Translations under genes and position numbers: made by a program
Sequence record: MW250785
DNA: 64,000 nt
Reading direction: 5' to 3' (one strand)
Origin: Escherichia phage UPEC03
Part shown: one piece after another, positions 1 through 64,000 of the stretch
How positions within the stretch are numbered: position 1 is the stretch's first letter
How the letters are laid out: each line of letters opens with the position of its first letter
The notes under the pieces: model-generated
The model's database searches: none
Told to the model about the DNA's origin: nothing
The model's input: the letters and a program-made list of their open reading frames with translations, nothing else

Positions 1-46
1 CCAGTAAAGGCTGTGCTGCGGCTTTCAGTTCGTCAAAAGTATACAT
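1..46 (-). CDS. hypothetical protein, 5' end only (gene runs off window start; begins MYTFDELKAAAQPLL)
   Basis: ATG at 46..44 preceded by AGGAG-like SD and a copy of the repeated GAAACGAAAC leader; rest of gene outside window. Confidence 0.3.
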   Translation of the reverse strand, partial: MYTFDELKAAAQPLL

Positions 47-125
47 GGTAAAATCTCCTAAGTGTGTTTCGTTTCTATGGGATAACTATATCAAAGCTAT
101 CCCATGAAGTCTTTAGCAAAAAGTG
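47..125 (-). promoter_or_regulatory. partial copy of repeated early promoter/leader cassette (TATAGT -10-like, GAAACGAAAC leader, SD)
   Basis: Minus-strand leader ...CCCATAGAAACGAAACACACTTAGGAGA...ATG; shares 17-mer TAGCACTTTTTGCTAAA with the cassette at 46591-46607. Confidence 0.4.
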
Positions 126-132
126 CTATTTG

Positions 133-336
133 TTAAACCCGTTTCCCTTGATACCATTTCGGGAAAACAACCCGCTCGATAAAAGTTCTTCCCAGGTTGA
201 AACTATCACCGAACAGGAGAACACCGAACAGCGGATCGCGTTTGATGTCATTTTTCCCAACAGTTTTCATTTTCCCTTCATGGATCACGGTGTCGCCCAC
301 CGTGATATCCTTGATGCTTACTTTTACATGATGCAT
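133..336 (-). CDS. hypothetical small protein
   Basis: ORF in same orientation as neighbours; no recognisable domain. Confidence 0.3.
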   Translation of the reverse strand: MHHVKVSIKDITVGDTVIHEGKMKTVGKNDIKRDPLFGVLLFGDSFNLGRTFIERVVFPKWYQGKRV

Positions 337-485
337 ACGATCACCTCTGCGAGTTTAGCAGGTTTTGCTTCTGGTCTAACTTTCAACGCATCATTCAGAT
401 TCTTTTCAACCATAACTACTGCGTCGTTTTCGTTGAAACCGTTCTTAACCAGGACTTTAACTACTTTGGCTTCTAAGTTTTTCAT
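324..485 (-). CDS. hypothetical small protein (53 aa, internal start MKNLEAK...)
   Basis: ATG directly downstream of conserved leader ...ATCGAAACGAAACAGACAAAAGGAAC; SD AAGGA. Confidence 0.4.
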   Translation of the reverse strand: MKNLEAKVVKVLVKNGFNENDAVVMVEKNLNDALKVRPEAKPAKLAEVIVCIM

Positions 486-560
486 GATGCGTTCCTTTTG
501 TCTGTTTCGTTTCGATGTGTGTAATATACTGCATATCGAAATTTGGGTCAATACCCAAAT
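486..560 (-). promoter_or_regulatory. promoter-early stem-loop (PeSL)-like cassette: hairpin ATTTGGGT-ATTG-ACCCAAAT containing -35 TTGACC, 17-nt spacer, -10 TATATT, conserved leader
   Basis: Read on minus strand; near-identical leader recurs at 46644-46680, 56187-56240, 62171-62200. Confidence 0.5.
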
Positions 561-1045
561 CAAAGAAAATCGTATTTTTCTTTTAATTTTTCGTAATACG
601 TATCCCATGCGGTTTCGTCGTTGATGATCTCAGTACCGAACCGATAAGCACGTTTGCGCAGTTCGAAACGTTCACGAATGCGCTCAACATTGATTTTCAC
701 TGATTCCGGCGTTGGTTGCCAATCTGCGCACAAATGACGATGAAACAGGGAGTTTGACAGCGGACTAAGATCGAAATCTTCGTATGCACCGTCCATGTAT
801 TCTTTACCATTACGCGCGAGGTATTCAGCACGTAATGCAGCATGACGATCGCGAAGGTATCCCAGCTTATTGTAAAAGAAGGTTACGTGTCCGGTTCCCA
901 GCGTATACACAGCAGGGATTTTTGACAGGTTGATTTTTGCCTTACCGGATAAAACGGCGTTGGGAATGCGAGGGAGTTCGCGCAGTTCTGCAATCAGGTG
1001 TTCGTTCAGCAGAAGAGAAGGATCGATTGTGTTAATACGTGTCAT
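560..1045 (-). CDS. denV: endonuclease V (pyrimidine-dimer DNA glycosylase), DenV-like
   Basis: MTRIN...ELRELPRIP...TLGTGHVTFFYNKLGYLRDRH matches T4 DenV N-terminus and core; start chosen at internal ATG (1045) with GGAGG SD. Confidence 0.85.
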   Translation of the reverse strand: MTRINTIDPSLLLNEHLIAELRELPRIPNAVLSGKAKINLSKIPAVYTLGTGHVTFFYNKLGYLRDRHAALRAEYLARNGKEYMDGAYEDFDLSPLSNSLFHRHLCADWQPTPESVKINVERIRERFELRKRAYRFGTEIINDETAWDTYYEKLKEKYDFL

Positions 1046-1071
1046 AGTTGCCTCCGTTTGGTATGTGCGCA

Positions 1072-1105
1072 ATATACAAAAAAGCCCCTTGCAATGCAAG
1101 AGGCC
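1072..1105 (-). terminator. intrinsic terminator-like hairpin (CTTGC-AAT-GCAAG) followed by U-run on minus strand
   Basis: Stem-loop immediately downstream of ORF 1113..1421; approximate coordinates. Confidence 0.45.
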
Positions 1106-1112
1106 ATTAAAA

Positions 1113-1421
1113 TTATTTTGCCAGTGGTATAAGCATCTTTCGCATACCGCCGTTTTGTGTCGCATCATACACGCGTTTAGCTTCAATAAGGGAAAGTTCG
1201 ATATGGCATGATTTTCCTTTAACATCTATATCGAAAGTTACTATACCACTTGCTACGCTTACATGAGTAAAGATAAACTCACCCGCGAAATGTTTTTGAA
1301 ACGCTTTTTCGTGATCCAGGAACCATTCAAACGCTTCCCCGTGCTGGTACAGTCTGACGATAATCATTGAAACTATGACGAAAATCAGAACTGCTGCGAC
1401 GATCGTAAGCTCTTTCATCAC
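1113..1421 (-). CDS. hypothetical membrane protein (N-terminal TM helix)
   Basis: Hydrophobic segment IVAAVLIFVIVSMIIV; no recognised domain. Confidence 0.5.
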   Translation of the reverse strand: MMKELTIVAAVLIFVIVSMIIVRLYQHGEAFEWFLDHEKAFQKHFAGEFIFTHVSVASGIVTFDIDVKGKSCHIELSLIEAKRVYDATQNGGMRKMLIPLAK

Positions 1422-1627
1422 TTGCCCCTGTTCACAGATTGACGGTGTAACGCACGGTTAATGCGTGGCGCTTGATATGGTTTCATTTTGTACGGTGTCG
1501 GATCAGAGTATTCGATCCGGTTAGGTAATGAATACATTTCAACATTTGGCTGAATCCAGCGGATTGAGTCGATTAACCCTTGAGTTAACGCACGACCGAA
1601 ACCTACACCAACTAAACATAAACGCAT
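1418..1627 (-). CDS. hypothetical protein
   Basis: ORF with 4-nt overlap to downstream gene (translational coupling pattern). Confidence 0.4.
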   Translation of the reverse strand: MRLCLVGVGFGRALTQGLIDSIRWIQPNVEMYSLPNRIEYSDPTPYKMKPYQAPRINRALHRQSVNRGK

Positions 1628-1814
1628 AATATCCCCTTACTGTGCCAGAATGTGAAGCCATTCACCCAACCACACGATCGCCTGATAAGACAACCACACC
1701 GCGCCGGACACACAAGCAATCACACCAATGATCGCGAATCCAATTAAAATGTTCAAACCTTCTTTCAAATCACCAAACATGTTTTATCCTCTTTTGTTTC
1801 AGTCCCTACAAAAT

Positions 1815-1850
1815 AACAAAGCCCCTGCACGAATGCAAGGGCTTTTTATC
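1815..1850. terminator. bidirectional GC-rich hairpin GCCCCTGCA-CGAA-TGCAAGGGC flanked by A- and T-runs
   Basis: Seen in sequence just downstream of minus-strand ORF 1849..2130. Confidence 0.55.
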
Positions 1851-2130
1851 ATAATTCGACTAACTGAGGCAATTTCAGAACCATCCCCGGAAGGATATAG
1901 CTTGCATTGCTAACGGTTTTACGGTTCAACTTAGCGATGGACTGCCAGCGCTCACCACGACCGTATAATTTTTCAGCGATTGAATACATGCTATCGCCAG
2001 GCTGAACAACATATTCATCGTATTCGACTTTAACGAACGCGGGGTTCATGAGAATGTCAAACATCTGCGCTTTTGCTTCGTTCAGTGTTTTTGCATGTAC
2101 AGTTTTACCTACAAATGATAATTTAATCAT
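1849..2130 (-). CDS. LysM-domain protein
   Basis: C-terminal YVVQPGDSMYSIAEKLYG...RWQSIAKLN...ILPGMVLKLP resembles LysM peptidoglycan-binding motif. Confidence 0.5.
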   Translation of the reverse strand: MIKLSFVGKTVHAKTLNEAKAQMFDILMNPAFVKVEYDEYVVQPGDSMYSIAEKLYGRGERWQSIAKLNRKTVSNASYILPGMVLKLPQLVEL

Positions 2131-2798
2131 CTTTTCCTCGGCAGACTCAATGGATCGGTTTCTTCTTCACTTGGGGGTTCTTCCAGCCCCAGCGCATATC
2201 TCAATGAATAGACTATCATCAAAACATCTTTCGCGCAATCGTGAATTGAATTATGCATCACAAAACCATCAAGCAACCCTTTCCGAAGAGGACAGGTCGA
2301 AGCATCACGCGTTAACAGGCGGTTTTCGATACATGTACGCACATCGCGACTATTCCAGAACACGGTCGGCATATCTTCGAAGATGTCGATCTTGCCAACC
2401 ATCTTACGCACGATATCAACCAGGATACCGCGATCGAATTCAGGGCCACGAACATAATCGAGTGATTGCCAACGGCTCACACCGTCCGCTTTCAGGTCTT
2501 CAAAGAATTGTCTGTGTCCTGCATACAGTTCCAGATCTTCCGGCGACGGTTTCAGGATTTGACGGGCTTCTTCGCTTTGTTGTTTCCACCAGGCGATTGT
2601 TCCCTGATCAGCAATACGATCAGGCTGATTGCGTAAATCAAATTTGTACTTGCGCCCCCGTGCAACCAGTTCCGCGAACGTTGGCGGGTTATGTGGATCA
2701 TCAACAAATGGAACGTATGAGAGTTCAATCACCTTCCCGTTCGGGGAAGGGCCAACCGTTTCATAATCCCATACGTAATCTACAGGTAAATGACTCAT
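2127..2798 (-). CDS. dexA: exonuclease A (DEDDh 3'-5' exonuclease), DexA-like
   Basis: WDYETVG (Exo I), HNSIHDCAKD (Exo III) and C-terminal TCPLRKGLLDGFV...LSLPRKR closely resemble T4 DexA. Confidence 0.8.
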   Translation of the reverse strand: MSHLPVDYVWDYETVGPSPNGKVIELSYVPFVDDPHNPPTFAELVARGRKYKFDLRNQPDRIADQGTIAWWKQQSEEARQILKPSPEDLELYAGHRQFFEDLKADGVSRWQSLDYVRGPEFDRGILVDIVRKMVGKIDIFEDMPTVFWNSRDVRTCIENRLLTRDASTCPLRKGLLDGFVMHNSIHDCAKDVLMIVYSLRYALGLEEPPSEEETDPLSLPRKR

Positions 2799-3106
2799 GA
2801 AGTTCTCCGCTTATACTCTTCCATGAAGTACGCCAGCGTAAGCGCAACTTCTGGGTTGATATCAAAAGTTTCAAACTCTTTGCTTTGCAAAGTCATCATA
2901 CCGAACTGACGCAGACCGGAATGATAAATTGCCTTTTCCAGACGGTTCGCGTTTTCAACAGCTTCTGTGAATTCGTCCAACACATCACGATCGATGAAAT
3001 GCGGAAGTTCTTGAACAGGGGTTTTGAAAATTAGATCTGCAATCGCTTCCGCGTGGAGGCGTGGGATCTGGATAGATATGTCTTTTTTCATGATATTAAT
3101 GTCCAT
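2795..3106 (-). CDS. hypothetical protein
   Basis: ORF, overlapping stop/start with neighbours. Confidence 0.45.
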   Translation of the reverse strand: MDINIMKKDISIQIPRLHAEAIADLIFKTPVQELPHFIDRDVLDEFTEAVENANRLEKAIYHSGLRQFGMMTLQSKEFETFDINPEVALTLAYFMEEYKRRTS

Positions 3107-3402
3107 ATGTCTTTATCTTCACGAATGTTTCGTGCCATTCGAAGGATCAGCACGATAACGCCATATTCATCATAAGTCAGTTCGACTTCTTTTGCAATAG
3201 GACTCCATGAATAACTTGGACCGTTCGGAGAATACAGAATATCGTTAGATTTTTCAATGAAGCGCAAACGGTGAATAACTTCTTGCGGATCTGCTGCGCT
3301 ATACATCCCGAACACATTGACCGCATGTGGATCTTTTTCTCGAATTTTATCGAGTGCTTCAAGAATTCGGGGAATGTCTTTTACAAGGATAGTCAATTTC
3401 AT
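3088..3402 (-). CDS. hypothetical protein
   Basis: ORF downstream of dda; SD GAGG before start. Confidence 0.45.
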   Translation of the reverse strand: MKLTILVKDIPRILEALDKIREKDPHAVNVFGMYSAADPQEVIHRLRFIEKSNDILYSPNGPSYSWSPIAKEVELTYDEYGVIVLILRMARNIREDKDIWTLIS

Positions 3403-3409
3403 AATAACC

Positions 3410-3432
3410 TCAAAAGGGGCAAAGCCCCTTAT
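3410..3432 (-). terminator. GC hairpin AAGGGGC-AAA-GCCCCTT after dda, followed by U-run
   Basis: Seen in sequence; overlaps dda stop codon. Confidence 0.5.
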
Positions 3433-4760
3433 ACATAATCAACGGTGTAACGTGCGCGGGTTACGCCCACATAGATTAACTGCTTACACAGATCGTAATC
3501 TGCGAACGCATACGCATCGCGCGTGTACATATACGCATGGTCATACGTGCTCCCCTGTGATTTGTGATACGTGCAAACCGGAAGAGGCTTAACATCCTGG
3601 AACTTGTTTTTAATCGCCCAGAACGAATGCCACGGGGCTTTATAGCCTGTTTGCTGCTTGATGCGCTTATAAGTGCTCGCAACGTAGGCCAGATAGTTAC
3701 CCAGACGGTCTTTCATCACCGGATCAACAACAACCTGAATCTGTGCTTCGGTTTCCTCTTCGAGCGATACCGTTTTCAGAAGATAGAATTCAAGTTCGAT
3801 CTTCTCGTCGCACTTCTCCGCCTTGATAACTTCCCGACGCGGGATGATCTCTAAGACTCGGATTTTTTCGTTGTTGTTATAAACAATCTCGGTGAAGATC
3901 TGCCCGTTCAACCGCATTTCCTGAACTAACGGTTCCTGCATCACGATCACTTCATCGAGAATGAACGGTTCTGTTGTTTTGTACAGGTGTTTACGGATCG
4001 TTGCGTTCAGCTTGTCTACGTTGTCGTTAGTATACGCGAACATGCGGTTCTCGATCAAGTCATCCGGCGTTTTAACACGGCGGAAATACTGACGGAGGAA
4101 GTCAACAGCGTTAGCATGTTGGAACACACCCAGATCACCGACAGACATCGGTTTCAGCATCTTACCATCACGTACAGCCCGTGAAACCTGAATAATCGGG
4201 TTCCCTTCTGCCTGACGCATGATTTTATCCATACGGATAACATCAAAGATTTCTTCATCAAAGAACGGGGAGAGTTCAACACGTCCATCGGCGTTTACCG
4301 GACGGATCTGATCTTTATCACCCAGTCCCAGAATAACAGCGTTGCTTGGAATACTGCGCCGGATGATTCGGAACAGATCCATATCAACCATCGAGACTTC
4401 TTCAACAACGAACACGCGACAGGTAGACAGATCAGGCGCTTTCTTGCCTTTCTGCTGTTCGAACACACGCAGTTCTTCGTTAGTCACAGGGCTAATCTTC
4501 AATGCAGAATGAATCGTTGTTGCGTCCATTCCCGTAGCCGCTGCTAACACGTTTTTAGCCTGGTGTGTTGGGGCAGTTAACCAAATACCGCTAATCCCCA
4601 ACCCTTTCAGAGTGTTAAAGACAAACTTAACCAGTGTTGTTTTACCAACACCAGGGCCACCCGTAATAGTTGTATGAATGGCGTTCTGGATGTTGTGGAT
4701 CACGCGATCATGCGCGGACTTCTGATCGTCGCTCAGATCATCAAATGTTAACTCGCTCAT
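3429..4760 (-). CDS. dda: Dda DNA helicase (SF1B)
   Basis: 443 aa; Walker A GGPGVGKTT; strong similarity to T4 Dda along whole length (…YVGVTRARYTVDYV C-terminus). Confidence 0.9.
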   Translation of the reverse strand: MSELTFDDLSDDQKSAHDRVIHNIQNAIHTTITGGPGVGKTTLVKFVFNTLKGLGISGIWLTAPTHQAKNVLAAATGMDATTIHSALKISPVTNEELRVFEQQKGKKAPDLSTCRVFVVEEVSMVDMDLFRIIRRSIPSNAVILGLGDKDQIRPVNADGRVELSPFFDEEIFDVIRMDKIMRQAEGNPIIQVSRAVRDGKMLKPMSVGDLGVFQHANAVDFLRQYFRRVKTPDDLIENRMFAYTNDNVDKLNATIRKHLYKTTEPFILDEVIVMQEPLVQEMRLNGQIFTEIVYNNNEKIRVLEIIPRREVIKAEKCDEKIELEFYLLKTVSLEEETEAQIQVVVDPVMKDRLGNYLAYVASTYKRIKQQTGYKAPWHSFWAIKNKFQDVKPLPVCTYHKSQGSTYDHAYMYTRDAYAFADYDLCKQLIYVGVTRARYTVDYV

Positions 4761-5044
4761 AATTTGAGTAATACCCCTTGAATTTTCGAATTCTCAATAA
4801 ACCAACGCATCTCTTTTTTCTGTTCTTCGGTTGCTGGTAGTTGCTCGGTTTTGCGGAAGAAACTGAAACGCGGTTCGTCCGGTACGTAGTTGAGTTTGCT
4901 TTCGTAGCACTTGCGGATAAAGTCTAACTTATCCTTTGCTTCTGCTGGAGTTGCAAACAGTTCCGGCGTTTTCCCGTTTTCAACGTATGGAATAGTAAAG
5001 CCGTCTTTGTCTTTCGTAACAATGATATAGTATTTGTCAATCAT
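4757..5044 (-). CDS. hypothetical protein
   Basis: ORF with 4-nt overlaps on both sides. Confidence 0.45.
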   Translation of the reverse strand: MIDKYYIIVTKDKDGFTIPYVENGKTPELFATPAEAKDKLDFIRKCYESKLNYVPDEPRFSFFRKTEQLPATEEQKKEMRWFIENSKIQGVLLKL

Positions 5045-5223
5045 TTTCGCCCCTCATAGATGACGTAGAAAAAACCTATAACCCATAGCAATGATAATAC
5101 TATCAAAGCGGCTTTTCTGTCAACACCGTTAACGTGGAAAACGCACCATCCGAAGAGATACGTTATCACCGCGCAAACGATATAAGACAAAGCAAATACG
5201 GCATGTAGCGCGGTGAGTTCCAT
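5041..5223 (-). CDS. hypothetical small membrane protein (two TM segments)
   Basis: 60 aa, hydrophobic. Confidence 0.4.
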   Translation of the reverse strand: MELTALHAVFALSYIVCAVITYLFGWCVFHVNGVDRKAALIVLSLLWVIGFFYVIYEGRK

Positions 5224-5756
5224 TAGTAGTTGTTAGCCCAACGACGCAGGTTTTCCGCCTGTTTCAGAGCATACAGCTTGTAGATGGTTTCCGCATCAAG
5301 TCCCAGCGCGAGGAACTTACACATGAAGAAGTGCCACTGGTCAATCAGTTCAAACAGGATTTCCAGTTTGTCTTCTTCTTTCATTTCTGCGAATACCTGG
5401 CTACGCAGTTCCTGGTGATTTGCTTTCCACGGTTTCCAGACACCGGAAGCCGCTTTTGCACCGCGTGACATACCGCCCAGAGCGGTGTAAAGTTCGCGGG
5501 TTTCGTCTGCGATTGCATCATCTTGCAGTTTCAGCCAGTCCAGGATCTCACCGCACGTTTTCAGGTTATCAGGGCGCGGAACCCATGAAAGGGTATCAGA
5601 CAGGCTTTGTTGTGCGTGGTTCTGGAGATCCAGCATTGATTGCAGAGGATCGCCGTTACGTGCCAGAACCTTTTGATATTCGGTATCAACAAATTCCAGA
5701 TCAGCAGGGTTAACCAGGTGCGCACAGCTATTAAAAACAGGAGTTTTATCAGTCAT
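5223..5756 (-). CDS. 56: dCTP pyrophosphatase (dCTPase/dUTPase), gp56-like
   Basis: CAHL..DPLQSMLDLQ..GGMSRGAKAASGVWKPWKA..LEILFELIDQWHF..KLYALKQAEN matches T4 gp56. Confidence 0.85.
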   Translation of the reverse strand: MTDKTPVFNSCAHLVNPADLEFVDTEYQKVLARNGDPLQSMLDLQNHAQQSLSDTLSWVPRPDNLKTCGEILDWLKLQDDAIADETRELYTALGGMSRGAKAASGVWKPWKANHQELRSQVFAEMKEEDKLEILFELIDQWHFFMCKFLALGLDAETIYKLYALKQAENLRRWANNY

Positions 5757-6250
5757 TTATTTGTCTCTTCATTATGAAAATTGCCGAAAATCTCTTTTGC
5801 GGCATCATTGTAAGCGGCTTGTGCTTCTTCAACAGTTGCAAAAGAACCCAAATGTTTTCGTTTGCCCTTATATTGAATACTTGCAGAAAATCGGTTTCCG
5901 CGAGGGTATACACCAATGGAACCGCTTGTGTTGTTTTTACGTTTGTTAATGTGATTTGCATTGTTTTCCGCTGTACTTGCTGGACGCAAGTTATCAGGAA
6001 AGTCACCAACATCAACGCCTTTGATATGGTCAATCATATCAGGGAGATACCCAAAACGCGAGTAAAATATAACACGATGACGCATATATTTCACACCTTT
6101 TGTTTCGATGCGGGTATATCCCTTTTTGGTTTTTGTCCCAGCTTCCATACCATTTTTAAGCCAGTAAACCTTTCCGGTATTGTAATCTATTCTAACCTTA
6201 GTCAGAAGATCCTTTATACCATCTATTTCTTTTTCGGACTTCGATCCCAT
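5753..6250 (-). CDS. HNH homing endonuclease with AP2 DNA-binding domain (paralogue A)
   Basis: HNH core RHRVIFYSRFGYLPDMIDHIKGVDVGDFPDNLR plus AP2-like SGSIGVY...YKGKRKHLGSFATVEEAQAAY; termini overlap genes 61 and 56. Confidence 0.8.
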   Translation of the reverse strand: MGSKSEKEIDGIKDLLTKVRIDYNTGKVYWLKNGMEAGTKTKKGYTRIETKGVKYMRHRVIFYSRFGYLPDMIDHIKGVDVGDFPDNLRPASTAENNANHINKRKNNTSGSIGVYPRGNRFSASIQYKGKRKHLGSFATVEEAQAAYNDAAKEIFGNFHNEETNK

Positions 6251-7251
6251 TGGTTGAATCTCAACTTTGCAGTTAAACCGGACACTGTATTTTCTTTCAG
6301 ATACTTAGCAATGTCTGCTTTGGTAGCACCATCACTTTTAATCATTTCGTTGATATCTTTTGACGGCCAGGGGCATTTATCCCATAAAACGACCTTTTCT
6401 CCAGCATCAATCAATTTTTTTAACCTTGCGGTAGTATCTGGATGATGTCGTTCATTGTCAAGAACCCAGACACGCATATTTTTATACGGAACATCGGACA
6501 GCGCCATTTGTCCGCCCGTAATCGCACCAGCATTATCTACAAACAGGCTATCCAGCGGCCCTTCAAGCAGGTAGACAGGTTTCAACGGATCGATGGTATC
6601 TTGACCATACACTTTCGTTGAGTGTTCACATGCTTTGATTGTCATGTATTTTGCGTTGGCATTGTCACGCAAGGCGCGTCCCTGGAATGACTCGATTTTA
6701 CCCTTTTCATCAAAGATAGGGATCACCAAACGCGGTTCATCCTTCGGTAAAGGGTATGCGTCCGCATTCACAGAGTTAACCAGGTGTTGCCATTGACGCG
6801 TAAACCAGAGGCGATCATATTTGTCTTTAGGTATGTGACGACCTGCAACATACTTAACGATAGGGTGATTTTCTGGCAACGTGTCCAGACGTTCGCAGAA
6901 CTGCAATTCAGGAATATATTTCTTTTCTTCCTTCGGCGGTTCTTCGTGCGTCTGTTTTAAATCTTTACGATCCTTGAAAGATTCCATCAAATACGCGGTA
7001 TAATCATCCGGGTAATAGTCTTTCAGAAACACAGAAAACGGCTTGCTGTAGTTGCAGTTAAAACAACCACACATCATGTGTGTGCCTCGTTTTGACGGGA
7101 ATATCCAGAAACGTTTTTTGTGCTTATCCTTCATGGAGTCGCCACAAATCGGACAACGGGAATGGATACTGAATTCTCCACCCCGTCGAACGATTTCGCT
7201 TTGTGGTAATGATCCCATGATACGAGTTGCGAACTCTATATCAAGATACAT
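6223..7251 (-). CDS. 61: DNA primase, gp61-like
   Basis: 342 aa, zinc ribbon CPICGDS...CFNCNY, TOPRIM region EGPLDSLF..., same length as T4 gp61. Confidence 0.9.
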   Translation of the reverse strand: MYLDIEFATRIMGSLPQSEIVRRGGEFSIHSRCPICGDSMKDKHKKRFWIFPSKRGTHMMCGCFNCNYSKPFSVFLKDYYPDDYTAYLMESFKDRKDLKQTHEEPPKEEKKYIPELQFCERLDTLPENHPIVKYVAGRHIPKDKYDRLWFTRQWQHLVNSVNADAYPLPKDEPRLVIPIFDEKGKIESFQGRALRDNANAKYMTIKACEHSTKVYGQDTIDPLKPVYLLEGPLDSLFVDNAGAITGGQMALSDVPYKNMRVWVLDNERHHPDTTARLKKLIDAGEKVVLWDKCPWPSKDINEMIKSDGATKADIAKYLKENTVSGLTAKLRFNQWDRSPKKK

Positions 7252-7259
7252 GTTTACCT

Positions 7260-7481
7260 CTATCGGCTAACTTCTTTCTCTGTGCCGTCTAAAGTGATTT
7301 TCCATTCATAGAATATCTTATAAAACGGATAAGGTCTAGGAATATCAACACCCGATGAAGTTTTTCTTTCGTTCGTGTACACGATCGCTGTGTCGCTCAT
7401 GTACTTGATACGGATAGGAAACCAGGTGTAATTGTTCGCAGTAACCCAGATCCGATAATTCAATGGCGGTAATGGTTTCAT
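7260..7481 (-). CDS. hypothetical protein
   Basis: ORF. Confidence 0.35.
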   Translation of the reverse strand: MKPLPPLNYRIWVTANNYTWFPIRIKYMSDTAIVYTNERKTSSGVDIPRPYPFYKIFYEWKITLDGTEKEVSR

Positions 7482-7969
7482 TCTTCACTCTTCATGATTT
7501 TACGTTTGCGTTTATGCGGACGTGTAGAACCCAGAACCTTCGGCCCTTTGTTCGTGATCGCGCCTGTAGTCACACCCGAAGCAATATTATCCACACTTCC
7601 GCCTGAATCACCTGCAACCATTTCTTCGTTGAGTCTTTCGCGAAGTTCTGGGAGGTTCATCATGATTTCTTCGTGATCTTGCTCGGTCAGGTTCCAGCGG
7701 CTCCGTAACGAGTCATAAGCACTTGTAAGGTTCATGAACCCAGACATATAAGGAACCGCGTTTAAACGGCGCTTGATGTGTCTCACAGAGCGATGGAATG
7801 GGGAATATGCTTCCAGTTCTTCCTTCGTTTTCGGGTTTTTCAATACTTCCCCTTGACCGTCGATGATACCCAGCTTGTAAGCCGTCCATTCAGTCCAGGG
7901 CTTTTTCAGTAGGCGAATCATTCGCACACTGTAGGTTAAATCCATGTTTTTGATTAATTGATCGCTCAT
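7478..7969 (-). CDS. hypothetical protein with basic C-terminal tail (RPHKRKRK)
   Basis: ORF, no recognised domain. Confidence 0.45.
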   Translation of the reverse strand: MSDQLIKNMDLTYSVRMIRLLKKPWTEWTAYKLGIIDGQGEVLKNPKTKEELEAYSPFHRSVRHIKRRLNAVPYMSGFMNLTSAYDSLRSRWNLTEQDHEEIMMNLPELRERLNEEMVAGDSGGSVDNIASGVTTGAITNKGPKVLGSTRPHKRKRKIMKSEE

Positions 7970-7974
7970 AGTCT

Positions 7975-8760
7975 TTACTCTATTGTGAAAGTGAAAAGGT
8001 TTTGCGCGGGTTCTGGCTCCGGTTCGGGGAATTCCATACAGACAACTTCACACATCGGTTTCACGCCTTTCCATTCTTCCAGATAATATCCGGTATCAAT
8101 GCCGCAACCTGGTTGCATTTCAAGGCCAGTTTCATCAAGAAACTTTTTGCATTTCGATGTTGTCGTTGATTCGTCCTGTTGGAAATAACGCCGTCCAGAG
8201 TAACGAAAATTCGCGGACATCTGCGGGAGAATGAACGTACCCGCACGGGCAATCTGTGAAGCACGTTCAATCACTTTATATTCAAATTCCGCGCCCGTAT
8301 ACTTACCCTTAAAATTGGATGTCTTTATCTTGCCGAAAGGTGGATTGCTGATCGCCATATCAAACAGAGTATCAAACTCCGTCGTTAACGCGTCTGCGTT
8401 AATCCAGGTCGCTTCCGGTACGATACGCTTACCCAACTTATAGTATGTATGGTTTAACTCAACACAGACGATTTCACGCGGTTTGGCGTACATCATCATA
8501 TGAAGCATCGCGAAGGATAGTCCACCGATACCCGCGCACAGGTCAACAACGCTTCCACTGGTACAAGCATCAATCGTGAAATCGCGAGCAAGTCCGATCG
8601 GGGTAAAGAATGCACCCAGTTCAGAGTTATTCGTAAATGCACCTTCATGGAAGTTTTCGATAATGAATAATTTTTCGTCGTAGGTTAGCGCCTTGTCAGA
8701 CTCCACCAGATCCATTATCTTGTTGTGTTGTTTGGTTTCCGCTTTCGTTAACTTCGCCAT
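7975..8760 (-). CDS. putative N6-adenine DNA methyltransferase (amino-MTase, gamma-type motif order)
   Basis: Motif X FFTP, motif I VVDLCAGIGGLS, motif IV NPPFGK in that order. Confidence 0.65.
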   Translation of the reverse strand: MAKLTKAETKQHNKIMDLVESDKALTYDEKLFIIENFHEGAFTNNSELGAFFTPIGLARDFTIDACTSGSVVDLCAGIGGLSFAMLHMMMYAKPREIVCVELNHTYYKLGKRIVPEATWINADALTTEFDTLFDMAISNPPFGKIKTSNFKGKYTGAEFEYKVIERASQIARAGTFILPQMSANFRYSGRRYFQQDESTTTSKCKKFLDETGLEMQPGCGIDTGYYLEEWKGVKPMCEVVCMEFPEPEPEPAQNLFTFTIE

Positions 8761-9091
8761 TGGCTTTTTCCGGTAATAAGAACAGAGGGGTAGATTCTAC
8801 CACATCAAAGCCCCAGTCATCAACAATATTGCTTTCCCAGTCGCGGGTTTCCCACGGGCTGCAAATCCACTTATACACCCCAGCAGGATCTTCAACCTGT
8901 TCAGGCATACCCAGCATTTCCGCATTGATACCTTCGTCCAAATAACCAGGATGAATATTAGGCCAACGCATGATATCAACATAGCCTTTGTCATCAACCG
9001 ATACGATCCATTCTGAACGATACGGGCTTTCGAACTCCGGTTCTTCGTCTGGGTATGCTGCAACTAAAATATCGTGTAATAAATCACTCAT
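8696..9091 (-). CDS. hypothetical acidic protein
   Basis: ORF; 65-nt overlap with downstream MTase start suggests one of the starts is later. Confidence 0.4.
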   Translation of the reverse strand: MSDLLHDILVAAYPDEEPEFESPYRSEWIVSVDDKGYVDIMRWPNIHPGYLDEGINAEMLGMPEQVEDPAGVYKWICSPWETRDWESNIVDDWGFDVVESTPLFLLPEKANGEVNESGNQTTQQDNGSGGV

Positions 9092-9354
9092 TTCACTAAC
9101 CCCTCTTTAACGCCCTCTTTCATGGCTTTCAGAACACCGATAAAAGCGTCTTTGCCACCGATAGCGCCGATGATAAGCATCAGGACACCAACACAACCCG
9201 CTAAACCGATTCTGAACAGGTTCCAGGCAAACGGGATAGCCAGAAGCACTAACCACGGGAACGGAAAGCCCATAAGTGCGTTTAGAACCAGTAAGATAAA
9301 AGCGATTGCAAGTTTCATGATGTCCTCCTTTGTTTGTTTAGAATAAGGTATCAC
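9088..9354 (-). CDS. hypothetical membrane protein
   Basis: Multiple hydrophobic helices. Confidence 0.45.
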   Translation of the reverse strand: MIPYSKQTKEDIMKLAIAFILLVLNALMGFPFPWLVLLAIPFAWNLFRIGLAGCVGVLMLIIGAIGGKDAFIGVLKAMKEGVKEGLVK

Positions 9355-9389
9355 CTTTCGAGAAGGATTGCAATACCTACAGATACAAA

Positions 9390-9412
9390 AAAGCCCCTTT
9401 CGGGGCTTAATT
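9390..9412. terminator. GC hairpin AGCCCC-TTTC-GGGGCT with flanking A/T runs
   Basis: Seen in sequence. Confidence 0.5.
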
Positions 9413-9413
9413 T

Positions 9414-9668
9414 TTATGCTTTGTTGATTAGATACCGAAGAACGTTTTTGGCCTGAACTTCGTTACAGCAGAGTTTGAATTCTGGGTCGATTGGGAGGAA
9501 GCCCCAGAGGAAATCAACGCTACCTTCAACATCTGCTTTCCCGCTTTTCAGCATTTCAACCAGCAAACCTCTGTTTACTACGCTGTTCACTACCGCATCG
9601 AAATAACCCGCGCTGAAATCCAGTTCTGGGTTCATCACTTCGTCGTATGGGTTGTTCAGTAAGTTCAT
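9414..9668 (-). CDS. hypothetical protein
   Basis: ORF. Confidence 0.45.
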   Translation of the reverse strand: MNLLNNPYDEVMNPELDFSAGYFDAVVNSVVNRGLLVEMLKSGKADVEGSVDFLWGFLPIDPEFKLCCNEVQAKNVLRYLINKA

Positions 9669-9747
9669 TTGGTATCTCCTAATCAGTTTTGTTGTCTACG
9701 GGAGTCATATTATCACAATCAGAACTCCCGTCAACCCCTAATCAGGA

Positions 9748-9957
9748 TTATTTTGCGTTTTTTGCAATCCAGAGAGAAAGTTTAGGGAACACGTTTGCCA
9801 TTGCTACCACAAACAGAACCCAGAAAGCCAGCTTAATCACACCGATCACGATCAGAGGGGAGAACACAATCCACCAGGAAGCATTTGCCATAACCCCGAT
9901 TGCTGCCAGTTTCAGAGACAGGAGGATCAGGAACACAATAACGAGAATCTTTTTCAT
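9748..9957 (-). CDS. hypothetical small membrane protein
   Basis: 69 aa, two hydrophobic helices. Confidence 0.45.
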   Translation of the reverse strand: MKKILVIVFLILLSLKLAAIGVMANASWWIVFSPLIVIGVIKLAFWVLFVVAMANVFPKLSLWIAKNAK

Positions 9958-9990
9958 TTCACTATACCTTTGATTGGGGCCGAAGCCCCG

Positions 9991-11430
9991 TTAAAATTGA
10001 ATGTCTGTACTATTTGCTACTTCGGCTAACTTACTGCTTCGGTTAGTCTCAGCTTGTTTTACCATAGCACCTTGTGCTTCTTCAAGCGTTTTCGGCATCT
10101 GACGACCTTTATAATCAGATTGGAACCCGATATCGCTGTTGTCGGTATCCATCCAGCGTTGATTACCCTTGCGCACTTCGAGTTTGAAGTGGTTAAAGTG
10201 GTTCTTATCGCCGTAACGGGATTTGATCTGCTTGAACAACTGCAATCCCTGATCAGCTAACTCGTCGGTCTCGATCACAGCTAACATAAAGTCAGCGGTA
10301 GCTGGAAGACCAGCAGATTCGGCAACGTCGCCCATGCTGATATCAGAAGCATCCCACGCGGCGCGGGTAGTCTGCGCACCAGTCCACATTACGGTATTTG
10401 TTTCAACAGCCAAACCGCGAAGTTCTTCGGCAATCGCTTTAACCAGGATGTATGTGTTTTCCGCCCCGCGTACACGGGTAGAAGCACAGATCCCCAGGTA
10501 GTCAACAATAATCACATCAGGTACGAAACTCTTCTTCAATTTAAGCTCTTTAATCAGCGCTTTGAAGTGGTTCGCGTTCGCCCCTGCTGTTGGGTATTGC
10601 TTAACGATTAAACGCCCGACCTTCGACTGTTTGAGGCGTTCCATACGGTTCTTATAGTCCGCATAGGTGATGTTCCCGTTGTCGATATCGTCCATCGCAA
10701 CATCAAGCAGGTTAGCGTCAATACGTTTAGAACAAACGTGTTCAGCCATTTCCATACTGATATACAGGACGTTTTTACCTGATTGCAGGTAATCAGCAGC
10801 GAGAGAACAAAGCCCCAGAGATTTACCAACGTTAACACCAGCCATTAAGATGTTCAATGTTCCACGTTCTGCGCCGCCTTTGGTAATGGCGTTCAGGATC
10901 GGGATATTGAAAGCAATCTTCATCGCTTTGGACTGGTAAAGCATCCAGCGTTTTTCGTAGTCTTCGAAGTAATCATGACCGACCGAACTATCGAAGCTAA
11001 TCGCTAACGCTTCCGCCATGATGTCAGGGATTGCCCCAACGTCAGGGATTTTGTTGTTGCGTTCGCCAGCAGGTTTTTCAGCATTCGCCTGGATCTCAAT
11101 TGCACGGGACAGAGCGCGATACATTGCCTTGTCGCGACAATAGGTTTCCGTTTCTTTCATCAACCATTCCAGATCTTCCGGCGCATTTTTCATGCTGCGG
11201 ATCATCTTTTTGGTATCTTCGTAGACTACATCACTCAGGCTCTTTTTGTCCAGAGCTACTTCTAAAGCAGTTTGTGAAGGAATGCTGTTGAATTCCTGTA
11301 CGTGCTTATCCATCAAATCAAAGAGAATCTGCGCGTTCCCTTCGAAATATTCACGGCGTAAATGGGGCCACGCCTGAACAAAATACGTACCATTAAAAAC
11401 CAGATTTGAAAATATTGTTTCGACGATCAT
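9991..11430 (-). CDS. 41: replicative DNA helicase (DnaB-like), gp41
   Basis: 479 aa; Walker A GVNVGKS; N-terminal and C-terminal similarity to T4 gp41. Confidence 0.9.
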   Translation of the reverse strand: MIVETIFSNLVFNGTYFVQAWPHLRREYFEGNAQILFDLMDKHVQEFNSIPSQTALEVALDKKSLSDVVYEDTKKMIRSMKNAPEDLEWLMKETETYCRDKAMYRALSRAIEIQANAEKPAGERNNKIPDVGAIPDIMAEALAISFDSSVGHDYFEDYEKRWMLYQSKAMKIAFNIPILNAITKGGAERGTLNILMAGVNVGKSLGLCSLAADYLQSGKNVLYISMEMAEHVCSKRIDANLLDVAMDDIDNGNITYADYKNRMERLKQSKVGRLIVKQYPTAGANANHFKALIKELKLKKSFVPDVIIVDYLGICASTRVRGAENTYILVKAIAEELRGLAVETNTVMWTGAQTTRAAWDASDISMGDVAESAGLPATADFMLAVIETDELADQGLQLFKQIKSRYGDKNHFNHFKLEVRKGNQRWMDTDNSDIGFQSDYKGRQMPKTLEEAQGAMVKQAETNRSSKLAEVANSTDIQF

Positions 11431-11439
11431 TGTTACCTC

Positions 11440-11745
11440 TTAAACCAGATTAGCGAACATCTGAAAGAAATTATACAGCTTTACTTTCAACGCCGCCCAT
11501 AAGGTCTTTTCAGGCTTTGGGAGATTAGGCTTGATCTGCGCGTAGATTGCATCGTGAACCAGCGGAATCAGTTTTTCTTTGTCTTCTTCCGGCGTACTGA
11601 ATTCGACTTTCAGGCCGTTATCCCAATACACCTTATGGATGTACACTAAGTGTGCAACATCGTTTTCATCGTTGATCAACAGTTCTTGAATAACGTCCTG
11701 CATTGCTTCATCAAGAATGTTTTTTGTTTTTTGTTCAATGTCCAT
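11440..11745 (-). CDS. hypothetical protein at the position of T4 gene 40 (between uvsX and 41)
   Basis: Synteny only (T4 uvsX-40-41 operon). Confidence 0.4.
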   Translation of the reverse strand: MDIEQKTKNILDEAMQDVIQELLINDENDVAHLVYIHKVYWDNGLKVEFSTPEEDKEKLIPLVHDAIYAQIKPNLPKPEKTLWAALKVKLYNFFQMFANLV

Positions 11746-11785
11746 GATTCACCTATTAAAAGGGGGCAAAGCCCCCAGTTGTTTA

Positions 11786-12934
11786 TTACTCTTCTGACAT
11801 ATCCACATCATCAGGGATATCGTCATCGAGATCAAATTTATTTGACGGTTCTACTTCATCGTCAGAATAAAGATCTTCGAGTGCTGCCCCGTCAGTGATC
11901 TCTTTGTCAGGAATACGGTACTTATCCTGAATAGCATCAAGGAATGGTTGGTGAGTGAACAGAGGTTTCCAGAACTCAATAGAGTTGGTTTCCGATTCAC
12001 GCCATTTCTTTTCTTCCAGTTCAAGTTCGCCCGTTTCCGTGTTCAGGAACGCACGACCGCGCCAGCCTTTCGTTGGAGTCTGAACGAAGTTCATTTCCAT
12101 AGCCAGATCCAGAAGACCAGAGAACATACTGATACCGCCCTCATAGGTAACATGAAGCGGGAATTTGGATTTCTCTTTCACGAAACGAGATTTCTCGATG
12201 TTCATGATGAAGTCATAACCGACAACTTCCGTACCTTCTTTCACCTGCTGTTTGCCCAGGATGATCGCGGTATCTGCGGAATACATCAGACCAGTACCAC
12301 CAGAAATGACTTTCTTGCTGTACATTTCTTGTGTGTCGTATGTGTGACAGATACACACCATTGGAATATCCAGATCCGCCAGGTAAGGCGTAACCATACG
12401 GAACATACCTTTAAGTGCTTTAGCGCGGGTCATGTCCTGTTTGTCGTTGTCAGACAGGGCATCAGCCAGTTCTTTTTTACTCGCGGTGTTGCCTACAGAG
12501 TCCACGAAAATGATCACTTTGTCGCCACGTTCCAGCGCGTTAAGCTGGCTCACAACGTCATTTCGAAGTTGCTCAACTGTCGTGATACGAGTATACACCA
12601 CACGATCGGGGTCAACGCCCATTGATTTCAGGTAAGACTTAGTTACGCCTTTCTCTGAATCGTAGAACAGACACACAGCATCCTCATTCGCTTTGAGGTA
12701 CGCCGCAACCGTCACCAGCCCCAGATTCGATTTAAAGTGTTTTGACGGACCAGCAAACAGAGTTAAGCCGGAAGTCAGACCACCATCGAAAGCGCCGGAC
12801 AGCGCCAGGTTCAGGATCGGTACACGGGTTCGAGTTTTGGTGATGTTATTGAAAACATCGCTTTCAGACAGAATTGACGCAGATTGACTATTCGAGTTTT
12901 TGATCAGTTTTTTCAGGAGTGCTTTATTAGACAT
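11786..12934 (-). CDS. uvsX: UvsX recombinase (RecA-like)
   Basis: 382 aa; RecA-fold motifs; close similarity to T4 UvsX. Confidence 0.9.
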   Translation of the reverse strand: MSNKALLKKLIKNSNSQSASILSESDVFNNITKTRTRVPILNLALSGAFDGGLTSGLTLFAGPSKHFKSNLGLVTVAAYLKANEDAVCLFYDSEKGVTKSYLKSMGVDPDRVVYTRITTVEQLRNDVVSQLNALERGDKVIIFVDSVGNTASKKELADALSDNDKQDMTRAKALKGMFRMVTPYLADLDIPMVCICHTYDTQEMYSKKVISGGTGLMYSADTAIILGKQQVKEGTEVVGYDFIMNIEKSRFVKEKSKFPLHVTYEGGISMFSGLLDLAMEMNFVQTPTKGWRGRAFLNTETGELELEEKKWRESETNSIEFWKPLFTHQPFLDAIQDKYRIPDKEITDGAALEDLYSDDEVEPSNKFDLDDDIPDDVDMSEE

Positions 12935-12987
12935 TTATTTTTCCGGTTTATATACACGCATAATATTTTCCTCACAAATTTATATAA

Positions 12988-13006
12988 ATGGGGCATTTCT
13001 GCCCCG
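12988..13006 (-). terminator. GC hairpin GGGGCA-TTTC-TGCCCC after gene 43, U-rich 3' side on minus strand
   Basis: Seen in sequence. Confidence 0.55.
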
Positions 13007-13013
13007 TCAGGTC

Positions 13014-15719
13014 TTACCAGTCATCACCAAACAGAGTGTTCAGGGATGTGCGTTTTTCGTAATCAATTTTACATGCTTCCGTGATGTTTTGCAACGGACT
13101 AATCACATGTTTTTCAAATAATCCGCCGTAGTCTACCCACTTCAAAATATCTTCTTCGATCTCAGTTGGTAAACGCGTACCGGATTGCCATGCGATGCAA
13201 TCAGCTTGCCACGGGTTTTTATCTCGCAACGGCAGAACCATCACCTTTTCACCTTCCATGATCGGGGTGATTCCTTGAATACCCTTCGTATGGCGGTTAA
13301 AGAACAGAACGCCTTTGATGTGGTTTGGTGTCCCTTTGATTGGGAAGCCAGCACCATCATTATATTTTGAGATATTATTAGCAGATGATACACCAGCTAT
13401 TTCTCGGTAGTCAAGTGCCTTATACTCTTCTTCAAATACTTTGAAGTGTTCGTGTAAGGATTCTTCACCTTCTTGCAGGATGCGACGGATCGCTTCTTTC
13501 AAGAACTTTTTAACCGCTGTCGGTGTACTGCTTCGCTGGGTTTCCATTCCCATGATCTTTAATTTAGGCTTCTCGTAACGGGTTCCTTCGGAGTCCCATA
13601 CGTTAGCCGCATATCGTTTCTTCGCCGTCCAGAAACTACCCAAACCTTTCGATCCCAGAGGTGGCCCAGAAATGATTTCGCGATCCATAAACATCAGGTG
13701 TTCGACGTTGTTCATGTACTCGCAAAGTTCACGGTAGCCCTTATCAATGATAGGTTCCATGCGTTCTTTACTGAACTTATCCAGGAAGTCAACCCAATGG
13801 TTGTTATCCCTGAACTTACTTTCACCGCCGACTTTCGCGATCACGTTGTCCATGCAAACATAAATGGAGTCGGTGTCACAGTAACGCACGTATGCGTAAT
13901 CCGTGGTGTTGCACAGTTCGTTAAGGTATTCGTTAACCTTACGCTCAATCCACTGAATAGCCAACTGCCCGAACATGGTGATCGCGCTGGCGTTTCGAAT
14001 ATCGAAGTAACGGAAATGTTCGTTACCCAACGCACCATAAAGGGAGTTGATACTGATTTTACGGTTAAGCTGTGCGGTGTTCGCCTGTGCGATTTTCTTC
14101 TCACACACTTTCTTCACGGCTTTAAGCATTTGCTTAGACAGCGTTTTCAGTACAGCTTTTGATTCATCACCGAAATCTTCGTAGAACTCGAAATCAGGGT
14201 TGATCATTTGGTTGTGCGCGTCTGTCAGGTGTTCGAGTTCGTGCTTAATCAGTTCGAGATTTCGCTCACCCGCCATCATTCGTTTTTTCCACGCCTTACG
14301 CTGATCAAATACTTTCTTGATCTCGACCGGAATCACGCCTTTAACATCGCGTCGGAACATCCACCCGTTAGGAGAGCAGCTAAATTCGTCGCTAGGACGC
14401 GGCGCAGTCTTATTGATGTATTCATGCATCGGACGCACTGCAAAGCTGTTAGCGATTGTCTCAGGGCTTATATTCACCTGTCGGATGATAGATGGATACA
14501 GACTGGTTAAGTCGAACGATACAATGTAACGGTATGGAGCGACAACCGGATCTTTAACGTATGCACCATCATACGGCGTTTTAGTATGGCGTTTGTTTTC
14601 TGGGATTACTTTCTTCTCTTCACGTAGAGAGTTGTAAATGATTGCGTCCCACGTTTTAAGCGGCGACATAACCCCAGGGAAGTTGATTTTCGCGTAGTAC
14701 GCTACAGACAGAACCAGTTCGATAAAGTTTCGTTTACCGTCGATATCCAACACGCGGATAACGTCAACGATGTTGTACGTGATGTATTTCTGGTGATCCG
14801 CTTGACGAAGTTCAGACAGCGAACCTTCATAATCAACTTTGCTTTTACCTGTTTCGAACTCAGCGATCGCACCCAGAGAGTAAGACGGTTGCGGGGTGAA
14901 ACTGAATTTCTTATAGAGATCCATTCCATCCATTTGAGCAACGCCGTAAATCTCATAGCCCAGTTGTTCGTTCCCGTAATGGTCGGTTGTTGTCTTCGCA
15001 GTCACTTTCCCGAACGGGCTGAAATGACGAACAACGTTTTGCCCGAAGATGTTCAGGTAACGGGTGATGATATACGCAATATCGAACTTGTTTGAGTTCC
15101 AGCCCGTAACAATAACAGGCGTCCGCTCTTTCCAGTCTTTGATATAAGCCGACAACAGCGACTTTTCGGTCTGGAATGAACGGTAAACAATTTTCTTCAA
15201 GTCTTCTTCGCTGATCTCGTTTTCGGTATCAACTTTCGACGCTACCCATTCATCTAACCCGCCCTCGACCAGATCGTACACAAAGAATTTATCTTCAACG
15301 CTGTCATAGTGTGTGATTGCGTCGATAGCATATTTTGCTTCGCGGGGATCAGGGAATTCAGGCGCGGTAACTTCGATATCAAGTGAAGCAATGCGGATCT
15401 TGTCGCGGTCGTATTCGATTTCCTTTCTGTAGGCATCGGATATATACGCCAGCCTGAAATCATCCATGCCTAGCGCTTCCATGCCTACATCTTTCATTCG
15501 CTGCATCCAGTTTTTTGCTTCTTTGATGCTTTCGAAGTTCTTTTTGATGCAGGTCTTGCCGTAAATGTCGCGATATGGCGAGTCTACACCCGCCATAGCG
15601 TGTTGAAACATTGTAGGCGCATATTTTGTTTTGCGAACCTGTTCGCGTCCCTCAGAGTCAATGAAGCGCTCGTAGATGTGATCGCCCATTTGCTCAACGG
15701 ATAGATAAAATTCATTCAT
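13014..15719 (-). CDS. 43: DNA polymerase (family B), gp43
   Basis: 901 aa; N-terminus MNEFYLSVEQMGDHIYERFID...TKYAPTMFQH parallels T4 gp43; exo and pol motifs (YCDTDS). Confidence 0.95.
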   Translation of the reverse strand: MNEFYLSVEQMGDHIYERFIDSEGREQVRKTKYAPTMFQHAMAGVDSPYRDIYGKTCIKKNFESIKEAKNWMQRMKDVGMEALGMDDFRLAYISDAYRKEIEYDRDKIRIASLDIEVTAPEFPDPREAKYAIDAITHYDSVEDKFFVYDLVEGGLDEWVASKVDTENEISEEDLKKIVYRSFQTEKSLLSAYIKDWKERTPVIVTGWNSNKFDIAYIITRYLNIFGQNVVRHFSPFGKVTAKTTTDHYGNEQLGYEIYGVAQMDGMDLYKKFSFTPQPSYSLGAIAEFETGKSKVDYEGSLSELRQADHQKYITYNIVDVIRVLDIDGKRNFIELVLSVAYYAKINFPGVMSPLKTWDAIIYNSLREEKKVIPENKRHTKTPYDGAYVKDPVVAPYRYIVSFDLTSLYPSIIRQVNISPETIANSFAVRPMHEYINKTAPRPSDEFSCSPNGWMFRRDVKGVIPVEIKKVFDQRKAWKKRMMAGERNLELIKHELEHLTDAHNQMINPDFEFYEDFGDESKAVLKTLSKQMLKAVKKVCEKKIAQANTAQLNRKISINSLYGALGNEHFRYFDIRNASAITMFGQLAIQWIERKVNEYLNELCNTTDYAYVRYCDTDSIYVCMDNVIAKVGGESKFRDNNHWVDFLDKFSKERMEPIIDKGYRELCEYMNNVEHLMFMDREIISGPPLGSKGLGSFWTAKKRYAANVWDSEGTRYEKPKLKIMGMETQRSSTPTAVKKFLKEAIRRILQEGEESLHEHFKVFEEEYKALDYREIAGVSSANNISKYNDGAGFPIKGTPNHIKGVLFFNRHTKGIQGITPIMEGEKVMVLPLRDKNPWQADCIAWQSGTRLPTEIEEDILKWVDYGGLFEKHVISPLQNITEACKIDYEKRTSLNTLFGDDW

Positions 15720-16029
15720 TACGGTTTTCTTTCTCCGTGTTTAATCGTGACAGGAATGATACCCCAGCCAGCTTGGTCAGATCAAGCGAGCGTTGCGCTA
15801 ATTTGTGATAGCGTTGGGTGTCAGGCCGATTTAGTTGTTCAACTAGCACGGTATATTCTTCCATGATGCGAGTATAGAACTTAGGGAAGTGATCCCGCGC
15901 GTATGCGTAGGTGCGCAGATCAGAGAGATTGCAAGTAAGAGACAGTTTGATGTCTTCGCTATGCAGACGGTTGATCAAGTGATCGCCGGATTCAATAGCT
16001 TTGATGATTTCTTCAATACGAATTTTCAT
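15712..16029 (-). CDS. hypothetical protein
   Basis: ORF between regA and gene 43. Confidence 0.45.
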   Translation of the reverse strand: MKIRIEEIIKAIESGDHLINRLHSEDIKLSLTCNLSDLRTYAYARDHFPKFYTRIMEEYTVLVEQLNRPDTQRYHKLAQRSLDLTKLAGVSFLSRLNTEKENRNE

Positions 16030-16065
16030 AATTTAGTCCTCACAAGTGGTGTACAACCAATATAA

Positions 16066-16094
16066 CAAAGCCCCTGCATTTCTGCAAGGGCTTT
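16066..16094 (-). terminator. GC hairpin after regA
   Basis: AAGCCCCTGCA-TTTC-TGCAAGGGCTT, T/A runs flanking. Confidence 0.5.
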
Positions 16095-16097
16095 TGA

Positions 16098-16466
16098 TTA
16101 ATGACCGATCCGGTACTTGTATTTCAAAGTCCATTCAGCTTTTTGTGCGTGAGTCAGTACGCGGAAGTTGTTCTCTTCGGAGAATTTCAGATCCGGCGTA
16201 AGGATGGAAACCATACCCCACTCTTCCAGAAGTCGCGCAATGTTATTGCGGCGCAGTTCGTCATCTTCGGTCATGTCAACCTGGCGACCGTCCAGCTTCA
16301 ACAGTTCTTTGAAGTGTACGATAAAATAACGCCCTTGTTTCTGTAGGATGTGGCAAGACTGCCACAACATTTTCTTTTTGTTATTTGCGATCCCGATGCG
16401 GGTCAGCGTTTCGCGAATTTTCAGGAAACTGTCATCGCTGGACAGTTTAATTTCGAGCATGTTCAT
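16098..16466 (-). CDS. regA: translational repressor RegA
   Basis: 122 aa (same as T4 RegA); position downstream of 62/44/45. Confidence 0.8.
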   Translation of the reverse strand: MNMLEIKLSSDDSFLKIRETLTRIGIANNKKKMLWQSCHILQKQGRYFIVHFKELLKLDGRQVDMTEDDELRRNNIARLLEEWGMVSILTPDLKFSEENNFRVLTHAQKAEWTLKYKYRIGH

Positions 16467-16469
16467 ACA

Positions 16470-17042
16470 TCACCATTTCTTTATTAGTTGTTCAACCTTT
16501 TTCTGGTCGGTTTTATTTTTCACAACATCAGCCAACACAGATAAAGCAACTTTCATATTTTTCCGCTTCCACTCGTCCAGTTTTTCAAGCTGTTTGAGTT
16601 CTTCGTAATATTCCATTGCTATACATGTATTTACACCGTATCGTTTTTGGAGAACATGAAGGATAACTTTCATTTCGTTATCTTCGGTGAGTTTAGCCCA
16701 CGCCCCGAACCGCTTACCTTTGCGCACCGTATGCAGGTAATAATCAAAGTGCGCCTGGTCTGGTAAACCGGAACCGATCATATTCATCGTGTATGCAGGA
16801 ATCAGCGTTTCGATATGCTGGCTCATTGCATTGTCGATGAAAAACTTATCGTATGAATCAAGGGCAGAGATCCGTAATGGTGTCTTCCCGTTGTTCAGTT
16901 CTTCGAGCACCATAAACAAGGTGTTTTCCTTGTCTTTGGTGTACTCTTTCACAAGTTCTTCGATCTTGTCCCAGTCTTTAGAACGCCAGGCCGCTTCATG
17001 TTCGTTCAGTTCTTCTTCATCGAGAAAAGCAGCCAGTGACAT
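16470..17042 (-). CDS. 62: clamp loader small subunit gp62
   Basis: Similarity to T4 gp62 (NEHEAAWRSKDW...MNMIGSGL...GKRFGAWAKL); start at MSLAAF. Confidence 0.8.
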   Translation of the reverse strand: MSLAAFLDEEELNEHEAAWRSKDWDKIEELVKEYTKDKENTLFMVLEELNNGKTPLRISALDSYDKFFIDNAMSQHIETLIPAYTMNMIGSGLPDQAHFDYYLHTVRKGKRFGAWAKLTEDNEMKVILHVLQKRYGVNTCIAMEYYEELKQLEKLDEWKRKNMKVALSVLADVVKNKTDQKKVEQLIKKW

Positions 17043-17044
17043 TT

Positions 17045-18043
17045 TTAAGCCTCCCACGCGAGGGTAAGCATTAAGCCCATGAACAGGTATTGCAGGTGAA
17101 TCTCTTTGTTCACTGCCAGCCCGTACTGTGCGTTGTTTTCGCCTACTGCCTGAATGAGTGCAACCTTAGATTCGTTGGTGACGATCGGGTATACCGCATC
17201 CAGAAGTTTAGCCAGGAAAGTTTCATACTCAGGCGCGTACTTGATTGCTTCGGCTCGCAGTGCTTTGAAGTTCTTCGCTTTAAGCCCCTCAATTACTGGT
17301 GTGATATCCGAACCAACAATCTCAGACAGAATACCAGCATCAATTTTGCCGCGCTTAGAATAGAACCCAAGAGCTTTAACGATGGATCGCGCGTCTGGGT
17401 AGTGCTTCTTAACGAATCCGGCGATCACCTGCTGGTCATATTCGATTTTCTCGATTTCGAGGATACCGAAACAGCGTTTGATCATTTGCTTCATCAGTTC
17501 AACGCGTTCTTCCTTCGACGGGGAACCGAACTTGACTACCGGACAGCGGGAGATCAGCGCAGGGTGAATCCCGTTGATGTTGTTCGCGGTGATCATAACA
17601 GTAACGTTCTTGCTGTACGCTTCGATAAAGCTACGCATGTGCTTCTGTGCTTCTGCCATGCCTGGGCGATCGAATTCGTCAATCAGAATGATTTTACCGC
17701 CTTTCTTCTGCGTCATAGAGGACGCGTAACGATCCAGTTCGTTACGGATGAAGTTCACACCACAATCGGAACCGTTGACAAACATCACTTCCGCATCAAC
17801 TTCGTTAGCCAGAACCAGCGCCAGCGTTGTTTTACCCGTACCTGGGGAATCAGAAACCAGAGTCATGTTGTCGATTCGTCCAGACTTGATGAAGCCGCGC
17901 ATCGTCGCTTTATCAGCAGCAGGGAGAATGCATTCATCGATCGTCGTCGGGCGATAGCGCTGATCCCATGCGAATTCTTCGGGAGACTGGGAGATTTTGC
18001 CGTATTTGGTTTCGATTAACTGTACGTTTTCACTAAGTTCCAT
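17045..18043 (-). CDS. 44: clamp loader large subunit gp44 (AAA+)
   Basis: Walker A SPGTGKTT, 332 aa. Confidence 0.9.
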   Translation of the reverse strand: MELSENVQLIETKYGKISQSPEEFAWDQRYRPTTIDECILPAADKATMRGFIKSGRIDNMTLVSDSPGTGKTTLALVLANEVDAEVMFVNGSDCGVNFIRNELDRYASSMTQKKGGKIILIDEFDRPGMAEAQKHMRSFIEAYSKNVTVMITANNINGIHPALISRCPVVKFGSPSKEERVELMKQMIKRCFGILEIEKIEYDQQVIAGFVKKHYPDARSIVKALGFYSKRGKIDAGILSEIVGSDITPVIEGLKAKNFKALRAEAIKYAPEYETFLAKLLDAVYPIVTNESKVALIQAVGENNAQYGLAVNKEIHLQYLFMGLMLTLAWEA

Positions 18044-18107
18044 AATATTACCTTCAATTGATTATCAAAAAGGGGCTTAACGCCCCTTGTGTACTACTTT
18101 GTTTATC

Positions 18108-18779
18108 TTACTTGAACTGGCTGGTTGCTTCAAGTACCACTACATACGCAACGCCGTTTTCGGACGAGAATTTCGCAGCGCCGCGAGAAGAGATTTCAAC
18201 TTTGTAATCGCTGTTGATGAACTGCATGTTGTCAATCTTCATATCGAAGTTGAACATGTTATCACCTTCGTAATCGCCCACTTCCACAGAGAAGGTTGAC
18301 TGGCTTTCTTTACTTTTCGCGGTGATTACCAGCTTGCCGTTGATTGGCTCAACAGACAGGTCGGTCAGTTTCATCATGCGTGACGCTTTGATCAGTTTTT
18401 CGAAATCGTTCGCGCTAATCTGGAAAATCAGATCCGCAACTGGCATTTCCAGACGCTTCTTAGGCTGTACGATTGTGGTTGGATCGCTTGAACGCTCAAC
18501 GATTTTCATTTTCTCACCACGAATGACGATTTCGCCAGTGGACAGATCGTGAGTTACTTCGGCATCAGTGCCTACAACGTTCAGCATGTTCAGGAATGAG
18601 TTCAGATCGTAGATACCTACATCTTCGTCAATTACGTCAGAAATCGTTGCTTCTGCGTAAACTACGCTGTTGATGGATTTCGTCATAATGAACGAACCCT
18701 TTTTCAGCATTACAGACGGGTTGATCTGGGAGAAGTTTTTCAGGATGTCGATCGTTTGTTTAGAGAATTTCATATTCAA
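18108..18779 (-). CDS. 45: sliding clamp gp45
   Basis: 223 aa; MKFSKQTIDILKNFSQINPSVMLKKGSFIMT parallels T4 gp45. Confidence 0.9.
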   Translation of the reverse strand: MNMKFSKQTIDILKNFSQINPSVMLKKGSFIMTKSINSVVYAEATISDVIDEDVGIYDLNSFLNMLNVVGTDAEVTHDLSTGEIVIRGEKMKIVERSSDPTTIVQPKKRLEMPVADLIFQISANDFEKLIKASRMMKLTDLSVEPINGKLVITAKSKESQSTFSVEVGDYEGDNMFNFDMKIDNMQFINSDYKVEISSRGAAKFSSENGVAYVVVLEATSQFK

Positions 18780-18793
18780 CCTATAGTTTTCAA

Positions 18794-19078
18794 TTAGGCA
18801 AAAGTGCCGTTAATCAGGGATTCTACAACGCGATCCGCCGCATTGTCAAGGAATTCTTTGCTTTTGGATTCTGTGATTTTCGTACCCGCTTCGCGAGCGT
18901 CGTGAATCAATCCGGTATGTACTGCGCTTACTGCTTCGTCGATCCGTTTGTAATGCTCAAAGCGTTCAGCTTGAGGCATCGCACGGAAAATCTCTTTGAT
19001 GTTTTCCGGCACTTTACCTACCCAGGATTTGCGAACGTTGTTCAGATGCGCTACATATACGTTTTGTTCTAAATTCAT
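18794..19078 (-). CDS. hypothetical protein (occupies the position of T4 rpbA upstream of gene 45)
   Basis: Synteny only. Confidence 0.35.
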   Translation of the reverse strand: MNLEQNVYVAHLNNVRKSWVGKVPENIKEIFRAMPQAERFEHYKRIDEAVSAVHTGLIHDAREAGTKITESKSKEFLDNAADRVVESLINGTFA

Positions 19079-19099
19079 ATCTACCTCAAACTTTCAAAT

Positions 19100-19117
19100 T
19101 GGGGGCTTTCGCCCCCG
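19100..19117 (-). terminator. GC hairpin GGGGGC-TTTC-GCCCCC after gene 32
   Basis: Seen in sequence. Confidence 0.5.
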
Positions 19118-19123
19118 TAAGCA

Positions 19124-20104
19124 TTACAGATCCAGCAGTTTATCCAGGTCGTCATCACCGGAACCACCTTCCAGATCAAACGGAGGGGTATTATCATCTT
19201 CCGGTACGCTTCCGCCTACGTTCAGTTGACTTACGCCACCAGATTCTTTAGCACCTTTGGACTGGTTGCCATTATCGAAGTTTTTCAGTTCGTTGTCAAA
19301 TGAGTTCAGTTCTGAATCCAGATCCGCACCAGCGCTTGCGCCAGCACCCATTGCAGCACCACCGAATACTTTGGTGAACTTCGCGGTCAATTCCGCAGTC
19401 GGTTTGAACTGGTCTGGTGCAGTGATTGGACGCAGATCGCTCATACCTTCGAAGATTTCTTTCTGACGCGCTTCGTCTTCGATGCCTTTGATTGGGACAG
19501 GAACACCAAATTTGCTGTCGTCGTAGTTAGGCCAGTCGCCTACTTTCTTCGCGGTCAGGGTGAAGTTAGCGCCACCAAACGGACAGGTTACAGCAACACC
19601 TGGTTCATCCAGATCTGGGTTCCCCGCGATAGCCGCAGTGATTTTATCCATGATCTTTTTACCGAAGCGGAACTTAAACACCTTACCTTCGTTTTCTGGG
19701 TGCATTGGATCTTTAACCACCAGAATGTTCGCCCAGAACGATTGTTTACGTCCGATCATACCCAGTGTTTTTTCGGCTTCGCTGCCTTTCACTTTCGCTT
19801 TTTCGAACAGATCGTTTTCAGAGATATACTGACACACAGGGCAAGCATCGTAATCGCCGTGGGTAGACGGGCAGTTTTCGATGAACCACTGGTTATTCTT
19901 TTTGAATGAATGGTTGACGATACGCACGAACGCCAGTTCATCATCAGATCGGTTAGGCAGGAAGCGGATCACCGCAGAACCGTTTTTCTGTGCATCGACA
20001 CCGAGTTTCCACTCTTTTTCATCTTTCTGGAAGCCGGATGAACCTTTCAGAGCGGCGACTTGTTCTTGCAGTTTGGTTGGATCTTGACGTTTAAAGAATG
20101 ACAT
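19124..20104 (-). CDS. 32: single-stranded DNA-binding protein gp32
   Basis: EWKLGVDAQKNGSAVIRFLP...HGDYDACPVC and acidic C-terminal tail, as in T4 gp32. Confidence 0.9.
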   Translation of the reverse strand: MSFFKRQDPTKLQEQVAALKGSSGFQKDEKEWKLGVDAQKNGSAVIRFLPNRSDDELAFVRIVNHSFKKNNQWFIENCPSTHGDYDACPVCQYISENDLFEKAKVKGSEAEKTLGMIGRKQSFWANILVVKDPMHPENEGKVFKFRFGKKIMDKITAAIAGNPDLDEPGVAVTCPFGGANFTLTAKKVGDWPNYDDSKFGVPVPIKGIEDEARQKEIFEGMSDLRPITAPDQFKPTAELTAKFTKVFGGAAMGAGASAGADLDSELNSFDNELKNFDNGNQSKGAKESGGVSQLNVGGSVPEDDNTPPFDLEGGSGDDDLDKLLDL

Positions 20105-20107
20105 ATG

Positions 20108-20773
20108 TTATTTCTCGTTTAAGTTAATTAAAGTTTGTTTCATTAAGTTTCGGTATTTTACGATTTCTTCGTTACTGATTTCAACTAATTTTCTGTATGC
20201 GTTTAGTTTTTTACTAAATTCATTCCAGACGAAATCCGTTGCGATTTCATCGTGTTTATTTATGATGTCTAAAAACGAGTCGAGGATCAAGAATGATTCA
20301 TAAGAAATCACCCCAGACTGTACGAGTTTGCTGATATACGAGGTTGATGATTTGACGCTATACTGAAACACCGTTGAGAGGGGAATACCTTTCATGCGGG
20401 AAAATTCATACAGGTTTTTTACATCGTCCACGAAAATATTATCAATTCGCCTCAACTTGCCTATGTATTGACGATAAAACACGATCGTATCTTCGTCTAC
20501 ATCCCCGACCCAGAAGTCGGGGTTAGCTACCATGTTGGAGAGAAGTATAAGATATATTTCTTTAAATGTAAACCTTTCGGCTAACTTTTTGAAAAAATAC
20601 TTATCTCTTCTCTTTTCGAACGCTTTTTCAGTGATCTTTATTTCCCATTTGTACTTGATCGCGTCATACTTCCCAGCAAAGTGATTTTTCATCACCAGAT
20701 ACAGTTTGTATACCGCGATCGGTTTCAAACGGGAATTAGCGTCTGAACTGTCAAACGGGGTTTTAAATTTCAC
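20108..20773 (-). CDS. 59: helicase loader gp59
   Basis: VYKLYLVMKNHFAGKYDAIKY...KRRDKYFFKKL closely parallels T4 gp59. Confidence 0.85.
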   Translation of the reverse strand: MKFKTPFDSSDANSRLKPIAVYKLYLVMKNHFAGKYDAIKYKWEIKITEKAFEKRRDKYFFKKLAERFTFKEIYLILLSNMVANPDFWVGDVDEDTIVFYRQYIGKLRRIDNIFVDDVKNLYEFSRMKGIPLSTVFQYSVKSSTSYISKLVQSGVISYESFLILDSFLDIINKHDEIATDFVWNEFSKKLNAYRKLVEISNEEIVKYRNLMKQTLINLNEK

Positions 20774-21021
20774 ATGAAATCATCCAGTGTTTGCGTCGTC
20801 GCGTGGTCTTTAGCCACAGAAGGACGCAGCAGATTGTTTTTAATGGCTTCGTCGCTAATCTTGTCGATGATCGCTTTCGGTACGGTTTTGGACAGCATAG
20901 CATAATCAATGCTGTTTTCGTCCATCCATTGTAACGTAGCTTCCATGTAGGTTGCCCCCTCAGAGGCAACCAGATTTTCGATATACAAGCCGACTTCGGT
21001 TTTGTTTCCGATTTCGCTCAT
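20770..21021 (-). CDS. 33: late transcription co-activator gp33
   Basis: YMEATLQWMDENSI...IIDKISDEAIKNNLLRPSV parallels T4 gp33. Confidence 0.75.
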   Translation of the reverse strand: MSEIGNKTEVGLYIENLVASEGATYMEATLQWMDENSIDYAMLSKTVPKAIIDKISDEAIKNNLLRPSVAKDHATTQTLDDFM

Positions 21022-21022
21022 A

Positions 21023-21286
21023 TTACGCCTTATCGATCACATCGTACAGTTCGATAAGTTCGTTGTTCTGTTCTTCGAACGCGGTACGTGCCTGTTCGTG
21101 ATACAGTTTGAACAGCTTGCCGAAGGTTTTACCGTCGATACCATAATCCGTTTTCGCTTTGGATTTGATGTCTTTGAAAGAACCCTGGAAATGTTCGATC
21201 TGAGTTTTAACGTTCGACGCTTCTTTGATCAGTTCTTTAACCGCTTTAGCGATGTCTGGGTTTTCTTGCAGTAATTCTACACTCAT
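21023..21286 (-). CDS. dsbA: dsDNA-binding protein DsbA
   Basis: ELIKEAS...GIDGKTFGKLFKLYHE...ELYDV parallels T4 DsbA (89 aa). Confidence 0.7.
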   Translation of the reverse strand: MSVELLQENPDIAKAVKELIKEASNVKTQIEHFQGSFKDIKSKAKTDYGIDGKTFGKLFKLYHEQARTAFEEQNNELIELYDVIDKA

Positions 21287-21295
21287 TTTGTTACC

Positions 21296-22231
21296 TCAAA
21301 AGTCACTTAGTTTTTCATACATACGGGTAAGTTTGCATTCCATGAAGTATTTCTCCATTTTTGCTTTGTTCCCGATTTTTGGAGCATTGTACGCTTCTTC
21401 GATTGCCGTTGCAACATCTTTCGGAATAAAATCAAAGTCGCGAAGTTCTTCGTTTTCTCTGTAGCGGATCGCCCACTCTTCGGGCATACCCACGGTCGGA
21501 TCGTCCGCTTCCAGCCAGGCTTCGAGTTCAGCAGCCCTGATTTGTGGGGCGCGTTCTCCTTCAACCTTCGTAACAATATAGTCATTTCGCATTTTAATGC
21601 AAGCGATACTATCTTTTTTATCGCCCTTGATGATCTTCATGCGCAAATCGTTACGAGGTGAACCATATTTCGGTGTAACCCATTTCTTTTGGGTTGGCGA
21701 CCACTGACGCACACCCTGATATTTTTGAAGGGCTGCAAAGTCACCATCAGCAGAAACGATCAGGACACGTTTACCTTAGGATACCGCTTTACGCGTCACC
21801 ACACCGATCACGTCATCGGCTTCTGCGAAGTCAACACGGATACCTTTGTACGGTAAATTAGCACGGATTTCATCGTATGTCGGGTGAAGGAAACCATTCA
21901 GGCGATCCCAGTCCCAATCCGATGCTTCTTGTTCCATTTTTCGTTTCTTTTTGTAGTACCAGGCTTTACTTCTGCGCCAATACTTGTTATCATCAAAGGC
22001 TAGAACAATTTCAGGGTACTCACCTTTGAATTTAACCACATTGTGACGAATGGTGTCAAGCACTATGTGACGAACAATTTGTTGGTTGATGTCATTCTGG
22101 TCTTTCGGCTTGAAGTTGTTCATCAACGTTGCTACCGAAAGGTTTGAAATATCTATACACATCACATCAACAGGATCATCGTCATTGCTCATTAAGCTGT
22201 TCAGGTTGAACATACTTGCAAATGAAGACAT
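21296..22231 (-). pseudogene. rnh: RNase H (5'-3' exonuclease, rnh) reading frame interrupted by a single in-frame TAA at 21776-21778
   Basis: ORF 21776..22276 matches T4 RNase H N-terminal half, ORF 21296..21712 the C-terminal half; both in the same frame, the 63 nt between them translate to GKRVLIVSADGDFAALQKYQGV which aligns to T4 RNase H. Confidence 0.75.
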
Positions 22232-22308
22232 TTCAATACCTCGTTGTTGTTGAATGAAACTGATTATAGTGATCACTTTTTCAAAGTCAATAGATCATTT
22301 CAAAAATC

Positions 22309-22462
22309 TGAGCGAAGCGAAGGACACGAACGTAGTGAGTGTCTATGTACTGAATGTACGTTTTAATATTTTTATATTTTATATATAGAGAAAACAGTAC
22401 ATTTCCGTATACTTTTTAACCAGTTTTAACTATCCGTTTCGCTTCGCTCACGGAAGCGCTTC
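22309..22462. repeat. 13-bp inverted repeat TGAGCGAAGCGAA (22309-22321 / 22438-22450) flanking an AT-rich 115-bp core, plus adjacent 10-bp palindrome GAAGCGCTTC
   Basis: Seen in sequence in the divergent intergenic region between rnh (-) and gene 55 (+). Confidence 0.5.
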
Positions 22463-22500
22463 GCGCTGATTTTATTAAATAATATAGATTGGAAGTAGGT

Positions 22501-22529
22501 TTGAAACACCTGATTCAATCGGCTATAAT
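22501..22529 (+). promoter_or_regulatory. sigma70-type promoter TTGAAA-17-TATAAT upstream of gene 55
   Basis: Consensus-like -35/-10 with 17-nt spacer, ~25 nt upstream of GGAG SD and ATG 22555. Confidence 0.6.
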
Positions 22530-22554
22530 GAATGTATTCAATTTGGAGAATATA

Positions 22555-23070
22555 ATGACTACAAAGATTTATGCAGATAATGATAAGCTGTATCCAGTTA
22601 TGTGTAAGTGGAAACAGCAAATCCGTGAAACTGGTGATCGTAAGATGCCGGATGAACTCGGTATTGCGATTATGAACATTGCTCACGGTTTGGCACGTCG
22701 ATACAACTTCAACCGTTATTCCGAAGACTGGAAAATGGATATGATCGATGATGGAATTTCGGCAACGATTTCCGGCCTTCATAACTTTGACGAAACCAAA
22801 TATACAAACGTCTACGGTTACATCAACAAGGCTTGCTGGCAAGCGTTTGTAACTCGTATTCTCTACGAGAAGAAAGAGAACGCGAAGAAATACAAATACT
22901 TCCTGGAACATGTCTATGACAGCGATGATACTGATATGACCACGATAGCCGATGAAACTTTCATTCAGGATATCCATGACAAACTTAATCAGTATGAAGA
23001 GTCCGCGAAAAAACCCAAAGATAAAATCGAGGTTGTGGACGAATCGCCAACATTGGAAATGTTTCTATGA
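22555..23070 (+). CDS. 55: late-promoter sigma factor gp55
   Basis: GLARRYNFNRYSEDWKMDMIDDGI...GLHNFDETKYTNVYGYI...DETFIQDIHDKLNQYEES parallels T4 gp55. Confidence 0.85.
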   Translation: MTTKIYADNDKLYPVMCKWKQQIRETGDRKMPDELGIAIMNIAHGLARRYNFNRYSEDWKMDMIDDGISATISGLHNFDETKYTNVYGYINKACWQAFVTRILYEKKENAKKYKYFLEHVYDSDDTDMTTIADETFIQDIHDKLNQYEESAKKPKDKIEVVDESPTLEMFL

Positions 23071-23294
23071 AAATTAAAATTGACCTGAACAAAATTTTAG
23101 CAGATGCTAACGACGAAATTGATCTGCTTCCTTACCTTGTGAAATTAGAGTTGCAGAGCTTAGGGATTCCGATTATCATCGACCCTACAGATGTACGAGA
23201 TCCAGACTTCCAGATAACAGAAGGTCGTCTGGACTATGTAATAAACGCCGAAACAATGATCATGGAGATCACTTACTATGAACGTGCAGCATGA
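23067..23294 (+). CDS. hypothetical protein
   Basis: ORF. Confidence 0.4.
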   Translation: MKIKIDLNKILADANDEIDLLPYLVKLELQSLGIPIIIDPTDVRDPDFQITEGRLDYVINAETMIMEITYYERAA

Positions 23295-23622
23295 AGTAAT
23301 CGACGAAGTACACCAAAAATCAGCGCTGGATCTTCGTGAAGAAGAACTGGACTCCATCAAGGGTACACGCATTGAACAGGAAGCCCTACGCAAAGCGCAA
23401 AAGTTCATGCGGAAGAACAAAGCGGAATGGAAGCGACTGCATAAACACGCAGAGAACGCACTCTTCGAAGGTAACAAAGAGCAGTACGTATACGCGATCA
23501 AAAAGATGCGTGATATGCTCAAGCAACCATACAACGATGAACTGATTGAAACGATGTGGATCACTTCGAACCAACAGTTGAAAGACCTGTTCATCATGGC
23601 TTCTGAAAAATACGGCAAATAA
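23278..23622 (+). CDS. hypothetical protein
   Basis: ORF. Confidence 0.45.
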   Translation: MNVQHEVIDEVHQKSALDLREEELDSIKGTRIEQEALRKAQKFMRKNKAEWKRLHKHAENALFEGNKEQYVYAIKKMRDMLKQPYNDELIETMWITSNQQLKDLFIMASEKYGK

Positions 23623-23645
23623 ACCCCTTCGGGGGTTTTGAGGTT
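23620..23645 (+). terminator. GC hairpin AACCCC-TTCG-GGGGTT followed by T-run
   Basis: Seen in sequence. Confidence 0.55.
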
Positions 23646-23648
23646 TAT

Positions 23649-24668
23649 ATGAACTATGTTTTAATTGGGGATACCCATGCCGGACTTCGCCAGGATAACC
23701 CATGGAACGAAGAAAACCTGTATGCGGTATTCAAACAGATCGTAGAGTATTGCAAAGAACACGGGATCACGCGCGGCTTCCATGCTGGCGACTTCTTCGA
23801 CGTTCGAAAAGCAACCACACAAACGACAATGAATTTTGTTCGTGAAAAGCTGGTTCCTCTTCTGATTGAGGCGGGGATCACTCTGGATGTTCTTGTCGGC
23901 AACCACGATTGCCAATTTAAGGACAAAATACACCCCAACGCGCCACGCGAGATACTAAGTCAATACGAATGCTTTAATGTCATCGACGAACCGACCACGG
24001 TTGATTTAGGTGGCGGAAATTCGATTGACCTGATCCCGTGGATTTGTCAGGAAAACAGCCAGCGTATTTTTGACTACATCAAACAATCGAAAGCTAACTT
24101 TTGTTTGGGACACTTCGAACTGTCTGGTTACTATTTCTACAAGAACAGCAAAGCCGATCATGGGCTGGAACCTGATTTCTTGAAGAAGTACGATCGTGTT
24201 TACTCTGGACACTATCACCACGCTAACGAAGGTGACAACGTGTTTTACATCGGTACGCCTCTGACTATGAGCGCGAACGACGAAGACGAAACACGCGGTT
24301 TCTATGTGTTTACGGGCAAGCCTGAATTGACTTTCATCGCTAACCCTGTGTGCCACCATCGCCGGATCATGTATCCAGCACAGAAAGATGTTGATCTTGA
24401 ACAGTTCCGCAACTGCGCGGTGCGTCTGATTGTTAGTGAAATTGATCAGGGGCTTGCAAAGTTCCAAACCAAAATCGAAGAAATTGCCTATGAAATCAAC
24501 ATCATAGACAAAGTTAAAACAGATTCAGATGTCGATACCGACTTTGAAATCAAAACCGTTCGTGGGCTTATCACTGAGTATGTCGCCAACATGCAGATCA
24601 CCGACGATGAAAAAGAGGAAGTGAATAAGCTGATCAGCGAACTATACGCGGAGGTGTCAAGTGCATAG
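23649..24668 (+). CDS. 47: recombination endonuclease subunit gp47 (Mre11-like)
   Basis: 339 aa; phosphoesterase motifs GDTHAG, GDFFDVRKA, GNHD; co-linear with T4 gp47. Confidence 0.9.
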   Translation: MNYVLIGDTHAGLRQDNPWNEENLYAVFKQIVEYCKEHGITRGFHAGDFFDVRKATTQTTMNFVREKLVPLLIEAGITLDVLVGNHDCQFKDKIHPNAPREILSQYECFNVIDEPTTVDLGGGNSIDLIPWICQENSQRIFDYIKQSKANFCLGHFELSGYYFYKNSKADHGLEPDFLKKYDRVYSGHYHHANEGDNVFYIGTPLTMSANDEDETRGFYVFTGKPELTFIANPVCHHRRIMYPAQKDVDLEQFRNCAVRLIVSEIDQGLAKFQTKIEEIAYEINIIDKVKTDSDVDTDFEIKTVRGLITEYVANMQITDDEKEEVNKLISELYAEVSSA

Positions 24669-24942
24669 CCGTTATGATGAATATTTCGGGGCGAACCCCC
24701 GATATTCTCACCTGTTGCGTATGTTGGGAATGAAACACATCATTTCCACATCCAACGAAGCAGGGGAAACCAGCGCAGTTTGTTTGACCATCATGAAGGG
24801 TGCATGGCATTCATCACGAACATGGTCAATATTCATGCTTGATACACTGGACGACGATACTCTATCATATAGTATTGATTCATCAGTTGTTCAAATGATC
24901 ACTGAATTATGTGAACGGATTTTAAATGAAACTAAAAACTAA
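24661..24942 (+). CDS. hypothetical protein
   Basis: ORF between 47 and HNH gene, overlaps both. Confidence 0.35.
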   Translation: MHSRYDEYFGANPRYSHLLRMLGMKHIISTSNEAGETSAVCLTIMKGAWHSSRTWSIFMLDTLDDDTLSYSIDSSVVQMITELCERILNETKN

Positions 24943-25456
24943 ATCACATGGAGGTGGAAACCGAACAATTGATGATGAAATTTCTTCAATAAATGAACTA
25001 CTTCCTATGTTGGATGTTGATGTTGTATTAGGAAAGATATACTGGAAAAACTCACCTCGTAAGAGCGTCCCTGCTGGAACTGAAGCAGGGAGTAAGACAA
25101 AACATGGTTACGTTGCTATCGGGTATAAAAAGACGTATTATAGACGACATCGAATAATATTTTACGTCGCTAATGGTTATCTTCCTCTCGTAGTAGATCA
25201 CAAACACGGTGTTGAATCTGGTGATGGAATAGATAACCTGCAAGACATCACGCAACAACAAAACTCCGTTAAAATGAGAATGAGTAGAAGGAATTCTTCT
25301 GGGTTTAGAGGGGTTTCCTTTCACCAAAAATCAGGAAAATGGCAATCATGTATTGTGTATAATAGAAAAACAATATATCTTGGTTTGTATGAAACACCAG
25401 AACTTGCACATAGTGCATATACAGACAAGCGAAAAGAATTATTTGGTGAAATATGA
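24926..25456 (+). CDS. HNH homing endonuclease with AP2 domain (paralogue B)
   Basis: RRHRIIFYVANGYLPLVVDHKHGVESGDGIDNLQ + AP2-like SGFRGVSF...GLYETPELAHSAY; inserted between genes 47 and 46 with ATGA overlap to 46. Confidence 0.8.
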   Translation: MKLKTKSHGGGNRTIDDEISSINELLPMLDVDVVLGKIYWKNSPRKSVPAGTEAGSKTKHGYVAIGYKKTYYRRHRIIFYVANGYLPLVVDHKHGVESGDGIDNLQDITQQQNSVKMRMSRRNSSGFRGVSFHQKSGKWQSCIVYNRKTIYLGLYETPELAHSAYTDKRKELFGEI

Positions 25457-27144
25457 AATTAAATTTCCGTAAAATTAAGTATCAAAATATTCTGTCGGTC
25501 GGGAACACCCCGATCGAACTGGAATTTGATACGGCAAAGAAAACCCTGATCACGGGGAAAAACGGTGGCGGTAAATCGACACTGATCGAGGCGTTAACCT
25601 ATGCCCTGTTCGGTAAATCATTCCGCGATCTAAAAGTCGGGCAGTTGGTGAACAGCGTCAACAAAAAGAAATGCCTGGTTGAACTGGAAATCGAATACGG
25701 GAAAGACTCGTACAAAGTGGTGCGCGGACAAAAGCCGAAGGTGTTCGAGATCTGGAAGAACGGTGAGAAGTTGCCGGAAGACTCCGCAGCAGGTGATTAT
25801 CAGGCACAGCTTGAATCTATGCTGAACATCAACCTTGTGGGCTTCAAACAGGTTATCGTTCTGGGTACAGCGGGTTACACCCCATTCATGGAACTGAAAA
25901 CCCCAGAACGCCGGAAACTGGTTGAAGATTTGCTGTCTCTGTCCGTCATCAGTGAAATGGATAAGCTGAACAAGTCATACATTCGCGGTGTTAATCAGCA
26001 GTTGGATACGCTCTCAATGCAGGGTAATCACATCCAGCAGCAGATCGCAACACATCAGCGCTTCATTGACGAACAGCGAGCGAAAGCGAACCAGAACAAC
26101 GCCCGATACAAAGAGATCTATGATAGCCACGTAGAAACCGCAAAGAACATCAAAGCACAGCTTATGCAGTTGCAAGCGGAGATTGCGGAATCGGTGATCA
26201 CTGGAGAAGACCGGACGGAAGATATCAACAAACTCCGTGACGGTTATTCGCGGCTCTCAATGACTGTAGAACAGTTTAAAAAGCTGGAGGTGATGTATCA
26301 GAAAGGCGGTGAGTGTCCGGCCTGTAAGCAAGCGATTAAACCCACTCCTGAGCGTATGGCGGAGATCGCAGAGAACATCAAAGCGGGCACACAACGTTTA
26401 ACCCTGATCAAAACCAAACAGGACGAGTTACAAGGGATCATGAATGACTTGCTGCAACAGCAACGCGCACTCAATGCCCTGAAAACCAAATATGAAGCCC
26501 TGAAAGGTACTCTGCAAAACGAAGTTGCCAATGCTAAACGAGCACAGGCGATCATGGAACAGGCAAGCGCGGAAGTAGTCATTGATGAAGAACCCGTGAA
26601 GCAGTTGCAACAGCAGGAAGCAGAACTGAACGAAAAACGACAAGGCTACGTCAAGGAAAAATACATTCGTGGTATTGTTACTGATATGTTGAAAGATTCC
26701 GGCGTTAAGGCCAGCATTGTTAAGCGCTATATTCCGTACTTCAACAAACAGATAGCATATTATCTGGATCTGTTGGGTGCGGATTACCAGTTCACTTTAG
26801 ATGACGAGTTCAACGAATCGATCAAATCACTGGGGCGCGATGATTTCAGTTATGCGTCATTCAGTCAAGGCGAACGTGCTCGCATCAACTTGTCTATTCT
26901 GTTCACATGGCGTGACGTGACAAGTAAAGTATCAGGCGTGGATCTGTCTCTGCTGATTATGGACGAAGTTTTCGATAACGCTCTTGATAAAGAAGGTGCG
27001 TTTGCTGTAGGGGCTGTTCTGAATGGTATTGATGGTAATATCATGGTGATTAGCCACAACGATTTAGACCCTGGTGATTTCGATCGTCATATCGTCATGG
27101 CTAAATTGGGGCGCTTCTCGAAGATGGAAATCAAGAAGTCTTAA
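25453..27144 (+). CDS. 46: recombination endonuclease subunit gp46 (Rad50/SbcC-like ATPase)
   Basis: 563 aa; Walker A GKNGGGKST, coiled coil with CPAC zinc hook, C-terminal signature; co-linear with T4 gp46. Confidence 0.9.
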   Translation: MKLNFRKIKYQNILSVGNTPIELEFDTAKKTLITGKNGGGKSTLIEALTYALFGKSFRDLKVGQLVNSVNKKKCLVELEIEYGKDSYKVVRGQKPKVFEIWKNGEKLPEDSAAGDYQAQLESMLNINLVGFKQVIVLGTAGYTPFMELKTPERRKLVEDLLSLSVISEMDKLNKSYIRGVNQQLDTLSMQGNHIQQQIATHQRFIDEQRAKANQNNARYKEIYDSHVETAKNIKAQLMQLQAEIAESVITGEDRTEDINKLRDGYSRLSMTVEQFKKLEVMYQKGGECPACKQAIKPTPERMAEIAENIKAGTQRLTLIKTKQDELQGIMNDLLQQQRALNALKTKYEALKGTLQNEVANAKRAQAIMEQASAEVVIDEEPVKQLQQQEAELNEKRQGYVKEKYIRGIVTDMLKDSGVKASIVKRYIPYFNKQIAYYLDLLGADYQFTLDDEFNESIKSLGRDDFSYASFSQGERARINLSILFTWRDVTSKVSGVDLSLLIMDEVFDNALDKEGAFAVGAVLNGIDGNIMVISHNDLDPGDFDRHIVMAKLGRFSKMEIKKS

Positions 27145-27841
27145 ACTTGCAGTTGTCAAAATGCCATCGTTTCATATTGGTGGCATCACCAACTTTAGCG
27201 CAATGGGGGCAAGTTAATTGCTCCCTTTTCTTTTGTATTTTTCTGTCTGGGTTCTGGGTACAATATGGAATATGGCTGTTCAAGTAATGCACTGTCGATT
27301 CTGTACCACAATGAGGACAAGAACCGCGATCTGATACTACGTTGCTGTTTTTATGTGCTCGCATGACTCCTGCAAATGCATTCACTTTCCCTTCATTGCC
27401 TGGCTTGTGCTTGCAGTTGTCGAAGTGCCAGCGGTTCATATTACCTACTAAGCCGGACGTATTGCAATGAGGACACGTAACCCTGTTCTGTTGAAGTTTG
27501 GCCTGTCTCATGCGTAAGCGTGTCTCTTCGCTGAACTCTTTTTGTTTCTGGGCTTCAAGTGCTTTTTCTTTTAACCATCCATAGCGGCGGTTTGCTGTAC
27601 GCGCAGACGATCGAGAAGTGCCGACTGTAAGCATGTTAGCAGCATAAATTAGTTTATGGTTGCCTGGATACATCTTAACCAATAGCAGATGTGCTATGAA
27701 ATGTTGACGTGCTGACAGTTCAACCAGATTTTCGGGATCGTCCGATCCTCCCATACATTTTGGAACGATGTGATGTTTCTCTTTGTACTTTGCATCCGTT
27801 CCGGTAGTCATGAGTTGTTCGTAAATCTTATGATAATTCAT
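27131..27841 (-). CDS. HNH endonuclease with repeated CxxC zinc-finger modules
   Basis: HHIVPKCMGGSDDPENLVELSARQHFIAH HNH core; three CPHC...W(H)FDNCK repeats; 3' end overlaps 3' end of gene 46 convergently. Confidence 0.75.
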   Translation of the reverse strand: MNYHKIYEQLMTTGTDAKYKEKHHIVPKCMGGSDDPENLVELSARQHFIAHLLLVKMYPGNHKLIYAANMLTVGTSRSSARTANRRYGWLKEKALEAQKQKEFSEETRLRMRQAKLQQNRVTCPHCNTSGLVGNMNRWHFDNCKHKPGNEGKVNAFAGVMRAHKNSNVVSDRGSCPHCGTESTVHYLNSHIPYCTQNPDRKIQKKREQLTCPHCAKVGDATNMKRWHFDNCKFKTS

Positions 27842-27889
27842 GATGATGAACCCTGTTTGATAGTCCGTTAGATACCCCTATTTAGGAAC

Positions 27890-28087
27890 ATGATTATGTT
27901 AGAACGTGAATTTGATTTAAAGACCTCTCCCGAAGTGGAGAGGTTTTATCTCCATAATGAACTATTGGAAGAAAAACATGTAGTTACAATGGCAGATGTT
28001 GAGGAAGCATTCAAAGATAACCCCATTGAATTGACACGCATCAAGAATAATAAATCTTCGGTGTGGTTCCTCGAAAAAATCTATTGA
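27890..28087 (+). CDS. hypothetical small protein
   Basis: ORF. Confidence 0.3.
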   Translation: MIMLEREFDLKTSPEVERFYLHNELLEEKHVVTMADVEEAFKDNPIELTRIKNNKSSVWFLEKIY

Positions 28088-28112
28088 CAGCAAAACATAA
28101 ATACCTTAAAGT
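28084..28112 (+). promoter_or_regulatory. candidate sigma70-type promoter TTGACA-17-TAAAGT upstream of J-domain gene
   Basis: Perfect -35, weak -10; followed by GAGG SD and ATG 28159. Confidence 0.4.
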
Positions 28113-28158
28113 TGCCCGTGTACTGAGTTACATGGGCTTTTATTTTGAGGAACGGAAA

Positions 28159-29859
28159 ATGATTAACGAACAAATGTCACACAGCGAAGCATTGAAGATT
28201 TTGGGCGCTACTGGCGACGAATCTAAAGCTGAACTGTCAAAGCTCTTTAAACGTGCTTCTCTGCGCAATCACCCCGACCGTGGTGGTAGCACTGAACTCA
28301 TGCAGAAAATCAACCAGGCGTATGACGTTGTAACCAAAACAAACAGCGCTGGTAAAACTTACAGTGATGTTCGCGCAGAACACGCAGCAAACAAAAAAGC
28401 ATGGGAAGAAAAATTTGCAGCGTATTTCGTGGTTGCGAAAAACTATTTCAGCACGAAATTCAACGCGCAAGAGTTCGCGGAATACTTCACGAAATTCACC
28501 GGACAACCAACAACCTATACTCAGTCAATCAGCGAAGTTCGCGGTCATACTGTTCACGCGACATATCGTTTCACCTCTGGTGATGCGTTCTTTGACTTCT
28601 CTTTCTCTTGTCAACCGCCGAACGGTCAAGGTTTAGCAGCGCCGGACGCGTCCGCACTGGGTAGCGTATCGGTTAATACTCTGGTTCTGGTTGGTACGAA
28701 GAAACACAAAATGGCAAGCCGTGATTACCAATGGGGCAAGAACCCAGACAAAATCACGCCGGAAAGCCTGTTCCCTGCTAAGAAACTGGAATCCATCTTT
28801 AGCCCGACTAAGAAGGATCTCAAGTTCAAACGCGCAGACTACATGACATCCTTTGCCCGTATCTTGGGTGCGAAGGTTAGCGGTAACGATGTTATTGTTG
28901 ATGTTGGACACTATAAAGTTCACTTCTACCGTCACGTATTCATGCGTAAAGGCGCGTATGTGTTCCAGTATGTTGTTGACCCAACTGTGAACAAATTCAA
29001 ACCTGCTGAACGTCTGAAAGGTACTATGCTGGAAGATGAAGACGGTGCATGTCTGGATATGATCATCGACACTTTCAAAGAAATGCAGAAAGTGAAACCA
29101 GACGCAAGCGGCATCGCAGCGGTAATCGACCGGATGAACGCAGAGTTTGCAGCGGGGCATCGTTCAGCATCTTTTGTTAAACGTACCGCACAGCAAGCAG
29201 CAGCACCAGCGCCGGAAGAGAAACCAAAACGCACCGTTAACCGCATCAATAAAGATGACTATTTCAACGCACTGAAACAAGCAGGGGCAACATTCCGCAG
29301 TAACTACGGTGAGTTTGATAACGGCGCGGGTTTGACTTTCCACTTCAAACGCGAGATCAGCAACCGCAAAGGTTTCTGGAGTTTCAGCAGCTTTGATTTC
29401 ATGCACTCCGGTCAGAAACATGTGGAATGGTTGAAAGATATCGACATTGATGAGGATAGCAAAGGCGCAAGTATCGGTTTGCTGGTTGATACCCTGAAAC
29501 AACTTCGTGGTGTTGCTGACTGGTACACAGCCCGTAAGATCCTTGAAGGTATGCGTGATAACTTCAAGGCTGGTAAATTCTCCGCACCTCATGTGAAGAA
29601 AGAAGCCGAACAGAAACGCACTGAAACGCAAGCTAAGGACGAGTTAGGCGCACAGCCTACGAAACCACAGGCAGCGAATAAAGAATCCCCAGCGGTTGAT
29701 AAGGCGCATCAGGCACAGATGGATCGTGAGAAGTCACAGATGAATGCAACCATTCGTTCTATGCTCTCTGCCCTGGTTAAAGCCGGACGCAAAGACACGC
29801 CGGAAGAAATTAAAAAAGCAGTCGATGAAGCAATCGCTCTTTGGCGCTTGAAACACTAA
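28159..29859 (+). CDS. J-domain (DnaJ-like) protein, Rki-like
   Basis: N-terminal J domain ALKILGATGDESKAELSKLFKRASLRNHPDRGG...INQAYDVV with HPD motif; ~490-aa C-terminal region without recognisable domain. Confidence 0.8.
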   Translation: MINEQMSHSEALKILGATGDESKAELSKLFKRASLRNHPDRGGSTELMQKINQAYDVVTKTNSAGKTYSDVRAEHAANKKAWEEKFAAYFVVAKNYFSTKFNAQEFAEYFTKFTGQPTTYTQSISEVRGHTVHATYRFTSGDAFFDFSFSCQPPNGQGLAAPDASALGSVSVNTLVLVGTKKHKMASRDYQWGKNPDKITPESLFPAKKLESIFSPTKKDLKFKRADYMTSFARILGAKVSGNDVIVDVGHYKVHFYRHVFMRKGAYVFQYVVDPTVNKFKPAERLKGTMLEDEDGACLDMIIDTFKEMQKVKPDASGIAAVIDRMNAEFAAGHRSASFVKRTAQQAAAPAPEEKPKRTVNRINKDDYFNALKQAGATFRSNYGEFDNGAGLTFHFKREISNRKGFWSFSSFDFMHSGQKHVEWLKDIDIDEDSKGASIGLLVDTLKQLRGVADWYTARKILEGMRDNFKAGKFSAPHVKKEAEQKRTETQAKDELGAQPTKPQAANKESPAVDKAHQAQMDREKSQMNATIRSMLSALVKAGRKDTPEEIKKAVDEAIALWRLKH

Positions 29860-29875
29860 CTGGTTATGCTATAAT
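29848..29875 (+). promoter_or_regulatory. sigma70-type promoter TTGAAA-16-TATAAT
   Basis: Seen in sequence immediately before the hairpin at 29876-29907. Confidence 0.55.
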
Positions 29876-29907
29876 GGGAACTGTTGAAAAGCAGTTCCCT
29901 TTTTTAT
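29876..29907 (+). terminator. hairpin GGGAACTG-TTGAAAA-GCAGTTCCC followed by TTTTTT
   Basis: Seen in sequence after J-domain gene. Confidence 0.6.
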
Positions 29908-29916
29908 GAGGTGAGT

Positions 29917-30144
29917 ATGATTATTCAGGTATCGGTTCAGGGTAACACTCTGACAGTAACCAATTCCATTATGACCGCTATGGCTGCATGTCGTGATTAT
30001 GTGATGTCAAACCCTCCGGTAACGGAAATTCTGGAAATTGATGTATGGGAAGACGGTGTGATCGAAGAATCCTTTGGGTTCACTCCGTTAGAAGAAGATT
30101 TACGCAAAATGGAACAATGGTTATGGCAAACTGTACCCCAATGA
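29917..30144 (+). CDS. hypothetical protein
   Basis: ORF with GAGGTGAG SD. Confidence 0.4.
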   Translation: MIIQVSVQGNTLTVTNSIMTAMAACRDYVMSNPPVTEILEIDVWEDGVIEESFGFTPLEEDLRKMEQWLWQTVPQ

Positions 30145-30398
30145 AACTACCAAAACACACAACCCTGTTAACCCGCGAAAAACTCCATTCTGTTGAATGG
30201 AGTCCGTTAGATGTGATGGTTTTCGATCTGGAATCCAAAATCATTAACGAGCATGTTAACGGATTGAGTATCTTTTCTGTTGAATTTGGAAAGATTCGCG
30301 GGTATAATGAATCCTGTAAAGACAAATTGCGTGTCATGGTTGAAGCTATGGGCTACATCGTGACTATTGAAGACAACAAAATGTGGATCGCGCTATGA
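30141..30398 (+). CDS. hypothetical protein
   Basis: ATGA start/stop overlap with upstream gene. Confidence 0.4.
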   Translation: MKLPKHTTLLTREKLHSVEWSPLDVMVFDLESKIINEHVNGLSIFSVEFGKIRGYNESCKDKLRVMVEAMGYIVTIEDNKMWIAL

Positions 30399-30976
30399 GC
30401 AAAGTAAAAGCAGTTTTCGCCGTTGGTCATGATATGTACGAAGTGGACTATGCTTTCGGTTATGAACAGGGTTTGCCGTGGGGCCACTGCAAAGAGGATT
30501 TGCAGAACTTCAAAGCAGAAACCGCAAATAGCGTCCTGATCATGGGTGCGAACACTTTTACTTCTCTGCCTGGTAAATTGCCAGGGCGAGTTCATTGCGT
30601 TCTGTCTGCGTCCGGTCAACGTCTGGTAACGAAGAACGGGAATACCGCTGATTACATCATCCACGGCGGCGGGTTGTCTGCTGCAATCGACGTGATGAAA
30701 GCAACGCATCCAGATAGTGATGTGTGTATCATTGGCGGTAAGGGGTTGCTTCTGGAAGCAATCAATAATAAACTGGTTGATGAAGTGGTTGTGACCCACA
30801 TTTACGGACATCATGCATATAATGCACCCGCGTTTAAACGTGATGTTTCGTTCACTGTTCCTGAATTCTGCGAAGCGGTTCTGAAATATGAACTGACCGA
30901 TTTCAAAATTCAACAGATCGAATCAAACGAACGCGTCAGAAAAATTATCGTCGATCGACATACGAAAAAGGCATAA
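30395..30976 (+). CDS. frd: dihydrofolate reductase
   Basis: 193 aa; GLPWG..KEDLQNFKAET...IMGANTF.SLP matches T4 Frd. Confidence 0.85.
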   Translation: MSKVKAVFAVGHDMYEVDYAFGYEQGLPWGHCKEDLQNFKAETANSVLIMGANTFTSLPGKLPGRVHCVLSASGQRLVTKNGNTADYIIHGGGLSAAIDVMKATHPDSDVCIIGGKGLLLEAINNKLVDEVVVTHIYGHHAYNAPAFKRDVSFTVPEFCEAVLKYELTDFKIQQIESNERVRKIIVDRHTKKA

Positions 30977-30977
30977 A

Positions 30978-31832
30978 ATGAAACAATATCTTGATATCGT
31001 CAACACCGTTCTAACACACGGTACTGAATCAACCGATCGTACTGGTGTTGGTACACTGCGCATCTTCGGGATGCAAGCACGTTGGAACCTCGCAGAAGGT
31101 TTCCCAGCTACTACCAGCAAACAGCTATTCTTCAAACCGTGTAAGCATGAATTACAATGGTTCCTCGAAGGTTCTACCAACGTGGAAACACTGCGTAAAA
31201 TGACGTGGGGTGAAGATAGCGATAAGCGGACGATCTGGGACGATAACTACGAAAATCAGGCTAAAGCGCTGGGTTATACGCATGGTTATCTGGGGCCGAT
31301 CTACGGGCATCAATGGCGCTCGTTTGGTGAGGAAGGTTCTTTTTATGGTGTTGACCAGATTGCAAAAATCATCGAACAACTGAAAACCACACCAGACGAT
31401 CGCGGGATCATCGTTTCCGCATGGAACCCTGTTGATCTGGATGATATGGCTCTGCGTCCGTGTCACTGTTTCTTCCAGTTCGTCGTAATCAACGGTAAAC
31501 TGTCTCTACAGTGGTATCAGCGTTCAGTTGATGTCTTCTTAGGGTTGCCGTTCAATATCGCCTCCTACGCTCTCCTGACGCATATTATCGCTGATATTTG
31601 CGGGTATGAAGTGGGCGATCTGGTTTGGACTGGCGGTGATGTCCATATCTACAAAAACGCAGTAGAACAAGCGAAAGAGTTGTTGAAGCCGGAACGCGCA
31701 CCGCTTCCACTTCCGACCCTCGTAATGCCGAAGGTAAATAGCTTACTTGATTTGGATCAAGAATTCTTTGACTCCATCCATTTGAAAGACTATAATCACC
31801 ACGGCTCGCTAAAAGCAGCTATGGCAGTATAA
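30978..31832 (+). CDS. td: thymidylate synthase
   Basis: DRTGVGT...AWNP...PCHCFFQF...QRSVDVFLGLPFNIASYALLTH; no intron. Confidence 0.9.
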   Translation: MKQYLDIVNTVLTHGTESTDRTGVGTLRIFGMQARWNLAEGFPATTSKQLFFKPCKHELQWFLEGSTNVETLRKMTWGEDSDKRTIWDDNYENQAKALGYTHGYLGPIYGHQWRSFGEEGSFYGVDQIAKIIEQLKTTPDDRGIIVSAWNPVDLDDMALRPCHCFFQFVVINGKLSLQWYQRSVDVFLGLPFNIASYALLTHIIADICGYEVGDLVWTGGDVHIYKNAVEQAKELLKPERAPLPLPTLVMPKVNSLLDLDQEFFDSIHLKDYNHHGSLKAAMAV

Positions 31833-31835
31833 ACA

Positions 31836-31860
31836 AAGGGGGCGAAAGCCCCTTTCTTAA
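31836..31860 (+). terminator. GC hairpin GGGGGC-GAAA-GCCCCC + T-run
   Basis: Seen in sequence after td. Confidence 0.55.
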
Positions 31861-31872
31861 CAAGGTAAGATA

Positions 31873-34119
31873 ATGAGTGATATTAAAACAGTAGTGAAGT
31901 CTTCTGGCGTAAGTCAAACGTTCGAAAAAGAAAAACTGTTCAAAGTCCTTAATTGGGCGAGTATTGGAAGAAATATTGATGTTAACGCATTCCTTGAAAG
32001 TGTCGTTGACCTGCTTCGTGATGGTATGACTACCAAACAGATCCAGGCTGTAGCGATCAAGTATGCAGCGGATCGAATCTCCGCAAAAGAACCTGACTGG
32101 CAGTATGTAGCGGCTAACCTCGAAATGTTCGCCCTTCGTAAAACCGTTTACGGGCAGTTTGACCCGATTCCGTTCTACGACCACATCGCTAATCTGGTTC
32201 TCGCTGGGAAATACGATAAAGAAATCCTGGCAAAATGGACTCCAGCGGAGATTGATTATCTGGAATCGAAAATCAATCACGATAAAGATTTTGAATTTTC
32301 GTATGCTGGCGTTCAGCAGTTGATCGGGAAATATCTGTTACAGGATCGCACGTCCGGCGACATCTACGAAACACCACAGTATGCATTCATGCTGATCGCG
32401 ATGTGTCTGCATCAGGACGAAAAACACGCTGATAAAATCAGTCATGTGGTTGACTTCTATAACGCAATTTCGGATCGTAAACTGTCATTACCTACGCCTA
32501 TTATGGCGGGTGTGCGTACTCCTACGCGTCAGTTCTCCAGTTGTGTTGTAATCGAATCTGGTGATTCTCTGGGTTCTCTGAACGCTGTTACGTCCGCGAT
32601 CGTGAAATATATCTCTCAACGTGCGGGTATCGGTGTCAACGCCGGACACATTCGCGCTATGGGTTCAAAAATCCGTGGTGGTGAAGCAGTCCATACAGGC
32701 GTTATCCCGTTCTGGAAACACATTCAGACGGCGGTTAAATCCTGTTCACAGGGCGGTGTTCGTGGTGGTGCAGCAACCCTGTATTATCCGATCTGGCATC
32801 TTGAAGTTGAAAACCTGCTGGTTCTGAAAAATAACCGTGGTGTTGAAGAAAACCGTATTCGTCACCTGGACTATGGCGTACAGCTTAACGATTTGATGTA
32901 TAAGCGTTTAATCAATAACGATTACATCACCCTGTTCAGCCCTGACGTTGCAAACGATCGCCTGTATGACGCGTTCTATCAAGCGGATCAGAGTGAGTTT
33001 GAAGAACTCTATACCAGTCTGGAAAAAGACCCAACGGTACGCAAGAAACGCATCAAAGCGGTAGATCTGTTCCAGTTGCTTGTTCAGGAACGCGCACAGA
33101 CCGGACGCAAATACATTTTCAACAGTCATCACGTAAACCAGCAGGGTAGTTTCTCTGTTCCGGTTCGTATGTCGAACCTGTGTTGTGAAATCGCGATCCC
33201 AACTTCACCACTGGACGACGATGATAAACTGGCTGGCGAAATTGGACTGTGTACGCTTATGGCGATCGTTCTCGATAATGCCGATATAAGCGAATTCCCA
33301 GCCCTTACACGCATCGCAGTACGCGCACTGGATAACCTGCTGGATTATCAGAACTACCCTGTTGCAGCGGCTCTGAAAGCCAAACAGCGTCGTTCTCTGG
33401 GTGTTGGTATTACTAACTATGCATCATGGCTGGCAAGCAACTATTGCGACTACTCCGAAGCATACGCCGGAAACGTTCATGAGTTGATGGAAGCGTTTCA
33501 ATTTAACCTGCTGGTTGCCTCTATGGAACTCGCACAGGAACGCGGTGCATGTGGACTGTTCCACGAAACGAAATATGCACAAGGGCTGTTGCCTATTGAC
33601 TGGTACTGCAAAAACGTTGATGAACTGGCAGCGCCTGTGTATAACTGCGACTGGGAATGGTTACGCGGTGAAATTAAAAAACACGGTTTGCGTAACTCAA
33701 CGCTTTCTGCTTTAATGCCTTGTGAAAGTAGCTCGCAGGTAAGTAACTCAACTAACGGGATCGAACCTCCGCGCGGCCCTGTGAGTGTGAAATCTTCGAA
33801 AGAAGGTTCATTCAATCAGGTAGTACCAAACCAGAATAATCAGATTGACTTCTATGATTATCTCTGGACAATGGCAAAACGTGGAAACAAAGGTTATCTG
33901 TCGCACGTAGCGGTTATGCAGAAGTTTGTTGATCAGGCTATCTCTGCAAACACAAACTATGATCCGGCTAACTTCCCAGATGGTAAAGTGAAATCTGAAA
34001 TCATCCTTGAAGATCTGCTGTATGCAAACTATTTCGGCATCAAAACGCTGTACTACCACAACACCCGTGACGGTGCAGGTGAGGAAGAAGCGGAAGATTG
34101 CGAAGGTTGCAAAATTTGA
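31873..34119 (+). CDS. nrdA: ribonucleotide reductase large subunit (class Ia)
   Basis: 748 aa; ATP-cone N-terminus, catalytic NLCCEI, C-terminal CEGCKI. Confidence 0.95.
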   Translation: MSDIKTVVKSSGVSQTFEKEKLFKVLNWASIGRNIDVNAFLESVVDLLRDGMTTKQIQAVAIKYAADRISAKEPDWQYVAANLEMFALRKTVYGQFDPIPFYDHIANLVLAGKYDKEILAKWTPAEIDYLESKINHDKDFEFSYAGVQQLIGKYLLQDRTSGDIYETPQYAFMLIAMCLHQDEKHADKISHVVDFYNAISDRKLSLPTPIMAGVRTPTRQFSSCVVIESGDSLGSLNAVTSAIVKYISQRAGIGVNAGHIRAMGSKIRGGEAVHTGVIPFWKHIQTAVKSCSQGGVRGGAATLYYPIWHLEVENLLVLKNNRGVEENRIRHLDYGVQLNDLMYKRLINNDYITLFSPDVANDRLYDAFYQADQSEFEELYTSLEKDPTVRKKRIKAVDLFQLLVQERAQTGRKYIFNSHHVNQQGSFSVPVRMSNLCCEIAIPTSPLDDDDKLAGEIGLCTLMAIVLDNADISEFPALTRIAVRALDNLLDYQNYPVAAALKAKQRRSLGVGITNYASWLASNYCDYSEAYAGNVHELMEAFQFNLLVASMELAQERGACGLFHETKYAQGLLPIDWYCKNVDELAAPVYNCDWEWLRGEIKKHGLRNSTLSALMPCESSSQVSNSTNGIEPPRGPVSVKSSKEGSFNQVVPNQNNQIDFYDYLWTMAKRGNKGYLSHVAVMQKFVDQAISANTNYDPANFPDGKVKSEIILEDLLYANYFGIKTLYYHNTRDGAGEEEAEDCEGCKI

Positions 34120-34123
34120 TTCA

Positions 34124-34147
34124 ATGCCCCTTCGGGGGCTTTTTATA
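34124..34147 (+). terminator. GC hairpin GCCCC-TTCG-GGGGC + T-run
   Basis: Seen in sequence after nrdA. Confidence 0.5.
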
Positions 34148-34157
34148 AGGTAAATCC

Positions 34158-35333
34158 ATGTTAACTGTAATGAACACAAACCCAGATCACAAACACTTAG
34201 AACAGCCTATGTTCTTTGGTGAGGATACGGGCGTAGCACGATACGAAGAACAGAAACACCGTGTATTCGAAACCCTGACTGAAAAACAACTGTCATTCTT
34301 CTGGCGACCGGAAGAAGTGGATCTGTCGATCGACCGTATGCAGTACGCGAAAATGCCGGAACACGAAAAAATCATTTTCGATTCGAACCTGCAATATCAA
34401 ACCCTGTTGGATACCATTCAGGGGCGCGGCCCTAACCTGGCTTTCCTCCCTATCGCTTCCGATGTCTCAATGGAAACGTGGATCGAAACATGGGCGTTCA
34501 GTGAAACAATTCATAGCCGCAGTTATACGCACATTCAGCGCAATTTACACATCGACCCGTCGAAAGAGTTCGATAAAATTCTGCGCAACGAAGCGATCAT
34601 GAAACGTTCGGCTTCCATGACAAAATACTACGATGACCTGATCGCAGAATGTCACGAACTGAAAAACATTGTGCTCAAAATCGAAATGTTAACGTCCCAC
34701 GGATACCCAGACGAATCGATCGCAGAGTACGAAAAGAAACGCAAAGAGCAAATGCGTAAATGCAAGGTTGCTCTATACCTGTGTATGCACGCTGTCAACG
34801 CTCTGGAAGCGATCCGCTTCTACGTGTCGTTTACCTTCACGTTCAACTTTGCCGAACAAGGCAAGATGGAAGGTAACGCGAAGATCATGCGTCTGATTGC
34901 CCGTGATGAAGCACTTCACCAGAAAGGCACTCAAAGCAAGATCCGACTCTGGCAGATGGGTAAAGATGACCCAGAAATGGCGGAAATCGCTTACCAGTAC
35001 GAAGAGGAAGCGACAAAGATTTTCCTGGAAGTATACGAACAGGAAAAAGAATGGGCTGAACACCTGTTCTCTATCGGTGATGTAGACGGCGTATCCCTGA
35101 AAAGTACGATCGCTTATATCGAACACCTGACAGATCAGCGTATGCGAGCGGTTGGCTTGCAGTCTCCATTTAAACCAACGCCGAACCCGTATCCGTGGAT
35201 GAACAAATGGTTGAAGTCTGACAACGTACAGGTAGCCCCACAGGAAGTAGAAGTGAGTTCTTACCTGGTTGGCAACCTCAACACCGAGATCAGCGACGAA
35301 TCCTATGCAAAATGGCGACAAAAATACGCTTGA
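34158..35333 (+). CDS. nrdB: ribonucleotide reductase small subunit
   Basis: 391 aa; diiron/tyrosyl radical family; no intron. Confidence 0.9.
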   Translation: MLTVMNTNPDHKHLEQPMFFGEDTGVARYEEQKHRVFETLTEKQLSFFWRPEEVDLSIDRMQYAKMPEHEKIIFDSNLQYQTLLDTIQGRGPNLAFLPIASDVSMETWIETWAFSETIHSRSYTHIQRNLHIDPSKEFDKILRNEAIMKRSASMTKYYDDLIAECHELKNIVLKIEMLTSHGYPDESIAEYEKKRKEQMRKCKVALYLCMHAVNALEAIRFYVSFTFTFNFAEQGKMEGNAKIMRLIARDEALHQKGTQSKIRLWQMGKDDPEMAEIAYQYEEEATKIFLEVYEQEKEWAEHLFSIGDVDGVSLKSTIAYIEHLTDQRMRAVGLQSPFKPTPNPYPWMNKWLKSDNVQVAPQEVEVSSYLVGNLNTEISDESYAKWRQKYA

Positions 35334-35616
35334 TTGTCGCGTCGTAAACAAGTATAAAGGTAGCTGGGATGTCGATATTCAGAGAGGTACGAAATTCGGC
35401 AATCCCTTCTACAAGGGAACACGGGCTGAAAACATAATGAACTTCATCCCGTATTTCCAAAACTTGATTCGAACTGGCGTGATCACAATCGACGAACTGA
35501 AAGCATTGGACGGGAAGCGGTTAGGATGTACATGCAAACCTCTACCGTGCCACGGTGATTATATTGCTCACTGCGTCAATGTGTTGACCGGAAAGGTGAA
35601 TAAGTTGGATATATAA
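35305..35616 (+). CDS. small protein with GNPF ... CxC...PCHGD motif (DUF4326-like)
   Basis: Motif-level resemblance only; start chosen at internal ATG. Confidence 0.4.
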   Translation: MQNGDKNTLDCRVVNKYKGSWDVDIQRGTKFGNPFYKGTRAENIMNFIPYFQNLIRTGVITIDELKALDGKRLGCTCKPLPCHGDYIAHCVNVLTGKVNKLDI

Positions 35617-36014
35617 TGGACGATGTAACATTTGGTGTAATATTTCCTTTGCGTCTGGGTTCAGACAAGAGGATAGACCGGAGTTTCGTTAAATGTGGCG
35701 AATTCCGGCATTGTGTGTATTTTATTGAAATTGACGGTCGGATAGTGTATGTTGGAAAATGTCGTGATTTGTGGAAGCGGTTAGACACATACCGCAATTC
35801 GAAATACTGGCGGGAAGCAAACCCCAGTAATATTCTGAAAACCGCACGTCTGGAAATGGCAATCAAAAAACGTAAGCGTGTAAATCTTATCGTGACAACA
35901 CACGATGAAGACACATATCATGATTTTGAAATAAACATGATCCGAAAAATCAATCCTGAATGGAACAAACAGCACTATGACAAAGCTAACCAAAAATCAG
36001 AAAACCCTCTTTGA
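35616..36014 (+). CDS. GIY-YIG nuclease-domain protein (short, homing-endonuclease-like)
   Basis: VYFIEIDGRIVYVGKCRDLWKRLDTY resembles GIY-x10-YIG motif with conserved R and downstream E/N; lacks long DNA-binding tail. Confidence 0.5.
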   Translation: MDDVTFGVIFPLRLGSDKRIDRSFVKCGEFRHCVYFIEIDGRIVYVGKCRDLWKRLDTYRNSKYWREANPSNILKTARLEMAIKKRKRVNLIVTTHDEDTYHDFEINMIRKINPEWNKQHYDKANQKSENPL

Positions 36015-37134
36015 CCAGTTGATGAAACTGTGTAACGAAAGCGAATGCTTCTACTTCATTGATCAAAAAACTGTGATGCAAACCAATGTTCGCATCTTTA
36101 ACTATCGCATGGCGAGCTATTCCGACTGGTTAAAACCTGGTGCGCTGGAATGTCGCGGCATCATGTTTGTAATGGATGGGGATACCCCCGTAAAACTCGC
36201 CAGTCGCCCTATGGAGAAGTTTTTCAACTATGCCGAGGTAAAGGCATGGGAAGCGCTGAAAGCCTCTCCTGTGACGATTGGTGAAACCGTAGTGGATGTG
36301 ATGATTAAGGAAGATGGTTCCCTGATCTCCACCTTCTGTGATTCCGGCTATCTGGGCGTTAAGTCTAAAGCATCCGTTCAATCTGAACAGGCTATGGACG
36401 CTATGAGCGTGATCCAGACTAACCGCGCATTGTTCGACCGCCTGACCGAACTGGTTAACGATGGTTTCACAGTCAACATGGAATACGTCGCACCGACAAA
36501 CCGTATTGTAATTGGCTATCAGGAACCAGCAGTGGTGATCCTGAACATCCGTAATAACGACACGGGCGAATATGTCGATTATCAGGATATCTTCGCAGAT
36601 GGTGTATTACGTCCGTTCCTGGTTGAGCGCGAGAAAATCGAAATCACCGATCTGGATGCGTTCATTACCGAAGCCTACACGAAAGAAGGTTTCGAGGGTT
36701 ACGTGATCAAAACTGATAAAGGTTTTGTGAAAGCGAAAACCAACTGGTATGTAAACCTTCACCGCACTAAGGATAGCATCAACAATAATAAGGATCTGTT
36801 CTTAAATATTGTTGAAAATACCGTCGATGACCTGAAACAAATGTTCCTCGATGATATGTACGCACTCAAGAAGATCGACGCGTTCGAAACGTTATTCCTT
36901 GATAGTCTGAATCGTCTGACTGCAAAAGCATTCCAGGCAATCGAAGACACGAAAGGCAAATCACGCAAAGATTACGCGATCGCCCTGAGCGCTGACTTAA
37001 CCCCTGACGGTCGTATTATCTTCGGGCCTATGATGCGTTATTTCGATGATACCGATAAGCAAAAGCTGGTCGATAACATCGTTGCATTAATGGCGAAGAA
37101 CTACGAACAGTTTATACCGGAAGAATATAAATGA
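35977..37134 (+). CDS. rnlA: RNA ligase 1
   Basis: YSDWLKPGALECRGIMFVMDGDTPVKLASRPMEKFFN parallels T4 Rnl1 (gene 63). Confidence 0.85.
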   Translation: MTKLTKNQKTLFDQLMKLCNESECFYFIDQKTVMQTNVRIFNYRMASYSDWLKPGALECRGIMFVMDGDTPVKLASRPMEKFFNYAEVKAWEALKASPVTIGETVVDVMIKEDGSLISTFCDSGYLGVKSKASVQSEQAMDAMSVIQTNRALFDRLTELVNDGFTVNMEYVAPTNRIVIGYQEPAVVILNIRNNDTGEYVDYQDIFADGVLRPFLVEREKIEITDLDAFITEAYTKEGFEGYVIKTDKGFVKAKTNWYVNLHRTKDSINNNKDLFLNIVENTVDDLKQMFLDDMYALKKIDAFETLFLDSLNRLTAKAFQAIEDTKGKSRKDYAIALSADLTPDGRIIFGPMMRYFDDTDKQKLVDNIVALMAKNYEQFIPEEYK

Positions 37135-37457
37135 CATTACCAGCCTTTCCAAAGTTAACTTCTTTGGTGTGGCCTGTCATTGTAGCCCTGTCTTTGGCAG
37201 GGCTTTTGTACATGACAATCACGCTAAAGAGCGAAAACGATCAATTGGCTAAAGATATCAAAGAGTTACAGGCTGATATCAAAAAAGTCAAAGAGACAAA
37301 CAACACCAATACGGTGATCTATGTCGAACAGAAAGCGAAGGATCAGCAGTTGGTCAAGGATGCCGGACGTAAAGACCTGCTGTTCAAGAAACCAGGACTG
37401 ATCGAAATCAAGATCAACAAGTCCTTCGAAGAGTATATGGCGGAGTACGACAAATGA
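37131..37457 (+). CDS. inner-membrane spanin (i-spanin, Rz-like)
   Basis: N-terminal TM helix + coiled-coil periplasmic region; located upstream of pseT as T4 pseT.3. Confidence 0.6.
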   Translation: MTLPAFPKLTSLVWPVIVALSLAGLLYMTITLKSENDQLAKDIKELQADIKKVKETNNTNTVIYVEQKAKDQQLVKDAGRKDLLFKKPGLIEIKINKSFEEYMAEYDK

Positions 37458-37771
37458 AAATTGCAACGATAGCCCTTGTTCTGGGCGTTCTGTTGGTTGG
37501 GTGTGCGGAGAAGCCCCCAGAAAAGATTTTGCCTACACTCCCCGCTAAGGTGAATCCGGTGAATGTGAAATGGAAAGTGGTTGCAGAAGTCCGAGAGATT
37601 GACGGTAAAAAATACCTTGTCATGCCTTATGACGGAAACCCATACGTTGCCCTTTCATATCCCGATTCGTTAATCTTCCGTAGCTGGATGAATGACGTTA
37701 AGCGTCAGAAAGACCAGACGGATAACATTCTGTGTACCGTGGGATACCCTGAGAAATGCAAGTCAAAATAA
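37454..37771 (+). CDS. outer-membrane spanin lipoprotein (o-spanin, Rz1-like)
   Basis: Lipoprotein signal LVLGVLLVGC (lipobox) ; adjacent to i-spanin. Confidence 0.6.
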   Translation: MKIATIALVLGVLLVGCAEKPPEKILPTLPAKVNPVNVKWKVVAEVREIDGKKYLVMPYDGNPYVALSYPDSLIFRSWMNDVKRQKDQTDNILCTVGYPEKCKSK

Positions 37772-37925
37772 TCAAGTCATTTTTCCGTGACATAACCGAA
37801 GGAAAGGTTTATGATGCGAAGAAGGACAAAGAAGGTCTCTGGATCGAAAATGACTGGAACCGTGATATGTGGCTCAATCTAACGAATGAGCATAACAAAG
37901 AACTGATTGAATATGAGATTGTGAA

Positions 37926-38813
37926 ATGAATCTGTTTATTACTGTAGGCGTACCAGGTAGCGGGAAAACTACATGGGCGAAAGAAAAAGCGCGTCAACTG
38001 GGGAACACGCTGACTGTTTCCCGTGACGATATCCGCAAAACCCTTTACTGTGCTGGCGGTGATCTGACTAACTACCGATTCACCGAAGAGAAAGAACTGT
38101 TTGTTTGCCGTGTGCAAGAAGATACAGTTCGTAATGCCCTGGCGAGTGGAAAGAACGTTATCGTTCACAATACCCATTTACACCAAAAAGATCATGATGT
38201 GTGGCGAGAGATCGCGAAAGAGTTCAATGCTGATTTCCATATCGAATGGATTGATGCCGATATCGTAGAACTCCTGAAACGCAACCATAAACGCGGTGTG
38301 AATGCTCTACCTGTTTCCCGTGTCTGGGCGATGTTCGAACAGTACCGTAAACTCCGTGGCTGGGTTCCGGCTATGAGCTATGCAGATCCGAGCAAACCGA
38401 AATGCGTTATCTTCGACGTTGACGGGACATTAACCAAAGTTGGACAACGTAGCCCGTATGACTTCACGAAGGTTATCAACGATCCGCCTAACCCTCCTGT
38501 TCAAGAACTGTTCAGGATGTATAAGGCCGCTGGTTATGCCTGTGTTGTTGTGTCTGGGCGTGAGGGTACTGCACAGTGCGCACATGATACCGCTGCAAGC
38601 CTGATCGGGTACGATATTGACCTGAGTGATGGTATCTACATGCGCGAAGAAGGTGATCATCGTCACGATTTCCACGTAAAAGAGCAAATACTTGTTGAAA
38701 AGATTCTCGATAAGTATTATCCTGTTCTTGCAGTGGACGACAGGGATACACCAGTCGGGATGTGGCGAATGAACGGTATCCCATGTTTCCAGGTTGATTA
38801 CGGCGACTTCTAA
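37926..38813 (+). CDS. pseT: polynucleotide 5'-kinase/3'-phosphatase
   Basis: P-loop GVPGSGKTT, HAD phosphatase DVDGTL; co-linear with T4 Pnk. Confidence 0.9.
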   Translation: MNLFITVGVPGSGKTTWAKEKARQLGNTLTVSRDDIRKTLYCAGGDLTNYRFTEEKELFVCRVQEDTVRNALASGKNVIVHNTHLHQKDHDVWREIAKEFNADFHIEWIDADIVELLKRNHKRGVNALPVSRVWAMFEQYRKLRGWVPAMSYADPSKPKCVIFDVDGTLTKVGQRSPYDFTKVINDPPNPPVQELFRMYKAAGYACVVVSGREGTAQCAHDTAASLIGYDIDLSDGIYMREEGDHRHDFHVKEQILVEKILDKYYPVLAVDDRDTPVGMWRMNGIPCFQVDYGDF

Positions 38814-38873
38814 AAACAGTTGACAGTGAAGTGCGGGTGTGATAAGATACCCGCACAAACAAAGGAGAATATT

Positions 38874-39140
38874 ATGGTTATTCGTGAAAATGAAAATGTG
38901 ATGGTTGAACTGGGTGATCGTGTTAAAGTTGAGAATCCTGTTGAACTTCAACTGAAACTCAACCAGTTAGGCCAGCGCATTGCTGATAAAATTCCTGCTG
39001 GTTATACAGTGAAGATTGTCCGCGATGGTCAGTTCTCCTTCCTCCTGGGTATTTTGAGTCAACGCAACATCGTTGAACAACAGTTCGGGATTCAGTGGAA
39101 TCCGGTAACTAAATTCGTAACATGGGCGGCAGTATTATGA
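38874..39140 (+). CDS. hypothetical protein
   Basis: AAGGAG SD, ORF. Confidence 0.4.
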   Translation: MVIRENENVMVELGDRVKVENPVELQLKLNQLGQRIADKIPAGYTVKIVRDGQFSFLLGILSQRNIVEQQFGIQWNPVTKFVTWAAVL

Positions 39141-39391
39141 GTGACAAAATCAGAAAGATCCATCAAGCATGGTTCTGTACTGAACCAACGATGCTTCGGT
39201 ATGGTTGTGTGTTTGGGTTGGTTGATAATGATCCGCAACAGGACATTGCAACAAGTCCGGTTGTTGAATACGCGATTCCGGCGAACAAATCGTTTGTTGA
39301 AGTAGTGACACGTTCAGGTACTACGTATCACATCGTTAACCCTGATAACGATTTCATCAAAGACATTCTGAAATATATGGATGACCGTTAA
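39122..39391 (+). CDS. hypothetical protein
   Basis: ORF. Confidence 0.4.
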   Translation: MGGSIMSDKIRKIHQAWFCTEPTMLRYGCVFGLVDNDPQQDIATSPVVEYAIPANKSFVEVVTRSGTTYHIVNPDNDFIKDILKYMDDR

Positions 39392-39921
39392 TGAAATTCA
39401 AAGTAATGAATATGCTGAGAGCAATCGATCGGAGTCAACGTTCTCAATGTATTTCGAATCGTGTAGGTGCTATTATCGCGATGGGTGGTCGTGCCGTCGC
39501 GTGGGGAGAAAATAATACGGTTGACCTTGATTGTCGTTGCAACTCATGCAACAATCATATGGTGAATGATGACGGTAAACTGAAAGCGGTTGATCGTCCT
39601 GAACATTCAGCGTGGTCAAACGATAACGAAATTCATGCAGAAATGAAAGCGCTATTGAGTGCGCACACAAGAGGTGTTATACTCAAAGATGCAGCACTTT
39701 ACACAACTGCATCGCCTTGCCCTAACTGCGCGAAACATATCGAATGGTATGTTGCTAGCGGGGCGATTACATCGGTGTATTATCTCGATAAATACGATCG
39801 TGGTAATGATGAATGGATTTCACGCTTGCAGAAATATGGCTGTGTCGTGGAACAAATTAAACGGGAAGAGTTAGAATCGTTTATCGACTTTTCCAAAGTA
39901 GTGTTTAACAACAATGAGTAA
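39391..39921 (+). CDS. cd: dCMP deaminase
   Basis: HAEM...PCPNC zinc-binding deaminase motifs. Confidence 0.85.
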   Translation: MKFKVMNMLRAIDRSQRSQCISNRVGAIIAMGGRAVAWGENNTVDLDCRCNSCNNHMVNDDGKLKAVDRPEHSAWSNDNEIHAEMKALLSAHTRGVILKDAALYTTASPCPNCAKHIEWYVASGAITSVYYLDKYDRGNDEWISRLQKYGCVVEQIKREELESFIDFSKVVFNNNE

Positions 39922-40270
39922 AGAAATGTCTGAACTGAAAGTAAAAGCATCCGGCGAATATGTGATCATCGAAGCTACTGCGCGTCCGCAGGGTTCCGAA
40001 ATCAAATCTGAATCTGGTATCGTGGTTGGTGTACGCCAGCACGGGGAACAACCTTTTTATGGTAAAGTTGTTTCTGTAGGCGTAGACGTTCCAGCAGAAG
40101 CGGCAGAACGAATCCTGGGTAAATATATCCCACTGCCAAGCGCTCACATGGCGAATGTTCCTGACCCTGATCTGGTTGCGGGTTACATTTCCGAAAAAGA
40201 AGCAAAAGAGAAGGAAACAAAATACGTTTCCGCACATTACAAAGCAATCCAGGCAATCTACGAGATCTAA
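39914..40270 (+). CDS. 31: co-chaperonin gp31 (GroES-like)
   Basis: GEYVIIEA...ESGIVVG parallels T4 gp31. Confidence 0.8.
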   Translation: MSKEMSELKVKASGEYVIIEATARPQGSEIKSESGIVVGVRQHGEQPFYGKVVSVGVDVPAEAAERILGKYIPLPSAHMANVPDPDLVAGYISEKEAKEKETKYVSAHYKAIQAIYEI

Positions 40271-40272
40271 AA

Positions 40273-40524
40273 ATGGCTAAATCAATTCAAGCAATTATCG
40301 CTGATACCGTCAGCAAATCCAAAAAGCTGTTCGACAAAGGCGAAATTCTGGAAGCCCCGACGCGTATTGACGTAATGACATCAATGATCATTGATGCGCA
40401 TCAGGGTAAACTAAAATCCCGTGCCGATGAAGTCATGGCGTACATCGTCCAGTTCGAAGACGTATGTAAGTACGCGAAAGATGTTGATCCGCTGGTTCGC
40501 GAAATCTATCGCAAACAGTTCTAA
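40273..40524 (+). CDS. hypothetical protein (position and size of T4 rIII)
   Basis: Synteny/size only. Confidence 0.35.
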   Translation: MAKSIQAIIADTVSKSKKLFDKGEILEAPTRIDVMTSMIIDAHQGKLKSRADEVMAYIVQFEDVCKYAKDVDPLVREIYRKQF

Positions 40525-40531
40525 AAATTCC

Positions 40532-40608
40532 GGCCCTTTAGCTTAATTGGTTAGAGCGGGTGACTCATAATCGCGCGGTTGCTGGTTCGAATCCAGCAGG
40601 GGCCACCA
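40532..40608 (+). tRNA. tRNA with CAU anticodon (Met, or Ile if lysidine-modified), encoded CCA
   Basis: Acceptor GGCCCTT/AGGGGCC, T-arm GCTGG-TTCGAAT-CCAGC, anticodon loop CTCATAA; hand-folded. Confidence 0.75.
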
Positions 40609-40613
40609 AATAC

Positions 40614-40689
40614 GCAGGTGTAGTTCAATTGGTAGAATATCTGGTTTCCATCCAGATTGTTGAGGGTTCGAGTCCCTTCACCTGCTCCA
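40614..40689 (+). tRNA. tRNA-Gly (UCC), encoded CCA
   Basis: Acceptor GCAGGTG/CACCTGC, anticodon arm TCTGG-TTTCCAT-CCAGA, T-loop TTCGAGT; hand-folded. Confidence 0.8.
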
Positions 40690-40838
40690 ATTCGGGTGCG
40701 TAGCGCAATGCCGTTAAATGGTTCGGAATATGCAACCTTATCGTATGCGATAGGCTCTGTTGGTATCCGGTAATAGGTTCCCCGGAATGCGGGGTGAAGT
40801 AAAGAAACTTCCAGCCCACAAATTTAAAAGAGAAAAAT

Positions 40839-41258
40839 ATGAAAGGTCTCCAAAAGCTGTTTGAGTTAACCCCAAAAATTCGCGAAATCGTCGCTGCATC
40901 AACTGAAAAAGAAATCAACGGTAAATTGATGAAACTGTTTACCGAAGAAATCACTGATTTCGATAAAGAATATCGTAAAGCGTTCGATGCGTATTCTGTT
41001 GATGGTTTCTTTGCATCACCGCAGGTGAATAGCAAACATGAATATCATCGACGATTCTTTGACTGGTCGATCGTCAATATCGTTCGACGAACTGATATCG
41101 AACCTACGAACCATCAGTTGATCTCTATGGATTCTTCTGTGTTCTTTATCCAGTATCTTATTACTGGTGGATTTAAAGCAGAAGGTATTCCGTTCTACAA
41201 CGAAGCTCTGGAAGAAGAATTCGCAGAAGCGTATAAGTATATCAAAGCAGTTCGTTAA
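40839..41258 (+). CDS. hypothetical protein
   Basis: ORF. Confidence 0.45.
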   Translation: MKGLQKLFELTPKIREIVAASTEKEINGKLMKLFTEEITDFDKEYRKAFDAYSVDGFFASPQVNSKHEYHRRFFDWSIVNIVRRTDIEPTNHQLISMDSSVFFIQYLITGGFKAEGIPFYNEALEEEFAEAYKYIKAVR

Positions 41259-41300
41259 TCAACAGGCTATCTTCGGATAGCCTTTTTTCTGGAGAAGCAC

Positions 41301-41870
41301 ATGCGCTTTTTAAAATACGCAAGCTGGTTTGTACTGGTTCCCCTGGATATTCTGTCCGGTGTTCTGGCTATTCTGCTGGCTCCTTTCGTGGTTCCGTTCT
41401 ACAGTGACGAAACAGGACATTTGCCTAAAGGGTTCCGTTGGATGGAAACATTCGATAACCCGATCGATGGTGATGGTGGACATATCCGGCGTTGGGCTAA
41501 CATCCGGTATCACTTAGGCGCTCTGGGTGTGTATGCGCAGCGTGTAGGCTGGTTGTGGCGTAACAAGGCGTACAACTTCGCTTATAACGTCTTAGGGCGT
41601 GAAGCACAATCAGACTTCGACTGGAAGGGAAACCCGAAAACAGAAGGTGGTTCCGACCCATCACGTCACGGTTATCTGTTGATGTGGAATGATTCGGCAT
41701 GGGGGCTTTATGTCTTCAAACCGTGGCTTAAAGTCGGAAAGGTTCAGTTCTGCTTACGCGTGTATTGCGGGTGGAAACTGAAACAGGAAGTAACTGACCC
41801 TAACGGGCTGGATCGTGCAATGCTGGCGTTCCATATCAACCCGTTACGTTATTATGTCGTAGAAAGGTAA
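41301..41870 (+). CDS. hypothetical membrane protein
   Basis: N-terminal TM helix. Confidence 0.45.
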
Positions 41871-41874
41871 TACA

Positions 41875-42237
41875 ATGAAAGCATATCAGATTTTAGAAGG
41901 TTTACACACTGGTACAATCTACCTGGAAGAAGGTAATGATGTTCGTGTGGTGGTATCCAAAACCCTCGAAATGGATTCAGTGATCGGTAAAGCTCGCGTT
42001 GCTCCATTCGCAAAACGTGAAGTCGATATTGAATTTCAACCCACTGTTAAAGTGGAAGGTGGACAACACTTAAACGTAAACGTGTTGCGCCGTGAAACTC
42101 TGGAAGACGCTGTGAAGCATCCAGAAAAATACCCACAGTTAACGATCCGTGTGTCCGGCTATGCAGTGCGTTTCAATTCACTGACTCCTGAACAACAGCG
42201 CGACGTTATCGCCCGAACCTTTACAGAGAGTCTATAA
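41875..42237 (+). CDS. grcA: autonomous glycyl-radical cofactor (GrcA/YfiD-like)
   Basis: C-terminal ...[61 protein letters not shown] with RVSGY glycyl-radical motif. Confidence 0.85.
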
Positions 42238-42518
42238 TGGCGATTGAAGACGTACAGGGCTATAAGCCCCATTCAAAAGAAAAGATCGACAAAGTAAACC
42301 ACATCAAGGCCGCTGAAATTGCCCTGGGCGAAATCTTCAAAGAACTGGATGAAGAGTATTCAAGCGATTACGCGGTATCAGATACCGATTCATTCACCAC
42401 AGAAGAACTCGATGCGATGCTTGAACGTGTCCATCAAATCCAACTGGCGAAAGACCGACTGAAAGAAGCCTCTATGTGGGCGTGTCGTGCGGTGTTCCAG
42501 CCAGAAGAAAAGTATTAA
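42237..42518 (+). CDS. hypothetical protein
   Basis: ORF, ATGA-type coupling. Confidence 0.4.
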   Translation: MAIEDVQGYKPHSKEKIDKVNHIKAAEIALGEIFKELDEEYSSDYAVSDTDSFTTEELDAMLERVHQIQLAKDRLKEASMWACRAVFQPEEKY

Positions 42519-42526
42519 AATCCAGC

Positions 42527-42553
42527 CGTTGCCGAAAGGTAGCGGCTTTTTTC
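42527..42553 (+). terminator. hairpin CCGTTGCC-GAAA-GGTAGCGG + TTTTTT
   Basis: Seen in sequence. Confidence 0.55.
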
Positions 42554-42643
42554 GTTTTTATGCAAAATAATGCTTGCACTGAATCAGGCTTTCTTGTATC
42601 TTTAACCACGTAGGCAAGACAACTTAACTTTGAGGATGACATT

Positions 42644-42937
42644 ATGAAAACTTACAACATGAAAGAACTGGTTTGCTTCAACACTCGTCGTGAAGCCCGT
42701 GCGTATGTTCTGGCGGCTGGTAAGAATACCTCTGCTGTAATCGACCTGGGTACTGATAAAGCTGTTGGCGCACGTTGGGCTGCTGTTGTGGTTATCGCTG
42801 CTCCTGTGACTCCTGTTAAAACTCTGGTTCTGGGTGCGCGTAAAGCCGAAACTCTGAAAACCAGCACTTGCGGGGCGGGTGGTGTTCATAATGTTACGGT
42901 CATTCGAAAAAGATCTTTTAATCGAGTCGGTGTATGA
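42644..42937 (+). CDS. hypothetical protein
   Basis: ORF. Confidence 0.35.
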   Translation: MKTYNMKELVCFNTRREARAYVLAAGKNTSAVIDLGTDKAVGARWAAVVVIAAPVTPVKTLVLGARKAETLKTSTCGAGGVHNVTVIRKRSFNRVGV

Positions 42938-43027
42938 AGGTATACGGGGAAAACATAAAGAACAATCTCCGAAGAGATTGATGTAATCAATGAATTTCTA
43001 TGTAGACCATACGTTAAGAGAGTTATT

Positions 43028-43468
43028 ATGAATATTGGTAGTGGTGATTCATACCCATCATGCGCATTGAGCAACTTCGCCCCGCATCCGTTTACGTTTG
43101 ACGGGGTAGAATGTGCATCAATGGAGGGCTTTTTACAAAGTCTGAAATTCAGCAATCCAGATATGCAAGCGCATGTGTGTACGCTGGTTGGTAAAGCCGC
43201 CAAGTTCAAAGGCAAGAAAAAGAAATGGTATCGCGATCAGACCCTATACTGGAAGGGTATGCCGATTCACCGTGAATCAGAAGCATATCAAATCCTGATT
43301 GAAAACGCGTACAATGCTCTTTTCCTGAATGACGGGTTCCGCCGTGCGCTGGCTGCAACCGGAAAAAGTACCTTGACTCATTCAATGGGAAAGAATAAGA
43401 TGAATGAAACGGTACTCACTGAACGTGAGTTTGTCCGAAATTTAACCCGATTGAGAGATCTGTTATGA
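43028..43468 (+). CDS. NADAR-domain (YbiA-like) protein
   Basis: CALSNFAPHPFTFDGVECASMEGFLQSLKF resembles the NADAR signature. Confidence 0.6.
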   Translation: MNIGSGDSYPSCALSNFAPHPFTFDGVECASMEGFLQSLKFSNPDMQAHVCTLVGKAAKFKGKKKKWYRDQTLYWKGMPIHRESEAYQILIENAYNALFLNDGFRRALAATGKSTLTHSMGKNKMNETVLTEREFVRNLTRLRDLL

Positions 43469-43743
43469 TAGGTTATAAAGATTATGATGAAAGAGTAGAA
43501 TGCGCGTTCCTGTTCAAAGGCGCGATTAACCCGTTGGCATTACTCCACGCACAGGGTGCTTTGAGTTCTACCCTGATTATGGGTGTTATCTACAAAGCAG
43601 GTGTGTATTACGTTACCATCGGCGCAAACAACATTAACGTGATCAACAGCTACGTTGAAAAATGTAAGCTGAAAGATATTGTGTTCGATAAAGTCGAAAT
43701 GGATGTTCCAGGCTTCGACGCTGTTTATATGTACAAGGGCTGA
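43465..43743 (+). CDS. hypothetical protein
   Basis: ORF. Confidence 0.4.
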   Translation: MIGYKDYDERVECAFLFKGAINPLALLHAQGALSSTLIMGVIYKAGVYYVTIGANNINVINSYVEKCKLKDIVFDKVEMDVPGFDAVYMYKG

Positions 43744-43745
43744 TA

Positions 43746-43991
43746 ATGAGTTACGTAATTTATTTCGATTGTTCGGATCTTGATCCTTTCGTTCTGCAAC
43801 AGGCAAAGAAATATCATCAAGATATCACTGGTATCAGTGTCACGAACGATGATATGCTGTGCATCGAATTTGATTATTATCGTACATTTGAGCGTGACAA
43901 ATTCCTTGCGGATATTGAAGCGTTTAAAGTACCCTTTTCTTTGATCGTTATGAGGTTAAATCTTGAAACCAGTTATTCTTACCGACATTGA
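43746..43991 (+). CDS. hypothetical protein
   Basis: ORF. Confidence 0.4.
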   Translation: MSYVIYFDCSDLDPFVLQQAKKYHQDITGISVTNDDMLCIEFDYYRTFERDKFLADIEAFKVPFSLIVMRLNLETSYSYRH

Positions 43992-44568
43992 CGGGATCGC
44001 CGTAAAATGGCAGTCGGGGTTGCCGTTCTTTTTGTCTAAACACAACATGCCGACCGATATCGCGCTGGATATGGTTACGGATGAAAAGTTCCGCGATATG
44101 ACCGAAATCTTCGGGTGTGATCACCAACTGGCGAAAATTCTCATGGAAGAATACAACAACAGTTCGTTTATTCGCTATCTAAGCGCGTATGACGATGCGT
44201 TAATTGTTATCAACCGTCTGAAAGCCAAATATGATTTTGTGGCTGTCACGGCGCTGGGAACCACTCCTACGGCAAGCCTTAACCGTATTGCAAACCTGAA
44301 CACGCTGTTCCCTTCTGCATTCAAAGAGGTTTGTGTTGTCGGTCACGGCGAAACGAAAGTACATCGTTACCTGGAAGCCAAAGCAAAATATGGCGATCGT
44401 TTAGTATGTTTCATTGATGACCTTGCAGTAAACTTGAATGAGTGTCATAACGTCATCAGTCAGTTGCCGTTATTCCATATGTTGCGTGGCGAACGTAGTG
44501 AACCGAGTGTACCTCATACTAAAGTGAATAACTGGCATGAAATTGAAAAAGCAATTGAGAACTCTTGA
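43963..44568 (+). CDS. HAD-superfamily hydrolase (possible deoxynucleotide 5'-monophosphatase)
   Basis: Motif I LTDIDGI, C-terminal FIDD. Confidence 0.45.
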   Translation: MKPVILTDIDGIAVKWQSGLPFFLSKHNMPTDIALDMVTDEKFRDMTEIFGCDHQLAKILMEEYNNSSFIRYLSAYDDALIVINRLKAKYDFVAVTALGTTPTASLNRIANLNTLFPSAFKEVCVVGHGETKVHRYLEAKAKYGDRLVCFIDDLAVNLNECHNVISQLPLFHMLRGERSEPSVPHTKVNNWHEIEKAIENS

Positions 44569-45088
44569 TGAAGAAACGCAAGGTATAGAAAACCTACTAC
44601 AATGTATTCGAGTAGAACCAGAAACCGGAAAATGTTTCTGGTTGGAAAAGAGAAGTAATAAAATTCCTGCTGGAAGTGAAGCAGGTTCTTTTCATAAATC
44701 AAGTGGATATACGCGAATAAAATTCGAAAATGCGATGTACATCCGGTCACGGGTGATATTTTATTACGTTAATGGTTATCTTCCAGTGATGGTTGACCAT
44801 GTTCACGGTGTTGAATGCGGTGATATGATTTCTAATCTAAGGGAGTCCAATCAGGTAACAAATCAACAAAACCGCACACGGAATAAAAATAATACCGTTG
44901 GGTTTAAGGGCGTGTCATTCAACAAGAAATCGCAAAAATATAGCGCCAAAATCACTTTACATGGAGTGACTAAGTGGTTAGGATTTTATGATTCTGCCGA
45001 GGAAGCAAGTGAAGCATATAAGGCCAAAGCACTCGTTTCCTTTACACATAATGAAAGGTACTTAAATGATCTTACAGATTCTAAATGA
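44537..45088 (+). CDS. HNH homing endonuclease with AP2 domain (paralogue C)
   Basis: RSRVIFYYVNGYLPVMVDHVHGVECGDMISNLR + AP2-like VGFKGVSF...GFYDSAEEASEAY; overlaps both flanking genes. Confidence 0.8.
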   Translation: MKLKKQLRTLDEETQGIENLLQCIRVEPETGKCFWLEKRSNKIPAGSEAGSFHKSSGYTRIKFENAMYIRSRVIFYYVNGYLPVMVDHVHGVECGDMISNLRESNQVTNQQNRTRNKNNTVGFKGVSFNKKSQKYSAKITLHGVTKWLGFYDSAEEASEAYKAKALVSFTHNERYLNDLTDSK

Positions 45089-46589
45089 ACTCGCTTCGAC
45101 TCTGAAAATTTCAGAGAAGGAAGCGATCCTGAAACGTAATGCAGGTAATGATCTGCTGAAAGAGATTTTCCGCATTACGTACACGAAACAGATTATGTTT
45201 CACATTAAGAAGTTTCCGCAGGTGGACGGTAAGCCAGGCACAACCCCGCTATCGAATGCTATCGCGGATTTGATGTCTGATTTGGCAACGCGAAAATATA
45301 CGGGCAACGCAGCCCGTGATCGTCTGCTGGATATCGTATCATCGGTGAACGAGAATGATCGCGAAGTGCTTCGCCGTATCATTAACCGCGATCTGGAATG
45401 TGGTGCTGGTACAACGTTACCGAACCGCGTATGGAAGAAACTCATTCCAGAACAGCCTCAATGCCTCGCTACGCCGTTTAGTGAGAAAGCCTTAAAACGT
45501 ATTCGCTTCCCTGCTTACTCGCAGCTTAAAGCCGATGGTGCGCGTTGTATGTCCGATCTGTTAGAGAATCAGATCCGCAAAGCAACCCGCGCGGGAAATG
45601 AGTATGAAGGTTTGGTGAATCTGGACAAGGATCTGAAAAAGATTCGTGAATATCTGGGTTATGATGTTGTACTTGATGGAGAACTGATTTATGTCCCTGC
45701 TGAAAAAACTGCTGTCGTTCCTTCAAACAGCGTTCCATTTAGTCTTGCTGGGTTTATGGGCGATGACGACGATTCTGTTTCTGACCTTGTGGCAGATGTT
45801 AGGCGGGAAGCTACCGAGAACGAGACACAAGCGGAAGCGAAACGCGAAGAGGGCAACGGGATTGTAAACAAATCCCTGAAAGGTACTATCAGCGACGAAG
45901 AACAGCGCAATATCGTTTATGTTGTCTGGGATATCGTACCGTATGAAGTATACTATGGCGATGCTCCGAGTGTTCAACCATATTGCGATCGTTTCTCTAT
46001 CCTGGAAGGTGCGCTGGCTGGCTCTGGTGTAACATCGGTTAAGTTGATCCCTTCTATCCTGGTGCAGAACTACGCGGAAGCGAAAAAGGATTACAACAAT
46101 TACCGCAATGACGGTAAAGAGGGTTCAATCCTGAAAAACGTTGATTTCAAATGGAAGGATTCACGCGTTGCGGATCAGGTGAAGTTGAAGAACAAAACCC
46201 CGATTGAACTGCGAATCATCGACGTGTACGAACACACCAAAGAAGCTCATAAGGTCGGAGGGTTCGTGGTTGAGGACTTATCAGGAGAAGCCAGAACAAA
46301 CACAGGTTCCGGTCTGACTGATACGGACTACCGATACGATGAAGACGGTATTAACCGCGTGTACATCCCGTTAGAAGAACGTGGTGAACTGGATCGCGAA
46401 TACATCATGGCGAACAAAGATGACTATATCGGCGCTATCGTCGAAATGGAAGTTGACGGACTCCAGAAGTCTAAAACGCGTAAGAAGGGCGAACCTGAGT
46501 TCAGTTTCTTCTTGCCAATCATCAAGAAGATCCGACGCGATAAGACCGAACCGGATGATATTCACGTTATCTTCGCTGATCTGTTTTAA
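45066..46589 (+). CDS. 30: ATP-dependent DNA ligase gp30
   Basis: MILQILNELAS...FPAYSQLKADGARC (adenylation Lys)...co-linear with T4 DNA ligase. Confidence 0.9.
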   Translation: MILQILNELASTLKISEKEAILKRNAGNDLLKEIFRITYTKQIMFHIKKFPQVDGKPGTTPLSNAIADLMSDLATRKYTGNAARDRLLDIVSSVNENDREVLRRIINRDLECGAGTTLPNRVWKKLIPEQPQCLATPFSEKALKRIRFPAYSQLKADGARCMSDLLENQIRKATRAGNEYEGLVNLDKDLKKIREYLGYDVVLDGELIYVPAEKTAVVPSNSVPFSLAGFMGDDDDSVSDLVADVRREATENETQAEAKREEGNGIVNKSLKGTISDEEQRNIVYVVWDIVPYEVYYGDAPSVQPYCDRFSILEGALAGSGVTSVKLIPSILVQNYAEAKKDYNNYRNDGKEGSILKNVDFKWKDSRVADQVKLKNKTPIELRIIDVYEHTKEAHKVGGFVVEDLSGEARTNTGSGLTDTDYRYDEDGINRVYIPLEERGELDREYIMANKDDYIGAIVEMEVDGLQKSKTRKKGEPEFSFFLPIIKKIRRDKTEPDDIHVIFADLF

Positions 46590-46605
46590 ATAGCACTTTT
46601 TGCTA

Positions 46606-46680
46606 AAAAGCCCCTTGCATGAGTAAGGGGCTTTTGTTATATTACAAACATCGAAACGAAACAGACAAAAGGAACATCCC
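46606..46680 (+). promoter_or_regulatory. PeSL-like cassette: terminator hairpin containing -35 TTGCAT, 17-nt spacer, -10 TATATT, conserved leader ACAAACATCGAAACGAAACAGACAAAAGGAAC
   Basis: Seen in sequence; best-preserved copy. Confidence 0.55.
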
Positions 46681-46953
46681 ATGCAAATCACTAAAGAACT
46701 CGAAGGCAAAGTAATCGTTCTGGTAAATGAAGACCGTTTGGCACAACTGGGTAACGGTGGTGAAAAACTGCCAGCGGACGCACTCGAAAGCCTTTCTAAA
46801 ATGCGTGTGATGCGTGTTACTGACGGTTGGGTTACTTGTCTGCCTCTGAACGACGAAGACAAAGCCGTATACGATGCACAAGCGGATTCATGGGATATCG
46901 AAGTACCTCTGGTAAACATCGAAGTTGAAGAGTGCTACGAAATCGAAAAATAA
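46681..46953 (+). CDS. hypothetical acidic protein
   Basis: ORF directly after cassette. Confidence 0.45.
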   Translation: MQITKELEGKVIVLVNEDRLAQLGNGGEKLPADALESLSKMRVMRVTDGWVTCLPLNDEDKAVYDAQADSWDIEVPLVNIEVEECYEIEK

Positions 46954-47014
46954 TGCTTGCTTACTGGGTAATGTAGTGGTACATTACCCATATCGAAACG
47001 AAAGGAGAAACATC
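46930..47014 (+). promoter_or_regulatory. cassette variant: -35 TTGCTT, spacer containing perfect 10-bp inverted repeat GGGTAATGTA/TACATTACCC, -10 TACATT, leader ATATCGAAACGAAAGGAG
   Basis: Seen in sequence. Confidence 0.5.
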
Positions 47015-47194
47015 ATGAAAATTATGCACACTGCAAATCAACTTCAAAACGGCAACTACGCTATCCACGATGCTATCGGTGCGCTGGTTGGGGTTTATCT
47101 TCATGGTATCAAACTCCTTGAAGTAAGTGGGAATACCTTTTATGGTGTTGAAAACATCGAAGCAGCGATGGAAATTATCGGTGACCTGAAATGA
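47015..47194 (+). CDS. hypothetical small protein
   Basis: ORF from internal ATG with AAGGAG SD. Confidence 0.4.
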   Translation: MKIMHTANQLQNGNYAIHDAIGALVGVYLHGIKLLEVSGNTFYGVENIEAAMEIIGDLK

Positions 47195-47382
47195 GTAAGA
47201 AACTCGAAATATTCGAAACTATCAGCGAAGACCCTAATCATCGCTGGTGCTGTGCGAAAACTGGTTTTGATGCTGCATGGGGTGATACTCCAGAACAGGC
47301 GCGTAAAAACTGGGAACACCAACAATTGTTTTTTGCCTGTCGGGTTCCTACCAATTATGAGGGGAGTCAATTGTTAGCATGA
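47191..47382 (+). CDS. hypothetical small protein
   Basis: ORF. Confidence 0.35.
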   Translation: MSKKLEIFETISEDPNHRWCCAKTGFDAAWGDTPEQARKNWEHQQLFFACRVPTNYEGSQLLA

Positions 47383-47675
47383 AAAATAAAGAATATGACC
47401 CAATAGAAGTTAAAGAGCGGTTATCGGTAGCAAGAAGATTCCTTGAATCTATCGACCCTGATAAACTTGGAAAATGCCCTGATACGATTTGCCTTAATTG
47501 TGGGCGATCCGTAATGGTTGGAAAGTGCTGTGATAATCAGAATATCGTTATCATGGACAGGAAAGAAGTTTCACCGGAAGTATGGGATCGGATTCAAGAG
47601 ATCATCAAAAACCCACCTGAACCGACGAAACGTTTACGCGAACTTATGAGCAGGAAACCACGTTATGAAAAATGA
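47379..47675 (+). CDS. hypothetical protein with Cys-rich zinc-ribbon-like motif (CPDTICLNCG...KCC)
   Basis: ORF. Confidence 0.4.
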   Translation: MKNKEYDPIEVKERLSVARRFLESIDPDKLGKCPDTICLNCGRSVMVGKCCDNQNIVIMDRKEVSPEVWDRIQEIIKNPPEPTKRLRELMSRKPRYEK

Positions 47676-48039
47676 ACCAAGTAAAACTATCCGCCTGATC
47701 CGTTGGGAAGGGCAAGAAATCCGTTATGAAGACGACGACCGCGAATTCGTCCATGAAATGCTTGCGCATAATCTGGGATTCAAAAACGCCGCACTGGTGA
47801 TGATGCAACAAACCAGCGATGAAGACACCTGGCAATGCGTCATTCTCGATCTGGACAAAAACAAGGAATACACCGAAGATGAACTGTTTGCGCTCACAGA
47901 GAACGCTACAGCGCGTCAGAAGTGCTTCATGATCGATATGCCTCGCGAGAACTACGAGAATATCAAGAAAGCCCGTAAACAGAACAAGAACAACGTGTTC
48001 GACCTGTTCATGGGCTATCATGAAGAAACTACGGCCTAA
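47665..48039 (+). CDS. hypothetical protein
   Basis: ORF. Confidence 0.4.
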   Translation: MKNEPSKTIRLIRWEGQEIRYEDDDREFVHEMLAHNLGFKNAALVMMQQTSDEDTWQCVILDLDKNKEYTEDELFALTENATARQKCFMIDMPRENYENIKKARKQNKNNVFDLFMGYHEETTA

Positions 48040-49139
48040 GCCTCACTTGTTTTGCTGGTGTCGTTAGTAGCCGCTGCCACCTGTACACATTCCAATGTTT
48101 GCAGGTGGAAATCTTTTGATACGTCGCGGACACATTCAACGATCAGATACTTCCCTGAATATTCATCCCCTAACACCTCAATCAATGCCCCCACTTTAAC
48201 ATCCATTCGACCCTGATTGATATCAAACCGAATACGTTTTTCATAGCTGGATAACGTCTGACACTTCACAGCCTGGAACGGTTGACCCTGTTTGTCTGGG
48301 TTCTGGAAGTTGTTCTCATATACCGCGTTTCTGTTCATGGTGATCCATGCGTTTTCAATATCGGTACTCGCAAGGATATCACTATACAGTTTTTTATCCG
48401 TCATCGAGAAACTAAAGAAACTTGCATCCCCTAACAGGGTAGTGTTATCCTTATGGGTAATGTATTCACCTTTCGTGAATACCAAAGCGTCACCTAAAAA
48501 CGGGTTACTTACGTTGAACTTGTAAGCCTTTAACGGGGTTTGTGCGAGGATCTCCGTATTGCTTTTCATAAAGATACCGGAACCATCTTCCCACAGATAA
48601 CAGAAGTCAGACGAATCTACGCTCTGCCCGTTGTCACGGATGTAATCAAACACGGTTTCATACGTCCCGCTCAGGCAAGCCGGAGGAATACGCACGTTTG
48701 ATGCGTCGATATGCGGCGTGATCAACTTCATATCGTTATACAGTGCCGTCATGCACTCTGTAATCGTCTGTACGGCGTTGTTACTGAACGAACGGGAAAA
48801 CTTACGACGAAACACCGTATGCACCGGAGAAAGGTTTAGGCGCAGTATAGAGCGGTTCATATCATCGGTTTCGACGTTTGAATACAGAACACCGTAGTAA
48901 TGCTGTTCTAACGTTTCGTTATACTGGAAGGATACCTGAATAATCGGTTTTTCTGTCAACTGATAGATTAACTGGTTATCATAGATCTGCATCAATGTTT
49001 CAGAAGTACCGTTAATGATGGTTTTCTCACTCATTGAGACAAGGGCAGGTAACAATTCAAGATAGACGTTATCAGCGAACTTTTCATATGTTGGATATAA
49101 TTTAACCGACACGACGCGGTTTATAACTTTACTGGACAT
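48036..49139 (-). CDS. 27: baseplate hub subunit, gp27-like
   Basis: Size 367 aa and position divergent from gp28-29-48-54; loose similarity to T4 gp27 segments. Confidence 0.5.
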   Translation of the reverse strand: MSSKVINRVVSVKLYPTYEKFADNVYLELLPALVSMSEKTIINGTSETLMQIYDNQLIYQLTEKPIIQVSFQYNETLEQHYYGVLYSNVETDDMNRSILRLNLSPVHTVFRRKFSRSFSNNAVQTITECMTALYNDMKLITPHIDASNVRIPPACLSGTYETVFDYIRDNGQSVDSSDFCYLWEDGSGIFMKSNTEILAQTPLKAYKFNVSNPFLGDALVFTKGEYITHKDNTTLLGDASFFSFSMTDKKLYSDILASTDIENAWITMNRNAVYENNFQNPDKQGQPFQAVKCQTLSSYEKRIRFDINQGRMDVKVGALIEVLGDEYSGKYLIVECVRDVSKDFHLQTLECVQVAAATNDTSKTSEA

Positions 49140-49201
49140 TAGACATCCTCCCTTTATATTCTATTTACTAAATAGTAAATATCGGGATACTTGAGGCGAT
49201 C

Positions 49202-49780
49202 ATGAAAGAGAAGAAAAACACACTTGATAAATTTATGGTTACGCGTTTAAACATCAAGAACAGCAAAAATAAAGTAGTCACGTTGCCTACTGGTGAACAG
49301 GTTACGATCCCCCGTCTGGGCTATCGTCATTTCACCCAGATTAAAGCAATGAAAGACCCAATGCAGTTGCTTGAGTATATCATCAAAGAGATTCAACCGC
49401 GCGAATTAACCGCAGCAGAAACCGAATTCCTTTTGATTCACCTGCATTATCACAATGACGATAAAGCAATGGCGATACTGAAAGAGATCGGTATTAATCT
49501 GGATGATATGAAAATCAGCGAAGCTAAGTATGAACATACTTTTGATAACCTTCGATTGGTCTTCAATAAACCGACCCTAATGCTGGATGATCTGGCATTA
49601 CTGCTTAAAGAAGCGTATGACAACGGGAAGCCGATCGAACTGACGGACGAAAACCGTATTCAATTAATTAACTGCCTGTATCGTTATGAATATGACGATG
49701 TAAAACGTGGCGTACTCCAGGAAGTCTATATTGTGCATGAGGGGAAAACCATTAAAGGGCTTAACATCATCGGTGAATGA
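49202..49780 (+). CDS. baseplate hub distal subunit, gp28-like
   Basis: Position immediately upstream of gp29; size 192 aa. Confidence 0.45.
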   Translation: MKEKKNTLDKFMVTRLNIKNSKNKVVTLPTGEQVTIPRLGYRHFTQIKAMKDPMQLLEYIIKEIQPRELTAAETEFLLIHLHYHNDDKAMAILKEIGINLDDMKISEAKYEHTFDNLRLVFNKPTLMLDDLALLLKEAYDNGKPIELTDENRIQLINCLYRYEYDDVKRGVLQEVYIVHEGKTIKGLNIIGE

Positions 49781-51525
49781 TAATGGCTAGCAATCCATAT
49801 TTTAACGAAGAACAACGTCGCCGGATGCAGAATCCACCAAAACCACAGGCGCAACCGACTGTTCGTAAGATCCAGGCAACGTTAGATAAAGATTCGATGC
49901 GCGAGTTAAAGGATATCAATGATAATACCCTTGAAACCGCGCTGAATACACTGGACATCAAAGACAGTGTGAAATCCTTTGAGGATCGTTTCAAAGAGAA
50001 ATTCGCTGGCTTCCAGGAACAATACGAACAGGATCAGCAACCACTTGCTGAACAGTTGCCCGATTTTGTTGGGCCAGCGCGTCCACCATCATTAACAGAC
50101 AACAGCACAACCAGTGTTGATAACTCCGTCAGTGTATCGAACCAGCATAACCCATTTGCGAAAATCGAAACATACACCGGAACGATTGCAGAAGCAATCA
50201 CCAAGTTTATCGAACTCGCTGAAAAGAAACCAGCCCCCGCGCCGGAACCTGAACCAGTACCGGAAGAGGAACCGGAGGTCGATCGGGACAAGAAGAAGAT
50301 CCGCGATAAGGATAAAGACGAGAAGAAATTCAGCAAGAAAGTATTGTCTTTGCTGGGTGCAATCAAGGATAATACATCCGGTCTTCTGGCTCGCTTTATC
50401 GGTTATTCTCTCGAAGCGCTGGCGAAGTTTGCAAAATGGACTCTGATTATCGGTAGTATCGTATTTGCGATCGACGTACTGAGTAAGGTTGTTCAGAAGT
50501 GGTTCCAGGATATTCTTGCAGAGGGTGAAGCCTCGAAAGATTTGTTTGGTTCATACTTCGGGAATATCAAAACCCTTGCTGAGAAAATCAACGAAGGTCT
50601 GCAAAACTTTGATATGAGTAATTTGGGCGAATCGCTGAAAAACTTGTTCCTTGAACCGTTTAAGGTTCTGGGCGATACCATCAAAACCGCAATCACGGAA
50701 GGTATCGGTAATCTGATTTACGCTCTGGGTGAATATACCGGATCTGAAACAATTACCAACGCCGGACGCGGAATGAAAGTATCAGCACTGCGCGACAAAC
50801 AAAAATACGGTCTTGAAATTGATCCCGATGACCTGATTCTGCTGAAACAGCAGGAGATCCAGGATCAGAATGATAAAGTGGTTGAGGCACGTTCTAAGGT
50901 TGTCGAACAGGTTAAGGCTACCCAGGGCGCATTCTCATATAGTTTCGGACAGCAAACAGACGCACAGAAAGCATTGTCTAAGCAATTGGAACAGATGCGC
51001 GATCGTGTGGCTATTGAAGAAAAGATCACCGAAGAGAAGAAGAAAGAACTGAAAGCATTGCAGGAAAACCCCGCACTGTTACAGGCTGAGGTTGATAAAG
51101 AGAATACCGCTAATCGTAAGCGCGTGGACGAAACCAAACAGATCGAAGCCGCGCAAGCGAAAGCGAAACCTAAAGCGGATAATGAATTCGATCAGGGCGA
51201 TGAAATCCTGAACAAAGACAATCTGACGGGCAACGATAAAAAGGTAATGGAAAAACTCATAGAATCGCTTGAAGAGAAAAACAACTCCAAGAAACTTGAC
51301 GAAGACGATAGCGAACGATTCCGCTCAATGCTTGACCAGTGGCAGAACAAGATCGCCGCAGTACCGGAAAGCAGTGCAAGTATTGACAAGCAACCGGAAG
51401 CAGTGAAAGCCCCTGTTCAGCCTACAACGCCTAACAGCGTTCAGGTCAACAACAAAACAGTAAACAACACGGTTCAGCATTCAGTACAACGAACTGACCG
51501 TAAATCATTGATTGCATTAGCTTAA
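49777..51525 (+). CDS. 29: baseplate hub / tail-length determinant, gp29-like
   Basis: 582 aa (T4 gp29 590), charged coiled-coil-rich middle, upstream of gp48/gp54. Confidence 0.65.
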   Translation: MIMASNPYFNEEQRRRMQNPPKPQAQPTVRKIQATLDKDSMRELKDINDNTLETALNTLDIKDSVKSFEDRFKEKFAGFQEQYEQDQQPLAEQLPDFVGPARPPSLTDNSTTSVDNSVSVSNQHNPFAKIETYTGTIAEAITKFIELAEKKPAPAPEPEPVPEEEPEVDRDKKKIRDKDKDEKKFSKKVLSLLGAIKDNTSGLLARFIGYSLEALAKFAKWTLIIGSIVFAIDVLSKVVQKWFQDILAEGEASKDLFGSYFGNIKTLAEKINEGLQNFDMSNLGESLKNLFLEPFKVLGDTIKTAITEGIGNLIYALGEYTGSETITNAGRGMKVSALRDKQKYGLEIDPDDLILLKQQEIQDQNDKVVEARSKVVEQVKATQGAFSYSFGQQTDAQKALSKQLEQMRDRVAIEEKITEEKKKELKALQENPALLQAEVDKENTANRKRVDETKQIEAAQAKAKPKADNEFDQGDEILNKDNLTGNDKKVMEKLIESLEEKNNSKKLDEDDSERFRSMLDQWQNKIAAVPESSASIDKQPEAVKAPVQPTTPNSVQVNNKTVNNTVQHSVQRTDRKSLIALA

Positions 51526-51536
51526 AGGAAATTTAA

Positions 51537-52622
51537 ATGAAAATTACAGTATTGCAAGACACTGTACAATCATTTGCTGAAATCAAAAATGCTGGCATCC
51601 CCTCTGGGGGTGCTGCAACAACTAAAAACGCGTTGACTCAACCGATCGTAACAGCGGAATTTCCTTCCCAACGTGCAGCAGGTATTGATAACGCTTATAA
51701 TGCATCAAGCCTGTATAATAACGGCTTGCTGTTCACAGCATATGATTTCACGGGTGGACTTGCACCAGGCAGTAAAGACAACTACCGCTCATTACGTCAG
51801 GCAGCACAGAACGCGCAACAGATCCTTAGTGCCAACACTGGGAACGTTCGATACAAACAGGTTTTGAATACCCGTACTATGGGTACACTTAACCCCATTT
51901 GTCAAATACTTTTACCGCGAAGCCTGAACGATAACGAAGTGAACTCACACCGTTATCAGGATGCAACCGATAGTATTGTTGCTAAAGGTTTATCCCGTGC
52001 GGTATCAAACGTTATCTGGGGCGCTGTAGAATCCGTTTCTGGTGGTATTCTGGCAGACCGTAGGGAAGCAATCGACATCGGTACGAAAGCAGCGTTTCAA
52101 GGCTCTGATAAGCGCACAAAGATGTATTACAATACATTCGTTATCGAAAGCCGTTATGACCTGCTGGAACTGATTAAAATCTATTACCTGTTCACGGTGC
52201 TGGGTTATGGTACTACTTCTGGCGGTACTCCAGCAGAATTAGCCGGACTGGTTAAACAAGCGTATAATTCCAGCGCTTCGAAGGTTGCAAACGTTTTTGC
52301 ACCATCAACAAACCAGACGACAGCAAGCGATTTCAACGGCAGCATCGGGGATCAGATTGTTGACTTCGTATCGAACGTTGAAGTTATTAAATCGCCTCCT
52401 GTGTGGTTTATTCGTGACTTCCAGACAGGTGACAGTTTGCGGTTCCCTCATTCCACGTTCGGGCCAGCAGGTATTACCAGCGTTCGTTTCGGGCGTACAA
52501 TGGACAACATTGTAAATACGTTGAGAGAATCACCGAACACCCCGATCGCAGTTGAAATCGAAATTCAGTTTATGGAACTGATCGATATGCGTCAGGATTC
52601 GATTTTTGATACGCAGTATTAA
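51537..52622 (+). CDS. 48: baseplate tail-tube junction protein gp48
   Basis: 361 aa, immediately upstream of gp54 as in T4. Confidence 0.7.
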   Translation: MKITVLQDTVQSFAEIKNAGIPSGGAATTKNALTQPIVTAEFPSQRAAGIDNAYNASSLYNNGLLFTAYDFTGGLAPGSKDNYRSLRQAAQNAQQILSANTGNVRYKQVLNTRTMGTLNPICQILLPRSLNDNEVNSHRYQDATDSIVAKGLSRAVSNVIWGAVESVSGGILADRREAIDIGTKAAFQGSDKRTKMYYNTFVIESRYDLLELIKIYYLFTVLGYGTTSGGTPAELAGLVKQAYNSSASKVANVFAPSTNQTTASDFNGSIGDQIVDFVSNVEVIKSPPVWFIRDFQTGDSLRFPHSTFGPAGITSVRFGRTMDNIVNTLRESPNTPIAVEIEIQFMELIDMRQDSIFDTQY

Positions 52623-52631
52623 GGGGGAACA

Positions 52632-53495
52632 ATGTTCTATAGCGTAGATGAATTTTTGTCAGGAATGGCAAATAGAGACTTTCAGCGAAGCAACCTGTTT
52701 AGTGTTGTATTCGCAACCAGTCCTGCATCACGCATTCTCGACAGCACGATCGGGAGTATCCGCGATACTTTAATAGATGGTACTATGAGTTCCATTAACG
52801 CGAATAACCCGAACGAGTTCATGAACGCTATTACAGGGGGCGTAAGCAAGCTATTCAGCTATACAGTTGATAAAGCTATTATGTCCCTGAACAAAACAGG
52901 TTTCAGTAAAATCATGGGGGCGTTAAGCCCTCGTTTAATTACTTCCCTGTTTGGTGATAGTGTTTACGGACAGATGCTAACAGAATTCCGTGACAAAATG
53001 ATGTATAATATGGGGTTGAGCATCGTTGGTGTTCAGTTGCCTGGCAAAACGCTGGGTTATGAATACGTGTATAATGGCGGTGTACCCCAGATCCGATTCA
53101 CCCGACCGGAGAATGGAGAATTATCACTAACGTTCCGTGTGGATTCAGAAGCGCGTAACCTGAAAGTATTCAACGAATGGTTATCGGCTATTCGCGATGA
53201 TATTACAGGCCAGTTCGCATTCATTGATGAAGTATCAAGCGCGATCCAGGTAAACTTACACAATCGCGATGGTGTCCCGCACAGCACGTATGTATTCCAG
53301 AAGTGTTTGCCTGTTAAAGTCAGCAACCCAGAACTGAGTTATGAAAGCAATAACGAAATCTGGACATTCACTGTTGACTTTGCATATAAAACAGGCTGGC
53401 TTGTCGAAGCAGATAAAGAAGGTTGGGACGGATTCAAACAATCACTTATCGAAGGGGCAGCAATTGCCGTTCGTGGTGTGGTTACAGGACAATAA
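52632..53495 (+). CDS. 54: baseplate tail-tube initiator gp54
   Basis: N-terminus ...ANRDFQRSNLFSVVFATSP... parallels T4 gp54 (NADFQRNNMFSCVFATTP). Confidence 0.85.
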   Translation: MFYSVDEFLSGMANRDFQRSNLFSVVFATSPASRILDSTIGSIRDTLIDGTMSSINANNPNEFMNAITGGVSKLFSYTVDKAIMSLNKTGFSKIMGALSPRLITSLFGDSVYGQMLTEFRDKMMYNMGLSIVGVQLPGKTLGYEYVYNGGVPQIRFTRPENGELSLTFRVDSEARNLKVFNEWLSAIRDDITGQFAFIDEVSSAIQVNLHNRDGVPHSTYVFQKCLPVKVSNPELSYESNNEIWTFTVDFAYKTGWLVEADKEGWDGFKQSLIEGAAIAVRGVVTGQ

Positions 53496-53515
53496 GGGGC
53501 GAAAGCCCCTTTTGA
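53493..53515 (+). terminator. GC hairpin AAGGGGC-GAAA-GCCCCTT + T-run
   Basis: Seen in sequence after gp54. Confidence 0.5.
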
Positions 53516-53522
53516 GGTTAAA

Positions 53523-54266
53523 ATGATTGACATAATCCGCGTAAAACTCCCAGGTGGAGTGAAGCGATTCCCTATGTTTACCGTGCGCGATCAATTGAGT
53601 TTCTTACTCACAAGCGCGGACATGGAAGGGAAGACGCTCACAGAACAGCAAGAAATGCTGGATGAAATTTTAGATATTCTGTATCCGGGTTATTCCCGCA
53701 CCGAACAGGAAAACATTTTCACTAAGGTGTATTGTGTATCGTTCGGTAAGAACGCAATCAAGATCCGAATCAAAGGCAGCAGCGGACAATCAGAAGCATT
53801 CATGCATGTAACTGATTACGTTTTGCAAAATGAATATGCCCTTGATGATTCGCTTACTCTGGGATTCAAATTCCCGAAACATCGTAACAACAGTGAACAA
53901 TTATTCCTTGAATGTATCCAGTATGTCAAGCAGGACGGCGAAAGATACGAATGGAATGCATTAGACGAGGATACAAAGAACGCGATCCTGGATCTGGTGT
54001 CTATTGAAGATATGGAAAATATCGTTAAACTGTTACGCAAGTCCTGTCATGTTACCGTGCGTGATATTGAGTTCAGCGACTTATTGACACTGTACAAAAT
54101 CCTGTTCAACAAATCAGAACTGAATGAGTTCTTCAAAACCAACTATTTGTTAAATAAGAATACCGTACAGATTGAACCTATAATGAATGGAAGCCCGATG
54201 GAACGTTCAATTTACGTTGCATTGCTGGCAGAAGACTTGAAACGAAAAGAGAATGCAAATGCGTAA
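53523..54266 (+). CDS. putative baseplate hub assembly protein (gp51-like by size/position)
   Basis: 247 aa; location in baseplate cluster next to gp25. Confidence 0.35.
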   Translation: MIDIIRVKLPGGVKRFPMFTVRDQLSFLLTSADMEGKTLTEQQEMLDEILDILYPGYSRTEQENIFTKVYCVSFGKNAIKIRIKGSSGQSEAFMHVTDYVLQNEYALDDSLTLGFKFPKHRNNSEQLFLECIQYVKQDGERYEWNALDEDTKNAILDLVSIEDMENIVKLLRKSCHVTVRDIEFSDLLTLYKILFNKSELNEFFKTNYLLNKNTVQIEPIMNGSPMERSIYVALLAEDLKRKENANA

Positions 54267-54816
54267 ACATACCCCCCGACATATCCCAAAATATAATGTG
54301 ACTTATCGCCCGTTAACCATTGGCGATCTTGATGATACGGATAACTTCATCATTGAAGGTGATGTGTTCAGGCATCAGCGCGATTATGTTTACATTATGG
54401 CTCTGTTCGACAGTATCAACAAAGAGACTGTAGATCTCCAAATCAAATGCCCTGAATGCGGGGAACTGATTAAGTTTGTGCTCAACCGTCATCATATCAT
54501 GGTGGATGAATACGAAGAAAAGCTGTATGGCAATGAGATCAAGATTTCAGTTGAACCACGTCGCACCGGAAAGGAAGAGTTACCCGAACTGATTAAGTTT
54601 GTTGTCATCGACGGTGAACAAATCTTATGGGATGACTGTAAAGAGTCAGAGAAAGAAGCCGTTCTGGATAGTATCGACTATCCGGTCTTTAAATCAATAA
54701 ATAGCGCCCTGGATAAGCCAGCAATCGTTGCAAACATTCCGGTAAGGTGTTCGTGTGGCTACGAGCATATCGTTGCACTGAGAGGCTTAGAGGCGTTTCT
54801 AAAGGTGGTTGGATAA
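54253..54816 (+). CDS. putative baseplate hub protein with zinc-ribbon motifs (gp26-like by position)
   Basis: CPECG...CSCG pairs; adjacent to gp25. Confidence 0.35.
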   Translation: MQMRKHTPRHIPKYNVTYRPLTIGDLDDTDNFIIEGDVFRHQRDYVYIMALFDSINKETVDLQIKCPECGELIKFVLNRHHIMVDEYEEKLYGNEIKISVEPRRTGKEELPELIKFVVIDGEQILWDDCKESEKEAVLDSIDYPVFKSINSALDKPAIVANIPVRCSCGYEHIVALRGLEAFLKVVG

Positions 54817-55210
54817 AATGGGTGTTAACCTTCGCTTACTGTATAGCGATATCGATCCCAACTTAACAAAAGACTGGAACAATGACGTAACCGCCTCGAA
54901 AGGGGCGGCAGCGGTAAAGAATAGTCTGATCGGTATCGTAACAACACAAAAAGGCACACGGCCTTTCGATAGCAACTTTGGTTGTGAGATCGGGGAACAG
55001 ATTTTCGAGAACATGAACCCGCTAACAGCGGAAGCAGTAAGGACTTCGATTGTCTCCGCGATCCGCACATACGAACCCCGTGTTTACAATCTGGATGTTG
55101 AAGTGATTCCGCAGTATGACGAAAACGCAATCACCGTGACGATTTACTACAGCATCATTGATGAACCGGAAGAAGTAGAAAGAATCAAACTCCAGCTATC
55201 ATCCTCATAA
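54809..55210 (+). CDS. 25: baseplate wedge protein gp25
   Basis: LYSDIDPNLTKDWNNDV...KNSLIGIVTTQKGTRPFDSNFGCEIGEQIFENMNPLTAEAV...IKLQLSSS closely parallels T4 gp25. Confidence 0.9.
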   Translation: MDKMGVNLRLLYSDIDPNLTKDWNNDVTASKGAAAVKNSLIGIVTTQKGTRPFDSNFGCEIGEQIFENMNPLTAEAVRTSIVSAIRTYEPRVYNLDVEVIPQYDENAITVTIYYSIIDEPEEVERIKLQLSSS

Positions 55211-55233
55211 CAAAAAGCCCCTTTCGGGGCTTT
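55211..55233. terminator. bidirectional hairpin AAAAGCCCC-TTTC-GGGGCTTTT between convergent genes
   Basis: Seen in sequence. Confidence 0.6.
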
Positions 55234-55235
55234 TC

Positions 55236-55733
55236 TTATTCCATCACGATCCAGCCCATTAGCTGTTGATATCGCAATTCGAACGGGGTGATGAAAGAGC
55301 GGTTATTGATAACCTTCGTCCCGTTGTAGGACTTAATCACTTCTTCACCACGAAGTACATATTCGTATACTTCGTCCATAGTGTCGTAACGCACTTCTTC
55401 GACTTCGAAGCAGAAGTTGGAATATTCAATCATCCCGATCTTGTTCGCGTAACGACGTTCGATACAACCCTGTTTTTCAATCTGAGTAATCGCAGTATCA
55501 ATGAACTGCGCAAGTGCTTGCATGAAATTACCACATTCGACTTCACGGCCCCCGCTTGAGATAGCCAGGTAAACGCGGTTCAATCCATCATTACCGATGT
55601 AGCCGATGCAATCGCCACCGATATTAACAGCCCACACTTTACCCATTGGCCCCATACCCATTCTGTTCTCACTACGAGAAACACCTTTCAGTAACAGTGC
55701 CATGATACCGCCGCGAACGTAATTCATTTTCAT
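55236..55733 (-). CDS. hypothetical protein
   Basis: 165 aa ORF, no recognised domain. Confidence 0.4.
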   Translation of the reverse strand: MKMNYVRGGIMALLLKGVSRSENRMGMGPMGKVWAVNIGGDCIGYIGNDGLNRVYLAISSGGREVECGNFMQALAQFIDTAITQIEKQGCIERRYANKIGMIEYSNFCFEVEEVRYDTMDEVYEYVLRGEEVIKSYNGTKVINNRSFITPFELRYQQLMGWIVME

Positions 55734-55743
55734 GATAAGCCCC

Positions 55744-55974
55744 TTATTTTTTCAGGTTGATTAACCAAGATGGTTGGGTTTCTAAACTAACCGCTTTCCA
55801 AGCATATGCAACACTATAACCGGAATACGTCTGACATACAACAGCATTTTCATTTAAATATTTCACTTTGTGATTTGCCTCTTGTTCATCCAGGGCAGCA
55901 CACACGATATTCTTTTCATACACCCCGCCGTTTGGCTGGATAATGGTTTCTTCAATCAGATAAACGCTGTTCAT
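55744..55974 (-). CDS. hypothetical small protein
   Basis: ORF. Confidence 0.35.
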   Translation of the reverse strand: MNSVYLIEETIIQPNGGVYEKNIVCAALDEQEANHKVKYLNENAVVCQTYSGYSVAYAWKAVSLETQPSWLINLKK

Positions 55975-56186
55975 GCTAATTCCTTCTCGATTGCTTCGAT
56001 GATGTGGAGAACGTAACCGTTCAGTTCTTTTGCTTTATCAGCGGCTTCAACCATACCGTAACGAGGAACTTCTAAAACGTTCGCACCTTCGAGCAGGTTG
56101 CTTTCGATGTCTACGATTACGTAGCTCTCACCGATTACTGCGCCTTTTCTCCAGTCTTTTACGAACTTCATCATTTTAGCTTTCAT
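55971..56186 (-). CDS. hypothetical small protein (start MKAKMMKF)
   Basis: ATG directly after conserved leader copy. Confidence 0.4.
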   Translation of the reverse strand: MKAKMMKFVKDWRKGAVIGESYVIVDIESNLLEGANVLEVPRYGMVEAADKAKELNGYVLHIIEAIEKELA

Positions 56187-56265
56187 GTTCTCGTTCCTTT
56201 TGGCTGTTCCGTTTCGATATGTGTAATATAACAAAGCCCTCACCGAGAGGCAAGGGCTTTTTTGA
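56187..56265 (-). promoter_or_regulatory. PeSL-like cassette (hairpin with -35 TTGCCT, -10 TATATT, leader ACACATATCGAAACGGAACAGCCAAAAGGAAC)
   Basis: Read on minus strand. Confidence 0.5.
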
Positions 56266-56266
56266 T

Positions 56267-56557
56267 TTAATGCATAAAAGATTTGACGTACTTCACGATT
56301 TCTTCACGACACATATCGACCGGAGTATCCTCTGCAATAGCAGCATGACAGAAGATTTCACCATCCAGCCAGAACGATAGCATGTACTGAATATCCCGAC
56401 CTTCGTTTTCTTTCTGGTGTTTCTTGATGCGATCAAATGCATCATCCATACTTTCGGTAGCTGTAAGCATTTCAGATTCACCCGCTACAGCAGCCATTTC
56501 CCCAGCTTCATCACTGAATTCGCTTTCCAGTTCTTCCCAGTATACTATCGTTATCAT
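56267..56557 (-). CDS. hypothetical highly acidic small protein
   Basis: 96 aa rich in E/D. Confidence 0.4.
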   Translation of the reverse strand: MITIVYWEELESEFSDEAGEMAAVAGESEMLTATESMDDAFDRIKKHQKENEGRDIQYMLSFWLDGEIFCHAAIAEDTPVDMCREEIVKYVKSFMH

Positions 56558-56690
56558 GGATTACCCCAAACAGATTTTACATTTACAGAGAGGACATTCC
56601 GCCTCTTTAACGCGCAAGCGCTTTGTTGCTGTTCGCTTCGCTGTGTTGTGATCATACACATGCAAACAGCGATAACAGATCACCAATCGT

Positions 56691-57164
56691 TTAGCCGTCA
56701 TAACCACCACCGCAACGAACATCACCTTCAATGAACAGTTCGCGGTTATCTCTCAGGAGATTGTATTTCTTTTCGAGTTCCGGCCCGAATGCGTCCGCGT
56801 CGTCATACCAGTCATAGTTATAACTTCCGGTTTCCTCGTCGTATTCCGGTTCGTCGCCGCACTCATTGAAGTGAACGATTTTAACATCATCCAGATTCAG
56901 TTCTTTCAGCTTGTCCCAGATGCGGGTTATTTCGACGCTATTACATCCGAACGCTTCCAGTGTGATTGTACCGTCATCATGTACTTGAGGAACACCCCAG
57001 CGCGGACGATGATGAATTTCGGTGATCATATCCATCAGCGATTCAACGTTTGACTCACCGTAAATCTTTGCAACTTCCTGTTCTTTACCAGGGCGGACAA
57101 GTCCTATCCCGATAATGAAACTACTGCTTGAGCTATTGCTCACGAACCCAGAACGGATCTTCAT
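56691..57164 (-). CDS. hypothetical protein, paralogue 1 with N-terminal MKIRSGFVSNSSSSSFI motif
   Basis: First 17 residues identical to ORF 60599..61111, remainder unrelated. Confidence 0.5.
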   Translation of the reverse strand: MKIRSGFVSNSSSSSFIIGIGLVRPGKEQEVAKIYGESNVESLMDMITEIHHRPRWGVPQVHDDGTITLEAFGCNSVEITRIWDKLKELNLDDVKIVHFNECGDEPEYDEETGSYNYDWYDDADAFGPELEKKYNLLRDNRELFIEGDVRCGGGYDG

Positions 57165-57352
57165 CGCCTTGCCTCGTATTTCGCGTTATCTGCGATTTTC
57201 TCATGATACAGGTTGTATGACAACACCAGCGGGATACAAGCTACTATAAGCCCGATGATAGCCAGTTGATATTCGCGTTTATCGAACGCCATGAATGTAA
57301 TCGTAGCGCCCAGAATAAACACACCTAACGCAATGATGAAGAATAATGTCAT
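57161..57352 (-). CDS. hypothetical small membrane protein (two TM helices)
   Basis: ORF with 4-nt overlaps on both sides. Confidence 0.4.
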   Translation of the reverse strand: MTLFFIIALGVFILGATITFMAFDKREYQLAIIGLIVACIPLVLSYNLYHEKIADNAKYEARR

Positions 57353-57975
57353 TTTGGCAGGGTATCCATTTCACGAGATTTTGCTTTCAGGATGTCAATC
57401 ACAGTAGTCATCGCCTGTTCTACATCACCATCATAGTGAACCAGGAATGTTTTGTGAAGTCCCATGATCAGACGATTGATGATATAAGCCATTTCTGACG
57501 GTAACAGTTTACCATTCTGGCGATCGTACTTTCCAAACAAGCGGTAGAGTTCTGCGCTGTTGCCTGGCTTCTCAATGCTGAAATTATGCATCCCAGACAG
57601 AATACCATCCAGATACAGAACAGTTTTGTTATCACTACGCAGGTGTCCGCCGACCTTGTAGTAGTTGCTGAATACATACGGTTTTTCGCGGATATCTTCG
57701 ATATCGAAATCACCATGATCTTCGATGTTGCCAACATGGGCGAAGAAATGATGATCTTCCAGTTCGAGAAGGATTGCACCCTTTTTGTATGGGAATCCGA
57801 CTAAATCGATCTGCCAGCCATTTTCACCGACAAAGACATCATCGACAACCACGAAATCCGGCAGCATAGGCGCGTATGCGTGGTTCTTTTCGTTGTTTTC
57901 ACGATAGGCTTGTGGTTCGGACAGATACAGGATATCGCCTTTTACAACTTCACCCCAGAATACGTTACGTGACAT
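57349..57975 (-). CDS. hypothetical protein (208 aa)
   Basis: Start moved to internal ATG with GAGGAAA SD because the longer ORF would translate through the hairpin at ~57993-58008. Confidence 0.45.
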   Translation of the reverse strand: MSRNVFWGEVVKGDILYLSEPQAYRENNEKNHAYAPMLPDFVVVDDVFVGENGWQIDLVGFPYKKGAILLELEDHHFFAHVGNIEDHGDFDIEDIREKPYVFSNYYKVGGHLRSDNKTVLYLDGILSGMHNFSIEKPGNSAELYRLFGKYDRQNGKLLPSEMAYIINRLIMGLHKTFLVHYDGDVEQAMTTVIDILKAKSREMDTLPK

Positions 57976-58016
57976 ATTATTTTCCTCAATATGCCCCCTT
58001 TCGGGGGCGGTCATTG

Positions 58017-60263
58017 TTAGATTTTGACTTCTTTTTCTTCCAGGACGATTTCACATTCGAATGATGTGGTTTCCCAGACTTTCCAGAAATCGGATGGAAT
58101 ATTATCTTCTTTCGGAAGAATATCTTTTGCAGCGATAGAAACTTTGGTTTCTTCGAAGTCCAGATCCGCGAACCATGCATGGGCTACTACAACACCGTAC
58201 ATTACGCGACTTAAACGGGCATTCAGTTTACGGACTTCCTGAATCGTTGCCTTTGTCTGCTTATCAAGATACTCGACTACCTGATCTTTGTCAAGCGCAT
58301 CCAGTTCAGATTTCACCTGATCGTAAGCCCACAGGATAATCAGGTCGCCGTTGTTCAGTTTCTTCTTACCTTCGTCACGTTTCGCGACGGTAGCCGCTAC
58401 AGCAGGAAGGGAGGAAACACCCTTGACTTTCACGTTCAGTTCTTTCGACATGTAAACATCAGTCGATTCTGTGCGCTCAACCTTCGGAGAGAACCCGTAA
58501 TCACGAATATCCTGTTCAGACAGCCATTCACCCGCTGCATCACCAAAGCGCTGTTTCAGCCCTTCTGCGTTGCGCAGTCCGATCGCGTTGTCACGGAAGA
58601 ACTTCATAACCTTCTGACGGCCTTTCAGGATTTCCAGACGCACGTTATCAGTCACGAACTCTTTACCGCTTAACCCGCGAGTCATGCCACGGTTAACCAG
58701 AGGCAGAGAGGTAAAGTCTACCAGTACCGACATACGGTCATCACCGATTTTTTCCAGCGGCTTGATAGTCAGGCCAGAAGCGCGAAGGTTTTTCAGTGTC
58801 GGAATATCAGTTTCCAGCGGCAGAACTTTCACGTTCACGATACCATCTTTAACGATGGTGAAGTTACGCACCTGCTTAGTTTCGATTTTTTCCGGCAGAC
58901 CGAATTCTTTCTGTTTGCTTTCTGGGATAGTCACATACCCTTCCAGATCCGTGTTGATGGAAATGTTAGGACGGGAACTGTTACCCACCAGATGTTTAAC
59001 CGATACTTTGGTTGTGGTCTGGGTAAATTTCGGTGTCCAGACTTCATGCGCTACCATTTGCGCCGCCAGTGCTTTACGTTCTTCTGGGATTGCAGCGTTT
59101 GCGATCTGTTCGGTCAGTTGATCCAGTGTATCATCTTCTTTCTGTACAGTCTGACGGCCTGTGCGGTTATACGCCCAGTGCTCAGAAGACAGGTCGATCA
59201 CTGTGTCAGTTTGTGCCAGCAGTTCGAGCGCATCAACCAGAGTGAACGCGTTTTCGTCTGGAACCATGTTGTAATCAATACCATCAACGAAACGCTGTGA
59301 TGGATCTACAACAGCCTGTGCAATCAGGTCTTTCGCGTTGGAGTAGTCCTGTTTGGTAAAGCAGTTGTCATACGCCTTGATCAGACGGACATCACCCAGC
59401 TTTTGAAGCACTTTCCATGCCAGATCAGGGTTCATTGTGTGCAGTGCATGATAAAGCACGACATACAGAACTTGCTGTTCGCTGGCGATGTTCGGATCGA
59501 ATCCGTCAACATCATTAATCGCGTTTTCACCCAGCGCCCAGATGTTTTTGATGTGTTCTGGAACTAGCACAACACCGTTTGCAGCGTTCAGGACATACAC
59601 GCACCCTTCGTCCAGGTAGATCGCATGGGTAGCATCAGCAACTTTGACTTCGATACGCGCGGAAGTCTGCGCGGTGATGATTTCGTTAAATGCTGGTTCG
59701 TATGCGTCGAAACCTTCAACGAATTTGTGCAATGCGTTGGTTGCTTCTGCCATTTTTTCCAGCAGAGGACGGTTTACATAATAACCGTATTCCAGGAACG
59801 CGATACTGTTGAAAGTCAGTGGCAGAACCGCACACGCTTTCAGAATATCATCGGTACGCCAGCAGTTATCATAACCATCAGTCAGGAAGATCAGGCTGTT
59901 CAGGTTGCCGTTTTCAGATTGCAGATCGGTAGCGATTTCCGCAGCCAGATTCAACGGCTCAACAAAGCCAGTACAACCCGTAGGTTTCAGGTAACGGTCG
60001 ATAGCCGCGCAGATGTTAGACAGGTCAGAGACATTGCTAACCTTCTCACCACGGAACACCGTGCCGTAATCGCCTTTGCTGGAGAAGTACAGGATCGAAA
60101 CGGTGTCATCCTGTTTAACCAGACTCGCCAGATTTGCTTTCAGGTGTTTACGGATCTTAGGCAGTTCGTTGTACATTGAACCGGATACGTCACACACGAA
60201 AACGTGGTTTGTCGGGGTTGGCTTCGATACAGCGTTTTTGAATTCGATATTTGTGATTGACAT
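58017..60263 (-). CDS. large von Willebrand factor A (vWA) domain protein, 748 aa
   Basis: N-terminal MIDAS-type motif VFVCDVSGSM (DxSxS) and downstream FLTDGYDN; C-terminal ~550 aa without recognisable domain. Confidence 0.7.
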   Translation of the reverse strand: MSITNIEFKNAVSKPTPTNHVFVCDVSGSMYNELPKIRKHLKANLASLVKQDDTVSILYFSSKGDYGTVFRGEKVSNVSDLSNICAAIDRYLKPTGCTGFVEPLNLAAEIATDLQSENGNLNSLIFLTDGYDNCWRTDDILKACAVLPLTFNSIAFLEYGYYVNRPLLEKMAEATNALHKFVEGFDAYEPAFNEIITAQTSARIEVKVADATHAIYLDEGCVYVLNAANGVVLVPEHIKNIWALGENAINDVDGFDPNIASEQQVLYVVLYHALHTMNPDLAWKVLQKLGDVRLIKAYDNCFTKQDYSNAKDLIAQAVVDPSQRFVDGIDYNMVPDENAFTLVDALELLAQTDTVIDLSSEHWAYNRTGRQTVQKEDDTLDQLTEQIANAAIPEERKALAAQMVAHEVWTPKFTQTTTKVSVKHLVGNSSRPNISINTDLEGYVTIPESKQKEFGLPEKIETKQVRNFTIVKDGIVNVKVLPLETDIPTLKNLRASGLTIKPLEKIGDDRMSVLVDFTSLPLVNRGMTRGLSGKEFVTDNVRLEILKGRQKVMKFFRDNAIGLRNAEGLKQRFGDAAGEWLSEQDIRDYGFSPKVERTESTDVYMSKELNVKVKGVSSLPAVAATVAKRDEGKKKLNNGDLIILWAYDQVKSELDALDKDQVVEYLDKQTKATIQEVRKLNARLSRVMYGVVVAHAWFADLDFEETKVSIAAKDILPKEDNIPSDFWKVWETTSFECEIVLEEKEVKI

Positions 60264-60599
60264 TTAAATTTTCTCGTATTTGAATTTTTCTAAAATTTCG
60301 TTAACTTTATTGCTTACTGCTTCGACTGTACGATCACACCCGAACTTACGCGCCAGGAGTTCAACGTATTCATCCATCGTAGTGAGTTTGGATTCTGCAA
60401 CGTCAAACGCAAGCGCATACATTACTGGATTCAATACTCGAACGATTTGGAGAGTATACTCGTTCAGTTCAAAACGTTCAAGATATTTTCGCAGAGAAAA
60501 TACATCAAACGGTGCGGGGCGATCCTGGCTAAAGGGGATCGACTCCCCTAATGCATAGCGAGGCATAACAACACAGACTTCGGTTTTTAACTTATCCAT
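60264..60599 (-). CDS. hypothetical protein
   Basis: ORF abutting vWA gene start. Confidence 0.45.
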   Translation of the reverse strand: MDKLKTEVCVVMPRYALGESIPFSQDRPAPFDVFSLRKYLERFELNEYTLQIVRVLNPVMYALAFDVAESKLTTMDEYVELLARKFGCDRTVEAVSNKVNEILEKFKYEKI

Positions 60600-61111
60600 C
60601 AGTGATGACTCTTTGATGTGTGTTCAAGGTTACGGAAGATGTTTCCATGTTCCAGTTGAGTTCCGATCGGGCCGCATTCATCGGAGTACGTGAATTCATA
60701 GATAAACACGCCGTCCTGATTGCCATACTTCGTGTTGTACTCTTCATACAACCACATTTTGATCAGAGCGTCTTTCTCTTCTGTGTCCAGATCGTACCAG
60801 TCTCGCCCGTCATACGCAAGCGCAATTTGAGGGTTTGAACGGTAGCGGGTTTCTGCGCTTTCTTCGGTTTCCCAGTCATAGCGTTTATCGTCGTAGAACG
60901 ATTCAAAGCTATTACCCAGATGACCGCCTAAGTCACGGTGAACATGATTGACCACTTCTTCCGCTGTTAACGGAGGATTGTAGTAACCGCAGTTCGGAAC
61001 GCAATCACCCATCATTTCGCGCAGGTTGTCGATATTAGTCGGATCTTTCGGGAACCGGACGATGAAACTACTTGATGAACTGTTGCTCACAAAACCAGAA
61101 CGGATTTTCAT
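60599..61111 (-). CDS. hypothetical protein, paralogue 2 with N-terminal MKIRSGFVSNSSSSSFI motif
   Basis: See 56691..57164. Confidence 0.5.
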   Translation of the reverse strand: MKIRSGFVSNSSSSSFIVRFPKDPTNIDNLREMMGDCVPNCGYYNPPLTAEEVVNHVHRDLGGHLGNSFESFYDDKRYDWETEESAETRYRSNPQIALAYDGRDWYDLDTEEKDALIKMWLYEEYNTKYGNQDGVFIYEFTYSDECGPIGTQLEHGNIFRNLEHTSKSHH

Positions 61112-61341
61112 TTTACATCCTCAAATTGTAAGTTTTCTTTGGTTGCGTTCGCAATGGCTTTTTCGTTGCTCAGTGTTACTATGCGCAGACGTTCTCCAGT
61201 AAAGCCGTCGCATTCAGTGATACTTACCCAGTCAAAAGGTTTAGCCATTTCAATCGCACGTTCCAGCGATACGGTAGAACCGACCAAATCACTAAATGTA
61301 TAGTAATCTTCGCTTAAACTTTCAACAGTATAAATTTTCAC
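61108..61341 (-). CDS. hypothetical small protein (MKIYTVESL...)
   Basis: ORF, 4-nt overlaps. Confidence 0.4.
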   Translation of the reverse strand: MKIYTVESLSEDYYTFSDLVGSTVSLERAIEMAKPFDWVSITECDGFTGERLRIVTLSNEKAIANATKENLQFEDVK

Positions 61342-61580
61342 GATACTTTACCTTTTGTTTCAGATTTCAGGACGATGTTACTGTAAGGATCTTTTGCTAC
61401 CAGTTCCCACAGGTCGCCAGGATGTTCCCCGCTACGGTAGACGGATGAACGGATGATTTCGTTAAACTTGCTCAGGGCTTCGTCTATGTCGTCATACCCG
61501 CATTTGAGAGGCTTACGGTTGCAACGAATGAAGAACATTTCGTTGGTATTCTCCCAGCGTTCGGCGTTTTTAACCTTCAT
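61338..61580 (-). CDS. hypothetical small protein
   Basis: ORF. Confidence 0.4.
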   Translation of the reverse strand: MKVKNAERWENTNEMFFIRCNRKPLKCGYDDIDEALSKFNEIIRSSVYRSGEHPGDLWELVAKDPYSNIVLKSETKGKVS

Positions 61581-61849
61581 ACCGCCTCCATTTTACCAAT
61601 GACTTCTTCGTATGTCACAGGGTTAGGTTCATAGCCGTTAGCGCCTATTGTATCGCCTACTCTGTTTCCTACTAAAGAAGCAACCGCAACTTTCTTGCCG
61701 TCTTTCCACGCAGTGAAATGCAGATTATCCGCAACATACGGGAAGGTTTCGTGATTGTTCACCGCGTCGATGCAGTCCATAACGGTATCAGACGCGCAGA
61801 TCAGATTACCAGGTTCATAATCAACCAAACATTCAACAGTGTAAATCAT
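61577..61849 (-). CDS. hypothetical small protein (MIYTVECL...)
   Basis: ORF. Confidence 0.4.
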   Translation of the reverse strand: MIYTVECLVDYEPGNLICASDTVMDCIDAVNNHETFPYVADNLHFTAWKDGKKVAVASLVGNRVGDTIGANGYEPNPVTYEEVIGKMEAV

Positions 61850-61865
61850 AATAATTTCCTCACGA

Positions 61866-61888
61866 AAAAGCCCCTTTCGGGGCTTGAT
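61866..61888 (-). terminator. GC hairpin AAAGCCCC-TTTC-GGGGCTT
   Basis: Seen in sequence. Confidence 0.5.
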
Positions 61889-61891
61889 TAA

Positions 61892-62170
61892 TCAGTGTCC
61901 GAACACACCACGAATAGACTCTGCGAACGCGTACAGTTCAGGGTTTTTCGCTTTCACTGTTTCGATTTGTTCCAGGATGTAATCTGGTTTGTATTTCGCA
62001 CCGAACCAGCAGTAAGAGAAAGAACGATCCCACATGAACACGTTGTAGTATTCACCGTTACGCACTTCAACCATCACGTAACCTGGATTAGAACCCAGCG
62101 GGTAATCTTTCAGTAGATTAAATTTCGCACCAGCGCCAGTACATCCGTTAAACAGGTCATTAAAAGTCAT
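61892..62170 (-). CDS. hypothetical small protein
   Basis: ATG after conserved leader copy. Confidence 0.4.
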   Translation of the reverse strand: MTFNDLFNGCTGAGAKFNLLKDYPLGSNPGYVMVEVRNGEYYNVFMWDRSFSYCWFGAKYKPDYILEQIETVKAKNPELYAFAESIRGVFGH

Positions 62171-62250
62171 GGTATGTTCCTTTTCAGTTTCGTTTCGGTA
62201 AAGCTAATGTATCACTATCCTGGTCAGTATGCAATGTTTAATTTTGCAAA
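62171..62250 (-). promoter_or_regulatory. cassette copy: -35 TTGCAT, 17-nt spacer, -10 TACATT, leader ...CCGAAACGAAACTGAAAAGGAAC
   Basis: Read on minus strand. Confidence 0.45.
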
Positions 62251-62760
62251 TTTACCAAAATGTTTTATCGCTTCCCGATCGTATGCTTTTGCAGCCTCGT
62301 ATTCGTCACGATAGGAACCGATATGTTTAACCTTGCCGTCAATCTTTATCTGTGCAATGTAACGTATTCCAGTAGGTTGATCACGTACACATACACCCTT
62401 GAATCGACTGGTTGCTACTCTTCGTTTAGTCCGGTTCTGACAGTTTCGGGATTGATCCGCTTCACGCAAGTTATCAATCCCGTCGCCAGCCTCAACACCA
62501 TTTTTATGATCAATCACATCAGGCAGTTTTCCGGTTGCAACGTAGTAGATGATTCGATGACGTAGATATCCTTTGCTTTTGAAATAAACGCGGGTATATC
62601 CTCCTTTAATCTTCGAACCTACTTCCTTTCCGATCAAGTCAGAACGTTTGTGTGACGTTCGTATAATTGTCCCCGTTTGTATATCAACAGAAACAGTTTT
62701 AAGGAATTCGTCAATTCCTTTCTGTTCTTCTTCGATTGTTCTTAGTCCGTTGTGTGACAT
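62224..62760 (-). CDS. HNH homing endonuclease with AP2 domain (paralogue D)
   Basis: RHRIIYYVATGKLPDVIDHKNGVEAGDGIDNLR + AP2-like SRFKGVCV...HIGSYRDEYEAAKAY; overlaps 3' end of C5-MTase gene. Confidence 0.8.
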   Translation of the reverse strand: MSHNGLRTIEEEQKGIDEFLKTVSVDIQTGTIIRTSHKRSDLIGKEVGSKIKGGYTRVYFKSKGYLRHRIIYYVATGKLPDVIDHKNGVEAGDGIDNLREADQSRNCQNRTKRRVATSRFKGVCVRDQPTGIRYIAQIKIDGKVKHIGSYRDEYEAAKAYDREAIKHFGKFAKLNIAY

Positions 62761-63665
62761 AACACCTTCTTGATTTGTTTTGCTATAGCCTCGATTACTG
62801 GTATTGAAACAGAATTACCTGCTTGTTTATACGCTTGCATCTTGCTTTTGTTGATAATAAACGAATCTGGGAAACCCTGCAAACGAAAACACTCACGGGG
62901 AGTAAGTCTTCGGGGGTTCTTTCCTTCCTGCAATACCAGACATTGAACACCATCTTTATAGTAATTTGCAGTGATAGTCCCAGTGTGCGTAGAATCGCTT
63001 GTGACGGCCTGATAACCGAAACCCTTACCGTTTGCCTTATTTCGTTCCTTACGCTCTCTAAAGCCCTTCCATGCGTTATCTGACAGGGTGAACGAATCAT
63101 CAGCATCTTCGAGGATGTCGCCTACGCGTGTAGGGGTACGCGGGGGAACCGGAAACGAAAAGAATACATCATCCAGGAAGCAGACAATAAACACGCGTTC
63201 CCGTCTTTGGGGTAGTCCGAAATCCTTTGTGTTCAGGCGTTGATAGAATACGTTATATCCTTCGGCCTCCAGAAGCCCGTAAATCGTTTTAAACGTCTTC
63301 CCCTTGTCATGGGTTAGCAGTTCAGGCACGTTCTCAAAGAACAACACACGGGGCTTTTTAGCGCGTATAATGCGGAGGATTTCGAAGAACACCGTACCGC
63401 GTACATCATCAAAGCCCAGTTTCAATCCGGCTTTACTGAACGCCTGACACGGGAACCCCGCGAGCAGGATATCATGATCAGGTACTTTGTTTTCATCAAT
63501 GGCGAATAGATCACCCTGTAGGTTATCATCGCCCCAGTTTTCGATATATGTTTGCTGTGCGAACTTGTCGATTTCAGACGTTAAAAGGCATTCGACACCG
63601 CCGAACGCCTTATCAAATCCTAATCGAACCCCGCCCACACCAGCGCAGAGGTCAATTATTTTCAT
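62742..63665 (-). CDS. DNA (cytosine-5)-methyltransferase (Dcm-like)
   Basis: Motif I DLCAGVGG, motif IV GFPCQAFS, motif VI ENV, motif VIII QRRERVFIV, motif X GNSV. Confidence 0.8.
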   Translation of the reverse strand: MKIIDLCAGVGGVRLGFDKAFGGVECLLTSEIDKFAQQTYIENWGDDNLQGDLFAIDENKVPDHDILLAGFPCQAFSKAGLKLGFDDVRGTVFFEILRIIRAKKPRVLFFENVPELLTHDKGKTFKTIYGLLEAEGYNVFYQRLNTKDFGLPQRRERVFIVCFLDDVFFSFPVPPRTPTRVGDILEDADDSFTLSDNAWKGFRERKERNKANGKGFGYQAVTSDSTHTGTITANYYKDGVQCLVLQEGKNPRRLTPRECFRLQGFPDSFIINKSKMQAYKQAGNSVSIPVIEAIAKQIKKVLCHTTD

Positions 63666-63931
63666 ACGTCAAAATCAATCTCGTCGATTTTGTATGAGTT
63701 TTCGTCAATGTCCGCCCATAGGGTTACATTAACGTGTTTGCTATCTTCGTACAACTGGCGACCATCAATCCCGCCCGTGTAATTGCTTTCGGTACGTTCA
63801 GTAACTTCCAGTCGGAGGCTATCGCGCATGATCTGAACAACAGCCTGTTCCAGTGTAACTGCGTCTGGGTTTTTGGTATCGCCCAGTACAACATCTTTAA
63901 CGTTCAAAATAATATCAGTCATTAGTGCCAC
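63662..63931 (-). CDS. hypothetical acidic protein
   Basis: ORF with 4-nt overlap. Confidence 0.4.
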   Translation of the reverse strand: MALMTDIILNVKDVVLGDTKNPDAVTLEQAVVQIMRDSLRLEVTERTESNYTGGIDGRQLYEDSKHVNVTLWADIDENSYKIDEIDFDV

Positions 63932-64000
63932 TCCGTTTTAATACCATGTCGGTATGCGTCAATCCCCAGCGGGGTAATCAGCAACCATGCTTTCGAATTA

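Follow-up and report, generated by a model that had tools for sequence, protein, structure and literature searches.

The rnh gene of Escherichia phage UPEC03 (MW250785, a Pseudotevenvirus of 178,307 bp) does not contain an uninterrupted reading frame, the sole break being a TAA at codon 152. We attribute this stop to a genuine and recent loss-of-function mutation, GAA to TAA, with a probability of about 0.85. The window denotes here the whole stretch of 64,000 nucleotides that was analysed, and all coordinates refer to it. Judged from its sequence, the rnh locus is a family member by descent and a pseudogene as it stands. The lesion is an ordinary isolate-specific knockout; it is neither a case of recoding, nor a new system, nor a conserved trait. 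The features concerned are the following.

21296..22231, minus strand: rnh, T4-type RNase H / 5'-3' flap endonuclease (identified by tblastn, PDB and Pfam comparisons), a pseudogene through one nonsense codon.
21776..21778, minus strand: premature ochre codon TAA at rnh codon 152, corresponding to T4 Glu145 in a gap-free central block of the alignment.
21778: causal substitution, A on the plus strand against C in all relatives, that is, G to T on the coding strand.
21779..22231, minus strand: N-terminal product of 151 aa (QUL76980.1, "hypothetical protein"), which keeps only the equivalents of T4 D19, D71 and D132.
21299..21775, minus strand: untranslated remainder, codons 153-311, with D162, D164, D204, D207 and the RNaseH_C domain.

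The complete gene would comprise 311 sense codons followed by its natural TGA at 21298-21296. In the list of open reading frames it appears as two minus-strand entries, 21776..22276 (166 aa) and 21296..21712 (138 aa), which lie in one frame. The initial annotation had joined the two on the ground that together they align with T4 RNase H over its whole length, and this was confirmed with the structure-derived sequence: phmmer aligned residues 14-311 of the repaired protein with residues 6-305 of PDB 1tfr chain A at E = 1.3e-68. The 63 nt separating the two frames had been described as free of stops, which is correct; they encode 21 residues, GKRVLIVSADGDFAALQKYQG, and not 22 as had been given, the 22nd letter, V, being the GTG start of the downstream frame. 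The start proposed for the upstream frame, 22276, did not hold and is a spurious GTG. ATG 22231, which has GAGG 8 nt upstream, is preferred because it is this codon that matches the 311-aa annotation of the gene in every relative. A tblastn search of the window with the RNase H protein of Enterobacter phage EC-F1 gave a match over residues 1-311 whose only mismatch was the stop at 152, and the repaired protein is identical to that of EC-F1. Both domains expected of the enzyme were recovered in the repaired / EC-F1 protein above their cut-offs, 5_3_exonuc_N (PF02739) at 43.9 bits and RNaseH_C (PF09293) at 100.5 bits.

The likeness to T4 extends to the active site and the gene neighbourhood. T4 RNase H (PDB 1tfr and 2ihn), of the FEN-1 / 5'-3' exonuclease family, is homologous to UPEC03 rnh over the full length and has the same domain pair. 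Its seven metal-binding aspartates in the active site, D19, D71, D132, D155, D157, D197 and D200, are all Asp in the frame of the window as well, where the counterparts are, in order, D27, the D of AFDD, D139, D162, D164, D204 and D207. The positions of five of them relative to the stop are as follows.

D139, upstream of the stop: equivalent of T4 D132 in the 1tfr alignment.
21746-21748 and 21740-21742, minus strand, downstream of the stop: D162 and D164, equivalents of T4 D155 and D157.
21620-21622 and 21611-21613, minus strand, downstream of the stop: D204 and D207, equivalents of T4 D197 and D200.

The gene order is also that of T4, with dsbA, gene 33, gene 59 and gene 32 downstream of rnh and gene 55 divergent upstream. 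Unlike in T4, the UPEC03 frame is cut at codon 152, and the single-chain enzyme cannot be made.

On the minus strand the stop lies in the context AAA GCG GTA TCC TAA GGT AAA CGT GTC CTG ATC GTT TCT GCT GAT GGT GAC. That this TAA is the only break, at a position where T4 has Glu, was already seen in the initial annotation, and its suggestion of an ancestral GAA was borne out by the relatives. The region is 99.1-99.8% identical (over 1.2 kb) to about 37 Pseudotevenvirus genomes, whose hosts belong to Enterobacter, Cronobacter, Citrobacter and Klebsiella; the closest is EC-F1, at 99.7% over 24 kb. Codon 152 is GAA in EC-W1, leN, GAP161 and others, and in the three named the surrounding sequence is the same as in UPEC03. 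In EC-F1 (URP86074.1), GAP161 (AFC22156.1) and leN (AOG16456.1) the protein is the same as that of UPEC03 except at codon 152, which is GAA against TAA in UPEC03. The comparison with orthologues proposed in the initial annotation found the gene intact, with a sense codon at 152, in 17/17 sequences inspected (nine from GenBank, eight from IMG/VR). Close relatives have GAA (Glu) at this codon and more distant ones CAA (Gln) or AAA (Lys). The residue is not conserved, and each of its three natural states is one substitution away from TAA.

Database searches gave the same picture of a private allele. In an 81-nt stretch spanning the stop, 0/43 close GenBank phage records, among which the UPEC03 record itself does not figure, match the window, and an exact 41-nt search for the TAA allele in viral, genome and metagenome contig collections returned no match. 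A relaxed search with an N pattern retrieved two IMG/VR contigs matching the flanks, both with GAA. The intact 311-aa protein is encoded on 93 contigs and the 151-aa fragment on one, that of UPEC03. We also projected seven relatives onto positions 11200-32400 of the window (21.2 kb): the sole base that differs from all seven is 21778. Between the window and EC-F1 there are 65 differing positions in this interval, and those other than 21778 are polymorphisms that circulate among the relatives, which form a mosaic, recombining population.

Some labels in the databases superficially resemble the UPEC03 situation. Relatives in which rnh seemed to be split, annotated as a "ribonuclease" next to a "hypothetical protein", were rejected as parallels; the second label belongs to a short frame called on the other strand, between rnh and its upstream neighbour, and rnh itself runs uninterrupted over 936 nt. 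A 54-aa "ribonuclease" of Klebsiella phage CPRSB (UQJ95751.1) falls into the 90%-identity cluster of rnh and may mean that another genome has been deposited with rnh in fragments. A 60-aa partial copy in the same cluster, on a 273-bp contig assigned to Streptococcus pyogenes, seems to be a contaminant.

Larger differences from EC-F1 were seen elsewhere in the window. Four paralogous HNH-type homing-endonuclease genes with about 40% mutual identity are present at 5756-6235 (minus), 24926-25453 (plus), 44537-45088 (plus) and 62227-62760 (minus). EC-F1 lacks the first of these at the corresponding site and has the copy of about 44.5 kb at another position. Most indels between the window and EC-F1 are explained by such mobile endonucleases, present at a site in one genome and absent from it in the other. 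On the minus strand at 18797-20104, gp32 and RpbA show 14 and 6 amino-acid differences from EC-F1, respectively, the flanking proteins being 100% identical; since no difference is private to the window, this stretch corresponds to a recombination patch common to other relatives.

A single-base difference that is unique among all relatives, in a gene intact in every other genome inspected, is also what a sequencing or assembly error would produce, the phage truly having GAA and the deposited T being a consensus artefact. The quality of the record makes this unlikely. Of the 108 EC-F1 genes compared with the window by tblastn, 103 were full-length and gap-free, including one HNH gene after re-checking, three fell into a divergent mobile-endonuclease patch, in which the position of a homing-endonuclease gene is not the same, and two lay off the window ends. 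Among the 105 genes so compared none besides rnh has a frameshift or a stop; frameshifts are absent altogether, which argues against a noisy assembly. Nor does the assembly appear error-prone in its substitutions, because no second private base was found in 21 kb. The TAA at 21778-21776 lies outside any homopolymer or repeat. UPEC03 was sequenced on a MiSeq (2x151) with 149,362 paired-end reads, which were Q30-trimmed and assembled with SPAdes (PMC8928767). From these published figures we compute a coverage of about 126-253x.

A further assembly carries the same base. In the Logan assembly of SRR16019039, contig 41 (38,166 bp) agrees with the window at 100% identity along the 3,625 bp retrieved, TAA included, and has exactly the 151-aa fragment and, after it, the 138-aa frame. 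From this identity, SRR16019039 is most likely the UPEC03 read set, so that the GenBank and Logan assemblies probably share one set of reads, and a stock of mixed alleles would be compatible with both. Two assemblers, SPAdes and that of the Logan pipeline, thus both give TAA. Of the explanations first offered for the stop, sequencing error is therefore disfavoured by the reproduction of the private allele in the Logan assembly of a clean genome, and a genuine ochre mutation is the best supported by the private allele, the independent assembly and the high-coverage Illumina data.

Readthrough of the stop, the third explanation offered, would leave the gene functional; termination could be leaky, or the host or a part of the phage genome beyond the window could supply an ochre suppressor tRNA. 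Residue 152 is Glu, Gln or Lys in relatives, and classical ochre suppressors insert Gln, Lys or Tyr, so a suppressor-inserted residue would probably be tolerated; a host ochre suppressor would probably restore a working RNase H. About 114 kb of the UPEC03 genome, moreover, lies outside the window. On the other side, the stop is conserved in no relative, which excludes a programmed signal, and its flanks are the same as in relatives having a sense codon, which speaks against the evolution of a dedicated readthrough signal; no recoding signal was found at the site in these sequence comparisons. TAA followed by G, the arrangement seen here, is the genuine terminator in 3/27 neighbouring genes. 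The UUA-anticodon suppressor tRNA that the initial annotation had proposed to look for was not found by ARAGORN in the 64-kb window or in the complete EC-F1 genome, used as a proxy. The tRNAs of the window are the following pair.

40532..40689, plus strand: tRNA-Met(CAU) and tRNA-Gly(UCC), the only tRNAs of the window, neither of which reads UAA.

The complete EC-F1 genome has tRNA-Met(CAU) and tRNA-Gly(UCC) and no others. Ochre suppressors are rare in natural E. coli isolates, and basal readthrough of UAA is very low. We consider readthrough highly improbable as the explanation of the allele.

Read as a genuine mutation, the stop almost certainly makes the allele null and the truncated protein inactive, because the 151-aa product would be without the equivalents of T4 D155, D157, D197 and D200 and without the C-terminal half. 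In T4 RNase H, replacement of D19, D71, D132 or D155 by Asn abolishes nuclease activity, the second metal is held by D157 and D200, and the C-terminal domain binds gp32 (PMC3012046). The fragment scores 26 bits against 5_3_exonuc_N in Pfam, under the cut-off of 34.3 bits. Within codons 153-311 there are a 138-aa frame from GTG 21712 and a 114-aa GenBank frame, QUL76978.1; MW250785 labels the two halves of rnh, QUL76980.1 and QUL76978.1, as separate hypothetical proteins. We considered whether the downstream frame could supply the second piece of a two-piece enzyme by reinitiation, and rejected this. GTG 21712, the first start in frame beyond the stop, is downstream of the D162 and D164 codons, neither fragment has these essential aspartates, and two fragments arising from such a restart could therefore not form a complete active site. 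A Shine-Dalgarno sequence at proper spacing was likewise not found for a restart at GTG 21712.

The loss of rnh by ochre mutation would then have proceeded as follows. One G-to-T transversion in the lineage of the sequenced UPEC03 stock would have changed codon 152 from Glu to ochre, and translation would end after 151 residues. The resulting fragment would lack four of the seven active-site carboxylates, the helix-3-turn-helix (H3TH) duplex-binding region and the gp32-contacting C-terminal domain, and essentially no RNase H / flap endonuclease would be provided by UPEC03. Removal of the Okazaki primers would fall to the host, whose DNA polymerase I has a 5' nuclease, and plaques would still form. 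UPEC03 came from sewage in Kampala, with an E. coli isolate of avian origin as host, and was plaque-purified three times or more (PMC8928767, PMC7737885); it forms clear plaques, and working stocks were of 1e8 PFU/ml (PMC7737885). Repeated single-plaque bottlenecks during purification, through which even a mildly deleterious change can spread, most likely fixed the mutation, which would place its fixation probably in the laboratory and not in sewage.

The tolerance of such a loss has a precedent in T4, whose rnh-minus phage is viable, the 5'-3' exonuclease of E. coli Pol I substituting for the missing enzyme (PMC3012046, citing Hobbs and Nossal 1996). Like UPEC03, the T4 null mutants grow despite the loss of RNase H, and the viability that Pol I affords them would explain how plaques can be obtained from the UPEC03 stock. 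Compensation by host Pol I in UPEC03 is proposed by this analogy. The dispensability of rnh is known from T4, and its extension to a Pseudotevenvirus would follow on the same analogy. The T4 null mutants were engineered, whereas the UPEC03 allele is a spontaneous ochre mutation in a newly isolated Pseudotevenvirus.

Instead of having been fixed by bottlenecks, the knockout could have been adaptive, the loss of RNase H having been selected on the wild avian-pathogenic host, for example as an escape from a defence that senses or depends on flap endonuclease. Escape from defence through the knockout of non-essential phage genes is a known pattern. In the 21-kb region about 4.3% of the possible single-base coding substitutions create a stop (9% for G-to-T and C-to-A changes), and the sole private substitution there is a nonsense mutation. 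Under drift alone, a nonsense change as the only private variant is somewhat unexpected, which may point to selection. This is a single event, however, with p of about 0.04 at best. Against selection also stands the intact rnh of all other sequenced relatives, including isolates from many different hosts, and in T4 losing rnh carries a cost and brings no benefit. We give an adaptive knockout very little credence. It also seems quite unlikely that either of two host-dependent situations applies, namely a knockout selected on the wild APEC host through a defence linked to flap endonuclease, or a host ochre suppressor that makes the allele conditionally functional. If selection or a host suppressor were at work, UPEC03 would be a natural rnh-conditional T4-like phage.

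The region between rnh and gene 55 (22232-22554) shows several further sequence elements. Two divergent near-consensus sigma-70-like promoters were noted there, one on the minus strand at 22290-22263 and one on the plus strand at 22501-22529; the first faces rnh.

22263..22290, minus strand: sigma-70-type promoter-like site upstream of rnh, TTGACT and TATAAT separated by 16 nt (11/12 positions, a consensus match only).

A perfect 13-nt inverted repeat, TGAGCGAAGCGAA at 22309-22321 with its complement at 22438-22450, flanks an AT-rich imperfect palindrome at 22353-22403, and the Logan contig of SRR16019039 ends within this palindrome, at 22400. A repeated regulatory cassette upstream of rnh was considered and rejected; no second copy of the motif was found in the window, where it is single-copy.

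In summary, a recent ochre mutation is the best explanation for the interrupted rnh of UPEC03, and the stop has no bearing on recoding or suppressor biology. The two hypothetical halves in MW250785 merit one annotation, as an rnh pseudogene. UPEC03 is a candidate therapeutic phage, and the null allele probably cuts its burst size and ties its growth to host DNA polymerase I, a point of caution for users of the stock. The allele would also be an unplanned experiment of nature, indicating that a Pseudotevenvirus, like T4, can form plaques without rnh.

Follow-up and report, generated by a model that had tools for sequence, protein, structure and literature searches.

Phage T4 has several origins of replication. 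Of these, oriE, oriF and oriG are close to strand-switch and skew-shift regions of the genome, and oriF and oriG contain an AT-rich unwinding element of ca. 50 bp (PMC3016281). For initiation the T4 origins need transcription into the unwinding element from a MotA-dependent middle promoter (a TGCTT box at -30 together with a -10 element), which leads to an R-loop, and they have no motif in common. The annotation puts oriF at the 5' end of uvsY, and it doubles as the uvsY promoter. Cyanophages do not have MotA. Phage RB43 is reported to lack motA as well as middle promoters (PMC1524935).

Other described signals are made of small DNA hairpins. The promoters of the N4 virion RNA polymerase (vRNAP) are small hairpins with a C-GNA-G triloop, located on the template strand upstream of a gene that is transcribed away from them, and in Rothman-Denes's work they are reported to extrude from supercoiled DNA and to resist single-strand binding protein. 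The signals of RSF1010 are found on opposite strands, inverted and beside AT-rich DNA, with the hairpin 5' of the presumed template start region. Mini-hairpins of the GCGNAGC type are reported to be exceptionally stable and are present at G4 ori(-), RSF1010 ssiA and the N4 promoters; the stable hairpins of G4 ori(-) and RSF1010 ssiA/ssiB contain a mini-hairpin of the GCGNAGC or CCGAAGG type, and ssiA is recognised by the RepB' primase (PMC13037366). A further kind of repeated unit is the PeSL cassette, in which a near-consensus early promoter comes after a stem-loop (PMC4122927). PeSLs occur in large numbers, chiefly in hyperplastic regions, as terminator-promoter units with a single direction, and are potential mediators of recombination.

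We have analysed a stretch of 64,000 nucleotides from Escherichia phage UPEC03 (MW250785), the window in what follows, and found between rnh and gene 55 a conserved, dyad-symmetric, cis-acting DNA element with strand-specific hairpins supported by covariation. The element resembles hairpin promoters, ssi signals and unwinding-element origins, but it fails defining tests of each. Searches of the literature and of annotations, by topic and by literal sequence, found neither the element, nor the family of three copies to which it belongs, nor the 11-nt apex of its hairpins in T4-like phages, and it is apparently undescribed. The literature searches likewise yielded no published origin map of an RB43-type phage.

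Anatomy of the element between rnh and gene 55

The window belongs to Pseudotevenvirus, within the RB43/GAP161 group, and corresponds by BLAST placement to ca. 8.8-73.2 kb of GAP161. The 1.4 kb around the element are 99-100% identical to many Pseudotevenvirus phages of Enterobacter, Cronobacter, Klebsiella and Citrobacter, and 89-91% identical to RB43, RB16, Lw1, Miller and CfP1. The initial annotation had taken the space between rnh and gene 55 to be the only long intergenic region in the window. Indeed, no protein-free gap in the GAP161 annotation that matches the window exceeds it in length, but a crude ORF cover of the window leaves other gaps of 150-314 bp, e.g., 40525-40838, which is presumably a tRNA region. 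The features of the locus, in window positions, are the following:

21296-22231, minus strand: rnh, T4-type RNase H (Pfam RNaseH_C and 5_3_exonuc_N)
22232-22554: true intergenic spacer between rnh and gene 55, 323 bp
22263-22290, minus strand: sigma70-type promoter toward rnh, 11/12 consensus positions
22308-22322, plus strand: hairpin L1, CT-GA-GC-GAA-GC-GA-AG, holding the left arm of the 13-bp repeat
22323-22343, plus strand: hairpin L2, GACAC-GA-AC-GTA-GT-GA-GTGTC
22345-22402: AT-rich core within the inner inverted repeat (ATGTACTG at 22345-22352, CAGTACAT at 22395-22402)
22403-22433: right-hand spacer, TTCCGTATACTTTTTAACCA..., its first 20 nt lineage-conserved in all three copies and the remainder variable
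22434-22453, minus strand: hairpin R1, CCGT-GAGCGAAGCGAAA-CGG, GAA loop, holding the right arm of the 13-bp repeat
22455-22467, minus strand: hairpin R2, AGCGC-GAA-GCGCT, overlapping the 10-bp palindrome
22501-22529, plus strand: sigma70-type promoter of gene 55, downstream of an AT-rich stretch (22468-22500)
22555-23070, plus strand: gene 55, late sigma factor

The dyad-symmetric element covers 160 bp (22308-22467), in which two hairpins with GNA loops on the top strand are followed by an 8-bp inner inverted repeat around the core and then by two GNA-loop hairpins on the bottom strand. The hairpin module can be written as stem, GA, NC, GNA loop, GN', GA, stem', with a C-GNA-G triloop, one further pair, a tandem G.A/A.G step and 2-5 Watson-Crick pairs. 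An alignment of 16 copies gives the order of the sites as L1 (GAGCGAAGCGA), L2 (CACGAACG(A/T)AGTGAGTG), a lineage-specific short repeat, a near-invariant AT-rich core, the inverted partner of the repeat, the spacer, and finally R1 and R2, both of them L-type sites in reverse complement. The arrangement of the hairpins as mirror images on opposite strands was found in all copies examined, the purine-loop strand passing from top on the left to bottom on the right in 15/15; for each hairpin this strand is the template for synthesis directed away from the core.

The 13-bp inverted repeat from which this locus had been recognised is present, with TGAGCGAAGCGAA at 22309-22321 and its exact reverse complement at 22438-22450, 116 nt apart, and the 10-bp palindrome GAAGCGCTTC can likewise be read off the sequence at 22453-22462. 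No other perfect 13-nt inverted repeat with a spacer of up to 200 nt exists in the window, for an expectation of 0.33 per 64 kb by first-order Markov simulation, and taken by itself the repeat is weakly significant. We consider the element real because of its conservation, its copy number and the analysis of its hairpins, rather than on account of the 13-nt repeat alone. The picture of an inverted repeat that brackets AT-rich DNA had its positions right, but as a single frame it is misleading, since the arms belong to separate local hairpins and are two opposed copies of one module. Long-range pairing of L1 with R1 was never seen to covary, whereas local pairing does; moreover, RB16 and Lw1 have the long-range pairing in another order in copy 3, and in Mm5 it is degraded. 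For these reasons we treat the L1:R1 repeat as a by-product of two opposed copies of the apex.

Local pairing is maintained through compensatory changes. The outer stem of L1 is CT/AG in copy 1, GT/AC in copy 2 and AAAC/GTTT or AAAT/ATTT (depending on the genome) in copy 3, and the middle base of its loop varies (GAA or GTA). The inner pair of L2 is mostly A-T, replaced by C-G in Phynn (GACAC-GA-CC-GAA-GG-GA-GTGTC, compensatory). R1 has in copy 2 an outer stem CCGTC/GACGG around an unchanged apex. R2 of copy 1 changes in a compensatory manner to AACGC/GCGTT in RB43, RB16, Phynn and JC221, and in copy 3 of JC221 an unrelated stem, ATGAC-C-GAA-G-GTCAT, keeps the C-GAA-G apex. Over 33 distinct hairpins, 85% of the cells are paired vs. 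64% after shuffling, with 53 double-change cells vs. 19, counts that are inflated by the pre-filtering of the instances for pairing. Unbiased support comes from the flank-pairing test described below and from a census of the whole GAP161 genome (178 kb), in which the 8 hairpins of this class were all inside the three copies of the element (8/8), block shuffles giving 0-2. The 11-mer GAGCGAAGCGA, as further unbiased support, occurs 6 times in GAP161, always at an end of the element.

Compared with shuffled controls, the element's single strands have a much stronger fold (z = -5.2 and -5.3), and RNA energy rules favour the GA-containing strand for most hairpins. DNA nearest-neighbour energies of the hairpins are weak, from 0 to -5 kcal/mol, without strand asymmetry, and the argument for hairpin stability therefore rests on the published measurements. 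Mini-hairpins of the stable types are found here as GCGAAGC in L1 and R1, ACGTAGT in L2 and CCGAAGG in L2 of Phynn.

The inner repeat covaries as well, across four or five lineages. It takes the compensatory forms AACTACAT/ATGTAGTT in RB43 and RB16, ATGTCCACT/AGTGGACAT in Phynn and GTACCCT/AGGGTAC in Mm5, besides ATGTCCA/GTGGACAT; in the window a second, direct ATGTAC is located at 22354-22359. The core is an imperfect AT-rich palindrome with 24-nt arms. To call this DNA AT-rich was an understatement, as the core (ca. 22361-22411) contains the least stable 30-, 50- and 80-bp duplexes of the window, the 30-bp one at -25.7 kcal/mol against a mean of -39.4 (sd 2.9), 4.7 sd below. The three element cores rank lowest in stability among all 30- and 50-bp duplexes of GAP161 (178 kb), and they are also its three most AT-rich windows. 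The initial annotation had proposed predictions of unwinding and of curvature: by duplex stability an exceptional unwinding element is present at the core, while the T-tracts of the core are 8 bp apart, out of helical phase, and we make no claim of curvature.

On both sides the element is flanked by promoters. The sigma70 promoter noticed earlier upstream of gene 55 is borne out (TTGAAA-17-TATAAT, 11/12 consensus positions), and a second one, not noticed then, faces rnh, with -35 TTGACT at 22290-22285, a 16-nt spacer and -10 TATAAT at 22268-22263; the CfP1 record has a promoter annotated at the same place. The equivalent hexamers of both can be read by eye in Phynn, JC221 and Mm5. With two outward sigma70-type promoters, the suggestion of a divergent regulatory region gains support. 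The element sits between them, outside the DNA that they transcribe. A consensus scan detected no promoter reading into the AT-rich core and a single weak promoter-like site inside the element (22386-22413, 9/12 positions). Read on the plus strand, R2 resembles a weak terminator, with GATTTTATT after the hairpin. On its minus strand the core contains a late promoter, TATAAATA, in some copies only, and we have rejected it as a conserved feature.

Three copies per genome and their distribution

A BLAST search of GAP161, assembled from four record segments, revealed three copies of the element in the same orientation, at ca. 31.1, 101.0 and 136.4 kb:

Copy 1, core at ca. 31.1 kb of GAP161: in the spacer between rnh and 55, orthologue of the window copy
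Copy 2, GAP161 100944-101099: between gp3 (minus strand) and ORF183 (plus strand)
Copy 3, GAP161 136326-136490: between gp24 and uvsY, abutting the uvsY promoter

The same three loci, with the copies in one orientation, were confirmed directly in six genomes (GAP161, RB43, RB16, Lw1 and two metagenomic ones). Ca. 60 genomes match the spacer at 89-100% identity, most of them in three places and a few in fewer, and it is the spacers between rnh and 55 and between gp24 and uvsY that match throughout these ca. 60.

The identity of the cores among copies of one genome is on average 82%, vs. 72% for positional orthologues of GAP161-type and RB43-type genomes. GAP161 copies 2 and 3, for instance, are 90% identical, against 64% when copy 2 of GAP161 is compared with its RB43 counterpart, and the right-hand spacer has TTCCGTATAC in every copy of the GAP161-type genomes and TTTGGTATG in every copy of the RB43 type. 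As identity within a genome exceeds that of orthologues across lineages, the copies evolve in concert, which implies either gene conversion among them or a reader that they share.

Copies 1 and 3 have an outward sigma70-like promoter on each side, that of copy 3 on the gene 24 side pointing antisense into this gene, while for copy 2 such a promoter lies toward ORF183, the gp3 side having just a late-promoter-like motif. The distance from hairpin to -35 hexamer ranges from 2 to 33 nt across copies, the minimum being found in copy 3, where the hairpins stop 2 nt short of the hexamer on both sides. The layout of R2 followed by the gene 55 promoter, and the repetition, through which the element too could mediate recombination, are reminiscent of the stem-loop and near-consensus early promoter of the PeSL cassettes (PMC4122927). 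However, the element exists in three copies only, all bordering conserved core genes, with dyad symmetry, strand-specific GNA hairpins and a large AT-rich core, and it does not recur inside the 64-kb window, where self-BLAST and a motif search gave no second copy (copies 2 and 3 lie outside it). We have therefore rejected its assignment to the PeSLs.

Beyond the closest relatives, the element is present in the spacer between rnh and 55 of Phynn and JC221 (ca. 71% identical) and of Morganella phage Mm5, and JC221 has a further one upstream of uvsY. Environmental T4-like contigs (L108, L241, L255, L257-L259 and L190) contain a mirror element upstream of gene 55, in a spacer of ca. 560 bp that goes from uvsW/uvsW.1 to gene 55, with gene 47 next and all genes on one strand; the element lies one small ORF downstream of uvsW. 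The gp55 of these contigs is 33% identical to that of the window (E = 5e-17). Directly upstream of gene 55 is the most widely conserved location, and a sigma70-like promoter always follows. Mirror symmetry persists even where both neighbouring genes are co-oriented, as in copy 3 and in L255, from which we conclude that the symmetry belongs to the element itself. In Melnitz and P-SSM2 the spacer before gene 55 is short and without the element, KP15 (Slopekvirus) has a different, GATC-rich spacer, and in T4 the spacer between rnh and 34 and the oriG, oriE and oriF regions show neither such hairpins nor sequence similarity.

The hairpin apex in unrelated phages

The 16-mer scan of IMG/VR was mostly at chance level (we estimate ca. 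200 expected hits) and has been used only after filtering. Paired copies of GAACGAAGTGA separated by 6-30 nt gave at least 120 matches in the scan, for a chance expectation below 1. Among the matches listed there were 89 distinct contexts of the 11-mer, and 24% of these had three or more flanking Watson-Crick pairs, vs. ca. 2% of controls; the stems around the 11-mer reach 10 bp in the matches listed, and their sequences are unrelated. The largest group among these matches were SSU5-like phage-plasmids, with hairpins upstream of a gene for RNase HI.

Three contigs (L055, L089 and L138) are N4-like, with homologues of N4 gp15 and gp16 just downstream (E = 1e-28 to 1e-30), and have in their early regions hairpins with exactly the 11-nt apex of the window. 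Where the neighbouring ORFs permit the call, these hairpins are on the template strand of small early-region ORFs. PHROGs assigned the neighbours in L055 and L138 to families of unknown function only, and megablast of L055 did not find a GenBank relative. Scanning N4 itself recovered its three known early promoters, at 94, 563 and 4552, all of them C-GNA-G hairpins on the template strand.

The hairpins of the window and its relatives share with those of N4 a short stem, a GNA loop, and a position on the template strand, upstream of a gene that is transcribed away. They differ from the vRNAP promoters in their tandem G.A pairs, in being mirror pairs around an AT-rich core and in being followed by sigma70-type promoters. 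Besides, no virion RNA polymerase homologue is detectable, as tblastn of N4 gp50 and of the mini-vRNAP domain against GAP161 and the window gave best E values above 1.

Origin, promoter control and other readings

That the favoured strand flips within the element, that the site lies in a spacer which the diverging promoters do not transcribe and that symmetry is kept beside co-oriented genes all argue for a function at the level of DNA rather than of one RNA. By analogy with the described systems, the element may be a structure-based replication origin or primosome entry site of MotA-less T4-like phages. This is the reading, also among those of the initial annotation, that we favour, tentatively and on indirect grounds: the least stable DNA of the genome, the dyad symmetry, the three copies, the GC-skew minima and the location of copy 3 at the promoter of uvsY, the gene at whose 5' end T4 has oriF. 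The minima of cumulative GC skew in GAP161 are found at ca. 31 kb (copy 1) and ca. 104 kb (ca. 3 kb from copy 2). However, GC skew in these phages largely tracks the direction of transcription, and the second minimum, that distance off copy 2, is at the switch between gp4 and gp53. The location upstream of gene 55 with a sigma70-like promoter would suit a regulatory role equally well, and in N4-like phages the same apex is apparently a promoter element. We know of no initiator protein for the element.

An origin of the T4 oriF/oriG type was considered and rejected. The element shares with those origins the unwinding element and the presence of several sites per genome near strand switches, but its promoters point outward instead of into the core, and its three copies have a common motif. 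The MotA box TGCTT is missing from 22277-22554, and T4 MotA and AsiA are not detectable in GAP161 (tblastn, best E ca. 1-2), so that origin promoters of the T4 type cannot operate. T4 RepEA and RepEB gave nothing significant against GAP161 either; the one RepEA hit (E = 0.027) is antisense in gene 5 and was discarded as probably a by-product of gene 5 conservation. The placement of the hairpins with respect to the core may resemble that in primase signals such as G4 ori(-) and RSF1010 ssiA/ssiB. In contrast to these, the element has no identified iterons or initiator gene and resides in the double-stranded genome of a lytic phage, for which, to our knowledge, there is no dedicated primase beyond the T4-type gp61.

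If the element is an origin, it could work as follows. Negative supercoiling, raised behind two diverging RNA polymerases, would melt the core and let the hairpins extrude, on each side from the strand that serves as template for outward synthesis. The hairpins, expected to resist melting by single-strand binding protein, would keep the bubble open and mark the start for the homologues of gp59, gp41 and gp61 (helicase loader, helicase and primase) or for a polymerase, and the outcome would be two diverging leading strands. Melting by supercoiling and hairpin extrusion would in this way replace the route of T4 through an R-loop at a MotA promoter.

The main alternative is promoter control, to which we give a modest chance: hairpin-dependent or supercoil-sensing control of the adjacent outward promoters (of rnh, 55, uvsY and ORF183), or hairpins that act themselves as start signals. 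It would provide MotA-less T4-likes with a delayed-early or middle class of genes. The outward sigma70-like promoters beside the copies, so close to the hairpins in copy 3, speak for it, and without exception the gene that is transcribed away from the element has the purine-loop strand as its template, as in the three early promoters of N4 and with the same geometry as in the N4-like contigs; the location upstream of gene 55, retained in distant T4-likes, and the absence of MotA also fit. Yet the genome lacks a virion RNA polymerase of the N4 type, the distance between hairpin and -35 is far from constant, and there is no gene for the left half to face in copy 3 or in the environmental elements. 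Three loci are also far fewer than the genes for replication and recombination, and promoter control leaves the extreme instability of the three cores, unmatched elsewhere in the genome, unexplained. The two readings do not exclude each other, as T4 oriF illustrates, which is at the same time the uvsY promoter.

The remaining explanations are less likely. Extruded cruciforms might be cut by endonuclease VII (gp49), making the element a hotspot that feeds recombination-dependent replication and gene conversion among the copies. The concerted evolution of the copies, the palindromic core and the marked folding of the single strands would all agree with this, and endonuclease VII, gp46/47, UvsX and UvsY are encoded by the phage (GAP161 annotation). 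We consider it improbable all the same, as reciprocal recombination among three direct repeats would delete essential genes, a cruciform needs neither strand-specific purine loops nor tandem G.A pairs, and an apex common to unrelated phages would have no explanation.

Quite improbable, too, is that the spacer gives rise to one or more small non-coding RNAs. R2 of copy 1, with its terminator look on the plus strand, its T-run and its compensatory change, and the preference of RNA energy rules for the GA-containing strand of most hairpins could be read in this manner, but the terminator-like feature is missing in copies 2 and 3, and no conserved inward promoter could be seen by eye, the weak internal site (9/12) being the one candidate. 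Rfam gave no relevant match, for the spacer at E up to 10 or for nine related loci at the gathering score, and the covariation term of the RNAalifold consensus is unfavourable (+2.1). Since the favoured strand flips in the middle of the element, a single transcript would have half of its hairpins in the weak pyrimidine form.

Finally, a non-autonomous, MITE-like mobile element or selfish repeat without function for the phage, as the terminal inverted repeats, the three dispersed copies, the patchy occurrence in environmental T4-likes (with absence upstream of gene 55 in Melnitz and P-SSM2) and the sharing of the apex by unrelated phage groups might suggest, is very improbable, given that neither target-site duplications nor duplicated flanks are visible at any copy, that the same spacers match in ca. 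60 genomes with the loci confirmed directly in six, and that the element is better conserved than the intergenic DNA around it, with compensatory changes preserving its structure.

Returning to the origin reading, a broader proposal can be formulated, unlikely as a whole, in which GNA mini-hairpins, extruded by supercoiling on the template strand, are where MotA-less T4-likes begin to replicate and perhaps also to transcribe rnh, 55 and uvsY, and the 11-nt hairpin word GA-NC-GNA-GN'-GA is a landmark for the entry of a polymerase or primase shared by T4-like phages, N4-like phages and SSU5-like phage-plasmids. Such a word could work through a common property, e.g., resistance to single-strand binding proteins.

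The element provides a defined sequence with which the origin-dependent start of replication can be tested in relatives of T4 that have no MotA. Its parts (loops, tandem G.A pairs, inner repeat and core) are sharply delimited and can be mutated, and RB43 and GAP161 are cultivable. It would also add large lytic phages with double-stranded DNA to the settings of GNA mini-hairpins, until now the N4 promoters, G4 ori(-) and RSF1010 ssiA. If it is promoter control that holds, the element would point instead to the way in which MotA-less T4-likes time the expression of their late sigma factor.

Promoters and GATC sites flanking the copies

In GAP161, the left end of copy 3 (between gp24 and uvsY) adjoins a near-consensus promoter that points into late gene 24 at its 3' end, in the antisense direction, and its counterpart in the relative JC221 is TTGATC-16-TATAAT. 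In the T4 annotation, the oriG and oriE primer RNAs are antisense to two late genes, 34 and 5.

GAP161 136295-136323 (36295-36323 in the database segment L006), minus strand: sigma70-type promoter, TTGACC-17-TATAAT
Window 22293-22296 and 22271-22274: GATC sites near flanking promoters
GAP161, flanks of copies 2 and 3: further GATC sites near flanking promoters

Most of the promoters that flank the element (those of rnh, uvsY and ORF183, and the antisense-24 one) have a GATC within or adjoining the spacer between the -35 and -10 boxes. The element-carrying phages with these promoter-associated sites encode a Dam methylase.

Reading frames and spacers around the element

Two additional ORFs are found in the window.

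24926-25456, plus strand: 176-aa ORF, with the gene 47 region on one side and gene 46 on the other
22426-22977, minus strand: 183-aa ORF antisense to gene 55, extending into the element

From its sequence the first looks like a candidate HNH/AP2-type homing endonuclease. The absence of an annotated gene at the corresponding place in GAP161 is suggestive of a mobile insertion, variable among close relatives. As to the rnh/55 spacer, in which some GenBank records annotate "hypothetical proteins", its insertions and deletions differ between lineages and argue against a coding role for an ORF located there.

The rnh gene of the window carries an in-frame TAA at codon 152 (21776-21778, minus strand) where GAP161 has GAA (Glu152), the sole amino-acid difference between the two across 311 codons. 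A perfect match to the 76-bp stretch around this stop was absent from all 43 database relatives. The stop is thus private to the window sequence and reflects either a sequencing error or a nonsense allele.

GNA hairpins are absent from the rnh/55 spacer of the Klebsiella phage KP15, a Slopekvirus (database locus L250, 3830-4010). This spacer contains nine GATC sites within ca. 170 bp. It also has a perfect palindrome of 18 bp, CTACAATGATCATTGTAG, with ends similar to the RB43 inner repeat (CTACA/TGTAG).

Similar hairpins in other phages

SSU5-like phage-plasmids have two tandem hairpins that share the 11-nt apex of the element. They precede an RNase HI gene and are on its template strand, and the pair is followed by ca. 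900 bp without long ORFs.

L071 (database locus) 7988-8023, and ca. 79 similar IMG/VR loci among the matches listed: tandem hairpins
Salmonella phage SSU5 78785-79314: tandem hairpins
First form: CTGAAC-GAACGAAGTGA-GTGAAG
Second form: CCTC-GAACGAAGTGA-GAGG

Several intergenic hairpins, with apex GAGCGAAGCGA, GAACGAAGTGA or GAACGTAGTGA, were also seen in N4-like metagenomic phages.

L055 1400-5367; L089 1122-2310; L138 11371-13065: intergenic hairpins in N4-like contigs

Homologues of N4 gp15 and gp16 lie immediately downstream of these regions and, where adjacent ORFs permit assignment, small ORFs of the early region have the hairpins on their template strand. The hairpins of these three contigs presumably serve as promoters for a virion RNA polymerase, and they have tandem G.A pairs, which are lacking in N4 itself.

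Follow-up and report, generated by a model that had tools for sequence, protein, structure and literature searches.

In phage T4, genes of the Seg and Mob families spread by intronless homing, in which break repair in mixed infections is accompanied by co-conversion of flanking sequence and by localised marker exclusion (PMC2988022). The four phage genes described here resemble T4 SegF, SegG, SegE and MobE in that they are freestanding open reading frames (ORFs) placed between conserved, often essential genes (PMC2988022). However, T4 Seg enzymes are of the GIY-YIG type and Mob enzymes combine an HNH domain with a zinc-binding C-terminal region, and neither group has an AP2 domain. Furthermore, activity has been demonstrated for Seg and Mob, whereas it is predicted for the products of our four genes, which we call HEG-A to HEG-D (HEG, homing endonuclease gene). 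Another related enzyme is I-HmuI of Bacillus phage SPO1 (PDB 1u3e), which shares with the four proteins an N-terminal DNA-binding sheet and a zinc-free 'HNN'-type HNH motif (LVVDHKxG...NL...N), although it is encoded within an intron and its C-terminal DNA-binding region is helical, in the place taken by AP2 in HEG-A to -D. The IPA-HNH HEGs of the Vibrio phage ICP1 also combine an N-terminal HNH with a C-terminal AP2 domain and lie beside essential genes (Barth et al. 2023, PMC10448857), but their HNH domains have diverged too far to be recognised by the Pfam HNH_3 model, which is detected directly in HEG-A to -D. In that work HEGs were found at breakpoints of similarity between phages, described as 'nuclease genes at boundaries of genetic exchange' (PMC10448857).

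Neither the gene family nor these particular genes are new. The HNH-AP2 family was first described by Magnani et al. in 2004, as cited in two later papers (PMC1524935 and PMC2993671). A 2006 study reported HNH-AP2 genes from RB43 and RB49 (Nolan et al., PMC1524935), and counts published in 2010 gave three for RB43, six for RB16, one each for KP15 and RB49, and two for JSE (Petrov et al., PMC2993671, Table 5). The HNH-AP2 HEGs of these five phages are the same genes as those studied here, with no essential difference. In the published accounts of RB43/RB16-type HEGs we found no analysis of flank tracts, target signatures or cross-genus identity, and the literature searched contained no biochemical characterisation of an HNH-AP2 enzyme from a T4-like phage; the paper on Xanthomonas phage HNN-AP2 genes is comparative only (PMC2248197).

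Four HNH-AP2 genes and their domains

UPEC03 is a T4-like Pseudotevenvirus of the RB16/RB43/GAP161 group (Straboviridae). We analysed a single stretch of 64,000 nt from this Escherichia phage (record MW250785), hereafter the window. HEG-A (5753-6250, minus strand) is a 165-aa HNH-AP2 ORF at the junction of the primase gene 61 and gene 56, and its orthologue, RB43ORF027c, occupies the same junction. HEG-B (24926-25456, plus strand; 176 aa) is inserted precisely at the gene 46 start codon and corresponds to 'putative homing endonuclease RB16 1'. HEG-C (44537-45088, plus strand; 183 aa) corresponds to 'RB16 4' and lies at the junction between 30.2 and the DNA ligase gene 30. HEG-D (62224-62760, minus strand; 178 aa) lies downstream of a C5 cytosine methyltransferase gene, and its orthologue in Enterobacter phage EC-F1 is annotated 'RB16 6'. 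The initial annotation had reported four HNH+AP2 genes, and we found an ORF at exactly each of the positions it gave, with an I-HmuI-type HNH region followed by AP2 in every one. Neighbouring genes were named from annotated relatives, which bore out its placement of HEG-A between genes 61 and 56, of HEG-C before the ligase gene and of HEG-D after the methyltransferase gene.

The four proteins are 40-43% identical, whether compared pairwise to HEG-B or to one another, with 36 invariant columns. Pfam HNH_3 was detected in all of them (E = 5e-7 for HEG-B, 2.3e-4 for HEG-A, 9.3e-4 for HEG-C and 3e-6 for HEG-D), its gathering score being reached by HEG-B and HEG-D only, and all four matched the PHROG family phrog_99, 'HNH endonuclease', at E = 1e-47 to 1e-53. 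Pfam AP2 was matched by HEG-B (E = 1.5e-6), HEG-A (5.9e-4) and HEG-C (2.2e-4), every score lying below the gathering threshold; HEG-D gave no Pfam AP2 match but nevertheless retains the conserved AP2 columns in the alignment. When a profile made from the four sequences was compared with known structures, it matched plant AP2/ERF domains over positions 120-173 (WRI1, E = 3e-11; TEM1, E = 2.7e-7; also ERF1), and it also matched I-HmuI 1u3e at E = 6e-3. The AlphaFold model of HEG-B (pLDDT 90.4) has I-HmuI 1u3e as its best PDB match in Foldseek (113 aligned columns, probability 1.00), with AP2 domains next; its own AP2 portion fits TEM1 and ERF1 to within 1.1-1.5 A. The motif D-H...N-L...N (VDHKxG...DNL...N) aligns to the HNH motif region of I-HmuI and was intact in 14 of the 14 family members examined, among them all four copies and orthologues. 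All four proteins have an HNH nuclease domain with its catalytic His and Asn residues, and a C-terminal AP2 domain is indicated by Pfam, the profile, the HEG-B model and the conserved columns in HEG-D.

The genes lie outside introns and inteins and leave the adjacent genes intact, as seen in ORF maps and junction alignments. A family HMM run against the six-frame translation of the window returned exactly four copies of the HNH-AP2 family, with no truncated copies or fragments. The family is very common among phages: a homologue was found by tblastn in 2601 records. The four proteins are not HNH enzymes of the T4 Mob type, since they carry AP2 instead of a zinc ribbon and contain no CxxC zinc sites; a Mob-like gene (27131-27841, minus strand; phrog_655) is present in the window separately from the four. 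Nor are they terminase-associated HNH genes of the HK97 gp74 type, which adjoin terminase genes and the packaging site and are conserved in all relatives: HEG-A to -D sit in operons for replication, recombination and nucleotide metabolism, and most relatives lack them.

The description of the four genes as paralogues in the initial annotation is right in the family sense only. Synonymous sites are saturated between the four copies, which are therefore long-diverged members of the family and did not arise by recent duplication within the genome. Each copy belongs to its own site-specific lineage, with same-site proteins 77-100% identical and different-site proteins 28-53% identical. At least seven site lineages exist in the phage group, and the additional ones are located ahead of gene 47 in Banach and ENC19, after gene 46 in RB16 and ENC19, and ahead of 30.2 in EC-F1. 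Enzymes at ~40% identity would be expected to differ in specificity.

Distribution of insert-free alleles

A very close relative is EC-F1 (MN508623.2), with an overall identity of ~99.5% (99.46% over 6278-43966, 99.9% over 45062-49159 and 100% in the 47/46 region). EC-F1 carries HEG-B and HEG-D and is without HEG-A and HEG-C. The window phage and EC-F1 therefore make up a natural near-isogenic pair (99.5%) that differs in these two genes.

HEG-carrying records were counted by megablast coverage among Pseudotevenvirus records, 61 of which were matched in the HEG-B search. HEG-A was present in about six (EcL22g, Banach, GAP161, phi1_146002, Citrof4 and RB43) and missing from EC-F1 and RB16. HEG-B was carried by three (EC-F1, phi5 and RB16), HEG-C by about 11, including RB16 and Miller, and HEG-D by about six (KPN-11i, EC-F1, leE, HMGUkp1, Banach and R2_1). 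Other close relatives align with a gene-sized gap at each junction, and empty sites were read base by base at four of four junctions. Phage Lw1 has no HNH-AP2 gene and members of the group carry one to six (PMC3861415). HEG-A and HEG-B occur together in no record of the phage collection and, compared with RB16/RB43-type phages, UPEC03 combines four site lineages in a set found in no single collection record.

The initial annotation had proposed that the same junctions be compared in related genomes, and had named as evidence against mobility that every relative would have these genes at these junctions, with no insert-free allele. This comparison found the opposite pattern, with insert-free alleles in the majority at every junction in Pseudotevenvirus and each gene sporadically distributed.

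Insertion sites and their linked flanks

Site B lies in a recombination operon on the plus strand. Gene 47 (23649-24668) encodes a Mre11/SbcD-like recombination nuclease subunit, according to annotation in relatives and Pfam Metallophos_2, and is followed by orf93 (24661-24942), a conserved 93-aa ORF between gene 47 and the insertion point (phrog_7762, E = 5e-50). Gene 46 (25453-27144) encodes the Rad50/SbcC-like subunit, and its start codon overlaps the stop codon of HEG-B (ATGA). HEG-B is a clean 527-bp insertion at the gene 46 ATG, flanked by an 11-nt repeat, ATGAAAyTAAA; indeed, BLAST segments to the empty-site phage GAP161 overlap by 11 nt, which is the direct repeat. The left copy of the repeat, ATGAAACTAAA (24926-24936, plus strand), is the original gene 46 start and is now the start of HEG-B. 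The right copy, with one mismatch, lies in the gene 46 start of the HEG+ allele, ATGAAATTAAATTTCCGT (25453-25470, plus strand), together with five HEG-linked substitutions.

HEG-B overlaps orf93 by 17 nt and gene 46 by 4 nt. It had been described as lying between genes 47 and 46 and as splitting an operon that is contiguous in T4. Gene 46 is indeed the downstream neighbour, but the upstream neighbour is orf93 and not gene 47. Since orf93 separates gene 47 from the insertion point in HEG-less relatives too, HEG-B splits no contiguous pair, and in T4 itself genes 46.2 and 46.1 sit between 47 and 46. The similarity of orf93 to T4 gp46.2 is marginal (E = 0.02).

The overlaps with neighbouring genes had been taken for a footprint of homing endonucleases. 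HEG-A, HEG-B and HEG-C do overlap their neighbours on both sides, whereas HEG-D does so on the upstream side only (19 nt) and is followed by a 53-nt gap. However, the empty alleles have the same overlaps (17 nt for orf93/46, which predates HEG-B, and 23 nt for 30.2/ligase), and the overlaps are therefore a feature of the compact operon layout rather than a trace of the HEGs.

Within the first 18 nt of gene 46, the HEG-linked substitutions fall at 25459, 25464 and 25468-25470. They consist of two synonymous changes and a change from AAA to CGT (Lys to Arg), in which all three codon bases differ. All ten distinct HEG+ loci read ATGAAATTAAATTTCCGT, including those with the divergent RB16 background and with a 78% HEG variant, and the HEG-less alleles all read ATGAAACTAAACTTCAAA or ATGAAACTAAACTTTAAG, the GAP161 version being ...TTTAAG. 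The five substitutions track the presence of HEG-B without exception (10 HEG+ loci vs ~39 HEG-less phages). Among 47 phage records, each HEG-less one differs from the HEG+ type at a minimum of five positions in 100 nt, and none combines an HEG-less allele with the HEG+-type gene 46 start; likewise, no HEG-less 'immune' gene 46 allele was found in IMG/VR, which holds very few phages of the group. Such a pattern would fit selection for nucleotide change with minimal protein change, and the recoded gene 46 start is the predicted altered, cleavage-resistant half of the HEG-B target site. The target need not be the recoded 18 nt, however, because freestanding T4 endonucleases often cut away from the insertion site (PMC2988022). 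The five substitutions provide a concrete and cheaply testable target prediction for the HNH-AP2 enzyme family in T4-like phages.

The divergent tract at site B is only ~20 nt long, whereas per-site profiles at sites A, C and D show divergent tracts of ~240 nt in the upstream gene. At site A, 521 nt stand in place of 59 nt made up of the final 52 nt of gene 61 and a 7-nt spacer. The HEG-A start codon lies within the recoded gene 61 tail and the stop codon overlaps the gene 56 ATG, giving overlaps of 28 nt upstream and 4 nt downstream. The gene 61 3' end linked to HEG-A (6251-6462, minus strand; linked tract ~6223-6462) differs from HEG-less alleles mainly through synonymous recoding, and the tract 6223-6462 has 64 mismatches to EC-F1 in 240 nt, with ~0 beyond it. 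Downstream of HEG-A, the 5' part of gene 56 (5557-5716, minus strand) is also divergent, with 46 mismatches to EC-F1 in 160 nt and 0 further away; the 250-nt bin from 5501 holds 44 mismatches to EC-F1, against a genome background of 0.8%.

At site C, 57 nt of the 30.2 tail have been exchanged for 565 nt, and the element supplies a new 30.2 C-terminus. The last eight codons of HEG-C are the former 30.2 tail, its C-terminus LNDLTDSK matching the end of 30.2 in empty alleles. HEG-C overlaps its upstream neighbour by 32 nt and its downstream neighbour by 23 nt, the latter being the old 30.2 tail that overlaps the ligase start. The substituted 30.2 3' end that accompanies HEG-C (44329-44568, plus strand) has 51 mismatches in 240 nt to the HEG-less phage Nando.

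At site D, HEG-D takes the place of an ORF of 78 aa (JC03) or 146 aa (GAP161), with its ATG at the same position. It is thus not wedged between essential genes, as had been proposed for all four, but replaces a 78- or 146-aa ORF downstream of the methyltransferase gene. The 3' end of the methyltransferase gene (62758-62997, minus strand) is divergent from HEG-less alleles, with 45 mismatches to JC03 in 240 nt and then 0. No genome among those examined carries both HEG-D and an alternative ORF at this site: RB16, in which both had been expected, has no HEG there, and in leE the extra ~250 nt that separate HEG-D from the next gene are an unrelated small ORF and not a remnant of the alternative ORF. 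Since the ORF was replaced and no examined genome carries both, the original insertion event at site D is not reconstructable.

We also looked for promoters that would belong to the HEGs. A sigma-70-type scan of 23000-28200 gave 13 sites vs 9.5 +/- 3.3 expected, its best site (24839-24868) lying in sequence common to HEG-less alleles, and the T4 late-promoter core TATAAATA is absent from the whole window. There is thus no evidence for an HEG-specific promoter, as no convincing candidate was found.

Horizontal movement and its interpretation

The identity of the HEGs is decoupled from that of their flanks. HEG-B and its RB16 copy show 0 differences in 527 nt, and the proteins are also 100% identical, whereas the flanks differ at 149 of 1020 nt in gene 47 and 219 of 1417 nt in gene 46 (~85% identical). 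An identical HEG-B protein occurs on 16 contigs, always at the gene 46 junction, and in the six backgrounds read base by base the identical HEG-B is accompanied by flanks that are 0-13% different from the window. Conversely, an HEG-B variant with 77.8% nucleotide and 82% protein identity occupies the same site between flanks that are 98-99% identical to the window. HEG-A has 100% nucleotide identity to its counterparts in GAP161 and in the Slopekvirus KLB21, a Klebsiella phage, and 94.6% to that of RB43. Gene 61 of KLB21 matches that of the window at 100% over its last 240 nt, against 73.6% over its first 780 nt. HEG-A and these 240 nt of primase sequence, unchanged between two genera, make a clean case of an HEG carrying part of an essential gene across phage genera. 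Similarly, HEG-C is 99.4% identical to that of Citrobacter phage Miller, and the 30.2 sequence at 44329-44536 shows 0 differences to Miller in 208 nt, whereas the sequence upstream of it is 76-91% identical. The comparison with EC-F1 gave 374 mismatches in 48 kb, 135 of which are concentrated in the four 250-nt bins on either side of HEG-A and HEG-C, i.e. in ~2% of the length aligned. Divergence spikes adjoin every insert, from A to D.

Taken together, the sporadic distribution, the HEG identity decoupled from flank identity and the linked flank tracts lend good support to the reading in the initial annotation that the four genes are freestanding homing endonucleases. We conclude, with a probability of roughly 0.85, that they are HNH-AP2 homing endonucleases, each in its own site-specific lineage, which have spread recently among co-infecting Pseudotevenvirus and Slopekvirus phages.

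As judged from dN/dS values of 0.03-0.24, the HEG orthologues are under purifying selection: HEG-A gave 0.03 against RB43 (24 synonymous and 3 non-synonymous changes) and HEG-D gave 0.11-0.24 against leE and phT4A, comparable to flanking genes. Selection of this strength might mean that the genes are domesticated and beneficial rather than purely selfish, either excluding the markers of competitors in co-infection or serving as AP2-type DNA-binding regulators. T4 HEGs are known to exclude markers (PMC2988022), and the domestication of HEGs has been discussed (PMC10448857); in addition, coupling of start and stop codons ties the genes into their operons, and an HEG-D orthologue adjoins the methyltransferase gene in all Slopekvirus records among the matches listed. 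However, most close relatives are without each gene and are yet viable, isolated phages, Lw1 having none at all (PMC3861415), and the intact catalytic motif argues against a purely regulatory role. We therefore regard domestication as unlikely to be the explanation, and it would in any case be compatible with homing and no replacement for it.

The genes might also be inactive relics of homing endonucleases that moved passively when the modules around them underwent ordinary recombination. Models of the HEG life cycle predict decay after fixation, as discussed for the Xanthomonas phage HNN-AP2 genes (PMC2248197), but all four ORFs here are full-length with the D-H...N...N motif intact, their dN/dS is well below 1 and the window holds no truncated copies. 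The break in similarity ~240 nt short of the gene 61 terminus likewise occurs between HEG-less phages of the two genera, and some of the flank mosaicism may therefore be ordinary recombination and not HEG-induced repair. The blocks of identity are nevertheless centred on the HEG with short tracts on each side and are not large modules, and we consider the relic explanation very improbable. Finally, although patchy presence alone cannot separate gain from loss and alternative ORFs fill the slot at site D, it is scarcely credible that these are ancestral genes deleted in most relatives, given the 0 differences in 527 nt of HEG-B between backgrounds 13-15% diverged, its 78%-identical variant at the same site between near-identical flanks, the 100% identity of HEG-A across two genera, and the ~39 independent empty sites that are exact, identical and scarless with a consistently different flank allele, which repeated precise deletion would not yield.

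If the four genes are indeed homing endonucleases, we propose the following route. In a mixed infection, the enzyme would bind DNA through its N-terminal beta-sheet and C-terminal AP2 domain and recognise the uninterrupted junction of an HEG-less genome, which for HEG-B would be the gene 46 start, around TTTTAAATGAAACTAAACTTCAAAAAAATT. The I-HmuI-type HNH site would cut at this junction. I-HmuI nicks one strand and, by analogy, the phage enzymes may cut one strand too, in which case replication or a second cut would convert the nick to a break. The recombination machinery of the phage would then repair the break from the HEG-carrying genome, copying in the HEG plus tens to ~240 nt of its flanks. 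The resulting HEG+ allele would be protected, as its target is split by the insert and altered in the flanking half-site by substitutions that hardly affect the neighbouring protein. The HEGs would be read within host operons, starting at or inside the end of the previous gene and stopping on or just past the next start codon. Endonuclease activity, the exact target, a nick as opposed to a double-strand break, and unidirectional inheritance in crosses are what we infer from the sequence comparisons.

More tentatively, we raise a possibility that we hold to be rather doubtful at present, namely that HEGs may set the exchange boundaries of essential-gene segments between Pseudotevenvirus and Slopekvirus, such as the primase 3' end, the Rad50-like 5' end and the 30.2/ligase junction, and may be single-strand nickases expressed only by translational coupling, with the downstream start codon taken over. 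If HEGs do act as exchange boundaries, it is HEG content that would decide which alleles win in cross-genus co-infections.

Further endonuclease-like genes in the window

Gene 46 is followed directly, in the opposite orientation, by a gene for a Mob-like HNH endonuclease (27131-27841, minus strand; 236 aa) that overlaps the end of gene 46; its product carries an HNH motif and several zinc ribbons and matches phrog_655, 'homing endonuclease', at E = 1e-62. This endonuclease gene is likewise sporadic: relatives that match at 90% coverage have it, and those that match at 72% lack it. The slot that it occupies in the window is filled by an HNH-AP2 gene in RB16 and ENC19.

A short GIY-YIG-like ORF of 132 aa (35616-36014, plus strand) sits between the RNA ligase gene and a small ORF that lies downstream from nrdB. 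Its Pfam GIY-YIG match is below threshold (E = 1.2e-3), its match to phrog_1111, 'endonuclease', reaches E = 8e-45, and in Enterobacter phage EC-F1 it is annotated as 'homing endonuclease'. Counting this ORF, the window holds at least six genes resembling homing endonuclease genes (HEGs). The T4 late-promoter core TATAAATA was also scanned for on both strands and has no occurrence in the 64 kb, where about two would be expected by chance.

Differences from EC-F1 and leE

EC-F1 carries a further HNH-AP2 gene of 170 aa, annotated there as 'hypothetical protein', at 865-1377 of the EC-F1 stretch L010, which corresponds to window position ~43966. It is inserted at the start of 30.2, and the site of HEG-C, the HNH-AP2 gene before ligase gene 30 in the window, is one gene downstream. 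The window also diverges from EC-F1 at positions 19501-20000, where 43 of 500 nt are mismatched and the background is 0.8%; this patch, which no HEG adjoins, corresponds to the single-stranded DNA-binding protein gene, as placed by offset from the EC-F1 annotation.

At the site of HEG-D, the HNH-AP2 gene downstream of the C5-methyltransferase gene, about 250 extra nt separate the HEG from the next gene in phage leE (1173-1476 of the leE stretch L023, equivalent to window ~62171-62223), and these contain a 71-aa ORF that carries no annotation, together with a duplicated 31-nt piece of the intergenic sequence.

The tail of primase gene 61

Within primase gene 61, similarity breaks about 240 nt short of the gene's end (window 6223-6462), a break that HEG-less phages have in common too. 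Between Slopekvirus KP13MC5-1 and Pseudotevenvirus EC-F1, the 61 tail and gene 56 are 99% identical, whereas the initial 780 nt of gene 61 reach only 74% identity. Two allelic cassettes, one containing HEG-A (the HNH-AP2 gene between genes 61 and 56) and one lacking it, appear to circulate across Slopekvirus and Pseudotevenvirus.

Follow-up and report, generated by a model that had tools for sequence, protein, structure and literature searches.

Domain map of a full-length Rki16-type J-domain protein encoded by a T4-like phage

INTRODUCTION

What is the function of a phage J-domain protein in which the J-domain makes up only a small part of the chain? This question is raised by a 566-codon open reading frame (ORF) in the 64-kb stretch of phage DNA analyzed here (sequence record MW250785; referred to below as the window). 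An earlier note had recognized an N-terminal J-domain with an HPD motif in the predicted product, had named the Rki protein of coliphage RB43 as the probable precedent, and had left the long remainder of the protein unassigned. To our knowledge, no phage J-domain protein (JDP) other than Rki has had its function studied experimentally.

RB43 Rki is the protein behind all of the mechanistic work. When swapped into DnaJ, its J-domain complements a triple JDP mutant, and the H38Q substitution abolishes this complementation (Perrody et al. 2012, PMC3486835). DnaK is pulled down by Rki and is bound via the J-domain; Rki is monomeric and stimulates the ATPase of DnaK, but generic co-chaperone activity is absent, with no chaperone activity on luciferase and no ability to replace DnaJ (PMC3486835). 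Its toxicity is strictly dependent on DnaK and on the HPD motif and is lost in Rki(1-159). Rki stabilizes sigma32, and binding of Rki to sigma32 requires DnaK. Deletion of rki impairs plaque formation, a defect that is suppressed by a dnaK mutation or by extra sigma32; in some host backgrounds, dnaK mutants support better growth of RB43, and Rki may compete with DnaJ (PMC3486835). The corresponding protein of coliphage RB16, Rki16, was detected by Western blotting in RB16 infection and also stabilizes sigma32; it complements the rki deletion less efficiently than Rki and is less toxic (PMC3486835). According to a 2026 review, the J-domain is the only known domain in phage class C JDPs.

RESULTS

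The gene, its start codon, and its locus

The gene runs from an ATG at 28159 to a TAA at 29857-29859, and these coordinates are exact in the ORF list.

28159-29859, plus strand: coding sequence (CDS) of the Rki16-type (Rki-ORF058) J-domain protein, 566 aa followed by TAA
28147-28151, plus strand: Shine-Dalgarno sequence GAGGA, 7 nt 5' of the ATG, read from the sequence

The 566-aa protein shows 100% identity with ECF1_0132, a CDS of Enterobacter phage EC-F1, which is a Pseudotevenvirus. A GTG at 28063 would extend the protein to 598 aa, would overlap the end of gene 45.2, and would run through a promoter and a hairpin; the ATG at 28159 was preferred because it has a good Shine-Dalgarno sequence and agrees with all orthologs. 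Two minus-strand ORFs within the gene (28633-29160, 175 aa; 29164-29631, 155 aa) were treated as chance ORFs, since they lack annotation and purifying selection on the sense frame is strong.

Genes 47, 46, and 45.2 precede the Rki-type gene, and frd, td, and nrdA follow it. The gene occupies the same slot in RB43 and RB16, and the neighborhood is kept even around homologs with 36 to 51% identity. The surrounding genes are those of DNA replication, recombination, and nucleotide metabolism.

The protein is 84.6% identical to Rki16 of RB16 and 84.3% identical to the combined RB43 products 057w and 058w, with collinearity over 100% of the length and no frame changes. The alignment to RB43 Rki called for in the earlier note was run and is thus collinear with ORF057w (Rki) plus ORF058w. 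That note's suggestion of known biology is borne out by this collinear homology, by the shared locus, and by the promoter boxes described below. Its choice of comparator was right as to the family but not as to the member: the appropriate reference is the 565-aa Rki16, not the 237-aa Rki. The gene is, then, already known and is the ordinary, previously described Rki16 form.

Promoter and hairpin elements flank the gene on both sides.

28084-28112, plus strand: predicted early sigma70-type promoter, TTGACA-17 nt-TAAAGT (consensus scan, 10 of 12 matches)
28114-28147, plus strand: terminator-like GC-rich hairpin (28114-28137) and T-run, directly 3' of the promoter (terminator scan)
29848-29899, plus strand: second promoter-plus-hairpin cassette, at the 3' end of the gene and 5' of a small gene with its ATG at 29917

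The pattern TTGACA-17-TAAAGT has its sole exact match in the window at 28084-28112, and the early promoter of RB43 rki has the same two boxes (Perrody et al. 2012, PMC3486835); homology to that promoter predicts both promoter function and early timing here. The stem of the upstream hairpin has 9 bp, including 5 GC pairs, and is followed by TTTTATTTTG (terminator scan). As a unit, 28084-28147 resembles the promoter-plus-stem-loop cassettes (PeSLs) of T4-type phages (PMC2839356), and the likeness is one of resemblance only. The downstream cassette consists of TTGAAA, 16 nt, and TG-TATAAT, followed by a 10-bp stem and a T-run.

The N-terminal J-domain

28171-28359, plus strand: J-domain, residues 5-67 (helix I, 8-15; helix II, 23-36; HPD, 38-40; helix III, 45-60)

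The stretch SLRNHPDRGG occupies residues 34-43, and its HPD (residues 38-40) is invariant across a 25-sequence alignment. Searched as a single sequence, the protein matched the Pfam DnaJ model (PF00226) with an E value of 1.1e-5 and 25.9 bits, 1.9 bits below the gathering score of 27.8; a precomputed PF00226 match was present in 15 of the 24 homologs returned. When the 25-sequence family profile was compared with PDB sequences, it matched solved J-domains only, more than 50 of them, the best being Tim14 (3.5e-11); E. coli DnaJ chain 5nro_B was matched at an E value of 3.1e-10. All of these matches lay at profile positions 4-121, with starts at 4-26, and were thus anchored on the J-domain.

The AlphaFold model has helices at residues 8-15, 23-36, and 45-60, with a pLDDT of 82-87 over residues 21-60. 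Foldseek matched this part of the model to the Tim14 J-domain with a probability of 1.00 and a TM score of 0.75, and probabilities of 1.00 were also obtained for the J-domains of polyomavirus T antigen and Ydj1. The model shows no evident canonical helix IV; a long helix (residues 68-100) comes next instead. PF00226, the family profile, AlphaFold, and Foldseek therefore uphold the reading of a J-domain with an HPD motif, and helices II and III, whose absence from a predicted structure the earlier note had named as the observation that would count against it, are both present with the HPD in the loop between them. The sequence of helix II, the HPD, and helix III is identical in this protein and RB43 Rki, and HPD-dependent stimulation of the DnaK ATPase by this protein is predicted from that identity.

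Scores for the DnaJ equivalog models, whose cut-offs are 338-392, were about 20 bits. The zinc-finger signature CxxCxGxG is absent from this ORF and from any credible ORF of the window, its sole match in the window falling at 46972-47118, in a stretch of 49 aa without a stop. The small ORFs of RB43 that resemble the DnaJ zinc finger (179c and 191c in PMC3486835) have no credible counterpart in the window. One 565-aa member of the RB43/RB16 cluster bears the label "CbpA," which we regard as a misannotation.

Domains beyond the J-domain

28360-28458, plus strand: long single helix, residues 68-100, linking J to A (AlphaFold; pLDDT about 79-83)
28459-28821, plus strand: domain A, residues 101-221; helix, beta-meander, motif (AlphaFold, conservation)
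28822-29214, plus strand: domain B, residues 222-352; helix, six strands, three helices
29239-29592, plus strand: domain C, residues 361-478; tandem duplicate of domain B
29593-29694, plus strand: disordered K/E/Q/A-rich linker, residues 479-512 (pLDDT 31-37, composition)
29695-29856, plus strand: C-terminal helical hairpin, residues 513-566 (helices 513-542 and 548-565; pLDDT 88-91)

As the earlier note had it, the rest of the protein holds no recognizable domain in Pfam, NCBIfam, PHROGs, or PDB sequences; the PHROGs matches were to unknown-function families only, of which PHROG 7739 matches the protein end to end (1235.7 bits). Structure prediction of the C-terminal region, also proposed there, delimited A, B, C, the linker, and the hairpin, so that the region is now divided into defined domains.

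Domain A carries a motif, P-E-x-x-F-P-x-x-K-L (residues 201-210), that is family-wide among 84 diverse J-A-B proteins. Its loop at residues 156-162 has low confidence in the AlphaFold model. The nontoxic Rki(1-159) was cut after Met159, in predicted coil (PMC3486835), and this site fits the low-confidence loop. Because Rki(1-159) is nontoxic, the toxicity determinant should lie in the latter half of A or immediately beyond it.

Domain B begins at a conserved K-R-A-D-Y motif and holds R258 and an F-M-R-K-G motif. That C is a duplicate of B was evident by blastp (33% identity over 93 aa, E value of 5e-10) and by hhalign (about 99.4%, E value of 5e-22), and the two have the same secondary-structure order in the AlphaFold model. 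Domains A, B, and C all have a similar order of secondary-structure elements. Comparison by hhalign, using 25- and 84-sequence profiles, gave no signal for A as a third copy of B/C. The linker at residues 479-512 probably explains the weak low-complexity similarity to "PTZ00121" mentioned previously (PMC3486835).

Foldseek found no significant match in the PDB outside the J-domain, and the significant matches in a BFVD fold search were family members only. Most of the weak fold neighbors of domain B are modules for protein-protein interaction (RWD, UBC/UEV-like, frataxin, PsiB, and Mediator). A 47-sequence B/C profile searched against 5.8 billion proteins returned 0 matches, known family members being absent as well, and so does not count as a negative result.

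Full-length and truncated forms

28873-28875, plus strand: codon 239 (AAG, Lys), the position of the RB43 TAA stop; GAA in RB16

The RB43 stop falls 14 residues into domain B, just past its first helix, and this position inside a domain marks the 237-aa Rki as a nonsense truncation. The annotated start of RB43 ORF058w is a Met within a beta-strand of B and has no visible Shine-Dalgarno sequence. The gene has been broken independently elsewhere: Klebsiella phage ALF_ER54 has a nonsense change (CAG to TAG) at another site, and Aeromonas phage 65 has a frameshift, the gene being intact in phage 65.2. Protein coverage was at least 80% in 176 of 204 phage records. Within the 90% cluster that contains RB43 and RB16, pieces of 237 and 305 aa come from RB43 records only, and the other members listed are 502-590 aa long, mostly 565. 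The wider J-A-B family comprises at least 99 clusters at 50% identity, from large phages, in which B is intact. Full length is the normal state of the protein.

Purifying selection acts on all parts of the protein, with dN/dS values of 0.03-0.24 for J, A, B, C, and the tail in three comparisons. Relative to RB16, substitutions lie mostly in A and B, and C and the tail are almost unchanged; the hairpin is nearly identical even at synonymous sites (pS of 0.06). Between RB43 and RB16, where changes are few, the ratio of synonymous to nonsynonymous changes is 9:1 upstream of the RB43 stop and 15.5:7.5 downstream, numbers too small to speak for or against relaxed selection past the stop.

These observations bear on whether rki and ORF058 were independent genes that fused only recently to give the long form, whose C-terminal half would then be an unrelated joined protein. 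The annotation of two ORFs in RB43 and RB42 and the description of the RB16 and KP15 proteins as "fusions" (PMC3486835) would favor such an origin. However, a junction at the RB43 stop would leave the first helix of B on one side and an ORF058w start inside a B strand on the other, B is whole throughout the J-A-B clusters, the split pieces of the 90% cluster are confined to RB43 records, and the lesions in ALF_ER54 and Aeromonas phage 65 are independent events elsewhere in the gene. We therefore consider a recent fusion highly improbable.

DISCUSSION

This analysis established the orthology of the protein, its domain boundaries, and the duplication of B and C. What is new is the domain map of a formerly unexplained tail, together with the evidence for truncation of RB43 Rki. 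In its widespread form the protein has five defined parts and carries a tandem domain duplication, and the RB43 model protein is cut within a folded domain; what has been concluded from the shortened version may not fit the natural protein. The domain boundaries also give concrete constructs for the study of how phages reprogram DnaK.

The protein is very probably a full-length Rki-type class C (type III) JDP of RB43-group T4-like phages that acts via DnaK and sigma32. We infer the same activity in Enterobacter, along with the roles suggested below for B, C, and the tail. The gene would be transcribed early from its own sigma70-type promoter, and the J-domain would dock on host DnaK and trigger ATP hydrolysis. 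The non-J part, of which at least domain A would be needed at this step, would not deliver generic unfolded clients and would instead retain the protein at the DnaK-sigma32 complex or block DnaK in some other way. Sigma32 would then not be passed to FtsH, would accumulate, and would induce heat-shock proteins, and phage growth would improve, above all at low temperature or on certain hosts. The remaining parts (B, C, the linker, and the hairpin) would serve as extra protein-binding or regulatory modules that temper the J-A core. Since the full-length form is less active than truncated Rki in published assays, the natural protein may have a main role other than sigma32 stabilization.

A broader hypothesis, which we put forward tentatively, is that the natural, ancestral Rki is multi-domain (J-A-B widely and J-A-B-C-tail in the RB43 and KP15 groups), that the 237-aa RB43 Rki is a nonsense-truncated, hyper-toxic allele, and that B, C, and the tail form a phage-restricted protein-binding module that gates J-A or aims DnaK at a specific target. 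If all of this holds, the role of the phage J-protein would be broader than, or other than, sigma32 stabilization.

Besides the fusion considered above, two other accounts deserve weighing. The protein could be a targeted co-chaperone whose A, B, and C domains bind a specific phage or host client, or a few of them, and bring in DnaK for their folding, remodeling, or disassembly, with sigma32 stabilization a side effect of the overexpressed truncated form. Auxilin, HscB, and SV40 T antigen are class C JDPs that act in this way. The duplicated, well-folded domains and the hairpin, all under purifying selection, suggest extra binding surfaces, more than sigma32 stabilization by the 237-aa form needs, and the weak fold neighbors of B are mostly interaction modules; moreover, Rki16 is less potent on sigma32 than truncated Rki (PMC3486835), and the gene lies among those of DNA replication, recombination, and nucleotide metabolism. 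Such an activity is hard to reconcile with the inactivity of Rki as a chaperone on luciferase, with its inability to replace DnaJ, and with the full suppression of the rki deletion by extra sigma32 or a dnaK mutation (PMC3486835), which suggests that the phage needs relief from a DnaK activity and not its use. We regard targeted recruitment as possible but rather doubtful.

Suppression by a dnaK mutation is also what would be expected if the protein locked DnaK in an unproductive state, for example by J-triggered hydrolysis combined with a substrate-like segment in the peptide-binding cleft. The gain to the phage would then be the loss of a DnaK activity that harms infection, and the rise in sigma32 would be one readout. 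The toxicity that depends on DnaK and the HPD and requires residues past 159, the better growth of RB43 on dnaK mutants in some backgrounds, and the possible competition with DnaJ (PMC3486835) are consistent with such a decoy. The region required for toxicity contains a family-wide basic/hydrophobic segment, F-P-x-x-K-L-K-K-x-F (residues 205-214), and it is our speculation that this segment mimics a DnaK substrate. In the AlphaFold model, however, the segment forms short helices that pack against domain A. Full rescue of the rki deletion is achieved by extra sigma32 alone, pointing to sigma32 output, and Rki stimulates the DnaK ATPase and does not abolish it (PMC3486835). An inhibitory lock thus seems unlikely.

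Among known systems, E. coli DnaJ, CbpA, and DjlA have in common with this protein a J-domain with the HPD. The G/F region, the CxxCxGxG zinc finger, and the C-terminal client-binding domains of DnaJ are absent here (Pfam, NCBIfam), which places the protein in class C; it is not an ortholog of DnaJ or CbpA. Like other class C (type III) JDPs, which lack a G/F region or zinc finger, it joins a J-domain to unrelated specialized modules. The best J-domain match is Tim14/Pam18 (2guz_A; E value of 3e-6 with the single sequence and 3.5e-11 with the profile, TM score of 0.75), and the two share a short "HPD-K/R-GGS" loop, which reads HPDRGGS in this protein. No similarity to Tim14/Pam18 was found outside the J-domain; Tim14/Pam18 has a membrane anchor and a C-terminal J-domain, whereas here there is no anchor, the J-domain is N-terminal, and the partner is DnaK. 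Domain B has a weak fold likeness to the alpha+beta two-layer sandwiches of RWD, UBC/UEV-like, frataxin, and PsiB proteins. RB43 Rki (ORF057w, 237 aa, UniProt Q56BZ1) has the J-domain, long helix, and domain A in common with this protein but, with its stop at codon 238, lacks B, C, the linker, and the tail, and it exceeds the long form in toxicity and in activity on sigma32 (PMC3486835). Rki16 (RB16p058, UniProt D9ICB9, 565 aa) has the same locus, promoter boxes, and domain order as the protein described here; the two differ in host range, Rki16 belonging to a coliphage and this protein matching that of an Enterobacter phage.

Gene and locus

The gene is a plus-strand ORF of 566 aa that begins at ATG 28159 and ends with TAA at 29857-29859. 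The coordinates proposed in the earlier note (28159-29859) are exact, since a GAGGA Shine-Dalgarno sequence lies 7 nt 5' of this ATG and all orthologs start at the same position. A longer version starting at GTG 28063, from a mechanical ORF list, was rejected: its first codons lie within the final part of the gene 45.2 homolog (27890-28087; Pfam Gp45_2), and it crosses a promoter-like site and a hairpin. Enterobacter phage EC-F1 (MN508623.2; Straboviridae, Pseudotevenvirus, RB43 group) shares every base with the window across 28159-29859 (100% identity); its copy, ECF1_0132, is annotated merely as "hypothetical protein." Two cassettes bracket the gene.

Predicted promoter and hairpin cassettes flanking the gene
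28084-28147, 5' of the gene: promoter (TTGACA-17-TAAAGT), GC hairpin, T-run
29848-29899, 3' end of the gene: promoter (TTGAAA-16-TG-TATAAT), GC hairpin, T-run

In the wider window, GC and AT skew flip sign at ~22000 and ~54000-56000, consistent with changes in the direction of transcription (before ~21 kb and after ~57 kb the large ORFs are on the minus strand, and between these points mostly on the plus strand). Adjacent tRNA-Met (CAT) and tRNA-Gly (TCC) genes at 40532-40689 (ARAGORN, Rfam) are ordinary in T4-like phages. The 236-aa ORF between gene 46 and gene 45.2 (27131-27841, minus strand) probably encodes a homing endonuclease, given a weak HNH match and three copies of a zinc-ribbon-like motif (C-P-H-C ... 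W-H-F-D-N-C-K); this slot is empty in RB43, holds a different, plus-strand HNH gene in RB16, and is "hypothetical" in EC-F1.

A class C J-domain protein

The earlier note had called a J-domain from sequence alone, and its HPD-bearing helix II/III is present in an AlphaFold2 model of the full protein built with a 25-sequence family alignment (mean pLDDT, 79.7). Helices span residues 8-15, 23-36, and 45-60, and the HPD, part of SLRNHPDRGG at residues 34-43, sits in the loop joining the last two. As a single sequence, the protein matched Pfam DnaJ with an E value of 1.1e-5 and 25.9 bits, slightly under the 27.8-bit gathering score, and phmmer against solved structures retrieved J-domains, with Tim14/Pam18 (2guz_A) at the top (E, 3e-6). 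A profile from 25 family members matched over 50 J-domains of solved structure, with Tim14 (3.5e-11) and E. coli DnaJ (5nro_B; 3.1e-10) scoring best; among the matches listed, all were J-domain proteins, starting within profile positions 4-26. Foldseek matched the J-domains of Tim14, polyomavirus T-antigen, and Ydj1 with probabilities of 0.98-1.00. Neither a G/F region nor a zinc finger was found among Pfam/NCBIfam domain matches or by the CxxCxGxG motif, which makes this a class C J-domain protein.

Orthology with Rki and Rki16

The link to RB43 Rki drawn in the earlier note holds, the protein being the long form of Rki. Alignments run end to end with the RB16 protein Rki16 (84.6% identity) and with RB43 ORF057w plus ORF058w when the intervening stop is read through (84.3%); the codon at the RB43 TAA position is GAA in RB16 and AAG in the window. 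Synteny is that of the rki locus (3' of genes 47, 46, and 45.2 and 5' of frd, td, and nrdA), and the boxes of the putative promoter at 28084-28112 are identical to the ones reported for rki (PMC3486835). The gene is thus already known through a close ortholog described in the literature, and both the observation and its interpretation in the earlier note are correct.

Rki (ORF057w, 237 aa) has a functional J-domain, which complements a triple J-domain protein mutant when swapped into DnaJ, an activity abolished by H38Q (PMC3486835). Rki engages DnaK and raises its ATPase activity but does not act as a general co-chaperone (Perrody et al. 2012, PMC3486835). Early expression is driven by a TTGACA/TAAAGT promoter; Rki toxicity is DnaK dependent and is lost in Rki(1-159); and sigma32 is stabilized by Rki in a DnaK-dependent complex (PMC3486835). 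Rki helps plaque formation, and the deletion defect is suppressed by a dnaK mutation or extra sigma32 (PMC3486835). RB16 and KP15 have the gene joined in frame with ORF058w, described as "fused," giving the 565-aa Rki16, which was detected by Western blotting and is less toxic and less efficient in sigma32 stabilization and complementation (PMC3486835).

Public annotations of the 90%-identity cluster containing RB43 and RB16 disagree ("hypothetical protein," "DnaJ protein," "dnaJ: chaperone protein," "curved DNA-binding protein CbpA"); in one record the match is called "dihydrofolate reductase." Two members are listed as bacterial, one from a Bacteroidales MAG and one a partial Brucella melitensis entry, and probably reflect phage contamination or mis-binning.

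Domain organization

Boundaries were drawn from the full model together with a model of residues 221-351 alone (pLDDT, 90.6; pTM, 0.86).

Predicted domains and segments of the 566-aa protein
Residues 1-67: J-domain, helices I-III with HPD
Residues 68-100: one single long helix
Residues 101-221: domain A, helix and beta-meander, low-confidence loop at 156-162, then P-E-x-x-F-P-x-x-K-L at 201-210
Residues 222-352: domain B, helix, six strands, three helices
Residues 353-360: Pro/Glu linker, low confidence
Residues 361-478: domain C, same layout as B
Residues 479-512: disordered segment, K/E/Q/A-rich, pLDDT 31-37
Residues 513-566: two-helix hairpin

B and C share 33% identity across 93 aa by blastp (E, 5e-10) and align with 99.45% probability by profile-profile hhalign (E, 4.9e-22; 113 columns), beginning at the K-R-A-D-Y/N-K-D-D-Y helix; the two domains are homologous. 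Family profiles compared with hhalign revealed no sequence relation of A to either. The nontoxic Rki(1-159) was cut after Met159, in predicted coil (PMC3486835), a site that fits the loop at 156-162 left unconfident by AlphaFold. On this model, the toxicity determinant would then lie beyond residue 159, in the second half of A, the F-P-x-x-K-L motif, or the first helix of B.

Residues 80-566, searched exhaustively with phmmer against 1.84 billion representatives, matched at least 99 clusters at an E value of 1e-3 or better, most of them 320-370 aa long and matching residues 80-330, a J-A-B architecture; a few members carry extra N- or C-terminal extensions. All sampled family sequences have the HPD, as do 107 of the 117 collected proteins, the others being fragments or HTD/HSD variants. 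Conservation across the family covers the J-domain core, K-K-x-K (181-184), P-E-x-x-F-P-x-x-K-L (201-210), and, in B, K-R-(A)-D (224-227), R258 with F-M-R-x-G (261-265), and E292. T4-like synteny is retained around homologs with 36% and 51% identity, and further homologs come from viral contigs of 137-224 kb and from a Desulfovibrio phage.

RB43 Rki as a truncated allele

The RB43 stop (codon 238, window codon 239) falls 14 residues into domain B, just past its first helix, and the annotated ORF058w start is a Met within a B beta-strand, with no ribosome-binding site apparent. Within the 90%-identity cluster, pieces of 237 and 305 aa are confined to RB43 records; the remaining members listed measure 502-590 aa, most of them 565. 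At least 80% of the protein is covered in 176 of 204 matching phage records, and among the matches listed only RB43 and Klebsiella phage vB_KpnM_ALF_ER54 have two annotated features under the match. In the latter, a single, independent CAG-to-TAG substitution at codon 349, within the B-C linker, leaves two annotated ORFs of 348 and 187 aa, and the start assigned to the second falls inside domain C. Aeromonas phage 65, named as "not fused" in PMC3486835, has a frameshift right after K-K-A-D-Y, beyond which B continues in the +1 frame; the frameshift may be genuine or an artifact of sequencing, and the protein of phage 65.2 is intact (337 aa). The phage 65 ORF, annotated as a 244-aa "DnaJ-like" product (ST65p124), ends through this frameshift, with B readable in +1 to a stop near 3910 (the break and its continuation span ~3660-3910 of its locus, L029).

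From the position of the RB43 stop, the RB43-only pieces, the mostly full-length records, and the independent breaks elsewhere, we conclude that the full-length form is the ancestral one, that the splits represent tip-level lesions, and that RB43 Rki is a truncated allele, not the ancestral unit. The view that two independent genes became fused is essentially excluded. Two of the three lesions lie at the A/B junction, which may be chance or may reflect selection for a J-A product of greater potency.

Comparisons with RB16, a KP15-like phage, and a 62%-identical contig gave dN/dS of 0.03-0.24 in each segment with a defined estimate, C and the tail included; the values are rough, with synonymous sites near saturation, which also left two segments without an estimate. 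Synonymous divergence from RB16 is ~0.5-0.7 over most of the gene, 0.22 in the linker before the tail, and 0.06 in the last 54 codons (29695-29856), a fall that indicates a recent recombination junction within the gene.

Proposed function and comparison with known systems

The best-supported reading, which we consider probable, draws on the published ortholog experiments and the orthology found here. The gene would be expressed early, and the J-domain would engage DnaK; the J-A core would then act on the complex of DnaK with sigma32, sparing sigma32 from FtsH, and the heat shock regulon would be induced. B, C, and the tail would serve as modules for modulation or binding. That the intact multidomain protein acts beyond sigma32 stabilization is conceivable, if doubtful. 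Other readings of the non-J part are a targeted co-chaperone for some particular client, which seems unlikely, and a DnaK decoy or inhibitor, which we regard as a little less likely still. These likelihoods are not meant to sum to one because the rivals overlap with the DnaK/sigma32 reading.

What this analysis adds is the map of the formerly "unassigned" region, including the B/C duplication, the size of the J-A-B family, and the reinterpretation of RB43 Rki. The correct comparator for the protein is the 565-aa Rki16, not the 237-aa RB43 Rki. The two bracketing cassettes resemble the "PeSL" mobile regulatory cassettes of T4-type phages, for which a role in the shuffling of ORFan genes has been proposed (PMC2839356).
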